The notes beneath the pieces are model-generated. The model did no database searches and was not told where the DNA came from. It saw only the letters and a program-made list of their open reading frames with translations. Below, in pieces: positions 1 to 40,859 of a stretch of DNA of 40,859 nt; position 1 is the stretch's first letter, and each line of letters starts with the position of its first letter. Source of the stretch: Acidobacteriota bacterium. Lineage in GTDB: Bacteria; Acidobacteriota; Thermoanaerobaculia; Multivoradales; J023. Location: positions 1 through 40,859 of the forward strand of contig JBCCLG010000002.1 of NCBI GenBank assembly GCA_039027015.1. Reading direction: 5' to 3'. Made by a program: the position numbers and the translations under genes.

Positions 1-139
1 GAACCGTCGCCTCAACAACTGAAAGCGCCCTCCTGACCTCGTCGAGGAACTCGCCTCCAAGCCTGCGATCCTCGTACCAATCGTACGCTTCCGTGATCTC
101 GGCTTCAGCTTCTGGGCGAATGCTGAGAGGGCGGGCCAT
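1..139 (-). CDS. RelE/ParE-family toxin, partial (only the N-terminal 46 codons are inside the window)
   Basis: Manual minus-strand translation from ATG at 139-137 gives MARPLSIRPEAEAEITEAYDWYEDRRLGGEFLDEVRRALSVVEATV. This is a typical ParE/RelE N-terminus (R-x-x-P-x-A...EA-x-x-WYE). It is absent from the ORF track because it is under 60 aa in the window. A TGATG 1-nt overlap joins it to the upstream antitoxin-like ORF. Confidence 0.6.
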   Translation of the reverse strand, partial: MARPLSIRPEAEAEITEAYDWYEDRRLGGEFLDEVRRALSVVEATV

Positions 140-336
140 CAACGACGATTCGCGATCCGCTCGATGCACTCGCGCCAAGGGATACCCGAATCACCGTCGG
201 CCTTGTAGGCGGCGACCCGCCGGTCCAGCTCACGCGCCTGCTCGGATGTCAGCGAAAGTGCCGCGTCCTTCTCACCAACGCTGTCCCACAAAGCGACTGC
301 AGGATCGATTCGTTCTTCGTCGGTGAGTTGGTCCAG
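139..336 (-). CDS. Addiction-module antitoxin-like protein (TIGR02574-like), start unclear or frameshifted
   Basis: Manual translation gives LDQLTDEERIDPAVALWDSVGEKDAALSLTSEQARELDRRVAAYKADGDSGIPWRECIERIANRR, stop TGA 141-139. The frame opens straight after a TAA (339-337) with CTG and has no ATG/GTG/TTG until L16. An ATG at 356 lies in another frame (MGQALDN...). Confidence 0.45.
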   Translation of the reverse strand: MDQLTDEERIDPAVALWDSVGEKDAALSLTSEQARELDRRVAAYKADGDSGIPWRECIERIANRR

Positions 337-559
337 TTATCCAGTGCCTGCCCCATGGGCCCAGTCTACCTCGCCCGTTCTTTCGCCGGAACCGTGCCCA
401 ACTCACCACCGGACACGACTTGCACCGTGACCGGGTTCCGGCCACAACATCCTTGGATTCGATCCCCCCGGCTCGCCTTAGATCAGGATCGCCCGCAGCC
501 TACAAGGGCCTGGCTCTGGTAGGACCTGGCGGATTCTGTCGAAAGGCTGAGCCGCAGGA

Positions 560-1129
560 TCAAGTCTCTGCCGCAGCTCGGGCCCGGTTCAGCTCGTCGA
601 CCAGGCCCAGCTCGCCGACCCAATGTTCGATGTAGTCCAGATCCAAGTTTTGACCCTGGACCCGAAGGATGCCTGCCGCGTCGGAAATCTGGCGGTCTGA
701 AGAACCCATCTGCACCCATTCCAGTTTGGAGATCAAGACATCCTCAGGTCGGGCGACAAAGAGCTGTATGCCATCGACAACCTCAACCTGGCGCCGCTCG
801 AACTCCAGCGTGCTGAACGGCCTCGATTTGCGCAGGATGAAGTCGACTTTCCAGCCGGTCTTGAAGTCGATGATGTTGAACTGCCCCTTCCGGGCGAAGG
901 CGCGGAGGGCCGACTCCTCGCTGAAGTAGTAAGTGTCATTGGGCAACGATCGGAGGAGGCGACGTAGATTCGATGGATCCGGGGCGATGACCAGATCCAC
1001 ACCTTGCGTCGATCGGGGGGAGCCGTGGACTGAGCTGGCAACGGAGCCCGCTACCATGTAAGGGATCCCGGCTTGCTCCAAGAGCGGGATGAGGCGTTCG
1101 AACAGATCCGTCGTCGTCAGCAAGGCCAA
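560..1129 (-). CDS. Nucleotidyltransferase-fold protein, putative toxin or effector of a two-gene module
   Basis: ORF track, 189 aa. TTG start with GAGG 5 nt upstream. AGSVASSVHGSPRSTQGVDLVI resembles the minimal NTase signature G[SG]-x(9-13)-D-x-[DE], but the second acidic residue is not evident (D-L-V). Confidence 0.65.
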   Translation of the reverse strand: MALLTTTDLFERLIPLLEQAGIPYMVAGSVASSVHGSPRSTQGVDLVIAPDPSNLRRLLRSLPNDTYYFSEESALRAFARKGQFNIIDFKTGWKVDFILRKSRPFSTLEFERRQVEVVDGIQLFVARPEDVLISKLEWVQMGSSDRQISDAAGILRVQGQNLDLDYIEHWVGELGLVDELNRARAAAET

Positions 1130-1138
1130 GTGACCTCG

Positions 1139-1354
1139 TCAGACGTCGTACATCTCGCGGATGAGCTCGCGGGTGACCTCTTGCTCGGTCATCTCGGGAT
1201 GCCGTTTGCGAATGCGTGATTTGGCACATTCGCGAACGAAATCGCTCATGTCGAGGGCGATCCTCAGTCGCTGTGCACCGGTCATCCGCCGGTAGACCTC
1301 GAGTTGAGCTCGATGGGCGTCGGCACTGGTATCCAGGGGGCGCGGGATGGTCAC
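1139..1354 (-). CDS. Small helical partner protein (71 aa), putative antitoxin or regulator of the downstream NTase-fold gene
   Basis: ORF track, 71 aa. It ends 9 nt before the NTase-fold gene start on the same strand. No recognisable DNA-binding motif was called by eye. Confidence 0.55.
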   Translation of the reverse strand: MTIPRPLDTSADAHRAQLEVYRRMTGAQRLRIALDMSDFVRECAKSRIRKRHPEMTEQEVTRELIREMYDV

Positions 1355-1500
1355 GAAGGCACCGTAACATAGCCAGCGAAATCAAGGCAGAGACCTTTCC
1401 AGCACCACGATCAAGCTGAGCCGACGAGTAGGAGCAGGTGTCGCCGGTGCTTGGCCCACAAAATCCCGGCATTGTGGTCTACCAGTATGTGGCCTTCGGC

Positions 1501-2004
1501 CTAATCTGCCTCGGCCTGCTTCTTGAGCTCTAGCGTACGTCTCAAGATCGGTAGAACGGCGCGGTCCTTGTCGCGGTTGGCAAACGTCTTGGACTCGATG
1601 ATGGCTTCCAGATCCAGAACTCGAAGGCGAATGCCGGCGACTTCATAATGGCTGCTTCGGCCAAGAAGATCCTGGTAGGTGAGCTGCTCGCCGATCGAAG
1701 TGAGAACATCCAAGCCTCCGAGATCGGTTAGGAGAAGATGGGTCTTCAACCTACCGAGTTTCGATCGATCCGGCACGATCCGACGACCCGCAGGATCTCT
1801 GTAGATGGCGTTGAGCTTCCGTAACGCTGTGGCGAGCCGCTTGATGTTCGCTGGAGATGGGTCGTAGACGATGTCGAGATCCAGCGTGACGATCGGGGCG
1901 CCCTCGAAGACAGCAGCAACACCTCCAACGACGATGAAGTCAACCTCGTCGTGAATCAGGATCTCAAGCTGCTGGAGGAACTTATTGGGTGATGCGTCTT
2001 GCAT
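1501..2004 (-). CDS. Nucleotidyltransferase-fold protein (second, divergent copy of the architecture)
   Basis: ORF track, 167 aa. VVGGVAAVFEGAPIVTLDLDIV fits G[SG]-x(9-13)-D-x-D. The size and position mirror the 560-1129 gene. Confidence 0.65.
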   Translation of the reverse strand: MQDASPNKFLQQLEILIHDEVDFIVVGGVAAVFEGAPIVTLDLDIVYDPSPANIKRLATALRKLNAIYRDPAGRRIVPDRSKLGRLKTHLLLTDLGGLDVLTSIGEQLTYQDLLGRSSHYEVAGIRLRVLDLEAIIESKTFANRDKDRAVLPILRRTLELKKQAEAD

Positions 2005-2167
2005 GTTGGATCGTCACCACACCGTCGACGAAGTTTTGGAGCACTTCGAGACGCTTTTCGGGTGTCAGTCCCAACATCCAAAGGATGAGGCTATCGTCGT
2101 GCTCGACGGCCGGAGGTTTCTCTCGGCCGTTACTTTCTACGTGAACGATCTCGCTGCGACTCTGCAT
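1982..2167 (-). CDS. Small partner protein (61 aa) overlapping the downstream NTase-fold gene by 23 nt
   Basis: ORF track, 61 aa, same strand, with a 23-nt overlap with the 1501-2004 start. Function unknown. Confidence 0.45.
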   Translation of the reverse strand: MQSRSEIVHVESNGREKPPAVEHDDSLILWMLGLTPEKRLEVLQNFVDGVVTIQHARRITQ

Positions 2168-2498
2168 CTGTTCCTCAAGGCGATCCTAGAAGCTGGCTCG
2201 CGACGAGAGGAGCCTACCACCGCCATGGCGGCGCCGCCGATCGGCGCAGGCGCAGAACTCCCTGCGGTTTGCCGAATCGGCACGGAGTCGATGCCGGTCA
2301 CGGTACTCCCGAGCGAGGGCTCTCAGTGGCCAACCCTACCAATTTCCCTCCTGCCAACACTGGAACCGACGCCGGTGCTCGGCCACAACGTCCTTAGGTT
2401 GAGTCCATGCAAAGCGGCCTCTTCGCGTGGATCGCGTTGCGTGCTGGGTCTATATCGACGACGCAAGCCGTGCCTACGGCATTGCGAATCGCGGGCGG

Positions 2499-2876
2499 CT
2501 ACCAGCTGACCACGCGGAGGCCATGCACCTCTTCGAAATGCTTGTCACGGCTGACGACAGGCTCGTCGTGCTGGCGAGCCAGCGCCGCGATCCATACGTC
2601 ATTCTCGGGAATCGGGCGACCGCGAGTGCGCAACTCGTCGCGTACTTCGGCACAGTGCTGGGCCGTAGTCTCGTCGATCCGCAAAAGGATGGACTCCCTG
2701 ACCAGGCTATCGAGCAGCATCCCGAGATGACGATGATGCCGTGACCGCATGAGACCGTAGCGATATTCGCCGACCACGATCACCGGAAGGTGATGGCGAT
2801 CGGCGTTGGCAAGCCGCTCGGCCAATGCCGGGGCGCCGCCAAGCAGAGCGGACACGGCATTGGCGTCGAGAATCAG
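2499..2876 (-). CDS. vapC: PIN-domain ribonuclease toxin VapC, probable CTG start
   Basis: The ORF track calls a GTG at 2855. The in-frame upstream codons read L-I-L-D-A-N-A-V, which is the PIN motif carrying the first conserved Asp. CTG at 2876-2874 forms a CTGA overlap with the antitoxin stop, the position where VapBC pairs usually have ATGA. Confidence 0.75.
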   Translation of the reverse strand: MILDANAVSALLGGAPALAERLANADRHHLPVIVVGEYRYGLMRSRHHRHLGMLLDSLVRESILLRIDETTAQHCAEVRDELRTRGRPIPENDVWIAALARQHDEPVVSRDKHFEEVHGLRVVSW

Positions 2877-3124
2877 CGCCAGTCGTCCGGGTCGATCGTC
2901 CCGAACTCTTCTGCGACGATCGCGTCGACAGCCGCTACCTCATCAGGCTTGGCTTGGCCGAAGACGCGCCGCCAGCCCGACACAGCAGGCTCGTTCATGC
3001 TCGTTTCTGCGAGCCGGACACGCAGCGATTCCGTAACAAAGTCCTTGAGGCTTTCGCTACCCATCGCGGCCGCAGCCTTGCTTCGGCGAAACACGTCGTC
3101 GAGAATTTCAAGCGTCGTTTTCAC
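2873..3124 (-). CDS. vapB: VapB-type antitoxin
   Basis: GTG at 3124 gives VKTTLEILDDVFRRSKAAAAMGSESLKDFVTESLRVRL..., a typical N-terminal antitoxin fold sequence. Its stop overlaps the vapC start by 4 nt. The ORF track's longer 113-aa version has an implausible N-terminus. Confidence 0.7.
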   Translation of the reverse strand: MKTTLEILDDVFRRSKAAAAMGSESLKDFVTESLRVRLAETSMNEPAVSGWRRVFGQAKPDEVAAVDAIVAEEFGTIDPDDWR

Positions 3125-3233
3125 GCTGCCAAGATTTCCATATTTACGGGTAAGGATCAAAAGATAGCCCTTCCGGTCCACCCTCCGAGAGCAGCCTGAA
3201 GAGGAAGGCCGCATGCTCGGTTAGAGTCCGGCC

Positions 3234-4148
3234 ATGGCTTTTTACCCGCTCCTCGACCCTTTCTGGTCGCGCTTTCCGTGGCCGGATCGGGTGCGCCTCA
3301 TGGCCGAGCCCATGGGCCCGGTGACGCGCTTCAGGATGGCGCGCTATTACGCCGGGCGGCCGGCCATGGCGGCCCACTGCTACGCCATCGGCGACACTCT
3401 GGTCGATACCGGCTTCCCGGCCGCCCGTCGGGAGATCTACGAGGCGGCGGCGGCCGCCGGCATTCGGAAGGTGCTTCTGACCCATCACCACGAGGATCAC
3501 GCGGGGAACGCCGGCGTGCTCAAGAACGCCGGGGTCGAGGTCTTCGCGAGCGCCATGACCGCCCGCTTGGTCGGCACCGATCTTCCCCTGCCCTTCTATC
3601 AGCACTACGCCTGGGGACGGACCGGTCCGACCGAGGTTCAGGTGCTCGACGAAGGCACCGTCGCCATCGGCCCCCATGAGGCCCAGATTCTTCCCGCGCC
3701 AGGCCACGCGATCGACCAGGTGGTTTTCTTCGTGCCCGATGAAGGCTGGCTGTTCGCCGGCGACGTCTTCATTCACGAGCGGGTCAAGATCTTCCGGCGC
3801 GACGAGGACTTTGCGGCCACTCTCAGGACTTTAAGAAGCCTGGTTCAGCTGGACTTTGACGTTCTCTTCTGCGGGCACCGGCCGGTGGCCTCGGCGGGGG
3901 ATGAGGCCCTGGTGCGCAAGCTCGAGTGGCTCGAGGAGATCGAGGCCGGGGTGCGCGAGCGACACTCCGCGGGCGATCCGGTGGGCGAGATCGTGCGGCG
4001 CCTTCGCCTCGAGAAACGGAGCGGCTTCAGGCGCCTGACGATGGGCGACGCCTCGGCCCACAACATCGTGCGCTCGATCCTCCATGGACCGACGCCGCGC
4101 CGCGAGGTCCTCGAGGCCCTGGCGGATTTCGAGGCGCCCGCGGCCTGA
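3234..4148 (+). CDS. MBL-fold metallo-hydrolase
   Basis: ORF track, 304 aa. LLTHHHEDHAGN is the HxHxDH metallo-beta-lactamase motif. The start codon is uncertain, with in-frame Met alternatives downstream. Confidence 0.85.
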   Translation: MAFYPLLDPFWSRFPWPDRVRLMAEPMGPVTRFRMARYYAGRPAMAAHCYAIGDTLVDTGFPAARREIYEAAAAAGIRKVLLTHHHEDHAGNAGVLKNAGVEVFASAMTARLVGTDLPLPFYQHYAWGRTGPTEVQVLDEGTVAIGPHEAQILPAPGHAIDQVVFFVPDEGWLFAGDVFIHERVKIFRRDEDFAATLRTLRSLVQLDFDVLFCGHRPVASAGDEALVRKLEWLEEIEAGVRERHSAGDPVGEIVRRLRLEKRSGFRRLTMGDASAHNIVRSILHGPTPRREVLEALADFEAPAA

Positions 4149-4188
4149 AGAGTTCGAGGCGCCCGCGGCCCGAAGAATCCGCCCGAGG

Positions 4189-4521
4189 TCAGGCGCTGCG
4201 GCCGGGCATTTTGACGCTGCCCTCGAAGACCGCGCCGTCCGAGATCGCCAGCTTCTTGGCCTGGAGATCGCCCTGAACGCGGCTGGTGGCGTTCAGCACG
4301 ATCTTCTCCTCGGCGGCGATTTGACCCTGCACTTTTCCGTCGACGTGGACTTCGCGGGCCGCGAGCTCGCCGTCGACCACGCCGCCCTCGCGCACCCGCA
4401 GGATGCCCTCGGTACCGGCCGTGCCCTTGAGGGTTCCGAGCACCTCGATGGGCGCGGTGCCGGTCACCTCCCCCGTGATCGTGATGCCTTTGCCGATGAC
4501 TGTCGTTTCACCGTCGGCCAT
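4189..4521 (-). CDS. Bactofilin (polymer-forming cytoskeletal protein)
   Basis: Right-handed beta-helix repeat pattern ([15 protein letters not shown]...[11 protein letters not shown]...[13 protein letters not shown]...[11 protein letters not shown]). ATG at 4521 is preceded by AGGAGG. The track's longer ORF adds an implausible basic leader. Confidence 0.85.
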
Positions 4522-4756
4522 GAACCGTATCCTCCTGATTTTGGCGTTTTTCTGCTCGCTTCGGCGGCCGGATCGTAGCACGGCGTCGCGCTGCCAAGTC
4601 GTCTCGTGTATCCTGCCGCCGCCGGTTGACCGGAGCGCTTTTCGGGCCTCTCGCCGGCTCTTTCAGGGGGGCCTGCTCCCCGGGCTCTCCGGCCGGGCTT
4701 CCCGATCTGCCGCCGGCCCGCCGATCCACGCACCAGCACCCTCGAGGCATGAGACG

Positions 4757-5401
4757 ATGACCGACTCTCCCGCCCACAACGTCACCGTCGTGGACCACCC
4801 CCTGGTCCAGCACAAACTCACCCAAATGCGCATCACCGAGCGCAGCACCAGCGGCTTCCGCCAGCTGCTCAAAGAGACGAGCATGCTGCTCGCTTACGAG
4901 ATCACGCGCGACGCGCCGCTCACCACGCGGCGCATCGAGACGCCCCTCGAGGCGATGGACGCACCGGTGCTCGAGGGCAAAAAGATGGTGCTGGCGGCCA
5001 TCCTGCGCGCCGGCGTCGGCATGCTCGACGGCATGCTCGAGATCATGCCTTCGGCGCGCGTCGGCCACGTGGGCCTGTACCGCGATCCCAAGACCCTCGA
5101 GGCCGTCGAGTACTACCTCAAGATGCCCGAGGGCCTGCACGACCGCGAGGTCCTGATGCTCGACCCGATGCTCGCCACCGGCAATACGGCGATCGCGGCG
5201 ACCGACAAGGTGGTCGAGATGGGCCCCAAATCGATCAAATTCGTCTGCCTGCTGGCGGCGCCCGAGGGCCTCGAGGCGTTCCACAAGGCTCACCCGAACG
5301 TGCCCGTCTACACCGCCGCCATCGACCGCCAGCTCAACGAGAAGGGCTATATCCTGCCCGGCCTCGGCGACGCCGGCGACCGCATCTTTGGCACCAAGTG
5401 A
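4757..5401 (+). CDS. upp: Uracil phosphoribosyltransferase
   Basis: [25 protein letters not shown]... and the C-terminal [17 protein letters not shown] are diagnostic for Upp. The ATG at 4757 is in frame within the longer track ORF. Confidence 0.95.
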
Positions 5402-5409
5402 CCCCTCGG

Positions 5410-5438
5410 GCCGCCGATCCATGCGGCGGTCGGTTTCT
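5410..5438 (+). terminator. Weak candidate intrinsic terminator after upp
   Basis: CCGCCG-atccatg-CGGCGG hairpin followed by tcggTTTCTc. The stem is short and the U-tract poor. Confidence 0.3.
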
Positions 5439-5480
5439 CAGGCACCCCACCCATCCATAAGCTCCCGCCGGGAGAGGACT

Positions 5481-6698
5481 ATGTCGGACAAGCTCAAAGT
5501 CGTGCTCGCCTATTCCGGAGGCCTCGACACCTCCGTGATCCTGCACTGGATCAAGAAGACCTATGACGCCGAGGTCATCGCCTACACCGGCGACGTCGGC
5601 CAGGGAGACCTCGAGATCGACGCCGTGCGCGCCGCCGGCCGCGCCACCGGCGCCTCCGAGGTGGTGATCGAGGATCTGCGCAGCCGATTCGCCGAGACCA
5701 CCATCTTCCCCGCCCTGCGAGCCAACGCGGTCTACGAGTGGTACTACCTGCTGGGCACCGCCCTCGCCCGGCCGGTGATCGCCGAGGGGCTGATGCGCTG
5801 CGCCGAGCGCTTCGGCGCCAACGCCATCGCCCACGGCGCCACCGGCAAGGGCAACGATCAGGTGCGCTTCGAGATGGCGGCCTACGCCCTCAGGCCCGAC
5901 ATCCAGATCATCGCGCCGTGGCGCGAGTGGGACTTCAAGGGCCGCGCCGATCTCATGGCCTACGCCGCCGAGCACAAGATCGACCTGCCCGAGTCCACCA
6001 AGCCCGGCTATTCGATGGACGCCAACCTGATGCACATCAGCTACGAGGGCGGCATTCTCGAAGATCCCTGGGCGTCGGCGCCCGAGGAGATGTGGCGGCT
6101 CACCGCGTCGGCCTCGGAAGCCCCCGACGAGGCCGAGACGGTGGTGATCCGCTACGAGCGCGGAACGCCCGTGGCGCTCGACGGTGAGGAGCTGGAGCCG
6201 GTCGCCCTGCTCGAGCGGCTCAACGAGATCGCCGGACGCCACGGCGTGGGCCGCATCGACATCGTGGAGAACCGCTTTTTGGGCATGAAGAGCCGCGGCT
6301 GCTACGAAACCCCGGCGGTCACCGTGCTGCTCCACGGCCACCGGGCCGTGGAGTCGATCACCCTCGACCGCGAGGTGCAGCACCTGCGCGATGAGCTGAC
6401 CCACCGCTTCGCCGAGATCGTCTACAACGGCCTGTGGTTCAGCCCCGAGCGCGAGGCCCTGCAGCAGTTCATGGACTCCGTGCAGGAGCGCGTCAACGGC
6501 GAGGCCCGGCTGCGCCTGTTCAAGGGCAGCGTGGTCGTCGAGGGTCGGCGTTCGGCCACCCACACGCTCTACGACGAGGAGATGGCGACCTTCGAGGCCG
6601 ACGACGTCTTCGACCAAAGCGACGCCACCGGCTTTATCCGCCTGCGCGCTCTGCGCCTGCGCACCCTGGGCGCCAAGCGCATCTCGGAAGGCGAGTAG
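5481..6698 (+). CDS. argG: Argininosuccinate synthase
   Basis: MSDKLKVVLAYSGGLDTSV (ATP-pyrophosphatase motif), with ArgG-like sequence throughout. GGAGAGG lies upstream of the ATG at 5481. Confidence 0.95.
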   Translation: MSDKLKVVLAYSGGLDTSVILHWIKKTYDAEVIAYTGDVGQGDLEIDAVRAAGRATGASEVVIEDLRSRFAETTIFPALRANAVYEWYYLLGTALARPVIAEGLMRCAERFGANAIAHGATGKGNDQVRFEMAAYALRPDIQIIAPWREWDFKGRADLMAYAAEHKIDLPESTKPGYSMDANLMHISYEGGILEDPWASAPEEMWRLTASASEAPDEAETVVIRYERGTPVALDGEELEPVALLERLNEIAGRHGVGRIDIVENRFLGMKSRGCYETPAVTVLLHGHRAVESITLDREVQHLRDELTHRFAEIVYNGLWFSPEREALQQFMDSVQERVNGEARLRLFKGSVVVEGRRSATHTLYDEEMATFEADDVFDQSDATGFIRLRALRLRTLGAKRISEGE

Positions 6699-6760
6699 AG
6701 AGAGCGGCGGCGGCCCCGGCCGCTGGCCCGGGCCAGCCCGCTCGGGGGCTCCACCCGGGG

Positions 6761-7762
6761 TCAATACTCGACCGTCACCTCGCCCATATTGCCGGCCACC
6801 GAGAGGGTGAGGCGCGGCGCGTCCTCGGCGAGGCCCGAGGTCTCCGGCAGCTCGATGCGGCTCTCGCCCATGGCCACGGAGCCTCCTTCCCAGTCGATGT
6901 AGGCGTCTTCGGGCACCCACAGGCGGCAGGCGCCCATGGAGAACGAGGCCTCGATCTCCGCGTCGTTGCGCCAGGCCCCCTTGAGGTCTAAGAAGAAGTC
7001 GCCCATGCCGTGGTCCACCTCCACCGCGGCGGGGCTGGCGTCGCCGAGGCCGCGAATTTCCAGCTCGCCCATCGAGCCGCTGGCGCGAAACGAGGTCATG
7101 GGGAAGGGCAGCGGCTCGCGGACCTCCACAAAGTGCTCGCCCATGCCGTAGTCGAGGTCGTAGTTTTCGAGCCACAGACCGCCGAGGTCGACCTTGGACT
7201 GCCCCATCTTCATCTGGCCGACGATATTCATCGGGTGACCGCGCGGCACGATCACCGTCACCTCGTTTTTGCTGTTGTTGCCGCCGCCGACCAGCAGGCT
7301 CAAAAAGCCGCCCTTGGCGCCGAAGGACACCTCGTAGGTCCACTCGCCGTTGTCCTCAAGCTGCCAATCCTCCTTCAGCTCGAATTTCGCGGCGTCGTAG
7401 TCCGCGATCACCCGCAGCGGCTCGTCGGCCGGGCCGGGCCGCACGTGAAAATCGCCGATCTGCAGGTCGAGCTTGAGCGTGCCGACGCCGGCGGTGGGCC
7501 CCGGTCCGGACTGAATCTCCACCGATTCCGGCGCGTCGGCGGTGGGGTCGCCCACGGGGGGCTCAGACCCTGGGAAGCCCGGCAGCGGAGGCGGTTCGGG
7601 CAAAATTCGCTCGGTCTGCAGCTCCTCGGGTCGCGGGTCCTCTTCGACGATGGCGAACTGCACCGCCGCGAGGAGGAAGGACAGGCCGAGGACCAGAGCG
7701 ATCACGCTCGCGCAGCCGAAACAGCCGTATTTGAAGCATCCGGGCATCGTGCTCTTGCTCAT
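6761..7762 (-). CDS. Hypothetical single-pass membrane protein with a beta-rich C-terminal domain
   Basis: ORF track, 333 aa. The N-terminal CFKYGCFGC motif is followed by a hydrophobic helix (VIALVLGLSFLLAAVQFAI). The C-terminal half has repeated G-x-MGE/D strands. The gene lies 73 nt downstream of the acyltransferase gene on the same strand. Confidence 0.6.
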   Translation of the reverse strand: MSKSTMPGCFKYGCFGCASVIALVLGLSFLLAAVQFAIVEEDPRPEELQTERILPEPPPLPGFPGSEPPVGDPTADAPESVEIQSGPGPTAGVGTLKLDLQIGDFHVRPGPADEPLRVIADYDAAKFELKEDWQLEDNGEWTYEVSFGAKGGFLSLLVGGGNNSKNEVTVIVPRGHPMNIVGQMKMGQSKVDLGGLWLENYDLDYGMGEHFVEVREPLPFPMTSFRASGSMGELEIRGLGDASPAAVEVDHGMGDFFLDLKGAWRNDAEIEASFSMGACRLWVPEDAYIDWEGGSVAMGESRIELPETSGLAEDAPRLTLSVAGNMGEVTVEY

Positions 7763-7835
7763 AAGGGATCCTTTCGGGTCGGCCCTGTGCCGACTCGCCG
7801 ATACTACGACGCGACCCCGCGATCTGTTTCGCGAC

Positions 7836-8795
7836 TCAGGCTACGGATTCGTCCCGCCAGCGGCGGTGCCCCCACCCGTATTGGTCGGGATCGCGCCGGA
7901 TGACCTCCTCGAGGTAGCCGTGGAGGCGGTCCAGGATGGCGCGCACGTCGTCCTTTTTCTTACCGGTGGCCGGATGCTCGATCAGCGGCGAGGTCTCGAG
8001 CACAAAGCGCATCGGGCCGACCCGCCGGCATGAGGCAAAGCAGAGCGGCGTGCGGGTCACCAGGTGCAGCATGGCCGCCGTGGTGTGGGTGGAGGCCGGC
8101 CGGCCGAAGAACGGCGCGCTCACGCCGCCGGTGTGGGCGTGCTGATCCATCAGCAGAGCCAGAATCTCGCCGCTCTCCAGCACGCTCAAGAAGCGCCGCG
8201 GATCGGCGGCGTATTTGGGGATCGGCCGAAACCGATAGCGCCCCTTGCGCTTGTGGAGCAGGGCGTCGACCCGCGGATTGTTCATCTCCCGGGTGATCCC
8301 CGCCACAGGCTTCCAGCGCGACAGGCGGTGGGCGGCGATCTCCCAATTGCCGAAGTGCCCGGAGGCCATGATCAGGCCGCGGCTCGGATCCTCCAGGACC
8401 TCGAGCACGTCGGGCGCGATCTCGAGCCGGCACAGCTCGTCGGCGCGGTCGCTTTCGAGCACCGCCGACGACTTCAGGGACTCGATGATCACCTGGCCGA
8501 AATGCTGGGCCGAGAGTCGCGAGAGCCGCCGCGCCGCCCGGCGGTCGGTTTCGACTCCGGCCGCCAGGATGTTCTCGACGGCGACCCGGCGACGCCGGCC
8601 GTCGAGGGCCCACCAAACCGTCGCCAGGCCGCGGGCCGCGGAGCACGCGCCGGCGGGCGGCAGAGCGTCGACCCCGGCCAGCACGCCGCGCAGCAGGAGG
8701 TATTCGAGCAGGTGCCGGGTCCGGCCGCCCGGGCGCCTGGGCGAAGCTTCCCGGGCCGCCGACTCCGGCGCGGCGCCCCGGGGAGGGGCGGTCAC
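7836..8795 (-). CDS. LpxL/HtrB-family (lipid A biosynthesis) acyltransferase
   Basis: SGHFGNWEI (the H-x4-[DE] acyltransferase motif as seen in LpxL) and C-terminal PDQYGWGHRRWR (compare PEQYLWxHRRWK). The GTG start forms a GTGA overlap with the ACP stop. Confidence 0.85.
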   Translation of the reverse strand: MTAPPRGAAPESAAREASPRRPGGRTRHLLEYLLLRGVLAGVDALPPAGACSAARGLATVWWALDGRRRRVAVENILAAGVETDRRAARRLSRLSAQHFGQVIIESLKSSAVLESDRADELCRLEIAPDVLEVLEDPSRGLIMASGHFGNWEIAAHRLSRWKPVAGITREMNNPRVDALLHKRKGRYRFRPIPKYAADPRRFLSVLESGEILALLMDQHAHTGGVSAPFFGRPASTHTTAAMLHLVTRTPLCFASCRRVGPMRFVLETSPLIEHPATGKKKDDVRAILDRLHGYLEEVIRRDPDQYGWGHRRWRDESVA

Positions 8796-9058
8796 GCTTT
8801 CTGGCGCTCCACCAGCAGATCCGCGAACTCGCCGAGGGTGCGCAGATCGATCACCTCGGACGCCTCGAGGGGCACGCCGAACTCCTGATCGACGTCGTAG
8901 AGCAGATCGAGGATGCTGAGCGAGTCGATGCCGATCTCCTCGAAGGTGGTCTCGCGCGTGATGGAGCTCCAGTCGTACTCCTCGGTCGAGCTTTCCTCGA
9001 GCAGGGCGCGCATACGCGCCATGATCTGGTCGTTGCCGCCGTCGCTGCTGGTGCTCAT
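8792..9058 (-). CDS. Acyl carrier protein
   Basis: 88 aa. GIDSLSILDL contains the DSL phosphopantetheine attachment motif. GGAGAG lies upstream, and the gene starts 4 nt after the KAS stop. Confidence 0.85.
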   Translation of the reverse strand: MSTSSDGGNDQIMARMRALLEESSTEEYDWSSITRETTFEEIGIDSLSILDLLYDVDQEFGVPLEASEVIDLRTLGEFADLLVERQKA

Positions 9059-9062
9059 CTCG

Positions 9063-10307
9063 TCACTCTCCGTCGGGGCCCCGGACGATCAGCACACCGT
9101 TGCCGCCGCCGAAGCCGAAGCTGTTTTTCATCGCCCAGGGCGAGTGTATCTCGCGGGACTCGGCGCCCACCAGATCGATGCCGCCGCACGCCGGGTCGGG
9201 GCGCTCGAGGTTGAGATTGGGGGGCAGGGTGCGGTGCTCGAGGCTGAGCAGGGTGGTGATGGTCTCGAGGGCCCCAGAGGCCCCCAGGGTGTGGCCGAAA
9301 TAGCTCTTGTGGGCGCACACCGGCACGCGGGAGGCGGCGTCTCCCAGGACCTCGCGAATCGATCGGCTCTCGCATTCGTCGTTGGCCTCGGTGGCCGTGC
9401 CGGGGGCGTTGACGACCGCCAGATCCGACGGCTCCACGGCGGCCTCCTCGAGGGCCTGGCGCATGGCCCGGGCCTGCCCCGCGGCGCTCGGGCTGGTGCG
9501 GTGCTTGGCGTCCGAGGACTCGCCGTAGCCCGCGATCTCGCCGCGGATCCGGGCGCCGCGGCGCTCCGCCACGTCCCGGGCCTCGAGCACCAGGGCGCCG
9601 GCGCCCTCGCCGAGCACGCAGCCGGCGCGATCGGCGTCGAAGGGGCGGCACGCGGTCTCGGGATCGGGCAGGGTGGAAAGCACCCCGAGGTTGTTCCACA
9701 CGCCGTAGAAAAAGGGGTCGAAAAATCCCTCGGCGCCGCCGCACAGAACGGTGTCGGCATAGCCGTCGCGGATCATGCGCGCCGCCGCGCCGATCGCGTT
9801 GGTGGCCGAGGTGCAGGCCGAGACCACCATGTAGTTGGTCCCGACGAGCCGATATTGCAGCGAGAGCCCCGAGGAGATGGCGTTGTACATGCACTTCGGC
9901 ACGGTGGTCGGCCGCAGACCGCGCACGCCGCGCTTGGCGAAGGCGGTGAACGCCGTGTGGTGACTCTCGGCGGAGCCCACGCCGCTGCCGAAAATCACCG
10001 CCACGTCCTGGGGCTCGTAGGGCGGCTCGCCGTCGATCAGCCCCGACTGACGCAGGGCGCTGTCGCCGGCGATCATCGCCAGGTCGAGGGCGCGGTCGAT
10101 CGACCGACGGCCCATGGCGCTGAGCCGGCTCGAGACCTCTTCCGAATCGACCTCGGCGCCGATCGACACGCGGTAGCCGGTGGTGTCCAAAAGAGAGATT
10201 TCGCCGATCCCGCCGCGCCCGGCCATCAGGCGCTCCCACACGGTCTCCTCCTCGAGCCCGATGGCGCTCGCCATGCCGAGGCCCGTTACCGCCACGCGTC
10301 TTTTCAT
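9063..10307 (-). CDS. Beta-ketoacyl-ACP synthase II-like (FabF family) with a non-canonical triad
   Basis: SACTSATNAIG (active-site Cys), KSYFGHTLGASG (second His) and NSFGFGGGN are present. The position of the first catalytic His reads VNAPGTAT (Pro, codon CCC at 9404-9402). Confidence 0.9.
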   Translation of the reverse strand: MKRRVAVTGLGMASAIGLEEETVWERLMAGRGGIGEISLLDTTGYRVSIGAEVDSEEVSSRLSAMGRRSIDRALDLAMIAGDSALRQSGLIDGEPPYEPQDVAVIFGSGVGSAESHHTAFTAFAKRGVRGLRPTTVPKCMYNAISSGLSLQYRLVGTNYMVVSACTSATNAIGAAARMIRDGYADTVLCGGAEGFFDPFFYGVWNNLGVLSTLPDPETACRPFDADRAGCVLGEGAGALVLEARDVAERRGARIRGEIAGYGESSDAKHRTSPSAAGQARAMRQALEEAAVEPSDLAVVNAPGTATEANDECESRSIREVLGDAASRVPVCAHKSYFGHTLGASGALETITTLLSLEHRTLPPNLNLERPDPACGGIDLVGAESREIHSPWAMKNSFGFGGGNGVLIVRGPDGE

Positions 10308-10346
10308 GTCATAAATCTTTCTTGCGATCGATTCCGGCCTTCCGGG

Positions 10347-11195
10347 CTACCCGTGCATGAAGAGGCCCCCATCCACGTGCAGCACCTGGCCGGTCATATA
10401 GGACGACTCGTCGGACAGCAGAAACGCGACCGCCTTCGCCACCTCCGCCGGATCGCCGAGGCGGCCGGCGGGAATGGCCAGCCGCTTGCGGTTGTCCTCG
10501 GACAGCGCGGCGGTCATCTCCGTTTCGATATACCCCGGGGAGACCGCGTTGCAGCGGATTCCGAAGCGCGCCGCCTCGAGCGCGAGGCTCCGCGTCAGGC
10601 TCACCAGCCCCGCCTTCGAGGCCGCGTAGTCGGCGCCCATCATGCGTCCCGGGCCGTGGGCGGCGAGCGACGCCATGTTGACGATCGAGCCGCGCCGCGC
10701 GCGCCGCATGGGGCCGCTGTAGGCTTCCTGGGCGGCGCAAAAGGCCGCCTCCAGGTTGAGCGCCTGGGTGGCGCGCCAGCCCTCGAGATCGAGGCCGCGG
10801 AACGCCTTGGCGCGCCCGCCCCCGGCGTTGTTCACCAGGCCATCGAGCCGGCCGCAGCGCGCCACCGTTTGGCGCACCAGCTCGCGGGCGGCCTCCGGGT
10901 CGGCGAGGTCCGCGGCCAAGGCCACCGCGCGCCGCGGATGAATCTCGGCACACGCCTCCTCGACCTTGGCCAGATCGCGGCCCTGAACGCCCACCGTGGC
11001 GCCCCGCGCGACCAGCAGCTCGGCGATCGCGCGGCCGATGCCGCGGGTCGAGCCGGTGACCAGAAAAACTCGATCGCGAAAGACCTCGCCGGAGCGCTCG
11101 GATCCCGCGTCCGCGAGACTCTCCGGGGCTTCGGGATTCGAGGCGGACGGCGAAGGCGGGGTTTGGCTCTGACTTTGAGGGGGAGCGTCATGCAT
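10347..11195 (-). CDS. SDR-family 3-oxoacyl-ACP reductase-like protein with a low-complexity N-terminal extension
   Basis: VTGSTRGIGRAIA (TGxxxGIG), NNAG, YAASKAG (YxxxK). The ATG at 11195 (MHDAPPQ...) avoids overlap with the upstream kinase gene. The track's 11333 start would overlap it by 59 nt. Confidence 0.85.
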   Translation of the reverse strand: MHDAPPQSQSQTPPSPSASNPEAPESLADAGSERSGEVFRDRVFLVTGSTRGIGRAIAELLVARGATVGVQGRDLAKVEEACAEIHPRRAVALAADLADPEAARELVRQTVARCGRLDGLVNNAGGGRAKAFRGLDLEGWRATQALNLEAAFCAAQEAYSGPMRRARRGSIVNMASLAAHGPGRMMGADYAASKAGLVSLTRSLALEAARFGIRCNAVSPGYIETEMTAALSEDNRKRLAIPAGRLGDPAEVAKAVAFLLSDESSYMTGQVLHVDGGLFMHG

Positions 11196-11234
11196 CGGGC
11201 GGTTCCTCAGGGCTCCTCGCGGCTCCTCACGGGG

Positions 11235-11256
11235 CGCGGCGGCGGCGGCGGCGGCG
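11235..11256. repeat. (CGG/GCG)n trinucleotide run, about 7 units
   Basis: gcggcggcggcggcggcggcg read directly from the sequence. It lies in the 79-nt gap between the kinase stop (11275) and the SDR start (11195). Confidence 0.85.
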
Positions 11257-11274
11257 ATTTTACCAGCCGCTCGA

Positions 11275-12735
11275 TCAGGCGGCGACGAGGGGCAGACGCA
11301 CGGTGAAAACCGTGCGCCCCGGCTCCGATTCAAAGTCGATCTGGCCGCGGTGCTGCAGCACGATGCGCTGGGCGATATCGAGCCCCAGGCCCGTTCCTTC
11401 GCCCACGCCCTTGGAGGTGACGAAGGGCTCGAAGAGGTGATCGCGCACCTCCTCGGGAATGCCCGCCCCGTCGTCGATGATGCGGATAAAGGCGGAGCAG
11501 GAGTCGTGCTCGGTCTCGATCGCGATCAGGCCGCCCTCGTCCAGGGCGTCGATCGCGTTGTCGATCAGGTTGGTCCACACCTGGTTGATATCGCTGGGAA
11601 AGACCGGCACCGGGGGCAGATCGGCGGCGTAGCGCTTCTCGACGCGCACCGACTTTTTACGCAGCGGATAGCCCAGCATGGTCAGCGTTTCGTCGAGCCC
11701 GAGGTGCACGTCCGAGGGGGTCTTCTCCGGGGTTTGGTCCATGTGGGAGTACGACTTGACCGACTGCACCAGGGTGCTGATGCGCTGCGCGGCCGTTCTC
11801 ACCTCCGAGAGCAGCTGGGAGGCCTCCAGGCCGCCGGCCACCCACTCGGCGGCGGCGCGGACCGCGTCGTGCGGAATCCCGGCGCAGGCCGCCCGCAGAT
11901 CGTCCGCGTCGAGACCCGCGTCCACAAAAGCCTCGGCGAGCAGAAAACCGTCTTCGGCGCCGCTCTCCTCCAGCCAGTCGGCCAGCTCGTCCTCCCGCTC
12001 TCCGCGCTCGATGGGGGAAAGCGCGGGCGCAGGGGCTTTCTCCTCACCCGGGGCCGCAGCGCCCGACGCCGCCGAGCGCAGGTCCACCAGGCGGCCCACC
12101 GCGTCCGCATCGAGGCCGAGCCGGACCAGGTCGACGATGCGCCCGTTGGAGCGAGCGAGGCCGTCGCTCAGATTCGAAGCCGCGCGCGCCACCGCGGCCG
12201 CCGGGTTGTTCAGCTCGTGGGCCAGTCCCGCGGAGAGCTTACCGAGGGCCATCATTTTCTCCCGCTGCTGCTCGAGCCGAGTGCCCTCGCGCACGCGGTC
12301 GGACATCAGGGCCACCAGCCGGTAGCCCAGCTCGGGAATCTTGTGCAGCACATCCGCGAAATGGCGGCGATCGATGCGCAGGGCGCGGGTCGGCCCCAGG
12401 GCCAGGGCTTTGCCGCGCCAGGTCTCCATGCGCGAGTAGGGAAGCAGGCCGATGACGCCACCCCAGCGGTCGCTGGTCACCCGCGTGGTCTGACCCATCA
12501 GCTCGAAGAGCAGCTGAACCCGGCCCGAGAGCACCACGAACATGGCGTCGGCCACCTGGCCCTCCCGCCACAGCACTTCGCCGTCCTCGAGATCCAGGCA
12601 CTCGGCGTAGTCGAGCACCCACTCCAGCTGATCGGCCTCGAGGTCGCCGAAGATATCGACGCTGGAAAGGTCCTCCGCGCACAGTCGCATGCTGCTGATG
12701 CCGCCCTCGGGGGCGTCGGCCGCGTCCGGGCTCAT
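11275..12735 (-). CDS. Cyclic-nucleotide-binding-domain sensor histidine kinase (cytoplasmic)
   Basis: ATG at 12735 with GGAGG upstream and an ATGA overlap with the preceding gene. The N-terminal cNMP-binding-like beta-barrel reads IFGDLEADQLEWV...VVLSGRV. HisKA is SAGLAHELNNP. The HATPase N/G boxes are NLIDNAIDA, DDGAGIP and GTGLGL. Confidence 0.9.
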   Translation of the reverse strand: MSPDAADAPEGGISSMRLCAEDLSSVDIFGDLEADQLEWVLDYAECLDLEDGEVLWREGQVADAMFVVLSGRVQLLFELMGQTTRVTSDRWGGVIGLLPYSRMETWRGKALALGPTRALRIDRRHFADVLHKIPELGYRLVALMSDRVREGTRLEQQREKMMALGKLSAGLAHELNNPAAAVARAASNLSDGLARSNGRIVDLVRLGLDADAVGRLVDLRSAASGAAAPGEEKAPAPALSPIERGEREDELADWLEESGAEDGFLLAEAFVDAGLDADDLRAACAGIPHDAVRAAAEWVAGGLEASQLLSEVRTAAQRISTLVQSVKSYSHMDQTPEKTPSDVHLGLDETLTMLGYPLRKKSVRVEKRYAADLPPVPVFPSDINQVWTNLIDNAIDALDEGGLIAIETEHDSCSAFIRIIDDGAGIPEEVRDHLFEPFVTSKGVGEGTGLGLDIAQRIVLQHRGQIDFESEPGRTVFTVRLPLVAA

Positions 12736-14861
12736 GACGGATCCTCCTTCTCGGTCTCGGGTCCTCCGAGCTTCTTCTCGTGGAGATAGCACCAGCCCCA
12801 ATCCTCTCCCGGCTCGAGGGACTTCATGACCGCGTGGCCGGTGGCGTGGAAATGGGCCGTGGCGTGGCGGTTCGGGGAGCTGTCGCAGCAGCCCACGTAG
12901 CCGCACACCAGGCAGACGCGCAGATGCACCCAGCGATCTCCGGTCTCGAGGCAGTCCTGACAGCCGGCGGAGGCGGGCAGCACCGGCTCGAGGCCCTCGG
13001 TGTGCTCGCATCCCTCGCCGCTCAGGGAAACCGGCGCTTCGGGATCGAAGGACACGGCCGGCGCCGCGTCCTGGAGCAGCGAACCGGCGGCCGCCGCGGA
13101 GTCGAGGCGGCCGCGCTCCGCGAGGCGCCGCACGCTCGCCACGTGCTCCACCACCGCTTCCTCGCTGGCGCCGTAGGTCAACATCACCTCCGAGCACAGG
13201 CGCAGGGTCGACTCGAGATCGTCGGCTGCCACGCTGTCGGCCCCGGCCTCTGCGAGGGTCTTGGCGTCGCGGGTCGAGCGGGTGCGCACCAAAATTTTGA
13301 GCTCCGGCGCCAGGCCCCGAGCCACCGCGGCCACGGCCTCGGCCTTGGCAGGCTCGTCGTCGGCCACCACCATCAGCCGCGCCCGGCCGATGCCGGCGTG
13401 GCGCAGGGTCTCCGCGCTGCCGTTGTCGCCGCGCAGAACGGCCATGCCGAGCTTCTCCGCTTCATCGGCGCCAAAAGGGCTTAGGGTGACGATCAGAAAC
13501 GGGATCTCCTGGCTGGCCAAAGCCTTGGTCAGCCGCTGCGCCGAGGCCGCGTAGCCGGCGACGATCACGTGATCGCGAAGTTCGGCCAGAGCCTCCTCAT
13601 CCACCGGCGGCAGCTCTTCGGGATCGAGCGCCTCCTGGCGGCCTTCGACCCGGTCGAGGCGCGCCCCGAGCTTGGCGAGCAGGGGCGTTACGACCATCAG
13701 CACCACCGTGGCGGCGACGAAAATCTGTGAGCCCCCCGCCTCCATGCCGAAGGGCGTTAAGCCCAGGTCGCGGCCGGCGCGCTCGAGAACGAAGGAGAAC
13801 TCCCCCACCTGCGCCAGCATCAGGCCGCTGCCGAGGGCCGCGGGCAGAGGCTGCCGCAGGGCCAGGGCCGCTCCCGTGGTGGTGAGGATCTTGAGCGCCA
13901 GCACCGCCAGCAGGGTGAGCAGCACCGGCATCGGGTTGGCGAAAAGATAAGACAGGTCGAGCAGCATGCCCACGGACACGAAGAAGACGGCGCTGAAGAG
14001 AATCTGCAGCGGCAGAATCTCGGTGAGCGCGTGGTGGCTGAACCGGCTCTCGCTCACCACCAGCCCGGCCAGAAAAGCCCCCAGGGAAACGCTCACCCCG
14101 GCCAGGCTCGAGAGATAGGCCGTGCCGAGGCAGATCGCGATGATGGTCAGCAGGAAGACCTCCTGAGAGCAGGCGAGCGCCACCTTCTCGAGCAGGGGCG
14201 GCATGATCCGGCGCGCGGCGAGCAGCACCACGGCGATCAGCAGGCCCGCGCTGCCGAGGGCCTTGGCCACGTCGGCCGCGTCGCCGCCGGTGCCCGCCAG
14301 CGTCGGCAGCAGCAGCACCATGGCGATGATGCCGAGGTCCTGAAAGATGAGAAAGGCCACCGACAGACGGCCCCTGGGCGTGGCGGTGGCGGCCTCGTCG
14401 GCCAGCAGCTTGACGACGATGGCGGTCGAGCTGAGCGCGATCAAGAAGCCCGTGAACACGCCGCTCTGCCAGGAGGCGCCGGTGGCGACCATGGCGCCGG
14501 TGGTGATCACCGTCACCAGGGTCACCTGCAGACCGCCGCCGCCGAAAATCAGCCCCTTGATGCGGCTCAGCTTCTCGAGGCTGAACTCGATGCCGATCGT
14601 GAAGAGCAGCAGCATCACGCCCAGCTCGGCGGCCTGATCGATGAGGGATTGATTGGTGATCAGGCCGAGGGCGTTGGGCCCCAGCAGCACCCCGGCCGCC
14701 AGGAATCCGACGATCGGCACCAGGCCCAGGCGCGAGCACAGATAGGCGATGGCGGCGCCCGCCACCAGCAGGCAGACCGCCTCGAAGAGAAAGGGCGGCG
14801 CGGCGGCGGCGAGCAGACTCTCGATTCCGGCCAAGGCTGGGCCCAGGAGGGTGGCTGTCAT
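12732..14861 (-). CDS. CPA2 (Kef-type) cation:proton antiporter with an RCK/TrkA-N-like domain and a C-terminal UBP-type zinc finger
   Basis: ATG at 14861 (MTATLLGP...) shares 1 nt with the upstream stop (TGATG). The multi-TM Na/H-exchanger-like region includes LGVMLLLFTIGIEFS and VFLIFQDLGIIAM. The RCK-like segment is HVIVAGYAAS...LMVVADDE. The C-terminus CQDCLETGDRWVHLRVCLVCGYVGCCDSSPNRHATAHFHATGH is a ZnF-UBP signature. Confidence 0.9.
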   Translation of the reverse strand: MTATLLGPALAGIESLLAAAAPPFLFEAVCLLVAGAAIAYLCSRLGLVPIVGFLAAGVLLGPNALGLITNQSLIDQAAELGVMLLLFTIGIEFSLEKLSRIKGLIFGGGGLQVTLVTVITTGAMVATGASWQSGVFTGFLIALSSTAIVVKLLADEAATATPRGRLSVAFLIFQDLGIIAMVLLLPTLAGTGGDAADVAKALGSAGLLIAVVLLAARRIMPPLLEKVALACSQEVFLLTIIAICLGTAYLSSLAGVSVSLGAFLAGLVVSESRFSHHALTEILPLQILFSAVFFVSVGMLLDLSYLFANPMPVLLTLLAVLALKILTTTGAALALRQPLPAALGSGLMLAQVGEFSFVLERAGRDLGLTPFGMEAGGSQIFVAATVVLMVVTPLLAKLGARLDRVEGRQEALDPEELPPVDEEALAELRDHVIVAGYAASAQRLTKALASQEIPFLIVTLSPFGADEAEKLGMAVLRGDNGSAETLRHAGIGRARLMVVADDEPAKAEAVAAVARGLAPELKILVRTRSTRDAKTLAEAGADSVAADDLESTLRLCSEVMLTYGASEEAVVEHVASVRRLAERGRLDSAAAAGSLLQDAAPAVSFDPEAPVSLSGEGCEHTEGLEPVLPASAGCQDCLETGDRWVHLRVCLVCGYVGCCDSSPNRHATAHFHATGHAVMKSLEPGEDWGWCYLHEKKLGGPETEKEDPS

Positions 14862-16513
14862 CAAAGCGACGCCAGGTGTTGATGCATGAAGTGCACGGCC
14901 ACCGAGCCTTCGCCCACCGCGGAGGCCACGCGCTTCACCGAGCGGTGGCGCACGTCGCCGGCGGCGAAAACGCCGGGCAGGCTCGTCTCGAGGAGAAAGG
15001 GAGATCGCTCGAGGGGCCACTCGCCCAGCTGCTCCGACGCGAGGTCCGGACCGGTGAGCACGAAGCCTCGCCCCTCGCGGGCCACGGCGGAGTCGAGCCA
15101 CTCGGTTCTCGGGCGAGCTCCGATAAACACAAAGACCGCGCTGGCGGCCTCCCGCCGCTCCTCGCCGTTCTGCCGCAGGGTCAGCGCCTCCAGACGCTCT
15201 TCGCCGTGGCATTGGGCGATCTCGGCGTGCAGGCGCACCTCGATGCGGGCGTGCTCCTCGATGCGCTCTACCAGGTAGTTCGACATCTTGGCGGCCAGGG
15301 AGCCGCCGCGCACCAAAACGACCACGCGCTCGGCCCAGTCGGCGAAATGCATGGCCGCCTGCCCGGCCGAGTTGCCGGCGCCGACCACGAAAACCGTTTC
15401 GCCGCGGAAATTCATCGCCTCGGTGAGGCTGGCGCCGTAGTACACGCCCCGGCCGGCCAGGGCCTCGGCGCCGGGGGCCGGCAGCTTGCGCCACGCTACG
15501 CCGCCAGAGAGCATCACGATATGGCTGGTGATCTCGCTGCCGTCGGCGAGCTTGAGGCGCCGGTAGCGCCCCTCGGCCTCGAGAGACCGCACCTCCACCG
15601 GGGTCAGAACCTCCACCCCGAAGCGCCGGGCCTGGGTGAGGGCCCGGTGGGCCAGGTCGGCGCCCGAGAGCCCCGAGGGAAAGCCCAGGTAATTCTCGAT
15701 CCGGCTGCTGGTTCCCGCCTGGCCGCCCGGCGCCTCGCGCTCGAGCAGCACCGTCTTGAGCCCCTCGGAGGCGGCGTAGACCGCCGCCGCCAGGCCCGCG
15801 GGACCGCCGCCGACGATCGCGACGTCATAGAAATCTTCGTGCGCCCGGGTCTGCAGGCCCACGGCCTCGGCCACCTCGGCCAGGCCGGGGTTGAACAGCT
15901 TCTCGCCGCTCTCGAGCACCACCATCGGCAGGTGCTCTTCGCTATCGCCGGGCGTAGACTCCGCCAGCTCGCGGGCCTCCTCTGAGGACTCGACCTGCAG
16001 ATATTGATAGGGCACGAGATTGCGCGCGAGGAAATCGCGAATCTCGTGACAGGCCGGCGACCAGCGCGATCCCACGATGCGAAGACCGCCGTAGCCGGGC
16101 TTAAAGCCCAGGCGCCAGTCGCCGAGCAGGTCATCGAGCACCGGGTAGAGAGCCTCCTCCGGAGGATCCCAGGGCTTGAGGAGGTAGTAGTCGAGCCGCG
16201 AGTCGTTGATCGCGCCGATCGCAGCCTCGGTGTCGGCATACGCCGTGAGCAGCACGCGCTTGGCCCCCGGGTGGACCTCCCGCGCCTGCGCCAGAAGCTC
16301 GACCCCCGACATCTCGGGCATGCGGTGATCCGAGAGAACGAGCGCCACCGCCTCGCCGCGCTCCCGCAGCTCCTCCAGGGTCTCGAGCGCCGCCGCGCCC
16401 GAATCCGCGCGCAAAATCGAGTACTCCTTGCCGTATCGGCGCCGCAGGTCCCGAGCGACCGCGCGCAGCACCTGGGGATCGTCATCGACGGTCAGAAGAA
16501 TCGGTCGGTTCAT
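14861..16513 (-). CDS. Fused response-regulator receiver, glutaredoxin-like and thioredoxin-reductase-like flavoprotein
   Basis: REC is ILLTVDDDP...LVLSDHRMPEMSG...KPW. The Grx-like segment is IVGSRWSPACHEIRDFLARNLVPYQYLQV. The FAD and NAD(P) Rossmann motifs are VAIVGGGPAGLAAA and VFVVGAGNSAGQAA, followed by GVFAAGDV. No CxxC is present. Confidence 0.9.
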   Translation of the reverse strand: MNRPILLTVDDDPQVLRAVARDLRRRYGKEYSILRADSGAAALETLEELRERGEAVALVLSDHRMPEMSGVELLAQAREVHPGAKRVLLTAYADTEAAIGAINDSRLDYYLLKPWDPPEEALYPVLDDLLGDWRLGFKPGYGGLRIVGSRWSPACHEIRDFLARNLVPYQYLQVESSEEARELAESTPGDSEEHLPMVVLESGEKLFNPGLAEVAEAVGLQTRAHEDFYDVAIVGGGPAGLAAAVYAASEGLKTVLLEREAPGGQAGTSSRIENYLGFPSGLSGADLAHRALTQARRFGVEVLTPVEVRSLEAEGRYRRLKLADGSEITSHIVMLSGGVAWRKLPAPGAEALAGRGVYYGASLTEAMNFRGETVFVVGAGNSAGQAAMHFADWAERVVVLVRGGSLAAKMSNYLVERIEEHARIEVRLHAEIAQCHGEERLEALTLRQNGEERREAASAVFVFIGARPRTEWLDSAVAREGRGFVLTGPDLASEQLGEWPLERSPFLLETSLPGVFAAGDVRHRSVKRVASAVGEGSVAVHFMHQHLASL

Positions 16514-16729
16514 GAGGGGGGACGCTCACTCTCGAAGTCGGCGCTTGATGGGTGGGCTTGCGGGATCGGCCACCCCAACAGCCGGGCGGCCCGCTGAATT
16601 CCCGAGGTCTGATAAGTATCGGACGCCGAGTCTATCCGCCCCTGTGCCAGAGGCTCGAGGGCCGCCAGAGGACGCGGGAGCGAGGCTTCAACCAAACTCT
16701 TTGACGACGGCATCCAGCAGGAGAAGACG

Positions 16730-17575
16730 ATGGTCCCCAATGCGCAAGTCCCCAGCACACGAGGTCTTCTGCGAGCGTCGGCCTGCTGCCTCGCCCTGAT
16801 CCTCGGCCTCTCAAGCGGCGCCTCGCCCGCTTTGCGACAGAGCTCCTTTCACAGGAGCCTTCACTGGCAGGCGAAGGATCGGTCCGTGGAGGGCCTGTTC
16901 ACCTTTTGGACGAACAAGACGGGGTCCGTAACGCGGGTGCTGGTGGCGGGCGCGGAGGGACGGAATCTGCTGCTCACGGAGGTCATCGATGCGGGCCGCG
17001 GAACGAGCACCTCGTGGCTCCGGGACGATGCGTCCGGATGGTCGGCGCGATTTGAGATCCGATACCCGGCGGGAGCGTCGAGCCTGAGGGAGTTTTTTCG
17101 CGCGGCCCATGCGGCAAAGACCGTGAACGCAAGGCTGAGCTGGGACGGCGGAGCAAGCTCCGAGCTTGAGCAAACCCCACAGCACACTTCAAAACTCCTG
17201 GCCCAGAACTTCGTTCAGGGTTTGGCGGAGCGCGGCGAACTCAGGACCGTCAGCGCCGCAATTCCTGAAGAGCTAGTGCCCGCGCTTTTCTTTCTCAAAG
17301 ATCACTTAAGCCCCGAGTCCTCCCTAGACGCCGACGATCCAAACGCCTCGGCGGCGTACGCCGTGAGAGCAGTGATCGAAGTCCTGACTCAAACAGCTGC
17401 TCGCCAGAGCGAAGAAGAGGACGATCGCGTCAGGCTCGAGACGCCGTGGGTCCTAAAGGTCGGCGCGATGCACAACGGGCACCTCCTAAAGGTCCCGGCA
17501 TTTGTCGAGCTCGCGGGTCGATTTCAGTCGATCGAAGGCGTCAGCCCGCTTTCGGACCTCGATCTCGTGCCTTGA
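16730..17575 (+). CDS. Hypothetical secreted protein
   Basis: ORF track, 281 aa. The N-terminus is signal-peptide-like (RGLLRASACCLALILGLSSGASPA). No family was recognised. The region looks somewhat lower in GC than its neighbours. Confidence 0.5.
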   Translation: MVPNAQVPSTRGLLRASACCLALILGLSSGASPALRQSSFHRSLHWQAKDRSVEGLFTFWTNKTGSVTRVLVAGAEGRNLLLTEVIDAGRGTSTSWLRDDASGWSARFEIRYPAGASSLREFFRAAHAAKTVNARLSWDGGASSELEQTPQHTSKLLAQNFVQGLAERGELRTVSAAIPEELVPALFFLKDHLSPESSLDADDPNASAAYAVRAVIEVLTQTAARQSEEEDDRVRLETPWVLKVGAMHNGHLLKVPAFVELAGRFQSIEGVSPLSDLDLVP

Positions 17576-17603
17576 AAGTCTTGACCGCGAGAGACCAACC
17601 GTC

Positions 17604-18842
17604 TCAGGTCTGAAGCTGATGAGAAATCAGGGAGCTCGCTCGAGCGATGAGCTCGCCCTCGTCCCACTGGCGCCGGGTTGCGGCGTGACGAACGCGGCCT
17701 TCTGCATCGAGAACGTAGGCCTCGATTTGATGCCGGTTGACCACGCTTGACACGTAGTTGACGCCGAGGTCGAAGTGGGCGCGCAGTCGCTCGAAGCCTT
17801 CGGGGAGGCGCAGCATCCTGTGGTTTTCCGCGGGCCGGGCTCCCCAGATCTCGGCGTAGCGCTTGAGCCTCGGCGGCAGGTCGTAGCCGGGGTCGTAGGT
17901 GATAGCGGCGGTCCTGATGGCGCCGCTGAGGCCCTGCTCCTCGAGCAGGCGCTGGGCGCGGCCCAGGCGAGTGACGGTCATGGCGCATTTGGTGGGGTTG
18001 TCGCAGCGGGTATAGAAGAAAACCACCAGGCTCGGCCGACCGATCAAAAAGTCGCCAAAGCGCACCGCCGCGCCGTCTTGATCCTGGAATTCGAGGTCCG
18101 CCAGGCTCGACGGATCGGCGGCGCCCTCGATTTCGCGGGCGCTCGAGGCGGGGGCGGGCTTGGATGCGGCGCAGCAGGATTCGGCCTCGGCGCTTTCGAG
18201 AACGTCGATCGTCCTGTCGAGGGCCGCTGACCACGAAGCCTCGGGACCGACTTCGCGCCGCAGCTCGCGCAGCCTCGGCAGGGCGACGCGGGCCCTCGGG
18301 CCCAGCCATTCGAGGGTCTTGAGAAGCTCGGCAACCGCGGTCGTGCGCTCACCCGCCACGCCGTAGCCGCCGTAGGCCTCGAGGGTGACCGAGTCGTCGC
18401 GCGAGCGAATATAGAGAAGGGCGCTCAGCAGCGGCTGCGTCCACTCGGCGCGCGGAGCGGAGCGGCGCAGGACCGCGGCGGCGGCGGCGGTGAGGTAGGC
18501 GTCGTGGCTGCTCTCCAGCTCCTCCAGCACGAAGGGCAGAGCCTCGGGCGTCAGCTCATCGAGGGCGAGGAGCAGCCAGCCGCGCATGCGGGTCACGGCG
18601 GCCGCGCCTCGGCCGTCGTATACCGGGTGGCTCTCAAGCAGCAGGGCCTCGATCTGCCCTGCGCGGCCCGGCACTGCGCGGCCCGGCACTGCGCGGCCCG
18701 GCACGGCGCGGCTGTCTCGCAGCCAGGCGATCAGCTCCTCCTCGCTGCGGATGGCAGGCGCGGGCGGCCGCTTGACGCGCTCCGGAGTCGCGGAGTCTTC
18801 AGAAGACGCGGAGCTCTCGGGAGACGAGCTGCAGCAGCTCAC
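17604..18842 (-). CDS. HEAT-like N-terminal domain fused to an SCO1/SenC-like thioredoxin-fold domain
   Basis: The C-terminal part of the 714-aa track ORF. GTG at 18842 forms a GTGA overlap with the upstream HEAT gene stop, with GAGG upstream. The SCO-like core is LVVFFYTRCDNPTKC ... NRHQIEAYVLDAEGRV. The start is uncertain. Confidence 0.65.
   Translation of the reverse strand: MSCCSSSPESSASSEDSATPERVKRPPAPAIRSEEELIAWLRDSRAVPGRAVPGRAVPGRAGQIEALLLESHPVYDGRGAAAVTRMRGWLLLALDELTPEALPFVLEELESSHDAYLTAAAAAVLRRSAPRAEWTQPLLSALLYIRSRDDSVTLEAYGGYGVAGERTTAVAELLKTLEWLGPRARVALPRLRELRREVGPEASWSAALDRTIDVLESAEAESCCAASKPAPASSAREIEGAADPSSLADLEFQDQDGAAVRFGDFLIGRPSLVVFFYTRCDNPTKCAMTVTRLGRAQRLLEEQGLSGAIRTAAITYDPGYDLPPRLKRYAEIWGARPAENHRMLRLPEGFERLRAHFDLGVNYVSSVVNRHQIEAYVLDAEGRVRHAATRRQWDEGELIARASSLISHQLQT
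18661..18712. repeat. 15-bp tandem repeat, 3 copies plus a 7-nt partial copy, in-frame inside the CDS
   Basis: The units are gcgcggcccggcact, gcgcggcccggcact, gcgcggcccggcacg, then gcgcggc. They encode RAVPG three times in the 17604-18842 protein. Confidence 0.9.
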
Positions 18843-19717
18843 CCATCGAGCCTCAGGAGCGCCTCGGCGTGACGCACGATCGCCGACGGGCCGTCGTCGC
18901 CCGAGGCGCTGGCGATCCCCAGCCCCTCGCCTTCGGTGACCTCGCGGGCCACCGCGCGAAAGCGCTTGGGATCGAGGGTGGTAAGCGCCGAGGCGGCCAG
19001 CTGGCGGACCTTGGAGTCTTCCGCGGGATCGGCGAAGAGGGCCGCGAAGCGATCTACCGACTCCGGATCGGCGCTCAGCAGGAGGAGCGCCTCGACGCGG
19101 GCGCGCGGGCTGGGCGGATCGTCGGCGATCTGCCGGGCGATCCCCTGAACCTCCGAGTGAATATCGTTGGCGAGAAGCGCCAGGGCGTCGGCGGGGTCGA
19201 CCAGCGCCCGGGCGGGATCGCGCAGGCCCGCCAGCAGGCGCTCCTGGGAGAAACGGTCCTTCTCCTGGCACAGAATCTCGAGGGCCAGCAGGCGAAGCTC
19301 GGCGTCGTCCGACTCGACCTCGGAACGCGCGGCGTCGAGAAAGGCGGGGCGCCACGCGTCGGCGGTCGGGCTTGCGAACGCCGACTGCCGCAGCAGCTGA
19401 AGGCCCGCCTTTTTGATCTCCGCCGACTCCTGGGGATCCTGAACCCTCTCGAGAGCCGCCAGGTGGGCGGTCTCGGGATCGGCGGACCGGGTCAGCAGGC
19501 CGGCGAGCGCGGCGGCGCGGGCGCGCGGATCGGCCTCGCGATTCGCCAGCAGCGCCCGGCGGGACTCCTCCAGGCGCGAGGCTCCCTCTGCGGGCAGGGC
19601 GGCCGCGATCCCCAACTCCCCCTCCTCGGGATCCTGCCCCCGCGCACGCTCGCTGGCGAGGGCGCGGGCCTGGGCAATCTCGTGCTCGATCTGTCGTCTG
19701 TAGTCTCGAACGCTCAT
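18839..19717 (-). CDS. HEAT/armadillo-like repeat protein
   Basis: ORF track, 292 aa, with GAGGAGAG upstream of the ATG. The protein is Ala/Leu/Asp/Arg-rich with about 30-aa helical repeats (DPRARAAALAGLL, DAELRLLALEIL, SPRARVEALLLL, SKVRQLAASAL). Confidence 0.7.
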   Translation of the reverse strand: MSVRDYRRQIEHEIAQARALASERARGQDPEEGELGIAAALPAEGASRLEESRRALLANREADPRARAAALAGLLTRSADPETAHLAALERVQDPQESAEIKKAGLQLLRQSAFASPTADAWRPAFLDAARSEVESDDAELRLLALEILCQEKDRFSQERLLAGLRDPARALVDPADALALLANDIHSEVQGIARQIADDPPSPRARVEALLLLSADPESVDRFAALFADPAEDSKVRQLAASALTTLDPKRFRAVAREVTEGEGLGIASASGDDGPSAIVRHAEALLRLDG

Positions 19718-19744
19718 CGTGTTCTCTCCTCTCGGCCCGAGCCT

Positions 19745-20986
19745 TCAACGTTCCTGGTACGGCACGGTGTCATAGCCGTAGCCGAGCCGACCGCCAGGGT
19801 CCACGCGTCCCTGGAAGTCGATCATGCCGCGCACGGTCGGCGCGTCGCCCGGAGCCGCGGCCAGGGGCGAAGAGGCCAAAGAGCCCCCGGGGGCGAAATC
19901 CGGGCGCGGAGGCGTGGTGACGCCGTTCCAGGGCCAGAGCGTGTCCTCGAGGCGGCGGCCGTCGATGTCCTGCCCGCGGTAGCTGGCGGGATCGTCGGGA
20001 TCGAAGCGGCCGTGAACCCACTGCCACAGCGCCCACAGGCGGTCGACGTTGGCGTGGAGCATGAAGAAGAGCGGGTCCTTGGCGGCGGTGGGGATCGACG
20101 AGATCCAGCCTTCGAAGGAGACGTGGGCGAGGCCGTGAGGATCACCTTCCATCTGCTGGCGAAAGCCCGCGAAAGCGTCGTCGAGCCCCAGGGTCTCCGC
20201 CTGGCCCATGGGCATCACGCCGCGATCGGGCCAGGCCGCTCGGCTGGTGGTGGTGTCGAAGTGGGCGCGGCGACGGATGCCCAGGGTGTTGTCGGTCGTC
20301 CAGGTGGAGAGAGGGTGCCCCGGAATGAAGTCCACCAGGCCGCCGTCGCCGGCCACGCCCATGAAGTCGCGGCGGAAGACGTTGGGCGCCGGCTCGTCCC
20401 AGCGCCAGTAGTGCAGCGAAACGCTCGGGTCGATGGCCTGAAGCTCGCGCTCGAGATCGAGCAGATAGGAGCGGTGCCAGGGCAGAAAGTGCGGTCCGCG
20501 GTGGGCCTGAGGGTTCGAGGCCGAAACGTGCATCGAGCGAAAGTCCGAGAAACGACCGAAACCGCGGTCGTTCAGCGCACCGAAGGCGGCGAGGAAACGA
20601 TCGCGCTCGGCGGGCAGCAGCAGATTCGCGTTCTTGCGCACGCGAACCATCAGCAGGATCTCGGCCAGCGCAACGCCGGCGCCGTCGCTGACGGCCAGGC
20701 GACAGTCGCGCTCCTCGATGCTCGGGTGGCCCCATTTGCCGCCAAGCCAAAAACTCACCCACTCCCCGCCCGCCGGAACATGCAGCTCCAGGGGTTCCCG
20801 AGGGGGCGCGTCGGGCGTAGGGTAGAAGACCGCTTCACCGCCGCCCTCGAGGGCGGCCTCGCTGCTCAACACCAGCTCCACAGGGCCGGCGACGTCGGTT
20901 TGGCGGATGCGGCACGGGGAGGGTGCATAGGCGACAAATCGCCGGGCTTCCCCCAGGGAGCCGTGGATCTCGATTTCGATGGACAT
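19745..20986 (-). CDS. Tyrosinase / type-3 copper polyphenol oxidase with an extra N-terminal domain of about 115 aa
   Basis: CuA is HRGPHFLPWHRSYLLDLE and CuB is HGLAHV...FFMLHANVDRLWALWQ. The ATG at 20986 is preceded by GGGAGGA. No signal or Tat motif was seen. Confidence 0.9.
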   Translation of the reverse strand: MSIEIEIHGSLGEARRFVAYAPSPCRIRQTDVAGPVELVLSSEAALEGGGEAVFYPTPDAPPREPLELHVPAGGEWVSFWLGGKWGHPSIEERDCRLAVSDGAGVALAEILLMVRVRKNANLLLPAERDRFLAAFGALNDRGFGRFSDFRSMHVSASNPQAHRGPHFLPWHRSYLLDLERELQAIDPSVSLHYWRWDEPAPNVFRRDFMGVAGDGGLVDFIPGHPLSTWTTDNTLGIRRRAHFDTTTSRAAWPDRGVMPMGQAETLGLDDAFAGFRQQMEGDPHGLAHVSFEGWISSIPTAAKDPLFFMLHANVDRLWALWQWVHGRFDPDDPASYRGQDIDGRRLEDTLWPWNGVTTPPRPDFAPGGSLASSPLAAAPGDAPTVRGMIDFQGRVDPGGRLGYGYDTVPYQER

Positions 20987-21077
20987 ACCGTCCTCCCTCA
21001 CTCGCTCCGGATAGATTTGGCCGAATCATCTCATCGAGGCCTGAGAGTGATCAAGCTAAGACGGTAGCGTCCGCCTA

Positions 21078-21097
21078 AATGAGAATCTGTTATCATT
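21078..21097. promoter_or_regulatory. Candidate Fur-family (Fur/Zur-like) operator
   Basis: AATGAGAA-tctg-TTATCATT has 8-nt arms matching 7/8 as an inverted repeat. It resembles the AATGATAATCATT core of Fur boxes. It is the most AT-rich stretch of the divergent promoter region, ending 6 nt before the permease ATG and starting 92 nt from the tyrosinase ATG. Confidence 0.4.
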
Positions 21098-21103
21098 AAA
21101 GCC

Positions 21104-23029
21104 ATGCCCCCCTTCGATGCCCTGCCTCCTGGCCCGTGGCTTCTCCTCCTCTTGGGGAGCCTGGTGCCGCTGGCGCTCGGCCCGCTCTTGGCGACCTGGG
21201 CGGATCGCTCAGGCACCGCCAAAGCCGCCGTCGACGCCTTCATCGCGGTTTCGATCACGGGCATCGTGGCTCTCCACATCTGGCCCCATGCTTTTCTCGT
21301 GGCGGGCGCCTGGAGCCTGCTGGGCGGGCTGATCGGCCTGCTCCTTCCCTTTCTTCTCCACGGCGCGCTTCACGCCCACGAGCGCCGCTTCTACCCGCTT
21401 CTGATGGGCCTGGCTCTGCTCGGCCTCGCCCTCCACGCGACCCTCGACGGCATCGCGCTCTTCGCCCCGCTGCTCGACAGCGAGGCAGCCCAGGAAGAGA
21501 TCTATACGGTGCACGGAAAGAGCCAGGCGGCGCACGCGCTCGAGGAAAAGCCGGCTGAGCTTGAGGCGGCGCACGAAGAAAGCGCACATCAACACGCGGC
21601 GAGCGAGCACCGGACCGTTCACGCCCACGGGGAGAGCGATGCAGCACACCCGATGAGCGAGGCGGAGCACGAGCACCCGGAGGCGGGGCATGCGGAGGCG
21701 GCGCACGCGGCGCATGGGGAGGTAGCGCACGAGGAGCACGCGCACGCGGGGGACCCCGAAGCCTGCGAGGCTTCAGCCGCTGCTGGCGGTCACCACCATC
21801 ATCACGATGGAATGAACGCGTCGCTTCTGGCCGGAGCGGTTCTCCTGCATCGCCTGCCCATGGGTCTCGCGATCTGGTGGCTGACCGTGCCCATTCTCGG
21901 CAGGCGCGTCGCCATTTCGGTACTGGCCCTCATCGCCGCCGGCACCCTGGCGGGCTTTGCGCTGGGCGGCGCGCTGCTGCCGGGGCTCTCGGCGCCTGCT
22001 TTCTCCTTCTTCGAGGCGACCATCGCCGGCATGCTGATGCACGTGGTGGCGGGTCACGACCACCGTCATCATCACGGCGCCCCGCGCCCGCAGCCCACCT
22101 GGGCCGCGGCCGCGGGCGCGCGGATGGCGCTGGCGCGGGTCGGCTTCCGCGACCGGATCCACCCGGCGGAGCATCGCTTCGCGGGCGGTCTGGACTTCCA
22201 GCAGACCCTCACCGCCCTGGCCCTGAGCGTCGGGCCCTGGCTGATTCTCGCCATTGCGGTCCAGTGCGCGTGGCAGCTGACGGCCGCGCCGCGCTTCGCC
22301 ACAGGCCCCCTCGCGCCGGATCTCGTGGCCGGCGGCGTGATCTCCCTGGCTCTTTTGGGCGTGGGCTGGACGCTGCTGGGCGCGATCGCCGCGCTGCTGG
22401 TGGCGGCGTGCTGCCGCAGGCGACGTCCGCGCGACTCGATGGGCGAGGAGAGCTCGGCCGCGCCCGCAGCCCGGCGCATCACCCTCGTCTCTCTGGTGTG
22501 GGCGGGTCTGGCCATCGGCCTCGTGGCGCTGCTCGAGTCGCTGGTGCGTCTCCCGTGGCTGCAGACGGCCGAACCGACCTGGAGCGAGCCGGGATCGTGG
22601 CTCGCCGTGGCCGCGGCGGCGCTCGCGGGTCTGGTCCTGTGCCGACACCCGATTTTCGCGGTCATCCTCGGCTTCTACTGGCTGACCTCCGGCTACGCCC
22701 CGGCCCTCGTCGCCACTTTTTTCCTGGCCGGCGTTCTAGGGGCCCTCTGGCGCCAGCGCCGGACGCTGGAGTTTTCGACGCCGCGGGCTGCGGGAGCCGC
22801 GGTGGCGGGGGGCGGCGCGCTTCTCCTGCTCGCCGCGCGGCTCGGGGGACCCGAGCAGGACGCGCTTCTCGCCGCGGGCTCGGGCGCGCCGTGGCAGATC
22901 GCGGCGCTCTACGTTCTTGGCGCCGCGGCCCTGGGACTTTTATTTCTCCTCGGTTTCCGCGGCTTCCTCAGCCCGGTGCTCGAACCGGCCGAGGACTACT
23001 GCCACTCCCACGCCCACCACCACGGATAA
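21104..23029 (+). CDS. Histidine-rich ZIP-like metal permease fused to an additional C-terminal multi-TM domain
   Basis: ORF track, 641 aa. LHATLDGIAL (ZIP TM4-like H-x3-DG) and LLHRLPMGLAIW (TM5-like H-x-x-P-x-G) flank an acidic, His-rich loop of about 100 aa (...AHEESAHQHAASEHRTVHAHGE...GGHHHHHDG). HDHRHHHG and a C-terminal CHSHAHHHG are also present. Confidence 0.7.
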   Translation: MPPFDALPPGPWLLLLLGSLVPLALGPLLATWADRSGTAKAAVDAFIAVSITGIVALHIWPHAFLVAGAWSLLGGLIGLLLPFLLHGALHAHERRFYPLLMGLALLGLALHATLDGIALFAPLLDSEAAQEEIYTVHGKSQAAHALEEKPAELEAAHEESAHQHAASEHRTVHAHGESDAAHPMSEAEHEHPEAGHAEAAHAAHGEVAHEEHAHAGDPEACEASAAAGGHHHHHDGMNASLLAGAVLLHRLPMGLAIWWLTVPILGRRVAISVLALIAAGTLAGFALGGALLPGLSAPAFSFFEATIAGMLMHVVAGHDHRHHHGAPRPQPTWAAAAGARMALARVGFRDRIHPAEHRFAGGLDFQQTLTALALSVGPWLILAIAVQCAWQLTAAPRFATGPLAPDLVAGGVISLALLGVGWTLLGAIAALLVAACCRRRRPRDSMGEESSAAPAARRITLVSLVWAGLAIGLVALLESLVRLPWLQTAEPTWSEPGSWLAVAAAALAGLVLCRHPIFAVILGFYWLTSGYAPALVATFFLAGVLGALWRQRRTLEFSTPRAAGAAVAGGGALLLLAARLGGPEQDALLAAGSGAPWQIAALYVLGAAALGLLFLLGFRGFLSPVLEPAEDYCHSHAHHHG

Positions 23030-23084
23030 TCGACCGACGCTGGGGTGAGGGGATGCGAAAGAAACTAAAAGCACACGAGAAAAG

Positions 23085-23104
23085 ACCCGGCGTTGCCGCC
23101 GGGT
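23085..23104. terminator. Perfect 8-bp GC-rich hairpin, probable bidirectional terminator
   Basis: ACCCGGCG-ttgc-CGCCGGGT. On the minus strand it is followed by CTTTTCTCGTGTGCTTTTAGTTTC. On the plus strand it lies 56 nt after the permease stop and is preceded by an A-rich run. Confidence 0.5.
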
Positions 23105-23308
23105 GTACTCGAGGTTCGCTCCGGTCTTGTTACTGAGCGGCTTGGCCGCTTAATAACAGTTGTGTTGCGCTCGAGCGACCGGTTTGTCGCGTCCGGTACG
23201 CCCTCCCGCAACATCAATAGGGTAGCGACCCCACCTTGCGGGCCGCATTACGGAAAAAAGGCTTATTGAACGGGCGGTCGATAACGTTGACCAGGCCCGA
23301 CGGCTTCT

Positions 23309-24016
23309 CTACTCCTCCAGATCGCCCAGCCGAACGCGCAGGGCGTGGGGCTCTTGAACCAGCGACGAGATCTGCTCCTCGAGGGCCGCAACGCTCGCCT
23401 CCACGACCTCGAGACGCTCGACGGCGGAGGGTCCGCGCGGCGCCGAGGGCGCGCGGGCGACGGCGGCTTCTTCCTCCTGAGCGGCCGCGGCGGCGTGCTC
23501 GGCCGCCGCGTCCTCGGTGCCGACCAGGTGCGCCCAGCGATTCTCCCGCTGCCCGGCCCTGCGCGGCAGCTCCATCACCAGCGAGTCTTCATCGCCCGCG
23601 GCCAGGTCCCGAAGGGTGGCCTCGACCTCGGCCACGGATTCGAAGCGGTGCATGCGCTCCGATCGCGTCTTCAGCTCGCCGGGCGTTTGCGGGCCCCGCA
23701 GCACGAGCAGGGTCATCACCGCTTTGCGCGCCTCGTCGAGATGCCAGCGTCTGTCGAGCCGATGCTCCCAGCGCTCGGCCCGCGCCCCCTCGGAGCGCCA
23801 GGTGAGGACGTCGAGGCGCAGCCGGTCGAGGGCTTCGACCACCTCGGTCTCGGTCAGCTGGGTAACCGGATCGCGGTTGGTTTTCTGGTTGCACGCGGAG
23901 ATTGCCGCGTTGATGGTCAGCGGGTAATGGTCGGGGGTGGTCTGCTCTTTCTCGAGCAGCGCGCCGAGCACGCGCAGTTCGTAGAAGTCTAGGGGGCGGG
24001 TTCTGGGCATGGGCAC
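23309..24016 (-). CDS. yceH: YceH-family protein (DUF480)
   Basis: LDFYELRVLGALLEKEQTTPDHYPLTINAAISACNQKTNRDPV is the characteristic YceH N-terminus. Confidence 0.85.
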   Translation of the reverse strand: MPMPRTRPLDFYELRVLGALLEKEQTTPDHYPLTINAAISACNQKTNRDPVTQLTETEVVEALDRLRLDVLTWRSEGARAERWEHRLDRRWHLDEARKAVMTLLVLRGPQTPGELKTRSERMHRFESVAEVEATLRDLAAGDEDSLVMELPRRAGQRENRWAHLVGTEDAAAEHAAAAAQEEEAAVARAPSAPRGPSAVERLEVVEASVAALEEQISSLVQEPHALRVRLGDLEE

Positions 24017-24171
24017 TCCTTGACGAGGACTCGAGCCGGCGCAACCGCCGACTCAAGAAATCGTACAATGACCTTCCCCGTGCATCGCGACCCCGCGTCA
24101 GATTTTCCGGGTCGTGCTCTGCCTCACAGTCCAAACCTCGACCGGCCTTCGATGGGCGACGGAGAGATCGC

Positions 24172-25836
24172 ATGCGAAGAATCTCGTTTTCACTGCCGGC
24201 GCGCTGGCTCGCGGCCTACGCCCTGCTTGCGGCCGCGGCGGCGAGCGCCGACGATCTGCGCCGCGAGCCCGCGGTGCACGCGCTGGTGGGCGCGCGCATC
24301 GTCCAGGCCCCGGGCCAGGTGCTCGACTCGGGCACCCTGATCATCCGCGATGGCCTGATCGAGGCCGTGGGCGCCGAGATTGAGCCGCCGGCCGACGCCC
24401 GCATCTGGCAGTCGGACGACCTGACCCTCTACCCGGGATTGATCGAGAGCTTCCACCTGCGCGACTGGCCGGAGAAAGACGGCGCGCCCAAGGCCCAGGC
24501 GGGCCACGCCAACGGCCTGGTGCGGCCCGAGCGCGACATGCTGCTGCACGCCTACGATGAGGCGGCCTTCAAGAAGCTCCGCGAAGCCGGCTTCACCACC
24601 GCCGTGCTGGTGCCCAAGGCCGGCCTCTTTCGCGGCGCGAGCGTGCTGATGAATCTCGGCGACGGGCCGGTGCAGGGCTCCGTTCTGGCGCGACAGGTCG
24701 CGCAGAACGCCAAGCTCCAGGTTTTCCAGGACTTCAGCGAAGGCTACCCCGCCTCCACCATGGGCGCGGTCGCCCTCTTCCGCCAAACCCTGCTGGACGC
24801 CCGGTGGCACCGCGAGGCCCAGGCGGTCTTCGCCAAGAATCCTCGCCAGCCGAGACCCCGCTTCTCCACCGCCCTCGACGCGCTCGAGGCGGCGGTCACG
24901 GGCGAGCAGCCGATGGTGCTCGAGAGTAGCGACCTGCACGACACCCTGCGCCTCGCTGGCCTGGCCCGGGAGTTTGGCCTCAACGCGGTGCTGGTCGGTA
25001 CGGGCGACGAGTACCGCAGACTGGAGGAGATCGCGCGCGCCGGGCTGCCGATGATCGTGCCGATCGATTTCCCCAAGGCGCCCAAGGTTCCCGAGGAGGA
25101 CGACCTGAGCGTCAGCCTCGAAGCGCTGCGGCGCTGGGACCGCGCCCCCGACAACCCCCGTCTGCTGGCGGAGGCGGGGGTCGATTTCGTGCTCTCGAGC
25201 CACGATCTCTCGGACGCGAAGAAGATCCACGCCATGGCCGCCAAGGCCGTGGAGCGCGGCTACTCGGCCGACGAGGTGCTGGCCGCGTTCACCACGCGGC
25301 CAGCCGAGCGGCTCGGCCTTTCGGACCGTGCGGGCACCCTGGAGGCCGGCAAGATGGCCAACGTGATCGTGGCGGATGGCGACCTCTTTCGCGACGACAC
25401 CGCGATCCGCAGCCTGTTCATCGACGGTCGGCGCTTTGAGATCCGGGAGGTCGAGGCGCCCACCATCGACCCGATCGGTACCTGGGAGGTAGTCGCCGAG
25501 GCTCCGGACGGCTCGCAGACCGTGACCCTGGTGCTCACCGGCACCGTCGACAATCTCTCGGGCAGTGTCGGCACGCCCCTGGGCTCCCTGCCCCTCGACG
25601 AGGCCTATGTCTCCGGCAACACCGTGGAGGTGAGCTTCAACGCCACGGTGCTCGGCCTTGGCACGGTCACGATGTCTATGACGGTGGACGGCGAGAGCGC
25701 CACGGGCTCCGGCACAACCGCCGACGGCCCCTTCGAGGTCACCGCCGAGCGCGTCGCCCAGAGCGAGACGCCCGAGCTTCAGAATACGGACTCCCAAACG
25801 CGCGCCGGCGAGAGCGGCGCGGAGGTGAAGCGATGA
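24172..25836 (+). CDS. Secreted amidohydrolase-superfamily paralog 1 with a degenerate metal motif and an extra C-terminal beta domain
   Basis: Signal peptide (LAAYALLAAAAASADD), with GGAGAG upstream. YPGLIESFHLRD occupies the PGLIDxHxH position. The C-terminal roughly 100 aa is a Gly/Thr/Val-rich beta domain. Confidence 0.85.
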   Translation: MRRISFSLPARWLAAYALLAAAAASADDLRREPAVHALVGARIVQAPGQVLDSGTLIIRDGLIEAVGAEIEPPADARIWQSDDLTLYPGLIESFHLRDWPEKDGAPKAQAGHANGLVRPERDMLLHAYDEAAFKKLREAGFTTAVLVPKAGLFRGASVLMNLGDGPVQGSVLARQVAQNAKLQVFQDFSEGYPASTMGAVALFRQTLLDARWHREAQAVFAKNPRQPRPRFSTALDALEAAVTGEQPMVLESSDLHDTLRLAGLAREFGLNAVLVGTGDEYRRLEEIARAGLPMIVPIDFPKAPKVPEEDDLSVSLEALRRWDRAPDNPRLLAEAGVDFVLSSHDLSDAKKIHAMAAKAVERGYSADEVLAAFTTRPAERLGLSDRAGTLEAGKMANVIVADGDLFRDDTAIRSLFIDGRRFEIREVEAPTIDPIGTWEVVAEAPDGSQTVTLVLTGTVDNLSGSVGTPLGSLPLDEAYVSGNTVEVSFNATVLGLGTVTMSMTVDGESATGSGTTADGPFEVTAERVAQSETPELQNTDSQTRAGESGAEVKR

Positions 25837-27416
25837 GCAGTCAGACGACCCTCGACGCCGCGGGCGCGCGCCGCGGTCCGCTGGCCCTCTGCCTGGCCGG
25901 CGTTCTGGCGCTCGCGGCGCCGGCCCTTCTTTTTGCCCGCGCGGGAAACGACCACGGTCATGACCACGCCGAGCACGCCGACCACGCCGACCACGCCGCC
26001 GAGGTTTCCGCGGCCACGATCCTCGAGCCGGCGGCCTTCGAGCCCTCGGCCTGGCACGCCGCCCAGCCCGAGCAGCCGGCGGCGATTCTGGTGCGCGGCG
26101 GCACGATCTGGACCAGCGGTCCCGACGGCGTTCTCGAAAACGCTGACCTGCTGATTCGCTCCGGCAAGGTGGCGGCGGTGGGCGCGGGGCTCGACGCGCC
26201 CGAGGGAGCCGTGATCATCGAGGCTCAAGGCAAGCACGTCACCCCGGGCCTGATCGACGCCCACAGCCACAGCGCGATCGTCGGCGGCGTCAACGAAGGC
26301 TCCAATATCGTGACCTCCGAGGTGCGCATCGCGGACGTGGTCTACGCCGAGGATATCGGCCTCTATCGGCAGCTCGCCGGCGGCCTGACGACCGCTAACC
26401 TGCTGCACGGCTCGGCCAACTCGATCGGCGGTCAGAACGCCATCATCAAGCTGCGCTGGGGCGCCAGCGCCGACGGGCTGCTCTTCCGCAGGGCGCCCCA
26501 GGGCATCAAATTCGCGCTCGGCGAAAACCCCAAGCAGAGCAATTGGGGGGTCAGCGAGCTGCGCTACCCGCAGACCCGTCAGGGCGTCGAGCAGTCGATC
26601 CGCGACGCCTTCAGGGCGGCCCTCGACTATCGCGCGCGCCAGGAGGCCTACGAGGAGGCCGGCGGCGCCCGCAGCGGCCTCGTGCCGCCGCGGCCCGATC
26701 TGCAGCTCGAGGCCCTGCTCGAGATCATCGACGGCACCCGCCTGGTGCATTCCCACTCCTACCGCGCCGACGAGATCGTGATGCTGCTCGAAGTCGCCAA
26801 AGACTTCGGCTTCACGGTCGCGACTTTCCAGCACGTGCTCGAAGGCTACAAAGTGGCCGACGAGCTGGCCGCGGCGGGCGCCGGGGCCTCCACCTTCAGC
26901 GACTGGTGGGCGTTCAAATACGAGGTGGTCGACGCCATCCCGTGGAACGGCGCCATTATGGAGAATCGCGGGGTCCTCACCTCCTTCAACTCCGATAGCG
27001 GCGAGCTGGCCCGACGCATGAACCTCGAGGCCGCCAAGGCGGTGCGCTACGGCGGCGTGGAGCCGGCGGAGGCGCTGAAATTCGTCACCCTCAACCCCGC
27101 TATTCAGCTGGGCATCGATCGCTGGGTGGGCTCGCTCGAGGAGGGCAAGGACGCCGACTTCGTGGTGTGGAGCGGACCGCCGCTCTCGACCTACAGCGTC
27201 GCCGAGGTGACCTATCTCGACGGGCGCAAATACTTCGATCGCGCCGCCGACCTCGAGGCGCGGGAGCGGGTTGCCGAGGAGCGGCGCCTTTTGATGGACA
27301 AGGTTCGCGCGGCTGAAGGCTCGGGCGACGCCGGCGAGGAGCCTGACCCAGAACCCGAGCTGAGCGACCACAACCACGCCCACGACGTGCACCCTCACCA
27401 GGAGGTTTACCGATGA
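25833..27416 (+). CDS. Secreted amidohydrolase (canonical HxH)
   Basis: ATGA overlap with the upstream gene and a GGAGGTGA SD. TPGLIDAHSHSAIVGG, plus FNSDS (the beta-8 Asp region). Signal peptide and an N-terminal His/Asp-rich stretch. Confidence 0.9.
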   Translation: MSSQTTLDAAGARRGPLALCLAGVLALAAPALLFARAGNDHGHDHAEHADHADHAAEVSAATILEPAAFEPSAWHAAQPEQPAAILVRGGTIWTSGPDGVLENADLLIRSGKVAAVGAGLDAPEGAVIIEAQGKHVTPGLIDAHSHSAIVGGVNEGSNIVTSEVRIADVVYAEDIGLYRQLAGGLTTANLLHGSANSIGGQNAIIKLRWGASADGLLFRRAPQGIKFALGENPKQSNWGVSELRYPQTRQGVEQSIRDAFRAALDYRARQEAYEEAGGARSGLVPPRPDLQLEALLEIIDGTRLVHSHSYRADEIVMLLEVAKDFGFTVATFQHVLEGYKVADELAAAGAGASTFSDWWAFKYEVVDAIPWNGAIMENRGVLTSFNSDSGELARRMNLEAAKAVRYGGVEPAEALKFVTLNPAIQLGIDRWVGSLEEGKDADFVVWSGPPLSTYSVAEVTYLDGRKYFDRAADLEARERVAEERRLLMDKVRAAEGSGDAGEEPDPEPELSDHNHAHDVHPHQEVYR

Positions 27417-28723
27417 GCCCCCGTTCACGACGCCTCGTCTGCCGCGCGCTGGCTGCCCTTCTGCTCGCCGCCCTCTTCTCCCCCCAGGCCTGGGCGCAGG
27501 CCGACGGCGGCGAGGTGCTGGCGCTCACCGGCGCCACGGTGCACCCGGTGAGCGGACCGCCCCTGCCCGGGGCCACCGTGCTGGTGCAGGGCGGCCTGAT
27601 CACCGCCCTCGGCACCGGCGTTGCGGTGCCGCGCGGCGCCCGGGTGGTGGAACTTGAGGGACGTCACCTCTACCCGGGTTTCGTACAGTCGATCTCCACC
27701 CTCGGCCTGGTCGAGGTCTCGAGCGTGCGCGGCACCCGCGACATCAACGAGATCGGCGAGAGCAACTCCGACCTGCGAGCCGAGGTGGCGTTCAACGCCG
27801 ATTCCTTCAGGCTCACGCCGGCCATGCGCGGCGGCGTGCTCACGGCCCACGTGCACCAGCTGAGCGGGCTTTTCTCAGGCACCACGGCGATCATGCGCCT
27901 CGACGGCTGGAACTGGCGCGACATGACCCTGGAGGCGCCCGCCGGCATGGTTCTCGTCTTTCCGCGCGTTCGCCAGTCCAGCGACGACGAAGAGGACGAG
28001 AACCAGGGCAAGGAGCTTGCGGCCCTCAACGATTTGATGGACCGCGCGGCCGCCTACACCAAGGCGCGCGACGCGGACTCCCCCGGGCTCGGCCGCAACG
28101 CCAAGCTTGAGGCCTTGGCTCCCGTGCTCGACGGCACGCGGAGGCTCTACGTGCTGGCCTTCGGCCGGGCGACCCTCGACGCTGCCCTCGACTGGATCGA
28201 GAGTCAAGAACTCGAAAACGTGGTTCTGGTGGTCAACTACGAGGCGCGATATTTCGCGCAGCGCCTGGCGGACGCGGGACTGCCGGTGATTCTCAACAGC
28301 GTGCTCGCCCAGCCCTCGCGCAGCTTCGAGCCCTATGACGCGGCCTACACCGCCGCCGCCGCGCTGCATGAAGCCGGGGTCGAGATGGCGATCAACGGCA
28401 ACGGCGACGCCTTCGGCTCGGCCAACGCCCGCAATCTGCCCTTCCACGCCGCCATGGCGGCCGCCCACGGCCTGCCCAAGGACGTGGCCCTCGAGAGCGT
28501 CACCCTGGCGCCGGCGCGCATTCTGGGCATCGCCGATCGAGTCGGCTCGATCGAGGCGGGCAAGGAGGCGACCTTCTTCGTGTCCGATGGCGACCCCCTC
28601 GAGATCGTGACGGCCATCGAGCGGGTGTGGATCGCGGGACGCGAGGTCGACCTCGAGGACGATCACCAGTACCGCCTCTACCAGAAATACTGGAATCGTC
28701 CTCGCCCGGACGCTGGCGAGTAG
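27413..28723 (+). CDS. Secreted amidohydrolase-superfamily paralog 3 lacking HxH
   Basis: ATGA overlap and an AGGAGG SD. Signal peptide (LAALLLAALFSPQAWA). YPGFVQSISTLGL occupies the HxH position. Confidence 0.85.
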   Translation: MSPRSRRLVCRALAALLLAALFSPQAWAQADGGEVLALTGATVHPVSGPPLPGATVLVQGGLITALGTGVAVPRGARVVELEGRHLYPGFVQSISTLGLVEVSSVRGTRDINEIGESNSDLRAEVAFNADSFRLTPAMRGGVLTAHVHQLSGLFSGTTAIMRLDGWNWRDMTLEAPAGMVLVFPRVRQSSDDEEDENQGKELAALNDLMDRAAAYTKARDADSPGLGRNAKLEALAPVLDGTRRLYVLAFGRATLDAALDWIESQELENVVLVVNYEARYFAQRLADAGLPVILNSVLAQPSRSFEPYDAAYTAAAALHEAGVEMAINGNGDAFGSANARNLPFHAAMAAAHGLPKDVALESVTLAPARILGIADRVGSIEAGKEATFFVSDGDPLEIVTAIERVWIAGREVDLEDDHQYRLYQKYWNRPRPDAGE

Positions 28724-28744
28724 AGAAGCCGCGAGCTAGGCGCC

Positions 28745-30022
28745 ATGGTCATGGATACCAACACTCCTCTCCGCGGCTCGGCGTTCTCCGCCCTCTTGGC
28801 CGCCCTCGTTCTGCTGCTCGGCCCAGCTCCCGCCTGGGCCGGCGAAGGCGAACCGCGAGGAGAAAGCCAGGCGGTGAACTTCTCGGCGGCTCTCGCCGGG
28901 CTGATGTTCGATCCGGCCACGGCGGACGGCAACGGCGGCCCGGGAGGAGCGCCCAACGGCCTGCTCGACGCGGCGGAGATGGCCCTGGTGGCGGCGGCTC
29001 TTGAGGGCGGCAACCCCCGGGCAGCGGCCGCGTGGGAGCAGGCGCTGGGCTCGGCAACCCGCGATCTCGAGGCGCTGGCCGCCTCCTTCCCCACCGCCCC
29101 GGTGGCGGTGGCCGGCTACGCCATGATCGGCACGCCGCAGTCTCTCGAGTCGATCGGGGCCATGACCGCCAACTTCGGCGCCCCCCTCGAGGGCGACTAT
29201 TCCCTGGCGAGCGCCCTCGGCGACCTCTTCGGCCCCGAAGGAGACGCCGACGGCGACGGCAGCACCAACCGCCGGGAATACCGCGCCGCTCGCGCCGCGG
29301 CGGGCCGGGATTTCGCCTCGGGGGCGTGGATCGCCGACTACGCCGCCGCCGCCCTCGACGCGGACCGGCGCCCGGCACCGGGCGAGATCGCCGTCGACGA
29401 CGCGGAGAAGCCGGCCCGCCTGACCCTGGGCGTCGTCCTCTACCCGGGCTTCGAGGTGCTCGACGTCTACGGCCCGCTCGAGATGTGGGGGTACGTTCCC
29501 GAATTCAGGATCGTGACCGTCGCCGAGCGGGCCGGCCCCGTGGCCTCATCTCACGGCGTTGAGACCGTGGCCGAGCACTCGTTCGAAAACTCTCCCGATC
29601 TCGACCTCTTGATGGTGCCCGGAGGCGCCGGCACCTTCGTCTCCCTGCGAAGCGAGCCGATGCTCGACTACCTGCGGCGCGCCCACGCCTCCGCGCAGGT
29701 CACCACCTCGGTCTGCACCGGCGCCATGCTCCTCGCCGCCGCCGGCATCCTCGACGGCCGCCCGGCGACCTCGAATAAGCTTCACTTCCAGAAGGCGCGC
29801 GAGGTCAGCGACCGGGTGCGCTGGATCGAGAAAGCGCGCTGGGTTGACGACGGCGACGTGATCACCTCCTCAGGAGTTTCCGCGGGCATCGATATGGCGC
29901 TGCACCTAGTCGCTCGGCTCTACGGCCGCGAGCGGGCCGAGCAGCTGGCCCAATGGACCGAATACACCTGGAATAGCGACCCTTCAAACGACCCCTTCGT
30001 CTCCTCGATCGGCGCCCACTAG
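28745..30022 (+). CDS. Secreted DJ-1/PfpI-family protein with an N-terminal extension of about 200 aa
   Basis: Signal peptide (ALLAALVLLLGPAPAWA). DJ-1 core: LGVVLYPGFEVLDVYGP, nucleophile elbow SVCTGAMLLAAAG, and SSGVSAGIDMAL. It starts 21 nt after paralog 3. Confidence 0.85.
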   Translation: MVMDTNTPLRGSAFSALLAALVLLLGPAPAWAGEGEPRGESQAVNFSAALAGLMFDPATADGNGGPGGAPNGLLDAAEMALVAAALEGGNPRAAAAWEQALGSATRDLEALAASFPTAPVAVAGYAMIGTPQSLESIGAMTANFGAPLEGDYSLASALGDLFGPEGDADGDGSTNRREYRAARAAAGRDFASGAWIADYAAAALDADRRPAPGEIAVDDAEKPARLTLGVVLYPGFEVLDVYGPLEMWGYVPEFRIVTVAERAGPVASSHGVETVAEHSFENSPDLDLLMVPGGAGTFVSLRSEPMLDYLRRAHASAQVTTSVCTGAMLLAAAGILDGRPATSNKLHFQKAREVSDRVRWIEKARWVDDGDVITSSGVSAGIDMALHLVARLYGRERAEQLAQWTEYTWNSDPSNDPFVSSIGAH

Positions 30023-30097
30023 CCTCTGTCGGGCACGCTTTCTCCTCTATCCGCTCGGCCGTCTATCGCTGTGCTGCCGGCCTTCCGCGGTCAGAGA

Positions 30098-30152
30098 CCC
30101 GCCAGGATCCTGCGGCTTTGGCGGGTTGAGGCCCGCCAGGATCCTGCGGCTT
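30098..30152. repeat. 21-nt perfect direct repeat, 2 copies, 34-nt period
   Basis: cccgccaggatcctgcggctt at 30098-30118 and again at 30132-30152, read directly from the sequence. Confidence 0.9.
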
Positions 30153-30184
30153 AAGCCGCCGGTGCTCTCCTCGCGGCCCCCTCA

Positions 30185-30711
30185 GAACTCGCGCGGCCAA
30201 CCGACTGGATGCCGAAGTCCCCCAAAGGGGCGGGCTCTTCGCCACGCTGGGTCCGTCGACTCCCAGAGGGTCTCCCGCGTCGCCTTTCGCCTCCTACCCG
30301 AGTCCGTCTCCAAAGATGAGACCGCCGCGCTCAGACAAGCTTCGGGGGACCGCGAGGAGAGCATCCGGCTCCGGGTGACTGCAAACGCCAGCGCCTTGGA
30401 CTCGCGAGATCTCCTGATCCCTCGAGCTTTCCTTGGATAGGAAGCCTCAGGTGCTCCAGGGGGCTCATCGTCTCCTGGCTGAGCCGGCAGGTTCTCCTTC
30501 TGGGGTAAGGCTGCGACTCCTGGAGCGACCGAGAAGCCCGGGGGATCGAGCACGGGTCCGAGCCTGTTTGAGCGCGGCGGTCCCATCTCTGGAGTCGGGC
30601 GGGGCATTCTGATGATCCCGCGAGACCGCACGATTCGAGGTGGACTCGAAGCGGAGAGGAATCCACCTCCTCGGCGGTCTCCAGCGTCGAGTCGGTTGGC
30701 CGCGCGAGTTC
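30185..30711. repeat. 527-bp imperfect palindrome (two diverged copies of a unit of about 260 nt in inverted orientation)
   Basis: A 22-nt perfect inverted repeat: gaactcgcgcggccaaccgact at 30185-30206 against its complement at 30690-30711. A second pair, 30306-30340 against 30562-30596, has a 14-nt perfect core (gaccgccgcgctca). A third weaker pair is gctccgggtgactgca against tgcgactcctggagc. All share a symmetry centre near 30448-30451. No credible ORF. Confidence 0.75.
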
Positions 30712-30813
30712 GAGGACCCGCGCGCAGACCCCCGGGCGCCGCAGCGGAAGGCGGTTCAGCAGCACCCGCCGAGCACGAACGACCCGCCAGGGCATAACCG
30801 ACCCGGTCAAACC

Positions 30814-31911
30814 TCAGATCGCCGAGCCCACCGAAGCCTCGTCGCGCAGCCGCTCCGCCTGAAAGTGCTGGGTCAAAGGCTCGATCACCGGATCGAGAGT
30901 GCCCTGCAGAATGGCCTGAAGCTGATGAACGGTCAGGCCGATGCGATGGTCGGTCACCCGATTCTGCGGAAAGTTGTACGTGCGAATTTTCTCCGAGCGA
31001 TCGCCCGATCCCACCATCTTGCGACGCTCCGCGGACTGCTCGGCGTGCGCCTTCTCCTGCTCGGCCTGCAGCAGACGCGATTTGAGCACCCGCAGAGCCT
31101 TCGCCTTATTCTTGATCTGGCTGCGCTCGTCCTGGCAGCTGACCACCAAACCGGTGGGCAGGTGGGTGAGGCGCACGGCGCTGTAGGTGGTGTTGACCCC
31201 CTGACCGCCGGGCCCCGAAGCGCAGAAGCGGTCGACCCGCAGGTCTTTTTCCTCGACCTCGATCTCCACTTCCTCGGCCTCGGGCATCACGGCCACGGTC
31301 ACGGCCGACGTGTGGATGCGCCCCGAGGCTTCGGTTTGAGGCACCCGCTGCACTCGGTGCACGCCGCCCTCGAACTTCAGCCGGCTGAAGGCACCGCGCC
31401 CCTCGACGATGGCGTCGACCTCTTTGTAGCCGCCGACCTCGGACTCCGAGAGGCCCAGGATGTCGATCCTCCAGCCCTGGGCGTCGGCGTAGCGGCTGTA
31501 CATGCGAAACAGCTCCGAGGCGAAGAGGGTCGCCTCGTCGCCGCCGGTGCCGGCGCGAATCTCGAGCACCACGTTGCGCGAGTCGTTGGGATCCTTGGGA
31601 ATCAGCTCAACCCGGATCGCCTCCGCCAGCTCCTCGAGCTGGGCGTCGAGGGCGGCCTGCTCCTCGAGTGCGACGCCGTGCAGCTCGTCGTCCGGCGTCA
31701 GCTCGCTGAGCATCTCGGCCGTACCCTCCCGCTCCTCGTGCACCTTCTTAAAGCGTCCGAAGAGCTGGACCACGTCGTCGATCTCGGTGAGGGCCTTGTG
31801 GGCCTCGCGATAGCTCGCGGGGTCGGAGACCACCTCGGGATCGGCCATCCGGCGGGTCAGGTCGAGGTGAGTGGCCTCGAGCTGCTCTAGTTTTTTCAGC
31901 TGCTGCAGCAT
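30814..31911 (-). CDS. prfA: Peptide chain release factor 1
   Basis: GGQ motif (SGPGGQGVNTT), RVQRVPQTEASGRIHTSA (PxT-type RF1 recognition loop) and a typical RF1 N-terminus from MLQQLKKLEQ. A TTG at 31932 is an alternative start. Confidence 0.95.
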   Translation of the reverse strand: MLQQLKKLEQLEATHLDLTRRMADPEVVSDPASYREAHKALTEIDDVVQLFGRFKKVHEEREGTAEMLSELTPDDELHGVALEEQAALDAQLEELAEAIRVELIPKDPNDSRNVVLEIRAGTGGDEATLFASELFRMYSRYADAQGWRIDILGLSESEVGGYKEVDAIVEGRGAFSRLKFEGGVHRVQRVPQTEASGRIHTSAVTVAVMPEAEEVEIEVEEKDLRVDRFCASGPGGQGVNTTYSAVRLTHLPTGLVVSCQDERSQIKNKAKALRVLKSRLLQAEQEKAHAEQSAERRKMVGSGDRSEKIRTYNFPQNRVTDHRIGLTVHQLQAILQGTLDPVIEPLTQHFQAERLRDEASVGSAI

Positions 31912-32095
31912 GTTTGTATGGGGTTCCTTCAATCGCCGCGCGGACGAGACTCGAGTGAGAGAGCGGAAGATTCCTCATCTCTGCGCCTGAGGGTATTCAA
32001 CAGAGGCGGTGTCCCTCAGGCCGAGCAACGCCATTCTAGCTCCCGACATTCCCGCCGCCCGGTCCGCCGCTCCCGACCGGGATACAGTAACGGCT

Positions 32096-33331
32096 ATGGC
32101 TAAGAGTCTGGACGCGAGCGCGCCGGCCGTCTCGGCAGCTTTGGAGCTCCCGCCGCCCTCAGCGCGCCTCGACCGCTCGGGCACGATCCTCGAGCTGGAC
32201 GCCCACTGGGACGCGCGAATCGCCGCGGCGGGCCCCGAGCGGCTCTCGGGCGAGGCGCTGATCGGCCGCACCGTCTGGGACTTTCTCGACGCCGACCCGG
32301 CGAGGCGGGCCCTCTGGCGAGGCTTTCTCGAGGCGGCCACGAGCGCGGGCGCCTGTCCTCCTCCAGCGCCGACGGACTCCACCCTGCGGCGGCTGCGCCC
32401 GTGGCCGGCGGCGGGCGAGGGAGGCAACGCGGGCGTTTGGCTACGTCTGGACCTCGAGGCGCCCGGAAAGCCGCCGTGGCTTCATCGCCCTCTCTTTCAG
32501 GCGTGCGCCGGGCAGCTGACGGCGCTCAACAGCGCCGCCCGCGAACTCTCCCGCGGCTTGGGTGACGATGCGGGGCAAATCGAGGCTCGCCTCGCCGCGC
32601 GGCAGCCCGCCGCGCGCCTGGAGCCGGTGCCCGACCTGCGCCTCGACGACAGGCCCGTGCTCACGCCCCGCGCGCCCGCGCCCCACGACGTCGAGGCCTT
32701 CAGCATGCTCGCGCGCGCCGTGCGCTCGGCCCTGCACGATCTCTCCAACCCCCTCTCCGCCATGCGCATGATGACCGAGGTGCTGGTGCGCACCGAGGAG
32801 ACTGGCAGCGAGCGCGCCTCGACCCTGCGCGACCTCTCGACCTACCTCGACCAGTCGATCGCCGTGATCGCCGGCCTGCGCACCCTGGTACGCGCCGACT
32901 CGGCGGTCCAGGTGCTCGACGTGCGGCGCGAGCTGGAGGCGGTGGCGTCGCTGATCGGCTCGGACTTCCGCCGTCGCGAGCTCGACATCGAGATCGCCGC
33001 CGCCGACCCGGAAGACGCCCAGAGTCTGGTGGCGGGATCTGGCTCCTTCCGGCTGATCGCCCTCGCCGGACTCCTGATGAGCTGCGAGAGGGCGCAGCCC
33101 GGGGACACCCTGCGCCTTACCTATAGGGGCGGCCCCGCCGGCGTCCAGGAGATGAGCTGCGAAAACCTCGCACGCCCCGGGGCCGGTCCAGCAGGCGTCG
33201 AGGCCCTCGGGCGACCGGGCGCCGCGGCGCTGCTCGAGCAGCTGGTGGGCGCCTGCGACGGCAGGCTGAGCGTCGGGTCGGCCTCCGGGCCCGACTGGCG
33301 AATCCGCTTTGGCGACCCCGACGCCCTGTAG
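32096..33331 (+). CDS. Soluble PAS-like / HisKA protein with a poorly conserved ATPase region (orphan histidine-kinase-like)
   Basis: H-box LHDLSNPLSAM. An N-terminal PAS-like segment (LDRSGTILELDAHW...GRTVWDFL). The C-terminal roughly 120 aa lacks clear N, G1 and G2 boxes by eye. The start is uncertain (GTG at 32009 is the alternative). Confidence 0.6.
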   Translation: MAKSLDASAPAVSAALELPPPSARLDRSGTILELDAHWDARIAAAGPERLSGEALIGRTVWDFLDADPARRALWRGFLEAATSAGACPPPAPTDSTLRRLRPWPAAGEGGNAGVWLRLDLEAPGKPPWLHRPLFQACAGQLTALNSAARELSRGLGDDAGQIEARLAARQPAARLEPVPDLRLDDRPVLTPRAPAPHDVEAFSMLARAVRSALHDLSNPLSAMRMMTEVLVRTEETGSERASTLRDLSTYLDQSIAVIAGLRTLVRADSAVQVLDVRRELEAVASLIGSDFRRRELDIEIAAADPEDAQSLVAGSGSFRLIALAGLLMSCERAQPGDTLRLTYRGGPAGVQEMSCENLARPGAGPAGVEALGRPGAAALLEQLVGACDGRLSVGSASGPDWRIRFGDPDAL

Positions 33332-33355
33332 GCGGAAGATCCCGACGCCCGCTGC

Positions 33356-35863
33356 TCAGAAGGAGGTGCTGAGGCTGAAGTTGAAGGAGTCGAATTCGTC
33401 GTTGGGCAAGGGATCGAGGTTGCGCGCGTAAATGAACCGCAGGGGCGCGGGAAAAATCGGCACCCGGACCCGCAGCTCCACGCCGGCGCTGTAGCGCAGG
33501 AGATCCGGATCGATCGACTGAGCCGGCCCGAAGTCTCCGCGCGTATCGAAGACGCCGCCCACGTCGGTAAAGAGCACGGCGCGGAACGGCTTCCCGATCT
33601 GCACGTGATATTCCAGGTTGAGCTGGAATTTGGCGTTGCCGCCCGCCGGAAAGGCGCCGTCTCGCCGGAAGGAGCCGTCCTCGTTGCGCACCACAATGGA
33701 GCGCCGGCCGAAGCCGCGGATTGAATCGTCGCCGCCCAGAAAGAATCGCTGCTGGGGAAAAATCAGAGGATCTTCGGTGGTGGGGGTGCCCAGGGGCTCG
33801 AGGTAACCCAGCTCCAGGTTCAGCCCGAAGAACGAGCGAAAACGCTGCCGGCTCACCGGCTTGAACCAGGTCAGCTCAACCTGCGGCCGAATCAGCTGAG
33901 AATCACCGCCCAGAAAGCCGCCGGCCAGCTCCACGGAGGCCTGGGTGCGCAGACCGCGGGTGGGCTCAAAGCGGCTGTCCAGGGTATTGCGGATCCAGAA
34001 CGGGCGCAGGATCGAGGTCTTGAACACGTCCCGGGCCGTCAGGAGGTCCCCGGTTTCCGAGTCCACCAGGCTGCGCTGCCCGTCGACGTCCGAGAAGCTG
34101 TAGGTCAAGCTCAGGCTCTGGAAGCCGCGGAAGGAGCGGCCGTAGGTGAGAGACGCCCCGGTCGCGTCCTCCTGAATGCGATCGACATCGGTGATGTCGA
34201 TATCGGTCGAGACGCTAAAGACCCGCGCGCCCAGGGATTGGGGCCGGTCAAAGAGCCAGGGGATGCGGTACTCGAGGTCGTAGGATTCTCGGCGCCGTCC
34301 GGCCTGGATCGACGCGCCTAGGGTCTCACCGCGCCCCAGGAAGTTGGTGGTGCGCATGGAGAAGGAGCCAAAAAAATCGTCGACCTCGCTCCAGCCGCCG
34401 CCGAACTGCAGCTCGGTACGCTCCGCCTCCTCGCCGCGAATCAGGAGGTCGACCTCCTTGGTGTCGGCGTCGAAGTCAAAGCGCACGGGCTCCTCCTCGT
34501 CGAGGGCGAAATACTCCAGCTGCCGCACCTTGAGAAGGCTGCTGCGCACCGCGGTCATGCTCATCACCCGCCCCTCCTGCAGGAGCAGCTCGCGGCGCAG
34601 AACCTTGTCGAGGGTTTTTCTATTGCCCTCGAATTCGATGCGGCCGACCTTGAATTGATCGGCCTCGTCGACGCGCACGACAACGTGGGCCCGCGGCCTC
34701 CTCTCGGGCCCACCCTGGGCGGCCTCGGCCTCCACCACCTCGGCGTTTACGCGGGCAAAGATATAGCCCACCGAAGAGTAGAGATCGGAAATCGACTGCA
34801 CCGCCTCATCGACCCCCTTCTGCCTCAGCCAGCCGCCGCGCGGCCGCTCGAATTGGGCCAGCAGAAGCTCATCGGAAAAAACGCTGTTGCCCTCGATCGA
34901 AACCTCACCGAATTTCCAGCGCTCCCCCTCCTCGATCGGAATCGTGAGGCGCAGGCGGCGCTTCTGCTCGCTGGGGGTGGCCGCCTCGGGATTCTTCGAC
35001 ACGACGTCGATCTCGGGGCGCGCGATCTGCACGTCCTTATAGCCGGCGTCGCGGTAGAGCTCGCGCAGGCGGTCCAGATCCTCATCGAGGGTCGCCGGAT
35101 TATAGATATCGCTTTTGGTGAGGTTCGAAATCAAATTCGACTGCTTGGTGTCTTTCATGACCAGGCGCAGGCGCCAGTCGCCGTAAACCGTGTTGCCGTC
35201 GAATTCGATATCTCCGATCTTGACCTGATCTCCCGGATCGACCGAAAAAATCACTCTCTTCCGTCCGGCTCCCGCGTCTTCTAGAACCCACGAGGCTTCG
35301 GCGAATCGAAAACCTTTCTCTCCGTAAAAACCCTGGATCGCGTCCCGCAGCCGAGGCAGCTCGCCGCGCTTGAGGGGCTGTCCCTCGTAGACCTCGAGAC
35401 GCTCGGCGTCGATCAGGGTCTCGATCTCGCCGCGGTCCGCGCGGTCGAGGCCCTGGAACTCAATGCCGCTCAGTATGGGTCTCTCGACCAGTCGTATGGT
35501 CAATTGGACACCCCCGTCCACGGGCTCCGCGAGGACGGCGACGTCGTCGATCAGCTCGCGTTGCCACAGGGCCTCGATCCGCTCGTTGAGATCCTCCTCA
35601 TCGAGAGCGTAACCTTCGCCGCCCGACGCTCCAAAGAGGTAATAGAGCGCGGTTTCTCGCGACAGCGTCTCGAGGCCCTCGAGCGCAATACCCTGGATCT
35701 GTAGCCCCGCGTAGCGCCCTCCCTGGGCTTGACCGGGCGAGGGCAGAAGGCCCGCGGAGAGGACGAGCGCGAGGGCCAGGGCGAGGATCCGAGGGCGATC
35801 CCAGGGCCTGGACGCGGGTGCTGACGCGGGTGCCGGGCTCGTTCGGTGGGCTGAGCTGATCAT
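33356..35863 (-). CDS. bamA: Outer-membrane protein assembly factor BamA
   Basis: ATG at 35863 gives a signal peptide (ILALALALVLSAGLL). Repeated POTRA-like units are present (I.GI.FEGN, V.I.E.GE..K.G.I.F.GN). The C-terminal beta-barrel ends ...FNFSLSTSF. Confidence 0.9.
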   Translation of the reverse strand: MISSAHRTSPAPASAPASRPWDRPRILALALALVLSAGLLPSPGQAQGGRYAGLQIQGIALEGLETLSRETALYYLFGASGGEGYALDEEDLNERIEALWQRELIDDVAVLAEPVDGGVQLTIRLVERPILSGIEFQGLDRADRGEIETLIDAERLEVYEGQPLKRGELPRLRDAIQGFYGEKGFRFAEASWVLEDAGAGRKRVIFSVDPGDQVKIGDIEFDGNTVYGDWRLRLVMKDTKQSNLISNLTKSDIYNPATLDEDLDRLRELYRDAGYKDVQIARPEIDVVSKNPEAATPSEQKRRLRLTIPIEEGERWKFGEVSIEGNSVFSDELLLAQFERPRGGWLRQKGVDEAVQSISDLYSSVGYIFARVNAEVVEAEAAQGGPERRPRAHVVVRVDEADQFKVGRIEFEGNRKTLDKVLRRELLLQEGRVMSMTAVRSSLLKVRQLEYFALDEEEPVRFDFDADTKEVDLLIRGEEAERTELQFGGGWSEVDDFFGSFSMRTTNFLGRGETLGASIQAGRRRESYDLEYRIPWLFDRPQSLGARVFSVSTDIDITDVDRIQEDATGASLTYGRSFRGFQSLSLTYSFSDVDGQRSLVDSETGDLLTARDVFKTSILRPFWIRNTLDSRFEPTRGLRTQASVELAGGFLGGDSQLIRPQVELTWFKPVSRQRFRSFFGLNLELGYLEPLGTPTTEDPLIFPQQRFFLGGDDSIRGFGRRSIVVRNEDGSFRRDGAFPAGGNAKFQLNLEYHVQIGKPFRAVLFTDVGGVFDTRGDFGPAQSIDPDLLRYSAGVELRVRVPIFPAPLRFIYARNLDPLPNDEFDSFNFSLSTSF

Positions 35864-36088
35864 GGCGATTCTCGCTTCCTGTGCGGGTCTCTGGCGGTCG
35901 GGCGGAAGCTCCGGAGGCTTCCGGCCCGCAACCGGACTCGCAAGGCTGATGCCACCGTCCCCCAAGGCGGGGTTTCCGAACGCGCCTTGAGGCCTACGGT
36001 TCCTTGGATCTTTCAAAGCGCTGGATCCAAGCTCCTGAATTCGCTCCGCCGCCCGGGACGAAGGAAAGGTTCAAGGGGACGACGGATA

Positions 36089-36110
36089 TTGTTTCCGGTA
36101 CCGGACAAAA
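36089..36110. promoter_or_regulatory. Operator-like palindrome upstream of the TonB-dependent receptor gene
   Basis: ttGTTTCCGGTACCGGACAAaa has a perfect 10-bp core CCGGTACCGG with partially symmetric flanks (16/20). It sits in an unusually AT-rich stretch about 95 nt upstream of the ATG at 36203. Confidence 0.3.
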
Positions 36111-36202
36111 ACATTTTTTAGGTACGCCCCTTGCTCTGTCGAGAGATCGCTGGCGGCCTGCATTTCAGCGGCCGCTTTTCGTTCACTTTTTGAGGACAAA
36201 TC

Positions 36203-39130
36203 ATGCGAAGAACGAACGCTCGACGGACCCGACCTCTTGTTTTACTTCTATCAGCAGCACTCTTTCTGCTGGGCCTGCCCGCGGGCGCCCAGGAGCTGAC
36301 CGGCACCCTGCGCGGCGCGGTCAAGCTGCAGGACGGCAGCGCGGCGCCTCCGGGCGTGCTGGTGACCGCCACCTCTCCGGCGCTCATCGGGACCCGCACC
36401 ACCAACACCACCGACTCCGGCCAGTGGATCCTGCGCAACCTCGCCCCCGGCGATTACCAGGTGACCTTCGAGCTCGACGGCATGGCGACCACCCAAAGCG
36501 CCGCCACCGTGTCCCTCGGTCAATCGACGCCGGTCAACGTGACCCTCGGCGTGGCGGCGGAGTCCGAGACCATCGTGGTCTCGGGTGAGCTGCCCTCCGT
36601 TCTCGCCTCCTCCGAGGTATCCACCACCTACGGCTTCGAGGAGGTCAACAACCTGCCGATCGACCGCACCCCGGCAGAGATCGCCCAGCTCGCTCCGGGC
36701 CTGACCGACAACACCCCCAACGGTGGCCAGGTCACCATCTCCGGCGGCTTTGCCTACGACAACGTCTTCCTGATCGACGGCGTCGACGCCAACGACAACC
36801 TCTTTGGCAGCACCAACCCCGCGTTCATCGAAGACGCCATCGCCGACATCCAGGTCCTGACCTCCGGCATCTCCGCCGAGTATGGACGCTTCTCGGGCGG
36901 CGTGGTCAACGTGATCACCAAGTCCGGCGGCAATGAATTCACCGGCACCCTGCGCGCCGACCTCGAGAATGCGGACTGGCGGGAGACCACGCCGATCGAA
37001 GACTCGCGGGGCACGGAACTCGAGGACGACCTCTCGGAGACCTATTCCGCCACGCTGGGCGGCTACCTGATGCGCGATCGCCTCTGGTTCTTCGCCGCCG
37101 GCCGCGACGAGAGCACCAACAACGCCTCCGCCCTCTTCCGCACCGGCATTCCGCTCAACCGCGACGAGGAGGAGCAGCGTTACCAGGTCAAGGCGACCCT
37201 CAATCTCGTCGACAAGCACCAGATCCAGGGCACCTTCACCGACCGCGAAGAGAGCGAAGACACCATCGCCTTCTCGGCCAGCGCCACGCCCTCGACGGTG
37301 ACCACCCGCGATCTTCCGAGCCAGCTCAAGGTGCTGCGCTACAGCGGCATCCTCGGCGAGAGCGTCTTCGCCGAATTCCAGGCCTCCGAGAAAGAGTTTG
37401 GCTTTCGTCAGGCGCCCGCCACCGGCGTGGTCAGGGACCTGAGCCTCGATCCGGGCTTCGTGGGCAATACTCCCTTCCGGGATTTCTTCGGCAGCTTCAA
37501 CGGCCACTACAACGCGCCCTACTTCGACGGCACCGACCCCGAGGACCGCAACAACGAGCAGATCGCCGGCAGCACCTCGATCTTCCTCGACACCGCCAGC
37601 TTCGGCGGCCACGACATCAAGGTGGGTTTCGAGGATTTCTCGAGCTTCCGCACGGGCGGCAACTCGCAGTCCCCGACCGATTGGGTGCTCTCCTCCGACG
37701 TGGTGCGCGACGCCGCCGGAAACACCGTGGTCGACGCCAACGGCGAAGTGACCCCGGACTGGATTTCCGGCACGTCCCTGGCCCTCAACTGGCTGGCCAC
37801 CCGCGGCGCCGAGGTCGAGCTGCAAACCACCAGCTTCTACGTCAACGACCGCTGGCAGCTCAACGACAACTGGTCCTTCAACATCGGCCTTCGCTACGAG
37901 GACGTGAACGGCGAGACCAACTCGAACATCACCACGGTGGACACCAGCGCCTTCGTGCCGCGCCTCGGCGCGTCCTACGACGTGCGCGGCGACGGCAAGA
38001 TCCGCTTCGACGCCACCTTCTCGGAGTACGCCGGCAAGTACAGCGAGTCCCAATTCGCTCAGAACACCGACGTCGGCAACCCCGCCCTGCTCGGCTACGT
38101 CTACGAGGGGCCTCGGGGCCAGGGCTTCGACTTCGCTCCGGCCTACGACATCAACAACTACCGGGTTTTCCTGGTCAACGACGGCACCCAGAACGTGGTG
38201 GTCGACGAGGACATCAACTCGCCGGTCGTCGAGGAGATCACTCTCTCTGCGGGCGTCGAGCTGGCGCGCGGCGGCTTTCTCAAGGCCGTCTACACGGACC
38301 GCTCCTACTCGGACTTCGTAGAGGACTTCAACACCCCCGAGGCGGGCTCAACCGAGGTGGTGGTCGAGGGCAACCCCGCCGGCACCTTCAACAACACCTT
38401 CATCACCAACAGCAATCTGCCGAGCCGCGACTACAAAGCGATTCAGCTGATCGGGCGCTACCGCCTGGGCGATAACTGGACCCTCGACGGGAACTACACC
38501 TTCCAGATTGAGAACGAGGGTAACTTCGAGGGCGAGGGCACCAACACGCCCGGCATCTCCTCGGTGCTCGGCGACTACCCGGAGATCCGCTCGGAAAGCC
38601 GCCACTTCCCGGTGGGAGCGCTCAACGACTTCGCGGAGAGCAAGCTGCGGGTGTGGACCAACTACAGCCTGGGTCTTGGCCGAGCCGGCAGCCTCAACTT
38701 CGCCCTGCTCGCCAATTGGGACAGCGGTCGCACCTTCTCCGCGACCGACAGCGTCTCGCTTTCCGCCATCCAGAACGCGCTGATCGCCGCCAACTACGAC
38801 GGCCCCGGACCCGCCAACCAGACGGTTTTCTTCGAAGGACGCGGCAACGTCGAGTTCGACGACAGCCTGACCTTCGATCTCGGCGTCAACTATCAGCTGC
38901 CGATCGCCAGCGACTTCGAGCTGTGGATCAAAGCCGACGTGATCAACATCTTCAACGATGACACCCAGATCGCCGGCGACACCAACGTCGACGCCGACAC
39001 CGACGGGCCCGTGGACGCGCTGGGCATTCCGCTCAACTTCACGACCCCGACCGCCTTCCTGAGCGGCCGCAACAACGGCGACTTCGTCGAGCCGTTCGAG
39101 TATCGGTTCACGGTCGGCTTCCGCTTCTGA
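36203..39130 (+). CDS. Oar-like TonB-dependent outer-membrane receptor with an N-terminal carboxypeptidase-regulatory-like domain
   Basis: Signal peptide. LRGAVKLQDGSAAPPGVLVTATSP...DSGQWILRNLAPGDYQVTFE is a CarboxypepD_reg-like domain. The plug region has IEDAIADIQVLTSGISAEYGRFSGGVVNVITKSG. The C-terminus is beta-barrel-like and ends FTVGFRF. Confidence 0.9.
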   Translation: MRRTNARRTRPLVLLLSAALFLLGLPAGAQELTGTLRGAVKLQDGSAAPPGVLVTATSPALIGTRTTNTTDSGQWILRNLAPGDYQVTFELDGMATTQSAATVSLGQSTPVNVTLGVAAESETIVVSGELPSVLASSEVSTTYGFEEVNNLPIDRTPAEIAQLAPGLTDNTPNGGQVTISGGFAYDNVFLIDGVDANDNLFGSTNPAFIEDAIADIQVLTSGISAEYGRFSGGVVNVITKSGGNEFTGTLRADLENADWRETTPIEDSRGTELEDDLSETYSATLGGYLMRDRLWFFAAGRDESTNNASALFRTGIPLNRDEEEQRYQVKATLNLVDKHQIQGTFTDREESEDTIAFSASATPSTVTTRDLPSQLKVLRYSGILGESVFAEFQASEKEFGFRQAPATGVVRDLSLDPGFVGNTPFRDFFGSFNGHYNAPYFDGTDPEDRNNEQIAGSTSIFLDTASFGGHDIKVGFEDFSSFRTGGNSQSPTDWVLSSDVVRDAAGNTVVDANGEVTPDWISGTSLALNWLATRGAEVELQTTSFYVNDRWQLNDNWSFNIGLRYEDVNGETNSNITTVDTSAFVPRLGASYDVRGDGKIRFDATFSEYAGKYSESQFAQNTDVGNPALLGYVYEGPRGQGFDFAPAYDINNYRVFLVNDGTQNVVVDEDINSPVVEEITLSAGVELARGGFLKAVYTDRSYSDFVEDFNTPEAGSTEVVVEGNPAGTFNNTFITNSNLPSRDYKAIQLIGRYRLGDNWTLDGNYTFQIENEGNFEGEGTNTPGISSVLGDYPEIRSESRHFPVGALNDFAESKLRVWTNYSLGLGRAGSLNFALLANWDSGRTFSATDSVSLSAIQNALIAANYDGPGPANQTVFFEGRGNVEFDDSLTFDLGVNYQLPIASDFELWIKADVINIFNDDTQIAGDTNVDADTDGPVDALGIPLNFTTPTAFLSGRNNGDFVEPFEYRFTVGFRF

Positions 39131-39176
39131 TTCTCAGACGGACCACTCGGCGCGCCCGCGAGGCGAGCCACAGCTC

Positions 39177-39206
39177 AAAGGGGCGGCTTCGGCCGCCCCT
39201 TTTTCG
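39177..39206. terminator. Rho-independent terminator between convergent genes (bidirectional architecture)
   Basis: AAAGGGGCGGC-ttcg-GCCGCCCCTTT followed by TTTCG. It lies 47 nt after the TBDR stop and 29 nt after the kef stop on the other strand. Confidence 0.75.
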
Positions 39207-39234
39207 CGCGCGCGAAGCCCCGCTCGCGCCCGCC

Positions 39235-40859
39235 CTATTCGCGGGCCGAGCCTGAGACCTCAGGGTCTCCCGCGCTCTCCTGGTCCTGCAGCAGGAGGGT
39301 CTCGAGCAGCTGGATCTTCTCGCGGGCGCGGCTCAGGTATTTCGCCCGGTCGTGGCGCATGGCGGCCAGCTCGCGCAGAGTCTCCTCGTCATGCTGCTGG
39401 AAGAGCTCCGCGGAACGCGCCGCCTGGGCCGGGGTGCGCCCGAGCTTTTGCAGAACGTCGGCGCCCACTTTGAGCGCCGTGCCCTGGGTCTCGCGGTAGA
39501 CGCTGCTGAGGCCGGAATCGAGCATTTCGTAGGCGTCGGCGCGGTCGCGAGAGCGAATCAGAATTTCGAGATGCGGGTAGTGGGTTCGCACCACCCGCGA
39601 CAGCTCGAGGTTCTTCTCGGGCGTGTCGAGCGCCAGCACGATCAGCTGGGCCTCCTCGGCGCCGGCGGCGTGCAGCAGGTCAGGCCGCATGGCGTCGCCG
39701 TAAAACACCTCGAGACCCAGCTTACGCAGCAGATCGACGCGGTCTGAGTTGAAGTCGAGCACCGTGGCGCCCACTCCGCTGGCGCGCAGCAGGCGGCCGA
39801 CGGTGCTCCCGAAGCGGCCGAAACCCGCGACGATCACCGGATTGGCGGCGCCGGCGATGAGGTCGGACTCGCGCTCGCTCCGCTCGTGGGTGCCGATTCG
39901 CGGCAGCAGCGCCTTCTCGACGATCACCAGCAGGATCGGCGTCATCGCCATCGACAGCGCCACCGCCGCGATCACCGGGCCCGTGACCTCCGGCCCCATG
40001 ATGCCGTGCTGGGCCGCGAAGGAGACCAGCACAAAGGCAAACTCGCCACCCTGGGCAAGCACGAAAGTGAAGAGCAGACGCTGATCGAGGCCCATGCGAA
40101 AGGCGCCGCCGAGGCCGAAAAGAACCACCCACTTGATCGCCACCAGGAGCACCACCAGCGCGGCGATCAGGCCCTTCTGCTCGCCCACCAGCGCAAAATC
40201 GATCGAGGCGCCCACCGCGATGAAGAAAAGCCCGAGCAGAAGACCCTTGAAGGGCTGAATCTCGATCTCAAGCTCGTGCCGATATTGGCTGTTGGCGAGC
40301 AGCACGCCGGCCAGGAAGGTGCCGAGGGCGGGCGAGAGGCCCACCTGGGTCATCAGCAGCGCGATGCCGATCACCATCAGCAGGGTGGCGGCGGTGAACA
40401 GCTCGCGCAGCCGAGTGCGCGCGATATAGCTGAAGACCGGCCGGGTCAGGTAGCGGCCGACCAGCACCACCAGGGCCACCGCCCCCAAGACCACCGCCGG
40501 CTCGGCCCAGGGAGGCACCAGATCCACTAGGGTTTTGCCGTACTCGCCGCCGGCCCCCGCGCCCGTGGCCCGCAGAGAGTCGGCGGTGGCGAGAAGGGGT
40601 ATGAAGGCCAGCAGCGGGATCACCGCGATGTCCTGGAAGAGCAGCACCGAAAACGCGCTCTGGCCGGCATCGGTTTTGATCCAGCCCTTCTCCGTCAGCG
40701 TCTGGAGCACCATGGCGGTGGACGAGAGGGCGAGGATGAAGCCGAGCGCCACCGCCACCCGCCACGGCTGCCCGAAGGCCAGAGTCACGCCGCCGATGGC
40801 CGCGGCGCTGATCAGCACCTGCAGTCCGCCCAGCCCCAAAATCGGACCGCGCATGCGCC
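39235..40859 (-). CDS. Glutathione-regulated K+-efflux-type CPA2 antiporter (KefB/KefC-like), N-terminus beyond the window
   Basis: LALSSTAMVLQTL, SAFSVLLFQDIAVIPLL and a canonical TrkA-N Rossmann motif (VIVAGFGRFGSTVGRLL). Aligned by eye to E. coli KefC, about 90 N-terminal residues are missing, so the CDS runs off the right edge. Confidence 0.9.
   Translation of the reverse strand, partial: RMRGPILGLGGLQVLISAAAIGGVTLAFGQPWRVAVALGFILALSSTAMVLQTLTEKGWIKTDAGQSAFSVLLFQDIAVIPLLAFIPLLATADSLRATGAGAGGEYGKTLVDLVPPWAEPAVVLGAVALVVLVGRYLTRPVFSYIARTRLRELFTAATLLMVIGIALLMTQVGLSPALGTFLAGVLLANSQYRHELEIEIQPFKGLLLGLFFIAVGASIDFALVGEQKGLIAALVVLLVAIKWVVLFGLGGAFRMGLDQRLLFTFVLAQGGEFAFVLVSFAAQHGIMGPEVTGPVIAAVALSMAMTPILLVIVEKALLPRIGTHERSERESDLIAGAANPVIVAGFGRFGSTVGRLLRASGVGATVLDFNSDRVDLLRKLGLEVFYGDAMRPDLLHAAGAEEAQLIVLALDTPEKNLELSRVVRTHYPHLEILIRSRDRADAYEMLDSGLSSVYRETQGTALKVGADVLQKLGRTPAQAARSAELFQQHDEETLRELAAMRHDRAKYLSRAREKIQLLETLLLQDQESAGDPEVSGSARE

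What the first reader, a model, noticed from the sequence alone, without database searches (positions are those of the whole stretch)
11275..16513. Translationally coupled REC-Grx-TrxR-like / Kef-RCK-ZnF-UBP / cNMP-histidine-kinase operon with no DNA-binding output
Seen directly: three minus-strand genes are joined by start/stop overlaps (TGATG at 14859-14863, ATGA at 12732-12735).
- Gene 1 fuses a receiver domain to a glutaredoxin-like segment and a TrxR-like flavoprotein.
- Gene 2 is a Kef-type antiporter with an RCK-like domain and a C-terminal UBP zinc finger.
- Gene 3 is a soluble histidine kinase whose sensor is a cNMP-binding-like barrel.

Inference: the kinase would phosphorylate the REC domain of the flavoprotein, so the output is enzymatic or redox rather than transcriptional. 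The tight coupling with an ion antiporter suggests that second-messenger or redox state is wired to K+/H+ flux.

Established knowledge, from memory: fused response regulator/thioredoxin-disulfide reductase proteins, cNMP-domain TrxR-like proteins and stand-alone UBP-type zinc-finger proteins are recurrent but functionally uncharacterised annotation families. I recall them as frequent neighbours. Here the same domain set appears reshuffled across three polypeptides. This is the best candidate in the window for an undescribed system.
Basis: partly seen in the sequence, partly recalled or inferred. Interest (0 to 1): 0.8.

Follow-up and report, generated by a model that had tools for sequence, protein, structure and literature searches.

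The report
Kinase, flavoprotein regulator and potassium-antiporter operon
Three overlapping genes encode a sensor kinase, a response regulator whose output is a cysteine-less thioredoxin-reductase-like flavoprotein, and a KefC-type potassium/proton antiporter ending in a bacterial "ubiquitin-type" zinc finger; comparison with other genomes shows this is a widespread, functionally unstudied signalling module whose zinc-finger partner is here built into an ion transporter.

Summary
Three minus-strand genes (14861-16513, 12732-14861, 11275-12735) overlap by TGATG and ATGA, and all eight predicted Pfam domains are found (HisKA only below threshold).

The conserved core is the kinase plus the REC-flavoprotein regulator:
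- They are adjacent in 74 of 80 species-level loci from about ten phyla.
- A bacterial zf-UBP gene sits directly beside the pair in 19 of 80 loci.
- The same flavoprotein module, with a cNMP-like domain instead of REC, is the commonest neighbour of stand-alone zf-UBP genes.
- The regulator / Kef-zf-UBP / kinase cluster recurs in six other loci with unrelated flanks.

Three labels need correcting:
- The "TrxR" part has no CxxC, and the "Grx" part has no conserved cysteine, so it is not a disulfide reductase.
- The cNMP-like pocket is remodelled, so the ligand is unknown.
- The zinc finger lacks the ubiquitin-tail-binding Arg/Tyr.

Most likely mechanism (inferred): ligand, then kinase, then phosphorylated REC, then the FAD/NAD(P)H flavoprotein, then zf-UBP docking, then gating of K+/H+ exchange. 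This resembles KefF-KefC.

I found no functional study. I rate it a new variant of known kinds, interest about 0.65.

The parts
14861..16513 (-). g1: response regulator, 550 aa, with REC + Cys-less Trx-fold + Cys-less TrxR-like flavoprotein
   Evidence: ORF. Pfam Response_reg and Pyr_redox_2. The 120 listed homologues are 63-76% identical (more than 8000 candidates scored). AlphaFold mean pLDDT 79.6. Best Foldseek matches are full-length AhpF, then TrxRs with target-normalised TM-score up to 0.85.
16148..16504 (-). REC domain of g1 (residues 4-122), with D10, D11, D62 (phospho-acceptor), T90 and K113
   Evidence: Pfam, 57 bits. All five catalytic residues are invariant in 25 homologues. Coordinates checked.
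15860..16087 (-). Thioredoxin/glutaredoxin-like fold of g1 (residues 143-218). Motif WSPACH in the window; family consensus RWSAxxH, with no conserved cysteine
   Evidence: NCBIfam mycoredoxin match at 146-218, E = 2.7e-8, below cut-off. Invariant residues R150, W151, S152, H156 and P196, with Cys155 not conserved. Modelled as beta-alpha-beta units.
14864..15838 (-). TrxR-like FAD/NAD(P)H domain pair of g1 (residues 226-550). GGGPAG, GAGNSAG and the GD motif are kept. YYGASLTEAM (15413-15442) stands where TrxR has the CxxC
   Evidence: Alignment to S. aureus TrxR 4GCM puts G-A-(S)-L-T opposite C-A-V-C. TIGR01292 scores 207.8 against a cut-off of 343.45. The same feature is present in cNMP-fused relatives.
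12732..14861 (-). g2: KefC-type CPA2 K+/H+ antiporter, 709 aa, with an RCK domain and a C-terminal zf-UBP
   Evidence: Pfam. KefC cryo-EM chain 8BXG, 207 bits over residues 25-556. All 120 best homologues carry PF02148.
13686..14756 (-). Na_H_Exchanger membrane domain of g2 (residues 36-392)
   Evidence: Pfam, 154.5 bits.
13230..13568 (-). RCK/KTN (TrkA_N) domain of g2 (residues 432-544). The GxGxxG motif is degenerate: GYAASA here, GYGxAA in the family consensus
   Evidence: Pfam, 60.5 bits. Column counts over 120 homologues.
12771..13013 (-). Bacterial-type zf-UBP domain of g2 (residues 617-697), joined to the RCK domain by a linker of about 57 residues
   Evidence: Pfam, 46 bits. 118 bits to the bacterial structure 2IDA, but only E of about 1e-3 to USP33/HDAC6. 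Invariant residues W-x-H-L-R, C-C-D-S-S and EPGExW.
11275..12735 (-). g3: soluble histidine kinase, 486 aa, with a cNMP-like sensor, a DHp domain carrying a helical insert, and a CA domain
   Evidence: Pfam and NCBIfam. AlphaFold mean pLDDT 88. Adjacent to the regulator in 74 of 80 loci.
12331..12669 (-). cNMP-binding-like beta-barrel of g3 (residues 23-135). In place of the phosphate-binding cassette it has G-x-L-P-Y-S-R-M (12424-12456)
   Evidence: Pfam PF00027, 40.4 bits. Family alignment. Invariant residues G96, L98, P99, S101 and R102.
12121..12336 (-). Long helix running from the sensor into DHp helix 1, with phospho-acceptor His173 (12217-12219) in AHELNNP
   Evidence: AlphaFold helix 134-205. 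H173, E174, N176, N177 and P178 are invariant. Aligns with the ZraS H-box.
11872..12120 (-). Helical insert of about 83 residues at the tip of the DHp hairpin (residues 206-288)
   Evidence: A gap of about 80-110 residues relative to ZraS and CckA. AlphaFold models four short helices; mean pLDDT per 10-residue block is about 76-96 across the insert and 93-96 from residue 241 on. tblastn finds it in 73 of 80 loci. No solved kinase shows it.
11287..11871 (-). DHp helix 2 (residues 289-334) and the catalytic ATP-binding domain (339-483), with N, G1, F and G2 boxes
   Evidence: HATPase_c, 84 bits. Invariant residues N389/N393, D421/G423/G425, F435/F438 and G445-G451.
14859..14863 (-). TGATG stop/start overlap between g1 and g2
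   Evidence: Read directly from the sequence.
12732..12735 (-). ATGA start/stop overlap between g2 and g3
   Evidence: Read directly from the sequence. The same 4-nt overlap is present in L165, L166, L168 and L169.

Best explanation
The three genes form one operon. It encodes a cytoplasmic signalling module made of a two-component pair and its effector.

Step 1. A soluble histidine kinase senses an unknown small ligand through a remodelled cNMP-like barrel. The C-helix of that barrel runs straight into the DHp helix that carries His173.

Step 2. The kinase phosphorylates Asp62 of the REC domain of g1.

Step 3. The output of g1 is a Trx-fold plus TrxR-fold flavoprotein.
- It keeps its FAD and NAD(P)H motifs.
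- It has lost every redox cysteine.
- It can therefore report or transfer reducing equivalents from NAD(P)H and flavin, but on its own it cannot reduce disulfides.

Step 4. The dedicated partner of this flavoprotein module is the bacterial zf-UBP domain.
- In most organisms zf-UBP is a free protein of about 90 aa.
- In this lineage it is tethered by a flexible linker to the C-terminus of a KefC-type K+/H+ antiporter.
- The phosphorylation state and the flavin state of g1 would therefore gate K+ efflux and H+ uptake.

Functionally this resembles the E. coli kefF-kefC and kefG-kefB pairs. There too, a flavoprotein gene that sits upstream and overlaps the antiporter gene encodes a regulator of the antiporter (gene arrangement recalled from established knowledge).

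What is shown: domain content, loss of the cysteines, conserved synteny, and the association with zf-UBP.

What is inferred: phosphotransfer, a physical contact between flavoprotein and zf-UBP, the direction of signal flow, and any effect on transport.
For: 1. The kinase and regulator are cognate.
- They are adjacent in 74 of 80 GTDB loci, from Bacteroidota, Cyanobacteriota, Chloroflexota, Acidobacteriota, Planctomycetota, Actinomycetota, Gemmatimonadota and others. Two of the six loci without a kinase are cut off by a contig end.
- They are the only two gene clusters shared by most of these loci.

2. Both proteins look catalytically competent.
- REC residues D10, D11, D62, T90 and K113 are invariant.
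- The kinase H, N, G1, F and G2 boxes are invariant.

3. zf-UBP is the third partner.
- All 19 zf-UBP hits in the 80 loci lie directly next to the pair, although 8 kb on each side was searched. They come from 7 phyla.
- Starting from zf-UBP instead, 8 of 31 metagenome loci with at least 1.5 kb on both flanks carry the same TrxR-like module.
- That module is mostly the cNMP-fused one-component form, encoded about 40 nt upstream on the same strand.
- The one-component form shares every hallmark of g1.

4. Domain logic gives the direction of signalling.
- The flavoprotein is fused to input domains (REC or cNMP).
- zf-UBP is fused to effectors: Kef with or without RCK, MFS, LPG_synthase_TM and a diadenylate cyclase.

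5. The Kef link recurs.
- Four other loci have the window's gene order.
- One locus has a convergent/divergent arrangement.
- One Gemmatimonadota locus has the order kinase, regulator, Kef.
- All six have unrelated flanking genes.

6. A precedent exists. PDB entries show the KefC C-terminal domain bound to the flavoprotein KefF (3EYW/3L9W, listed).
Against: - No experiment on any member was found.
- A physical contact between the flavoprotein and zf-UBP is inferred from gene neighbourhood only. No natural fusion of the two was seen among the 150 best zf-UBP representatives.
- Three of eight Kef-zf-UBP loci examined have no regulator or kinase within 6 kb.
- 61 of 80 regulator loci have no adjacent zf-UBP.
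- The 80-locus samples are the best matches out of at least 597 and 590 candidates, so they are not random samples.
- The RCK nucleotide motif of g2 is degenerate, so how the antiporter is gated is unclear.
- KefF is a flavodoxin-like protein unrelated to TrxR, so the analogy is functional only.
Confidence: 0.5

Rival explanations
1. The two-component pair controls only an intrinsic enzymatic activity of the flavoprotein, for example NAD(P)H-dependent reduction of a quinone, ferredoxin, metal or other small acceptor, as in TrxR-type ferredoxin-NADP+ reductases. Kef-zf-UBP would then be an independent transporter. It would be co-transcribed because it serves the same stress response, without any protein-protein contact.
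For: - TrxR-fold enzymes without a CxxC exist as ferredoxin-NADP+ reductases (PDB 3AB1, 3LZW and 2ZBW appear among the hits).
- The FAD and NAD(P)H motifs of g1 are intact.
- Most regulator loci lack an adjacent zf-UBP (61 of 80).
- Kef-zf-UBP often stands alone.
Against: - zf-UBP is enriched exactly at the borders of the pair, in seven phyla and in several gene orders.
- zf-UBP is also enriched next to the cNMP-fused form of the same module.
- g1 is much closer to true TrxR and AhpF (157 bits) than to the ferredoxin-NADP+ reductases (about 50-57 bits).
Confidence: 0.2
2. zf-UBP is itself the redox or zinc switch and is the substrate of the flavoprotein.
- Its extra invariant Cys-Cys pair and His (residues beyond those needed for zinc binding) would supply, in trans, the cysteines that the TrxR-like protein has lost.
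- The flavoprotein would set or reset the oxidation state of the zinc finger.
- Oxidation or reduction of the finger would open or close Kef. This would replace the glutathione-adduct gate of KefC with a protein-thiol gate.
For: - The bacterial family has an invariant C41-C42 pair, H29 and R31, which have no counterpart in the eukaryotic domains.
- Both the TrxR-like part and the Trx-fold of g1 have lost their own cysteines yet remain very strongly conserved (mean column identity 73%).
- DsbA-like thioredoxin genes follow zf-UBP in four loci.
- From established knowledge, Kef systems respond to electrophile and thiol stress.
Against: - In all known members of this flavoenzyme superfamily, the disulfide next to the flavin belongs to the enzyme itself.
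- No structural or biochemical data bear on the idea.
- Which cysteines bind zinc was assigned only by alignment to HDAC6 and USP domains.
Confidence: 0.12
3. g1 is a genuine NADPH-thioredoxin or glutaredoxin reductase, as several database names say ('thioredoxin reductase (NADPH)'), switched on by a cAMP- or cGMP-sensing kinase.
For: - JGI names g1 homologues 'thioredoxin reductase (NADPH)'.
- Pfam cNMP_binding and Pyr_redox_2 both score above threshold.
Against: - There is no CxxC in the TrxR part.
- There is no conserved cysteine in the Trx-fold.
- TIGR01292 scores 207.8 against a cut-off of 343.45.
- The HRRxxxR NADPH motif (recalled from E. coli TrxR) is replaced by VRG.
- The phosphate-binding cassette is replaced by GxLP[YF]SRM, with the ribose-binding Glu missing.
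Confidence: 0.03
4. The zf-UBP marks a bacterial ubiquitin-like conjugation or deconjugation system, and would recognise a Gly-Gly C-terminus.
For: - Pfam zf-UBP scores above threshold.
- Eukaryotic ZnF-UBP domains bind the free ubiquitin tail (established knowledge).
Against: - No ubiquitin-like, E1, E2 or JAB genes appear in the window or among the recurrent neighbours.
- The tail-binding Arg-Tyr of HDAC6 aligns with Ser-Ser in the bacterial family.
- Neither the regulator nor the kinase ends in Gly-Gly.
- PADLOC gives only three weak matches (E = 1e-5 to 8e-4) to the cNMP-like sensor region of the kinase, from Pycsar effector and cyclase models, and none to g1 or g2.
Confidence: 0.02

Closest known systems
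E. coli KefF-KefC and KefG-KefB (glutathione-gated K+ efflux systems with an ancillary flavoprotein subunit)
   Same: - g2 is a KefC homologue: a CPA2 membrane domain plus a C-terminal RCK/KTN domain (8BXG, 207 bits).
- A flavoprotein gene lies immediately upstream and overlaps the antiporter gene.
- A solved KefC-KefF complex shows that a flavoprotein can regulate Kef through its cytoplasmic C-terminus (3EYW/3L9W).
   Different: - KefF and KefG are flavodoxin-like FMN quinone reductases. g1 is a TrxR-fold FAD protein with REC and Trx-fold domains.
- g2 carries an extra zf-UBP and has a degenerate nucleotide motif in its RCK domain.
- g2 scores far below the KefB and KefC equivalog cut-offs (296 against 752, and 262 against 804).
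- Glutathione gating was not assessed.
Low-molecular-weight thioredoxin reductase and AhpF
   Same: - The fold and the FAD and NAD(P)H motifs match (157 bits to 4GCM; target-normalised TM-score up to 0.85).
- The layout of an N-terminal Trx-like domain followed by a TrxR core matches AhpF, which is the top Foldseek hit.
   Different: - The redox-active CxxC is absent.
- The Trx-fold has no conserved cysteine.
- An N-terminal receiver domain is present.
- NCBIfam scores fall below the cut-offs for TrxR and AhpF.
TrxR-type ferredoxin-NADP+ reductases (such as Bacillus YumC, and the Chlorobaculum and Thermus enzymes)
   Same: They have a TrxR fold without the CxxC and use the flavin with non-thiol partners.
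   Different: - Sequence similarity is much weaker (about 47-57 bits against 157 bits for true TrxR).
- They have no REC, Trx-fold or zf-UBP partner.
Response regulators with enzymatic outputs (CheB, RpfG REC-HD-GYP, WspR/PleD REC-GGDEF), and the REC-TrxR architecture listed in Galperin's censuses
   Same: - They share the REC-plus-enzyme-fold design.
- The REC domain of g1 is closest to RpfG/NosR-type receivers (115 bits; PDB 2RJN).
- The REC plus thioredoxin-reductase combination is mentioned as a known architecture in PMC5847659.
   Different: - No function, partner kinase or target has been described for the REC-TrxR class in the literature I could search.
- The output domain here lacks the catalytic cysteines implied by its name.
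Eukaryotic ZnF-UBP/BUZ domains (USP5, HDAC6, USP33), and the bacterial structure 2IDA
   Same: - The zinc-finger fold and most zinc ligands are shared. Pfam PF02148 scores above threshold.
- g2 residues 617-695 are a close relative of 2IDA, a structural-genomics 'hypothetical protein' (118 bits).
   Different: - The Arg-Tyr that binds the ubiquitin tail is replaced by Ser-Ser.
- The bacterial family has its own invariant residues (WxHLR and CCDSS).
- There is no ubiquitin-like system nearby.
- The domain occurs free, or fused to transporters and to a diadenylate cyclase.
One-component cNMP-Trx-fold-TrxR-like proteins (which I recall being named 'cyclic nucleotide-binding domain-containing thioredoxin-disulfide reductase' in NCBI annotation)
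   Same: - They have the same Cys-less Trx-fold plus TrxR-like module, 48-62% identical to g1, with the same signature motifs and C-terminus.
- They have the same zf-UBP neighbour.
   Different: The sensor domain is fused directly to the flavoprotein. In the window, by contrast, it acts through a kinase and a receiver.

Membership tests
Two-component system (HisKA-type kinase + receiver) | Kinase has a phospho-acceptor His in an H-box, plus N, G1, F and G2 boxes | tested here: met
   AHELNNP with His173, NLIDNAIDA, DDGAGIP, F435/F438 and GEGTGLGL are all invariant in 35 homologues. HATPase_c scores 84 bits. The HisKA model itself scores 22.6 against a cut-off of 26.9, because the DHp domain is split by an insert.
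Two-component system (HisKA-type kinase + receiver) | Receiver has the acidic pair, phospho-acceptor Asp, Thr/Ser and Lys | tested here: met
   D10, D11, D62, T90 and K113 are invariant. Response_reg scores 57 bits against a cut-off of 30.2.
Two-component system (HisKA-type kinase + receiver) | Cognate pairing (phosphotransfer from this kinase to this receiver) | not testable with these tools
   Only indirect evidence: the two genes are adjacent in 74 of 80 loci.
Thioredoxin-disulfide reductase (EC 1.8.1.9) | Redox-active CxxC in the NADPH domain | tested here: not met
   G-A-(S)-L-T aligns with C-A-V-C of 4GCM. The family consensus is YYGAxxTEA.
Thioredoxin-disulfide reductase (EC 1.8.1.9) | FAD and NAD(P)H dinucleotide-binding motifs | tested here: met
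   GGGPAG, GAGNSAG and the GD motif are invariant. The HRRxxxR 2'-phosphate motif (recalled from E. coli TrxR) is replaced by VRG.
Thioredoxin-disulfide reductase (EC 1.8.1.9) | Score above the curated equivalog cut-off | tested here: not met
   TIGR01292 scores 207.8 against 343.45. NF007614 scores 95.9 against 644.
Glutaredoxin/mycoredoxin | CxxC or CxxS active site at the start of helix 1 | tested here: not met
   The window has S-P-A-C. The family consensus is S-A-x-x-H and Cys155 is not conserved. TIGR02200 scores 34.1 against 89.5.
KefB/KefC glutathione-gated K+ efflux (CPA2) | CPA2 membrane domain plus a C-terminal KTN/RCK domain | tested here: met
   Na_H_Exchanger scores 154.5 bits and TrkA_N 60.5 bits. 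KefC structure 8BXG aligns over residues 25-556.
KefB/KefC glutathione-gated K+ efflux (CPA2) | Equivalog-level similarity | tested here: not met
   KefC NF002924 scores 295.8 against 752. KefB scores 262.3 against 804. The CPA2 subfamily model TIGR00932 scores 197.8 against 238.3.
KefB/KefC glutathione-gated K+ efflux (CPA2) | Glutathione or glutathione-adduct binding site, and a nucleotide site in the KTN domain | tested here: inconclusive
   GxGxxG is degenerate: GYAASA in the window and GYGxAA in the family. The glutathione-contacting residues were not mapped.
ZnF-UBP (PF02148) | Profile match and zinc-ligand pattern | tested here: met
   46.1 bits against a cut-off of 22.7. Invariant Cys and His columns.
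ZnF-UBP (PF02148) | Pocket that binds a free Gly-Gly C-terminus (Arg/Tyr of USP5 and HDAC6) | tested here: not met
   HMMER alignment to HDAC6 (5G0F) puts Ser-Ser opposite Arg-Tyr. S45 is invariant and D43 nearly so in the bacterial family.
Cyclic-nucleotide-binding domain (PF00027) | Profile match to the beta-barrel | tested here: met
   40.4 bits against a cut-off of 27.5. AlphaFold models a beta-barrel with pLDDT above 90.
Cyclic-nucleotide-binding domain (PF00027) | Phosphate-binding cassette G-E-[LM]-A-L...R-[ST]-A | tested here: not met
   The window and most of the family have G-x-L-P-[YF]-S-R-M, which is shorter and lacks the Glu. Cyanobacterial members have FFGEIPVLT. Only two Chloroflexota members have the canonical motif.

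The most novel reading that the evidence does not exclude
The bacterial zf-UBP is a thiol/zinc redox switch. It would serve as the trans-acting 'missing cysteines' of a cysteine-less TrxR-like flavoprotein.
- NAD(P)H-derived electrons, released under control of REC phosphorylation (or of a ligand in the cNMP-fused form), would set the oxidation or zinc state of the finger.
- The finger, fused to transporters such as Kef, or to MFS proteins or a diadenylate cyclase, would convert that state into ion flux.

This would be a previously unknown flavoprotein-to-zinc-finger relay for potassium and pH homeostasis. It would also be the first function assigned to prokaryotic ZnF-UBP domains.
Probability: 0.12. 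Interest if true: 0.85.

Novelty: new variant of a known kind. Interest (0 to 1): 0.65.

Why it matters
- If the model holds, it assigns a role to three large families that are annotated but unstudied. These are the REC-'TrxR' regulators (at least 597 GTDB species), their cNMP-fused cousins, and bacterial zf-UBP proteins (about 1500 clusters at 50% identity).
- It would reveal a new way of gating Kef-type K+/H+ antiporters, by a phosphorylation-controlled flavoprotein acting through a zinc-finger handle.
- It warns that the current database names for g1 homologues ('thioredoxin reductase (NADPH)', 'FAD-dependent oxidoreductase') are misleading or uninformative.
- It is directly testable. Cultured organisms carry the kinase, regulator and zf-UBP cluster: Chitinophaga pinensis (L045), Dyadobacter frigoris (L048), Chryseobacterium soldanellicola (L071) and Streptomyces spp. 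(L070, L074).

Tried and rejected
- Rfam scan of 10000-18000 at E up to 0.1 found nothing.
- Promoter and terminator scan found no promoter-like site. Terminator-like sites were at background level, and none lay between the genes.
- PADLOC gave only weak matches between the kinase's cNMP-like sensor region and Pycsar models. This is not a defence system.
- Eight full-text literature searches found no functional work. Topics were REC-TrxB, fused response regulator, UBP-type zinc finger in bacteria, zf-UBP in prokaryotes, cNMP plus TrxR, and RPA1320. The only relevant text was a census mention. One attempted search was rejected for syntax, and one paper was not held.
- C-terminal Gly-Gly on the regulator or kinase as a zf-UBP ligand: absent.
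- An apparent zf-UBP/regulator fusion in L061 was an over-extended ORF in another reading frame (coordinates).
- P0427 (RRF fragment plus zf-UBP) looks like a gene-calling chimera.
- Foldseek with the kinase model found no solved kinase with the DHp insert.
- Reading g1 as a true TrxR/Grx, or as part of a ubiquitin-like system, was rejected (see the rival explanations).
The tool-based basis for the missing CxxC is.

Full report
**Observation**

The window has about 70% G+C. Three minus-strand ORFs occupy 11275-16513.
- g1 ends in ...CTT TGA, and its TGA shares its final A with the ATG of g2 (TGATG, 14859-14863).
- g2 ends in ...TCA TGA, and the ATG of g3 lies inside ATGA (12732-12735). A GAAGGAGGA ribosome-binding site lies 8 nt upstream of that ATG.
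- The real gene spans are therefore 14861-16513 (550 aa), 12732-14861 (709 aa) and 11275-12735 (486 aa).
- The longer ORFs listed are upstream over-extensions in this G+C-rich DNA.
- A 216-nt gap separates g1 from a divergent ORF at 16730.
- About 80 nt separate g3 from a same-strand SDR/KAS/ACP/acyltransferase cluster.
- No terminator-like site above background and no Rfam element lies within or between the three genes.

**Domains**

- Found: PF00072, PF07992, PF00999, PF02254, PF02148, PF00027 and PF02518.
- PF00512 (HisKA) is found but only at 22.6 bits, below its cut-off of 26.9.
- The 'glutaredoxin-like' stretch is seen as a sub-threshold mycoredoxin match at g1 residues 146-218.
- AlphaFold models that stretch as a Trx-like beta-alpha unit lying between REC and the TrxR core (mean pLDDT 79.6).
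- The best structural match for the whole g1 chain is AhpF, which has the same layout of a Trx-fold followed by a TrxR core. Next come many TrxRs, with target-normalised TM-score up to 0.85.
- g2 is a clear KefC homologue (8BXG, 207 bits over residues 25-556).
- g1 has no DNA-binding domain.

**What the labels hide**

1. The TrxR-like part has no redox-active disulfide.
   - Opposite the C-A-V-C of S. aureus TrxR it reads G-A-(S)-L-T.
   - Twenty-five homologues from several phyla agree on YYGAxxTEA.
   - The FAD motif (GGGPAG), the NAD(P)H motif (GAGNSAG) and the GD motif are invariant.
   - Scores fall well below the TrxR and AhpF equivalog cut-offs.
2. The Trx-fold has no conserved cysteine. 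The consensus is RWSAxxH, and the single Cys in the window's SPAC is not conserved.
3. The cNMP-like barrel of the kinase lacks the canonical phosphate-binding cassette.
   - The window and most relatives carry a shorter motif, G-x-L-P-[YF]-S-R-M, which is invariant within their clade.
   - Cyanobacterial members have a different motif.
   - Only two Chloroflexota members look canonical.
4. The kinase DHp domain is split.
   - His173 sits in a long helix that runs continuously from the sensor (residues 134-205).
   - A four-helix insert of about 83 residues sits at the hairpin tip.
   - The second DHp helix follows at residues 289-334.
   - No solved kinase shows this insert.
5. The zinc finger belongs to a tight bacterial family.
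   - It scores 118 bits to the function-unknown structure 2IDA, but only E of about 1e-3 to USP33 and HDAC6.
   - The family has its own invariant residues (WxHLR, CCDSS, EPGExW).
   - The ubiquitin-tail-binding Arg-Tyr is replaced by Ser-Ser.

**Conservation of the kinase/regulator pair**

- The 120 best g1 homologues listed (out of 8000 scored) are 63-76% identical across distant phyla.
- In the 80 loci kept, tblastn with the window's domains found the kinase CA domain in 74 and its insert-bearing DHp domain in 73.
- The kinase is nearly always on the same strand and directly beside the regulator, on either side.
- Of the six loci without a kinase, two are cut off by a contig end.
- All-against-all clustering of neighbouring ORFs shows that the regulator and the kinase are the only widely shared genes. 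zf-UBP is the next recurrent one.
- REC and kinase catalytic residues are invariant.
- This makes a cognate phosphotransfer pair very likely, although phosphotransfer itself is untested.

**The zinc finger is the third partner**

From the regulator side:
- 19 of the 80 regulator loci contain a zf-UBP.
- All 19 lie immediately upstream of the regulator, between the two genes, or immediately downstream of the pair, even though 8 kb on each side was searched.
- The 19 come from seven phyla.

From the zf-UBP side, most zf-UBP genes encode free proteins of 83-110 aa.
- Their commonest neighbour is a protein of about 550 aa encoded about 40 nt upstream on the same strand (15 loci). Its architecture is cNMP_binding + Trx-fold + Pyr_redox_2.
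- Five or six further loci carry the REC form together with the kinase.
- Among loci with at least 1.5 kb on both flanks, 8 of 31 carry the TrxR-like module.
- The cNMP-fused proteins share every hallmark of g1: no CxxC, a Cys-less Trx-fold, GNSAGQAA, MSxYL, VKRVASAVGEG and the same short C-terminus.

The same sensor, flavoprotein and zinc-finger triad therefore exists in a one-component and a two-component version.

**The antiporter link**

- In the 80 GTDB loci, only L059 (Gemmatimonadota) has Kef-RCK-zf-UBP beside the pair.
- However, the Kef-zf-UBP fusion is itself widespread. All 120 best g2 homologues carry PF02148, with or without TrkA_C.
- The window's closest relatives keep the order regulator, Kef-zf-UBP, kinase with unrelated flanks: L165 (an Acidobacteriota MAG) and L166.
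- Ten contig lengths occur in both the Kef list and the kinase list.
- I checked three of those ten. Each proved to be a single contig carrying adjacent genes: L168 and L169 in the window's order, and L167 with Kef(+), regulator(-), kinase(+).
- Three other Kef-zf-UBP genes stand alone.
- The linkage is therefore recurrent and has been rearranged, but it is not obligatory.

**Census of zf-UBP**

- An exhaustive search of 1.84 billion representative proteins gave 1514 clusters at E up to 1e-10, most of them 90-160 aa.
- The longer members carry the finger at the cytoplasmic C-terminus of one of several membrane proteins:
  - Na+/H+-exchanger-type proteins, with or without RCK;
  - an MFS transporter;
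  - an LPG_synthase_TM protein.
- One member carries the finger at the N-terminus of a diadenylate cyclase.
- DAC, MFS, DsbA-like and DUF5996 genes also follow free zf-UBP genes in several loci.
- So the flavoprotein is fused to input domains, and the finger is fused to effectors. Many of those effectors are tied to potassium homeostasis. This fixes the most economical direction of signal flow.

**Mechanism proposed (confidence about 0.5 as a whole)**

1. An unknown ligand binds the remodelled barrel of the kinase.
2. The kinase autophosphorylates His173.
3. The phosphoryl group passes to Asp62 of g1.
4. The Trx-fold/TrxR-like FAD module changes conformation or oligomeric state. This may be integrated with NAD(P)H occupancy.
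5. The module binds or releases the zf-UBP tethered to the RCK tail of the KefC-like antiporter.
6. K+ efflux and H+ uptake change.

- The functional analogue is KefF-KefC. There, a flavoprotein bound to the KefC C-terminal domain regulates the antiporter (the KefC-KefF structure is listed); that kefF lies upstream of and overlaps kefC is recalled from established knowledge.
- My separate confidence in the parts is about 0.85 for the cognate pair, about 0.7 for a functional partnership between flavoprotein and zf-UBP, and about 0.5 for control of Kef.

**Rivals**

- The flavoprotein has its own small-molecule reductase activity, and Kef is merely co-expressed (0.2).
- The finger is a redox or zinc switch that supplies cysteines in trans (0.12). 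This is the most novel reading the evidence does not exclude.
- g1 is a true cAMP-controlled TrxR (0.03). The sequence contradicts this.
- The finger belongs to a ubiquitin-like pathway (0.02). There are no such genes nearby and the binding pocket is not conserved.

**Novelty and interest**

- The REC plus thioredoxin-reductase architecture is mentioned in a response-regulator census (PMC5847659).
- Homologues of the three proteins carry generic database names: 'FAD-dependent oxidoreductase', 'thioredoxin reductase (NADPH)', 'cation:proton antiporter' and 'ATP-binding protein'.
- In the searchable literature I found no study of function, of the partner kinase, of the missing cysteines, of the zf-UBP partnership or of the Kef fusion.
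- All components belong to known kinds: a two-component system, a CPA2 antiporter and a flavoprotein regulator. I therefore rate it a new variant of a known kind rather than categorically new.
- Interest is about 0.65. The module is widespread, its annotation is misleading, and it is readily testable in cultured Bacteroidota and Streptomyces that carry the cluster.

**Limits**

- The 80-locus samples are the best-scoring subsets of larger hit lists.
- Metagenome contigs are short.
- Neighbour detection relied on tblastn with the window's own domains.
- All protein-protein and enzymatic claims are inferences.

Noticed in passing
window 39235-40854 (-): A second Kef-type antiporter paralogue (Na_H_Exchanger + TrkA_N) without a zf-UBP. 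Its N-terminus is cut off by the window end.
   Followed up: partly
window 7836-11196 (-): On the same strand, about 80 nt downstream of g3, lie an SDR/FabG-like reductase, a beta-ketoacyl synthase, an acyl carrier protein and a lipid-A-type acyltransferase. This is a small lipid or aryl-polyene-like cluster. It is not conserved next to the module in relatives.
   Followed up: partly
window 17604-21001 (-): A tyrosinase-domain protein, an unannotated 292-aa ORF and a protein with a SCO1/SenC-like C-terminus lie together, possibly a copper-related trio. The divergent 281-aa ORF at 16730-17575 (+) has no Pfam match.
   Followed up: partly
window 18659-18712: A near-perfect 15-nt tandem repeat (3.6 copies, 97% matches) encodes (AVPGR)n inside the SCO1-like ORF.
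   Followed up: no
window 11872-12120 (-); also the g3_DHp_ins tblastn hits in 73 of 80 loci, L001-L080: A family-specific four-helix insert of about 83 residues sits at the tip of the kinase DHp hairpin. It has a conserved L-S-x-L-E-R-x-E-R-E-D-E-L-A-D-W-L motif. No solved kinase has it, and it could be a docking surface.
   Followed up: partly
window 14864-14893 (-), the C-terminus of g1; homologues P0001-P0120: In all 101 homologues that matched the search pattern (19 of the 120 did not match it), the flavoprotein ends exactly three residues after a conserved H-x-[YHF]-[LMF] motif. The usual ending is A-[ST]-L-COOH. The cNMP-fused forms end similarly. Such a fixed free C-terminus would suit a tail-binding domain like zf-UBP.
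   Followed up: partly
P0493; L092:1453-2040 and two similar loci: A zf-UBP is fused to a diadenylate cyclase (DAC) domain in P0493, and DAC genes lie about 30 nt downstream of free zf-UBP genes. This links the finger family to c-di-AMP and therefore to potassium homeostasis.
   Followed up: partly
P0487, P0465, P0443; L087:3418-5010; L107:3993-4922; L091:5671-6204: zf-UBP also occurs at the C-terminus of an MFS transporter, of an LPG_synthase_TM protein and of RCK-less Na+/H+ exchangers. Free zf-UBP genes are repeatedly followed by MFS, DUF5996 or DsbA-like thioredoxin genes.
   Followed up: partly
L169:2224-3144: A TIR_2 + REC protein is encoded just upstream of the regulator in one relative of the three-gene cluster.
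   Followed up: no
L007:12684-15122 and L015:9777-13321: Two tandem copies of the insert-bearing kinase occur in some cyanobacterial loci. In L007 they lie about 3 kb from the regulator rather than beside it.
   Followed up: no

What the first reader, a model, noticed from the sequence alone, without database searches (positions are those of the whole stretch)
17604..20986. Cytoplasmic-looking tyrosinase co-transcribed with a HEAT-repeat protein and a HEAT/SCO-like fusion: a possible non-MelC1 copper-loading module
Seen directly: a type-3 copper tyrosinase with both CuA and CuB His clusters has no signal peptide and carries an extra N-terminal domain. A HEAT-repeat gene follows after 27 nt. 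That gene's stop overlaps (GTGA) the start of a protein whose C-terminus is SCO1/SenC-like.

Established knowledge: Streptomyces tyrosinase needs the MelC1 caddie for copper insertion. SCO proteins are Cu(I) chaperones or thiol-disulfide oxidoreductases, normally membrane-anchored and periplasmic.

Two features are unusual here. The SCO-like protein shows no TM helix or signal peptide. Its Cys pair is spaced Cx5C (TRCDNPTKC) instead of the usual CxxxC, while the distal His (NRHQIEAYVLD) is retained.

Inference: the HEAT scaffold and the SCO-like domain could act as a dedicated maturation or chaperone pair for the tyrosinase.
Basis: partly seen in the sequence, partly recalled or inferred. Interest (0 to 1): 0.7.

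Follow-up and report, generated by a model that had tools for sequence, protein, structure and literature searches.

The report
Conserved tyrosinase–HEAT–SCO-like three-gene cassette
A copper-dependent tyrosinase with no export signal sits in a three-gene cassette found in about 190 bacterial species, next to a HEAT-repeat partner and an unusual cysteine-rich SCO-like protein that probably supplies its copper inside the cell, where bacteria are generally thought not to use copper.

Summary
On the minus strand a 413-aa type-3 copper tyrosinase (19745-20986) is followed after 27 nt by a 292-aa gene (18839-19717). That gene's stop overlaps (GTGA) the start of a 412-aa protein (17604-18842) made of a helical domain plus an SCO-like thioredoxin fold with Cx5C.

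This is a tightly conserved cassette. The same order and strand occurs in 69 of 73 evaluable genome loci from at least ten phyla, out of 193 species hits, and no fourth gene is conserved.

The second gene's family is HEAT (59/63 members hit PF13646). It is naturally fused to the tyrosinase in four of the ten long relatives scanned.

In the third protein C280, C286, H341 and H371 are invariant and a CC pair in the linker is nearly so. About 60% of loci add a C-terminal MerC-like four-helix membrane domain with a CPxC motif. Others, including the window, carry an N-terminal CC tail instead.

Rare exported versions carry signal peptides on every gene that could be read, whereas the main clade has none on any.

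A dedicated partnership is strongly supported. Copper delivery is the best-supported mechanism but remains inferred. I found no paper describing this cassette.

The parts
19745..20986 (-). Gene 1: type-3 copper tyrosinase-family protein, 413 aa, no signal peptide
   Evidence: PF00264 E 4.6e-32. AF2 pLDDT 96.1, pTM 0.94. Closest structures are the Bacillus megaterium and Streptomyces tyrosinases. 120 full-length homologues at 50-70% identity.
20645..20986 (-). N-terminal all-beta accessory domain of the tyrosinase (residues 1-114), with near-invariant C25 and invariant R28 (YAPSPCRIRQ)
   Evidence: Strands only in the AF2 model. No match to PDB sequences. phmmer against 1.84 billion representatives gave 91 hits, and all 10 long ones tested carry PF00264 after this domain.
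20474..20530 (-). CuA histidines H153, H162, H171
   Evidence: Invariant in 120 sequences; codons read directly.
20054..20137 (-). CuB histidines H284, H288, H311. The residue after H284 is Gly, not the Asn of the B. megaterium (N205) and Streptomyces (N191) tyrosinases.
   Evidence: Histidines invariant and G285 at least 90% conserved. N205 and N191 mutant entries appear.
19718..19744 (-). 27-nt spacer between genes 1 and 2, containing GAGGAGAG before the ATG
18839..19717 (-). Gene 2: HEAT-repeat partner protein, 292 aa, no conserved Cys, with invariant D185 and H187 among 63 orthologues
   Evidence: 59 of 63 orthologues hit PF13646. Conservation from alignment A3. P0283 matches the family profile at probability 99.9, E 2.4e-34, and P0306 matches the window's own protein by BLASTP at E 3e-23.
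17604..18842 (-). Gene 3: helical domain plus SCO-like thioredoxin-fold protein, 412 aa. The GTG start overlaps the stop of gene 2.
   Evidence: PF02630 in 98 of 98 members. AF2 pLDDT 87.6, pTM 0.82. Top Foldseek hit BsSco 1xzo, E 7.6e-8, TM 0.76.
18831..18836 (-). N-terminal Cys-Cys (residues 3-4, MSCC...)
   Evidence: CC or CCC tails in 28 of 120 homologues, all short forms. They never co-occur with the MerC-like domain.
18192..18743 (-). Helical domain of gene 3 (residues 34-217), with near-invariant H72
   Evidence: HEAT_2 hit in only 7 of 98 members.
18659..18712 (-). 15-nt tandem repeat, 3.6 copies, encoding AVPGR three times inside a poorly conserved, low-confidence loop of gene 3
   Evidence: The column is gapped in most homologues.
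18171..18176 (-). Linker Cys-Cys pair (C223, C224) just upstream of the SCO-like domain
   Evidence: C in 108 and 112 of 120 sequences. Lies in a lower-confidence linker, pLDDT about 66.
17985..18005 (-). Cx5C motif (C280-D-N-P-T-K-C286) within FFYTRCDNPTKC
   Evidence: Invariant in 120 of 120. Both Cys align with the two Cys of the SCO CxxxC motif, with a 2-residue gap in the SCO sequence.
17730..17822 (-). Invariant H341 (codon 17820-17822) and H371 (codon 17730-17732). H371 is the candidate SCO-type histidine ligand (VNRH).
   Evidence: Invariant in 120 of 120. H371 lies 91 residues after C280, matching the roughly 90-91 residue spacing in BsSco, yeast Sco1 and human SCO1 (my knowledge of those structures).
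20987..21103 (.). Intergenic region shared with the divergent His-rich membrane-protein gene; presumed promoter region
   Evidence: No sigma-70-like site was found.

Best explanation
The three genes form one functional module: a type-3 copper oxidase plus two dedicated accessory proteins that work in the same compartment, which in this window is the cytoplasm.

Proposed mechanism:
1. The HEAT-repeat protein binds the tyrosinase. It would play the role of a caddie or shielding domain.
2. The SCO-like protein acquires Cu(I) on thiolate sites: the N-terminal CC tail, the linker CC pair, and the Cx5C pair with H371 on the thioredoxin fold.
3. It hands the copper to the apo-tyrosinase held by the HEAT protein.
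4. In most relatives the SCO-like protein is fused to a MerC-like four-helix membrane domain with a CPxC motif. This would bring the metal across or from the membrane to the cytoplasm-facing SCO-like domain, as MerC/MerT hand Hg(II) to MerA.
5. The window copy lacks that domain and carries the N-terminal CC tail instead.

What is shown: the genes, their conservation, the fusions, the co-varying signal peptides, the folds and the invariant residues.

What is inferred: copper binding, the direction of transfer, physical contacts of gene 3 with the other two proteins, and the substrate of the oxidase.
For: **Linkage**
- 69 of 73 evaluable genome loci show TYR-HEAT-SCO on one strand in the same order.
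- All 6 main-clade loci fetched by exact-protein look-up show it too, three seeded from gene 3 and three from the tyrosinase.
- Flanking genes differ between loci and no fourth gene is conserved.

**Physical coupling**
- Four of the ten long relatives scanned encode beta-domain, tyrosinase and HEAT in a single polypeptide.
- hhalign of P0283 against the HEAT family profile gives probability 99.9, E 2.4e-34.
- In L087 the fused gene is followed 7 nt later by the SCO-like gene.

**Same compartment**
- In exported versions of the cassette (L088, L092) all three proteins carry hydrophobic signal-like N-termini.
- In L093 both readable genes do. The contig ends before gene 3.
- In the main clade 0 of 120, 0 of 120 and 0 of 63 proteins do.

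**Metal handling**
- 98 of 98 members hit PF02630.
- The fold is closest to BsSco and other copper-binding SCO proteins.
- Both SCO cysteines and a histidine at the SCO spacing are invariant.
- The linker CC pair is nearly invariant.
- 47 of 77 loci carry a fused CPxC membrane domain. 14 of the 16 extension sequences scanned (from the protein set) hit Pfam MerC, best E 1.4e-4.
- The N-terminal CC tail and the MerC-like domain are mutually exclusive: 0 loci have both, against about 4 expected.
- None of the exported cassettes has the MerC-like domain.

**Precedent**
- Streptomyces tyrosinase needs the caddie MelC1 for copper insertion (PMC3817396).
Against: - No experiment and no complex model was available. 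AlphaFold-Multimer was not on hand and model coordinates were not returned, so I could not test whether the Cys and His residues cluster in space.
- The Cys spacing is Cx5C, not the copper-binding CxxxC of SCO proteins.
- Thioredoxin-fold neighbours in the fold search also include PrxQ, ResA and TlpA, which are redox enzymes.
- The MerC similarity is below Pfam's gathering score, and that domain is absent from the window.
- Bacillus megaterium tyrosinase is reported to be active without a caddie (my knowledge), so an accessory protein is not a general requirement.
- 23 of 77 loci have neither the CC tail nor the MerC-like domain, and the cyanobacterial copies also lack the linker CC.
- Three orphan copies of gene 3 have no tyrosinase nearby (L023, L035, L051).
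Confidence: 0.5

Rival explanations
1. Redox partner rather than copper donor. The SCO-like thioredoxin-fold protein would be a thiol:disulfide oxidoreductase or thiol trap. It would keep cysteines of the oxidase or its substrate reduced (for example the near-invariant C25), or intercept the reactive o-quinone products inside the cell. The HEAT protein would hold it next to the enzyme.
For: - The thioredoxin fold has PrxQ, ResA and TlpA among its structural neighbours.
- The Cx5C spacing departs from the SCO copper motif.
- SCO proteins themselves have reported thiol-disulfide oxidoreductase activity (established knowledge; the title of PDB entry 1xzo refers to a 'disulfide switch').
- A cytoplasmic quinone-forming enzyme would plausibly need protection.
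Against: - The SCO-type histidine is retained and invariant, which plain oxidoreductases do not need.
- The Thr-x-Cys context (FFYTRC) matches SCO rather than the peroxiredoxin PxxxTxxC motif (read from the sequence; motif knowledge is mine).
- The CC pairs and the fused MerC-like CPxC membrane domain point to metal trafficking.
- No reductant-regenerating partner is conserved nearby.
Confidence: 0.2
2. Metal homeostasis device. The module would mainly handle a thiophilic metal, Cu(I) or possibly Hg(II). The MerC-like/SCO-like protein would take up or buffer the metal, and the type-3 copper protein would serve as a sink, a sensor or a cuprous oxidase. In this reading the enzyme serves the metal system rather than the reverse.
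For: - A MerC-like domain is present in 47 of 77 loci.
- Cysteine-rich tails occur in other loci.
- In the window a His-rich ~12-TM protein is divergently transcribed next to the cassette.
Against: - Across the cassette family the tyrosinase has the highest median identity to the window's copy (49%, against 46% for the SCO-like protein and 38% for HEAT).
- It keeps all six catalytic histidines.
- No conserved metal regulator, efflux pump or upstream motif accompanies the cassette.
- The His-rich neighbour is not linked to the cassette in any other locus.
Confidence: 0.12
3. Protein-modifying oxidase. The tyrosinase would act on a residue of its partner proteins, for example converting Tyr to DOPA or a quinone, or forming a Cys-Tyr cross-link. 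This would build a redox cofactor or an adhesive or cross-linked product. The HEAT protein would be the substrate or the substrate-presenting scaffold.
For: - The HEAT protein is fused or tightly coupled to the enzyme.
- HEAT repeats are typical protein-protein scaffolds (established knowledge).
- Gly replaces the Asn next to the first CuB histidine, which hints at an atypical substrate preference.
Against: - No tyrosine or cysteine is invariant in the HEAT family. The only invariant side chains with obvious chemistry are D185 and H187, and H187 is Arg in the fusion P0306.
- This idea gives no role to the invariant Cys-Cys-His triad or to the MerC-like domain.
Confidence: 0.1

Closest known systems
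Streptomyces MelC1 (caddie) / MelC2 (tyrosinase) operon
   Same: A bacterial tyrosinase is co-transcribed with a dedicated accessory protein. That protein forms a complex with the apo-enzyme and is needed for copper incorporation (PMC3817396). The catalytic domain of gene 1 is structurally close to MelC2.
   Different: - No protein here resembles MelC1, and no MelC1 Pfam hit was found.
- The gene order is reversed, with the enzyme first.
- There are two accessory proteins of unrelated folds, HEAT and SCO-like.
- MelC1 carries a Tat signal and exports the pair, whereas the window's three proteins have no export signal.
SCO1/SenC/ScoI copper chaperones of cytochrome c oxidase (BsSco, B. japonicum ScoI, yeast and human SCO1)
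   Same: - Pfam PF02630 scores above its gathering threshold in 98 of 98 members.
- These are the closest folds.
- Both cysteines are aligned.
- A histidine sits about 91 residues downstream of the first Cys.
   Different: - The spacing is Cx5C instead of CxxxC, and this is invariant.
- There is an extra ~230-residue helical N-terminal domain.
- There is no N-terminal membrane anchor.
- The protein faces the cytoplasm.
- The linked client is a tyrosinase, not a CuA site.
Cox17 to Sco1 copper relay in mitochondria
   Same: A vicinal Cys-Cys pair binds Cu(I) in Cox17 and hands it to the SCO thioredoxin fold (my knowledge). Here a near-invariant CC pair sits on a flexible linker directly before the SCO-like domain.
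   Different: The CC pair is on the same polypeptide rather than on a separate CHCH-fold protein. There is no sequence relationship to Cox17. Copper binding is untested.
MerC/MerT to MerA thiol relay of mercury resistance
   Same: A small four-helix membrane protein with cysteines in its first helix passes a thiophilic metal to cytoplasmic cysteine pairs. The C-terminal extension in 47 of 77 loci has FPKCPxCW in its first helix, and 14 of the 16 extension sequences scanned hit Pfam MerC.
   Different: - All scores are below the gathering threshold.
- The domain is fused to an SCO-like domain and linked to a copper enzyme rather than to mer genes.
- It is absent from the window copy.
C-terminal shielding domains of fungal, plant and Verrucomicrobium pro-tyrosinases, and the beta-sandwich domain of mollusc hemocyanin units
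   Same: An extra domain is attached to a type-3 copper core. In the natural fusions the HEAT part sits C-terminal to the core, where shielding domains sit. The catalytic core also matches hemocyanin functional units.
   Different: The HEAT fold is all-alpha and is normally a separate protein. The beta domain here is N-terminal and has no detectable match to PDB sequences.
Csp3 cytosolic copper storage proteins
   Same: These are cysteine-rich cytosolic bacterial proteins proposed to supply Cu(I) to a client cuproenzyme. They challenge the view that bacteria avoid cytosolic copper (PMC5171941, PMC9484137).
   Different: The fold is unrelated (a four-helix bundle lined with many Cys). They act as storage rather than as a dedicated, operon-linked partner.

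Membership tests
Type-3 copper protein / tyrosinase (PF00264) | Pfam score above the gathering threshold | tested here: met
   112.6 bits against a cut-off of 22.6, E 4.6e-32
Type-3 copper protein / tyrosinase (PF00264) | Six copper-ligand histidines (CuA H-x8-H-x8-H; CuB H-x3-H-x22-H) | tested here: met
   H153, H162, H171, H284, H288 and H311 are invariant in 120 sequences
Type-3 copper protein / tyrosinase (PF00264) | Four-helix-bundle catalytic fold like solved tyrosinases | tested here: met
   Foldseek hits to B. megaterium and Streptomyces tyrosinases, E about 1e-15, TM (target) 0.7
Type-3 copper protein / tyrosinase (PF00264) | Monophenolase (true tyrosinase) activity; Asn after the first CuB histidine, proposed to favour it | tested here: not met
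   The residue after H284 is Gly, at least 90% conserved. The enzyme activity itself cannot be tested here. NCBIfam TyrosinaseMelC2 scores 99.7 bits against a cut-off of 450.
SCO1/SenC (PF02630) | Pfam score above the gathering threshold | tested here: met
   43.5 bits against 22.8; 98 of 98 family members hit
SCO1/SenC (PF02630) | Thioredoxin-like fold closest to solved SCO proteins | tested here: met
   Top ten Foldseek hits are SCO or SCO-like proteins (1xzo, 4hde, 6n5u, 4wbj, 4bpy and others)
SCO1/SenC (PF02630) | CxxxC copper-binding motif | tested here: not met
   Cx5C in 120 of 120 sequences. Both Cys align to the SCO Cys residues, with a 2-residue gap in the SCO sequence.
SCO1/SenC (PF02630) | Conserved histidine ligand about 90 residues after the first Cys | tested here: inconclusive
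   H371 is invariant and lies 91 residues after C280. No residue-level alignment to an SCO histidine was obtained. The Pfam match in the window stops at model position 85 of 134 but reaches position 133 in P0025.
SCO1/SenC (PF02630) | N-terminal membrane anchor with an extracytoplasmic domain serving cytochrome oxidase | tested here: not met
   No N-terminal hydrophobic segment in 120 of 120 sequences. The linked client is a tyrosinase.
HEAT repeat (PF13646 / PF02985), gene 2 | Profile match to HEAT repeats | tested here: met
   The window's own protein has no hit even at E up to 10. However, 59 of 63 orthologues hit HEAT_2, best E 3.7e-13, and 29 of 63 hit HEAT.
HEAT repeat (PF13646), N-terminal domain of gene 3 | Profile match to HEAT repeats | tested here: inconclusive
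   7 of 98 members hit, best E 6.2e-7. The domain is all-helical in the AF2 model. It is not related to gene 2 (hhalign probability 0.2).
MelC1 tyrosinase caddie | Sequence similarity to MelC1; Tat signal peptide | tested here: not met
   No MelC1 family hit for genes 2 or 3 in Pfam or NCBIfam. No signal peptide.
MerC (PF03203), C-terminal domain of relatives only | Profile match; four TM helices with a Cys pair in the first helix | tested here: inconclusive
   14 of 16 extension sequences hit, best E 1.4e-4, all below the 27.6-bit cut-off. CPxC is invariant in the first hydrophobic segment. The domain is absent from the window.
Known anti-phage defence systems (PADLOC) | Any profile match | tested here: not met
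   0 hits for all three proteins

The most novel reading that the evidence does not exclude
The cassette would be a self-contained pathway for making a bona fide cytoplasmic copper enzyme in bacteria. A MerC-like membrane domain (or a Cys-rich tail in its place) captures Cu(I). A Cox17-like CC pair and a Cx5C/His SCO-like site relay it. A HEAT-repeat caddie presents the apo-tyrosinase for loading. If true, it adds a new class of cuproenzyme maturation system, spread over at least ten phyla and about 190 species genomes, and gives a clear counter-example to the view that bacteria keep copper enzymes out of the cytosol.
Probability: 0.35. Interest if true: 0.8.

Novelty: new variant of a known kind. 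Interest (0 to 1): 0.65.

Why it matters
**The compartment question.** Reviews place bacterial cuproenzymes in the periplasm, the membrane or outside the cell, with tyrosinase listed as extracellular (Table 1 of PMC7558416). They describe a 'dogma' that bacteria avoid cytosolic copper (PMC5171941, PMC9484137). Here a type-3 copper oxidase and both its partners lack export signals, while sister cassettes carry them on every gene that could be read. That makes the compartment assignment unusually well grounded.

**What it would give if the copper-relay reading holds:**
- a new, widespread maturation route for a cuproenzyme;
- a second job for the SCO fold, with a distinct Cx5C site;
- a candidate copper-uptake function for MerC-like domains.

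**Testability.** The cassette is present in cultured Bradyrhizobium, Nostoc, Anabaena and Pontibacter strains.

**Practical use.** Many environmental tyrosinases of this clade may need genes 2 and 3 for active heterologous expression.

Tried and rejected
1. **Chance adjacency.** Rejected by 69 of 73 colinear loci.
2. **A conserved fourth gene.** Clustering all flank ORFs found none; the next family occurs in at most 10 loci.
3. **The divergent His-rich membrane protein (21104-23029) as part of the system.** It has no homologue in any of 83 related loci and no Pfam or NCBIfam hit. I kept it only as a passing note.
4. **Gene 2 and the N-terminal domain of gene 3 as paralogues.** hhalign probability is 0.2.
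5. **A HEAT plus SCO fusion in L012.** The 662-aa ORF reads through, but it still contains the normal internal MKSPAVSCCG start and lacks the conserved HEAT C-terminus. This is probably a frameshift or read-through in a long-read MAG, so I did not use it as evidence.
6. **A shared upstream regulatory motif.** No 8-mer occurs in more than 10 of 66 upstream regions.
7. **Sigma-70 promoter and intrinsic terminator scans.** No sites were found.
8. **A defence-system reading.** There are no PADLOC hits.
9. **Alternative partner enzymes next to orphan copies of gene 3 (L023, L035, L051).** The neighbours are unrelated: HemD, TPR, MMPL and a Na/H antiporter. L050 is a truncated duplicate that keeps only the last ~100 residues of the HEAT gene.
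10. **Literature.** Seven full-text searches found no description of this cassette. An eighth query was rejected for its syntax.
11. **Exact-match look-up of the window's own tyrosinase.** It is not on record.

Full report
**What is in the window.**

Three minus-strand genes lie head to tail.

- **Gene 1 (19745-20986).** It starts at an ATG preceded by GAGGGAGGA and encodes a 413-aa protein.
- **Gene 2 (18839-19717).** It starts 27 nt after the stop of gene 1.
- **Gene 3 (17604-18842).** It starts at a GTG that overlaps the TGA of gene 2 (GTGA), with GAGG 8 nt upstream.
- I found no sigma-70-like promoter or intrinsic terminator inside or around the block. The spacing by itself fits a single transcript.
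- The surrounding genes are functionally unrelated. They include a Na/H exchanger with TrkA-N and zf-UBP domains, a response-regulator/thioredoxin-reductase-like fusion, a DUF480 protein and amidohydrolases.

**Gene 1 is a type-3 copper oxidase with an extra N-terminal domain.**

- Residues 150-328 of the 418-aa GTG-start ORF (145-323 in the numbering used here) match PF00264 at E 4.6e-32.
- In an alignment of 120 full-length homologues at 50-70% identity, the six copper histidines are invariant.
- The AlphaFold2 model is very confident (pLDDT 96.1, pTM 0.94).
- Its catalytic part is closest to the Bacillus megaterium and Streptomyces tyrosinases.
- Residues 1-114 form an all-beta domain with no counterpart among PDB sequences.
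- A search of 1.84 billion representative proteins with this domain alone gave 91 hits. All ten longer ones I scanned carry a tyrosinase domain directly after it. It therefore looks like a tyrosinase-associated accessory domain.
- The first strand begins at residue 3, so there is no room for a signal peptide.
- One detail may bear on substrate preference. The residue after the first CuB histidine is Gly (at least 90% conserved). The B. megaterium (N205) and Streptomyces (N191) enzymes have Asn there, as their mutant entries show. From the literature as I know it, that Asn has been linked to monophenolase activity. The protein may therefore behave more like a catechol or aminophenol oxidase. 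This is a weak inference.

**Gene 2 is a HEAT-repeat protein, but only at family level.**

- The window's own sequence gives no Pfam hit, even at E up to 10.
- I extracted 62 orthologues from related loci and aligned them with the window's copy (63 sequences). Of these, 59 of 63 hit HEAT_2, best E 3.7e-13.
- The family has no conserved cysteine. D185 and H187 are invariant among these 63.

**Gene 3 is a two-domain protein with an unusual SCO-like site.**

- The model (pLDDT 87.6, pTM 0.82) has a helical domain (residues 34-217), a lower-confidence linker, and a thioredoxin fold (about residues 240-411).
- The best structural matches are SCO copper chaperones. BsSco 1xzo leads at E 7.6e-8 with TM 0.76, and PrxQ, ResA and TlpA follow further down.
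- All 98 members scanned pass the SCO1/SenC gathering threshold.
- Sequence alignments to solved SCO proteins place C280 and C286 on the two cysteines of CxxxC. The SCO sequences need a 2-residue gap to do so.
- The Cx5C motif FFYTRCDNPxKC is invariant in 120 of 120 sequences, as are H341 and H371.
- H371 lies 91 residues after the first Cys, which is the spacing of the SCO histidine ligand as I know it from BsSco, yeast Sco1 and human SCO1.
- A Cys-Cys pair in the linker (C223, C224) is present in 108 and 112 of 120 sequences.
- The helical domain is only weakly HEAT-like (7 of 98 members). It is not detectably related to gene 2.

**The cassette is conserved.**

- A scan of one genome per species (185,579 species) found 193 stretches encoding relatives of gene 3.
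- The 80 loci kept come mostly from Acidobacteriota: Thermoanaerobaculia, Pyrinomonadaceae, Bryobacteraceae, Blastocatellia, Vicinamibacterales and Holophagales.
- Other loci come from Bradyrhizobium, Nostoc and Anabaena, Nitrospira, Nitrosospira, Myxococcota, Verrucomicrobiota, Chloroflexota, Planctomycetes, Pontibacter, Nocardiopsis, Acidimicrobiales and Burkholderiales.
- In 69 of the 73 loci with enough upstream sequence, a full-length tyrosinase (beta domain included) and a HEAT gene precede gene 3 on the same strand.
- Median identity to the window's proteins is 49% for the tyrosinase, 38% for HEAT and 46% for the SCO-like protein.
- Of the four exceptions, three are orphan copies and one is a truncated duplicate.
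- Look-ups seeded from the tyrosinase gave the same cassette in 3 of 3 cases, including the complete genome of Nostoc flagelliforme CCNUN1.
- Flanking genes differ from locus to locus, and no fourth gene is shared.

**Three further lines tie the proteins together.**

1. *Fusions.*
   - Four of the ten long relatives scanned (P0283, P0306, P0318, P0328) encode beta domain, tyrosinase and HEAT in one chain.
   - The C-terminal part of P0283 matches the profile of gene 2's family over its whole length (probability 99.9, E 2.4e-34).
   - In the P0306 locus the fused gene is followed 7 nt later by the SCO-like gene.
2. *Co-varying export signals.*
   - In rare divergent cassettes the tyrosinase has a signal peptide, and so do its partners. 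All three proteins have one in L088 and L092, and both readable proteins do in L093.
   - On a simple N-terminal hydrophobicity score these reach 2.36-3.34. None of 120 tyrosinases, 63 HEAT proteins or 120 SCO-like proteins of the main clade reaches 2.2.
   - The three proteins therefore move between compartments as a set. The window's set is the version without export signals.
3. *Modular cysteine-rich add-ons on gene 3.*
   - In 47 of 77 loci the protein continues into a ~130-residue domain of about four hydrophobic segments. It carries an invariant FPKCPxCW motif in the first segment.
   - 14 of the 16 extension sequences scanned hit Pfam MerC, all below the threshold.
   - Positively charged residues lie before the first segment, between the second and third, and after the fourth. 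This fits an N-in topology and leaves the SCO-like domain in the cytoplasm. I read this by eye from the sequences.
   - Another 7 loci, including the window, have an N-terminal CC or CCC tail instead, as do 28 of 120 proteins in the protein set.
   - The two add-ons never occur together. The count is 0 observed against about 4 expected, though the loci are not phylogenetically independent.
   - None of the exported cassettes has the MerC-like domain.

**Most likely mechanism.**

- A copper enzyme is permanently paired with a protein that keeps the SCO Cys-Cys-His triad.
- That protein adds vicinal cysteine pairs and is often fused to a MerC-like CPxC membrane domain.
- The simplest account is a thiol-based Cu(I) relay ending at the apo-tyrosinase. 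The HEAT protein would act as the enzyme-bound caddie or scaffold.
- The closest analogies are MelC1/MelC2 for the caddie idea (PMC3817396), Cox17 to Sco1 for a CC-to-SCO hand-off, and MerC/MerT to MerA for a membrane-to-cytoplasm thiol relay. The last two rest on my own knowledge.
- I put this at about 0.5.

**Rivals.**

- The main rival (0.2) is that the thioredoxin-fold protein is a redox or quinone-trapping partner. The altered Cys spacing and the peroxiredoxin and ResA neighbours leave room for this.
- Less likely are a metal-homeostasis role for the whole module (0.12) and a protein-modifying oxidase acting on its partners (0.1).
- I could not inspect residue distances or predict the complex. 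No model coordinates were returned and no multimer tool was available.

**Novelty and significance.**

- Seven full-text literature searches found nothing on this cassette.
- Its parts belong to known fold families, and the idea of an enzyme-specific copper chaperone is established. I therefore rate it a new variant of a known kind rather than categorically new.
- Its interest lies in the compartment. Current reviews list no cytoplasmic bacterial cuproenzyme and place tyrosinase outside the cell (PMC7558416). The Csp3 literature explicitly calls cytosolic copper use in bacteria contrary to dogma (PMC5171941, PMC9484137).
- A widespread oxidase module whose three parts all lack export signals, alongside sister cassettes that carry them, makes that question directly testable in cultured Bradyrhizobium, Nostoc and Pontibacter strains.

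Noticed in passing
window 21104-23029 (+): A 641-aa membrane protein with about 12 hydrophobic segments and 43 histidines is transcribed divergently from the tyrosinase, 117 nt away. It has a His/Glu/Ala-rich loop (residues ~125-236), HHHHH and HDHRHHHG runs, and a C-terminal CHSHAHHHG. By eye, HATLDGIA and HRLPMGLA resemble ZIP-family metal-permease motifs. It has no Pfam or NCBIfam hit and no homologue next to the cassette in any other locus.
   Followed up: partly
window 18659-18712 (-), inside gene 3: A 15-nt tandem repeat, 3.6 copies at 97% identity, encodes AVPGR three times in a poorly conserved, low-confidence loop of the helical domain. Most homologues have a gap here, so it looks like a recent in-frame expansion.
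   Followed up: partly
window 21673-21749 (+), inside the His-rich protein gene: Imperfect 15-nt and 24-nt tandem repeats (2.5-2.8 copies) underlie the His/Ala/Glu-rich loop. This suggests the loop grew by repeat expansion.
   Followed up: no
window 14861-16513 (-): A 550-aa fusion of a response-regulator receiver domain with a thioredoxin-reductase-like pyridine-nucleotide disulphide oxidoreductase. This is an uncommon architecture and is not linked to the cassette elsewhere.
   Followed up: no
window 12732-~14800 (-): A Na/H-exchanger-type transporter with a TrkA-N domain and a C-terminal UBP-type zinc finger (PF02148, E 8.5e-12). This is an unusual add-on for a bacterial cation antiporter.
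   Followed up: no
L088/L089, L092, L093 (related loci): Exported versions of the same cassette. The tyrosinase (sometimes with two tandem beta domains), the HEAT protein and the SCO-like protein all carry signal-peptide-like N-termini, and none has the MerC-like domain. In contrast, the lipoprotein-like two-beta-domain tyrosinase P0254 stands alone with no partners (L090/L091).
   Followed up: partly
L050 and L077 (same MAG, MFD10007.bin.2.2): This genome has one complete cassette (L077) and a second copy of gene 3 (L050). L050 is preceded only by the last ~100 residues of the HEAT gene, which are 96% identical to the L077 copy. This is either a decaying duplicate or an assembly artefact.
   Followed up: partly
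L012:5191-7179: A 662-aa ORF reads through from the HEAT gene into gene 3 in the same frame. It still contains the usual internal MKSPAVSCCG start and lacks the conserved HEAT C-terminus. This is probably a frameshift or lost stop in a long-read MAG rather than a true fusion.
   Followed up: yes
L021, L029, L030, L031 (Nostoc, Anabaena, Leptolyngbyaceae): The cyanobacterial copies of gene 3 lack all three optional cysteine elements: the N-terminal CC tail, the linker CC pair and the MerC-like domain. They keep the Cx5C motif. How they would acquire metal is unexplained.
   Followed up: no

What the first reader, a model, noticed from the sequence alone, without database searches (positions are those of the whole stretch)
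30185..30711. 527-bp imperfect palindrome with conserved sequence islands in an ORF-free gap downstream of prfA
The roughly 790-bp gap between the convergent DJ-1 gene and prfA has no credible ORF. It contains three inverted-repeat pairs:
- A perfect 22-nt pair (30185-30206 and 30690-30711).
- A 35-nt pair with about 5 mismatches and a 14-nt perfect core (30306-30340 and 30562-30596).
- A weaker pair around 30368-30385 and 30510-30526.

All are equidistant from one centre near 30448-30451. The segments between these islands have similar length but are much more diverged.

The region is therefore either a long imperfect hairpin or two diverged inverted copies of a unit of about 260 nt. Conservation in islands hints at selection on specific motifs. 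Possible identities:
- A MITE-like non-autonomous element with 22-bp terminal inverted repeats.
- A pair of convergent or divergent sRNA genes.
- A large structured RNA.
- A symmetric protein-binding locus.

I could not match it to RNase P, tmRNA, SRP or 6S RNA signatures by eye.
Basis: seen in the sequence. Interest (0 to 1): 0.65.

Follow-up and report, generated by a model that had tools for sequence, protein, structure and literature searches.

The report
Two-armed copy of a MITE family
The 527-bp palindrome is one copy of a non-coding repeat present at least 75 times in this genome, built from two inverted ~270-nt modules whose relatives in sister species are ordinary miniature transposons, so it is most likely selfish DNA and not an RNA gene.

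Summary
The palindrome is real: a perfect 22-nt pair, a 38-nt pair at 87%, and folding z-scores near -10 on both strands. It is not a unique locus. The genome holds at least 75 hits to a ~270-300-nt non-coding unit. The window element is a left-type (L) unit, a variable centre and an inverted right-type (R) unit.

Each unit is closed by its own 16-25-bp stem, which shows strong compensatory change (94% paired, 0/500 shuffles). An element's own L and R arms match no better than arms from different elements, so the long 527-bp hairpin is a by-product.

There is no coding signal, Rfam match or Pfam match.

BLAST and exact patterns found the family nowhere else. A covariance model found homologues in 18 of 40 related genomes. 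In two sister species these are ~215-bp elements with terminal inverted repeats and an 8-bp target-site duplication (consensus CTAGCTAG; 0/5000 permutations), often abutting stop codons.

Verdict: a diverged, dimeric member of a MITE family. This is a new member of a known kind, of modest interest. The transposase and any host role remain unknown.

The parts
30082..30149 (+). Outer flank of the left unit: two tandem 34-nt copies (82% alike), each with a CAGGATCCTG palindrome. Other copies carry variable tandem repeats of 13-50 nt at this position.
   Evidence: (D1, I15)
30096..30106 (.). GACCCGCCAGG, left copy of an 11-nt direct repeat bracketing the element. It is a candidate target-site duplication for this copy only.
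   Evidence: (D10), 60: an LCS of 11 or more occurs in 1 of 118 mismatched flank pairs. Other copies show none.
30158..30181 (+). Left (L) unit, 5' arm of the closing stem (GCCGGTGCTCTCCTCGCGGCCCCC).
   Evidence: (I4, 95% complementary)
30182..30343 (+). Left unit core.
30344..30369 (+). Left unit, 3' arm of the closing stem (GGGGGACCGCGAGGAGAGCATCCGGC).
30370..30508 (.). Variable centre, including the decayed inner tail of the left unit. It is about 65-70% alike in the short ~520-550-bp elements on contigs C437, C241 and C349. In other copies it is replaced by ~56-nt tandem repeats or partial extra units.
30509..30535 (-). Right (R) unit, inner tail (TTCTCGGTCGCTCCAGGAGTCGCAGCC on the - strand).
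30536..30558 (-). Right unit, 3' arm of the closing stem (GACCCGTGCTCGATCCCCCGGGC on the - strand). It contains the family-wide CCGTGCTCG block.
   Evidence: (I3)
30559..30714 (-). Right unit core, read on the - strand: GAACTCGC..., SD-like CCGAGGAGGTGGA, and CTCCAGAGATG...GCTCAAACAGGCTC.
   Evidence: best model hit in the genome, 221 bits
30715..30737 (-). Right unit, 5' arm of the closing stem (GCCCGGGGGTCTGCGCGCGGGTC on the - strand). It contains the family-wide CTGCGCGCG block.
30738..30767 (-). Right unit outer flank (GGGTGCTGCTGAACCGCCTTCCGCTGCGGC on the - strand), conserved among R copies.
30781..30791 (.). GACCCGCCAGG, right copy of the 11-nt direct repeat.

Best explanation
The region is one copy of a non-coding, non-autonomous mobile-element family (a MITE family).

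**What the sequence shows**
- The basic unit is a ~215-300-nt imperfect palindrome. Its two halves form a long closing stem around a core.
- The core carries the conserved blocks CTGCGCGCG, AACTCGC, GCTCAGACA and CCGTGCTCG.
- In this genome the family has split into left (L), right (R) and a second right-arm type (T).
- It occurs mostly as head-to-head dimers: an L unit, a variable centre and an inverted R or T unit. The window element is one of these dimers.
- In two sister species the homologous unit has terminal inverted repeats and 8-bp target-site duplications at CTAGCTAG-like sites.

**What is inferred**
- A transposase supplied in trans binds the terminal inverted repeats and inserts the element with an 8-bp staggered cut.
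- The target contains TAG/CTA and is rare in a 68% G+C genome except at gene ends. Copies therefore accumulate immediately after stop codons, as here between the convergent DJ-1/PfpI and RF-1 genes.
- The window copy is probably an old, immobile relic.
- Any effect on the neighbouring genes, such as a stem-loop in read-through transcripts, would be secondary.
For: **Copy number and architecture**
- 82 BLAST matches and 75 profile hits on 51 contigs of the window's own genome.
- 44 of the 75 hits lie within 400 nt of a contig end, against 16% of the genome. This is what repeats that break an assembly look like.
- L and R subfamilies have conserved flanks and variable centres.
- Deletion derivatives and solo units exist.
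- A third, ~56-nt tandem module occurs only inside elements.

**Not a gene**
- No coding signal.
- No Pfam family above its cut-off.
- No Rfam match.

**The closing stem is real**
- 94% of cells are paired.
- 14 of 21 pairs show double changes, against at most 7 in the slid controls.
- 0 of 500 shuffles reach the observed values.
- The stem is partly kept in relatives: 83.5% paired, 0 of 500 shuffles on three of five measures.

**Relatives**
- The covariance model scores 35-51 bits in 18 of 40 related genomes. Up to 41 matches are reported per genome, and only 54 candidates per genome were scored.
- Noise is at most 11.5 bits in 32 kb searched with filters off.
- The four conserved sequence blocks are shared.

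**Mobility signature in sister genomes G002 and G006**
- Element ends are sharp, with terminal inverted repeats GGSYCCRTCCAG...CTGGAYGGRMC.
- An 8-bp flanking direct repeat differs between copies but matches within a copy. It is 8/8 in four copies. The within-copy mean is 4.75 matches of 8, against 3.89 between copies, with 0 of 5000 permutations as high.

**Position**
- All copies examined in the window's genome lie between genes.
- Outer ends face gene 3' ends in 27 of 38 cases (p = 0.014).
- In G002 and G006 many copies abut stop codons.
Against: - No autonomous element with matching ends and no candidate transposase was found.
- In the window's own genome the true termini are fuzzy, because variable tandem repeats sit at the outer flanks.
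- No consistent target-site duplication was seen there. Only the window copy has an 11-nt flanking direct repeat, which is not significant after 13 comparisons.
- L copies are only about 79% identical, yet 73 of 226 columns are invariant where 16 are expected. This could mean selection acting on each copy and not only on active master copies.
- The G.U and U.G pairs in the CTGCGCGCGG/CCGTGCTCG stem are conserved across genera. That hints at a strand-specific single-stranded form (RNA or ssDNA), which a plain double-strand cut-and-paste model does not need.
- Covariance-model E-values are rough.
Confidence: 0.78

Rival explanations
1. The units are host-useful structured elements. When transcribed by read-through from the upstream gene they would form a long stem-loop in the 3' UTR. 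That stem-loop would act as a terminator, insulator or RNA-stabilising structure between genes, or as a regulatory RNA carrying an SD-like (or anti-SD-like) motif. Each copy would be kept by selection.
For: - The closing stem covaries strongly.
- Wobble pairs on one strand are conserved across genera.
- Rates vary strongly among sites, with invariant blocks such as AAGGAGGTGG.
- Outer ends are biased towards gene 3' ends.
- No canonical terminators are predicted in the gap.
Against: - No Rfam family matches.
- Beyond the closing stem and two 2-3-bp hairpins without compensatory change, no interior helix is kept, and the proposed interior hairpin fails its test.
- Predicted structures are equally good on both strands.
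- Singleton changes are spread evenly over columns, as expected for neutral decay after insertion.
- Deletion derivatives and truncated copies are common.
- 11 of 38 outer ends face gene starts, and solo units show no clear orientation rule.
- The distribution among related genomes is patchy.
- Homologues carry target-site duplications.
Confidence: 0.12
2. The units are REP/REPIN-like. They would be single-strand DNA hairpins mobilised as inverted doublets by a domesticated HUH (Y1, RAYT-like) transposase. This genome has at least 8 paralogues of such a protein.
For: - Inverted doublets together with decayed singlets resemble the REPIN pattern described in PMC3116915.
- G.T pairs are conserved on one strand.
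- 8-9 Y1_Tnp-like genes of about 300 aa are present.
Against: - Units are about ten times the size of REPs.
- No unit lies next to any Y1 gene: there are no profile hits, and the model scores at most 11.5 bits there.
- Five of the nine Y1 loci have a different palindrome, GGTG(C/G)(C/T)(A/T)GGCACC, within 700 nt.
- Homologues in sister species have terminal inverted repeats and 8-bp target-site duplications. From general knowledge of IS200/IS605-type enzymes, HUH single-strand transposition does not make these.
Confidence: 0.07
3. The palindrome is a chance feature of G+C-rich intergenic DNA, or a decayed protein gene.
For: High-GC DNA folds well and contains long spurious ORFs.
Against: - Folding z-scores are -10 against dinucleotide shuffles.
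- There are at least 75 related copies.
- There is no codon periodicity and no Pfam match above its cut-off.
Confidence: 0.01

Closest known systems
Bacterial MITEs in general (for example Correia elements, ERIC/RU-1, RUP, Nezha; reviews PMC10969869, PMC2229807, PMC3184786)
   Same: - Short, non-coding, multi-copy and intergenic.
- Highly base-paired, imperfect palindromes.
- Terminal inverted repeats and target-site duplications, shown here for the homologues in two sister species.
- No transposase gene of their own.
   Different: - The window copy is a ~690-bp head-to-head dimer of two ~270-300-nt units with distinct left and right subfamilies.
- It is G+C-rich (68%), not A+T-rich.
- Its termini and target duplication cannot be defined cleanly in this genome.
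- No parent IS is known.
BOX-type composite repeats of streptococci (boxA-(boxB)n-boxC; S. suis boxE/boxF modules of 115 and 133 nt; PMC3049150)
   Same: - Modular build: two different terminal modules enclose a variable number of tandem internal modules (~56-nt repeats in the elements on contigs C26, C121, C817 and C633).
- Predicted to fold as a stem-loop if transcribed.
- The mobilising enzyme is unknown.
   Different: - There is no sequence relation.
- The terminal modules here are larger, are inverted copies of one another, and each has its own closing stem.
- The host is a high-GC bacterium.
REPINs (REP doublets forming hairpins) with RAYT transposases (PMC3116915)
   Same: - Inverted doublets appear to be the common form, with singlets looking like relics.
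- The family persists in related genomes.
- HUH/Y1 genes are present in the genome.
   Different: - Units are about 10 times longer.
- Units are not found next to the Y1 genes.
- Homologues have terminal inverted repeats and 8-bp target-site duplications.

Membership tests
MITE | Small (under about 1 kb) and non-coding | tested here: met
   - Elements are about 480-940 bp between the AACTCGC anchors of the two arms, and units are about 270-300 nt.
- There is no codon periodicity, stops occur in all frames, and 1-nt indels are common.
- There are no Pfam matches above cut-off.
MITE | Many dispersed copies in one genome | tested here: met
   - 75 unit hits on 51 contigs of the window's genome.
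- Dozens of copies per genome in several relatives.
MITE | Terminal inverted repeats | tested here: inconclusive
   - In G002 and G006 the ends are clear: GGSYCCRTCCAG...CTGGAYGGRMC.
- In the window's genome the L and R arms are inverted homologues over about 270 nt.
- The exact termini there are blurred by tandem repeats.
MITE | Target-site duplication flanking each copy | tested here: inconclusive
   - Met for the homologues in G002 and G006: an 8-bp duplication with consensus CTAGCTAG, within-copy mean 4.75 of 8 against 3.89 between copies, and 0 of 5000 permutations as high.
- In the window's genome only the window copy has an 11-nt flanking direct repeat. The other 12 comparisons are at chance level.
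MITE | A related autonomous IS with the same ends | not tested
   - Nothing transposase-like lies beside solo units or inside long elements.
- Whole relatives' genomes could not be scanned for long elements bounded by the same terminal repeats.
REPIN/RAYT system | Short (about 20-40 nt) REP palindromes, with the cognate RAYT gene flanked by them | tested here: not met
   - Units are 215-300 nt.
- No unit lies within the Y1 loci.
Any described RNA family (Rfam 15) | Match to a curated covariance model | tested here: not met
   No match at E <= 1 over 29900-30900 on either strand.
BOX-type composite repeat | Distinct terminal modules around a variable tandem array of internal modules | tested here: met
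   - The pattern is an L unit, a centre and an R or T unit.
- The ~56-nt tandem module occurs only inside elements.
- This is a resemblance of architecture only. No sequence homology was tested or expected.

The most novel reading that the evidence does not exclude
The family has been domesticated. Each hairpin-closed unit, placed directly after a stop codon, would work as a lineage-specific terminator, insulator or 3'-UTR RNA module lacking a U-tract. It would possibly act through its conserved SD-like AAGGAGGTGG and CTCC motifs. It would be kept by selection at dozens of loci across a bacterial family, and the head-to-head dimers would serve as bidirectional terminators between convergent genes.
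Probability: 0.12. Interest if true: 0.6.

Novelty: new member of a known kind. Interest (0 to 1): 0.3.

Why it matters
- The finding explains an odd 790-bp gene-free gap.
- It probably also explains part of why this metagenome-assembled genome is so fragmented. 44 of 75 unit hits lie within 400 nt of a contig end, against 16% of the genome.
- It defines a repeat family that BLAST and exact patterns missed in relatives but a covariance model found. The family includes clean MITEs that land on CTAG-rich sites at stop codons in a high-GC lineage.
- That could make the family useful as a strain-typing and assembly-masking marker.
- It is also a test case for how target preference places mobile DNA at gene ends.
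- It is not a new kind of system.

Tried and rejected
**Searches that found nothing**
- Rfam search at E <= 1: nothing.
- BLAST of the unit against 30 relatives: nothing convincing.
- Exact-pattern scan of one genome per species: one chance hit in coding DNA.
- The same kind of pattern over 401 genomes of the class: hits only in the window's own genome.
- Metagenome pattern scan: 21 hits, about the number I expected by chance. None resembles the unit by profile beyond the pattern stretch itself.

**Empty site at the orthologous locus**
- The neighbours of the RF-1 gene are not syntenic in the genus.
- Exact look-up of the RF-1 protein found nothing on record.

**Structure**
- Coding hypothesis for outward-reading small ORFs ending at the conserved TGA: rejected.
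- An interior 'variable hairpin' that looked compensatory by eye: RNAalifold predicts no pairs, and the pair count equals the shuffles.
- Strand assignment from G.U against A.C counts and from folding energies: undecided.
- Selection on the long L:R hairpin: rejected.

**Mobilising enzyme and ends**
- Link to the Y1/HUH genes: rejected.
- TnpB: absent.
- Target-site duplications at the outer ends in the window's genome: not found apart from the window copy.
- The idea that each unit is flanked by a CCCGG duplication: dropped, because three copies change towards complementarity instead.

Full report
**1. The observation**

The sequence between the DJ-1/PfpI gene (ORF 28745-30022, + strand) and the RF-1-type release-factor gene (30814-31932, - strand) was read directly.
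- The perfect 22-nt inverted pair at 30185-30206 and 30690-30711 is there. The repeat finder extends it to 70-nt arms at 73% complementarity.
- The second island is recovered as 38-nt arms at 87% (30304-30341 and 30561-30598).
- The third pair is not recovered at the stated coordinates.
- Folded as RNA, both strands are about 10 standard deviations more stable than dinucleotide-preserving shuffles.
- ORFs of 104-159 aa cross the region. They match no Pfam family above its cut-off.

**2. It is a repeat, and larger than described**

The 527 bp give 82 BLAST matches in the window's own 6.57-Mb, 1301-contig genome. Iterated nhmmer finds 75 hits to a unit of roughly 200 nt on 51 contigs.
The 22-mer is therefore internal, and the feature runs from about 30082/30116 to about 30767.
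- The 22-mer is perfect only in this copy.
- Units fall into a left (L) type, a right (R) type and a second right-arm (T) type.
- Most elements are an L unit, a variable centre and an inverted R or T unit. They span about 480-940 bp between the AACTCGC anchors of the two arms.
- Solo units, truncated copies and internal-deletion derivatives also occur.
- In four elements the centre holds tandem copies of a ~56-nt module found nowhere else in the genome.
- 44 of 75 hits lie within 400 nt of a contig end, against 16% of the genome. The true copy number is therefore higher, and the repeats help to break the assembly.

**3. It is neither a gene nor a known RNA**
- Alignments of 25 L and 17 R units show no three-base periodicity of variation. 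They have stop codons in every frame and many 1-nt indels.
- Rfam gives nothing at E <= 1.
- No sigma-70-like promoter or intrinsic terminator is predicted.

**4. Structure**

Each unit carries its own inverted repeat. A 16-25-bp closing stem encloses about 165 nt: 30158-30181 with 30344-30369 for L, and 30715-30737 with 30536-30558 for R.
- The stem sequences differ between subfamilies and sub-lineages, but the changes are matched on both arms. Examples are ATCC/GGAT, CTCC/GGAG and CTCTCGTCTCGGTCCCCC/GGGGGACCGAGACGAGAG.
- On a 40-unit alignment RNAalifold keeps essentially only this stem.
- Pair counting gives 94% paired cells and 14 of 21 pairs with changes on both sides, against at most 7 in the slid controls. 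The covariation score is 0.44 against 0.06-0.17, and 0 of 500 shuffles are as high.
- An interior hairpin that looked compensatory by eye failed the same test.
- Predicted structures are equally good on both strands, so the strand is undecided.
An element's own L and R are no more alike (0.53-0.65) than L and R from different elements (mean 0.58). The 527-bp palindrome is a by-product of two related units lying head to head.

**5. Evolution within the genome**
- L copies average 79% identity.
- Substitutions are very unevenly spread. 73 of 226 columns are invariant where 16 are expected, with an index of dispersion of 3.1.
- Bases seen only once are spread evenly over the columns.
- Together these fit constraint on active master copies followed by neutral decay. 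They do not exclude selection on individual copies.

**6. Position**
- All copies examined lie between genes.
- Using a crude GC3-based gene caller, outer ends face a gene's 3' end in 27 of 38 cases (p = 0.014).

**7. Relatives**

BLAST against 30 relatives, an exact pattern over one genome per species, and a looser pattern over 401 genomes of the class and over metagenome contigs all found nothing outside the window's genome except chance hits.

A covariance model built from the 40-unit alignment changed this.
- 18 of 40 related genomes have matches of 35-51 bits.
- Up to 41 matches are reported per genome, and only 54 candidates per genome were scored.
- The noise level is at most 11.5 bits in 32 kb searched with filters off.
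- The matches are about 160 nt long and have a shorter centre. They share the blocks CTGCGCGCG, AACTCGC, GCTCAGACA and CCGTGCTCG.
- They partly keep the closing stem, including conserved G.U and U.G pairs.

**8. The homologues are MITEs**

I aligned 22 copies from genome G002 and 18 from G006 with 100-nt flanks.
- The ends are sharp, with terminal inverted repeats GGSYCCRTCCAGAAATG...CTGGAYGGRMC.
- Immediately outside them is an 8-bp direct repeat with consensus CTAGCTAG.
- This 8-mer varies from copy to copy but agrees within a copy. Examples are CTAGGTAG/CTAGGTAG, CTCGCTAG/CTCGCTAG and CTAGCTGG/CTAGCTGG.
- The within-copy mean is 4.75 matches of 8, against 3.89 for mismatched pairs, and 0 of 5000 permutations are as high. 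That is a target-site duplication.
- Many copies sit so that the stop codon of the flanking gene appears to lie in or next to the duplicated target. This is my reading of the distances, not a direct check. Upstream same-sense genes end 28-48 nt before the model hit, and the hit starts about 30 nt inside the element.

**9. Interpretation**

The window element is a diverged, dimeric member of this MITE family. The likely mechanism is inferred, not shown:
- A trans-acting transposase makes an 8-bp staggered cut at CTAG-rich palindromic targets.
- In a 68% G+C genome such targets are largely confined to gene ends.

No transposase has been identified.
- The at least 8 Y1/HUH paralogues of this genome are not associated with the units.
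- TnpB is absent.

In the window copy an 11-nt direct repeat (GACCCGCCAGG at 30096 and 30781) brackets the element and may be its target duplication. On its own it is not significant after multiple testing.

A host role, such as a terminator, insulator or 3'-UTR structure, cannot be excluded. It is the most interesting remaining reading, but no result here requires it.

**10. Limits**
- Covariance-model E-values are rough.
- Gene calls around the copies are heuristic.
- The organism's name is withheld.

Noticed in passing
own genome contigs C617, C42, C1099, C249, C18, C1194, C32, C29, C529 (loci L134-L141, L037): There are at least 8 paralogous genes of about 300 aa with a weak Y1_Tnp/IS200-like domain (PF01797, E 6e-8 to 3e-4). 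They share 66-84% DNA identity in the coding part only. Five of the nine loci have a GGTG(C/G)(C/T)(A/T)GGCACC palindrome within 700 nt. This looks like a separate RAYT/REP-like system, unusual for having many paralogues.
   Followed up: partly
window 30082-30149: A 34-nt tandem duplication sits at the outer flank. Other copies have 13-50-nt tandem repeats, in variable number, at the same position (for example contigs C963, C817, C1036, C436). This suggests slippage between short GGGGCTGC-type direct repeats.
   Followed up: partly
own genome C26:11137-11495, C121:317-543, C817:111-200, C633:3537-3615: A ~56-nt tandem module is found only in the centres of elements. It behaves like a boxB-type third module.
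   Followed up: partly
relatives G004:C132:15046-15388, G007:C2:20211-20550, G001:C626:2344-2866: In some relatives the homologous units lie as direct tandem pairs 22-58 nt apart, not as inverted pairs. The closest relative (G001) has full-length 233-nt matches.
   Followed up: no
window 28745-30022: The DJ-1/PfpI domain occupies only residues 230-390 of a 425-aa ORF. The roughly 230-residue N-terminal part has no Pfam match. A second DJ-1-like gene (by eye, not scanned) also sits next to a repeat unit on contig C58.
   Followed up: no
own genome C7:21627-21733, C794:56-180, C90:~3868: Miniature derivatives of the family exist. Some are two inverted outer flanks with little or nothing between them. 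One has an outer flank joined directly to the inner tail, a deletion between short (G/A)TCGC repeats.
   Followed up: partly
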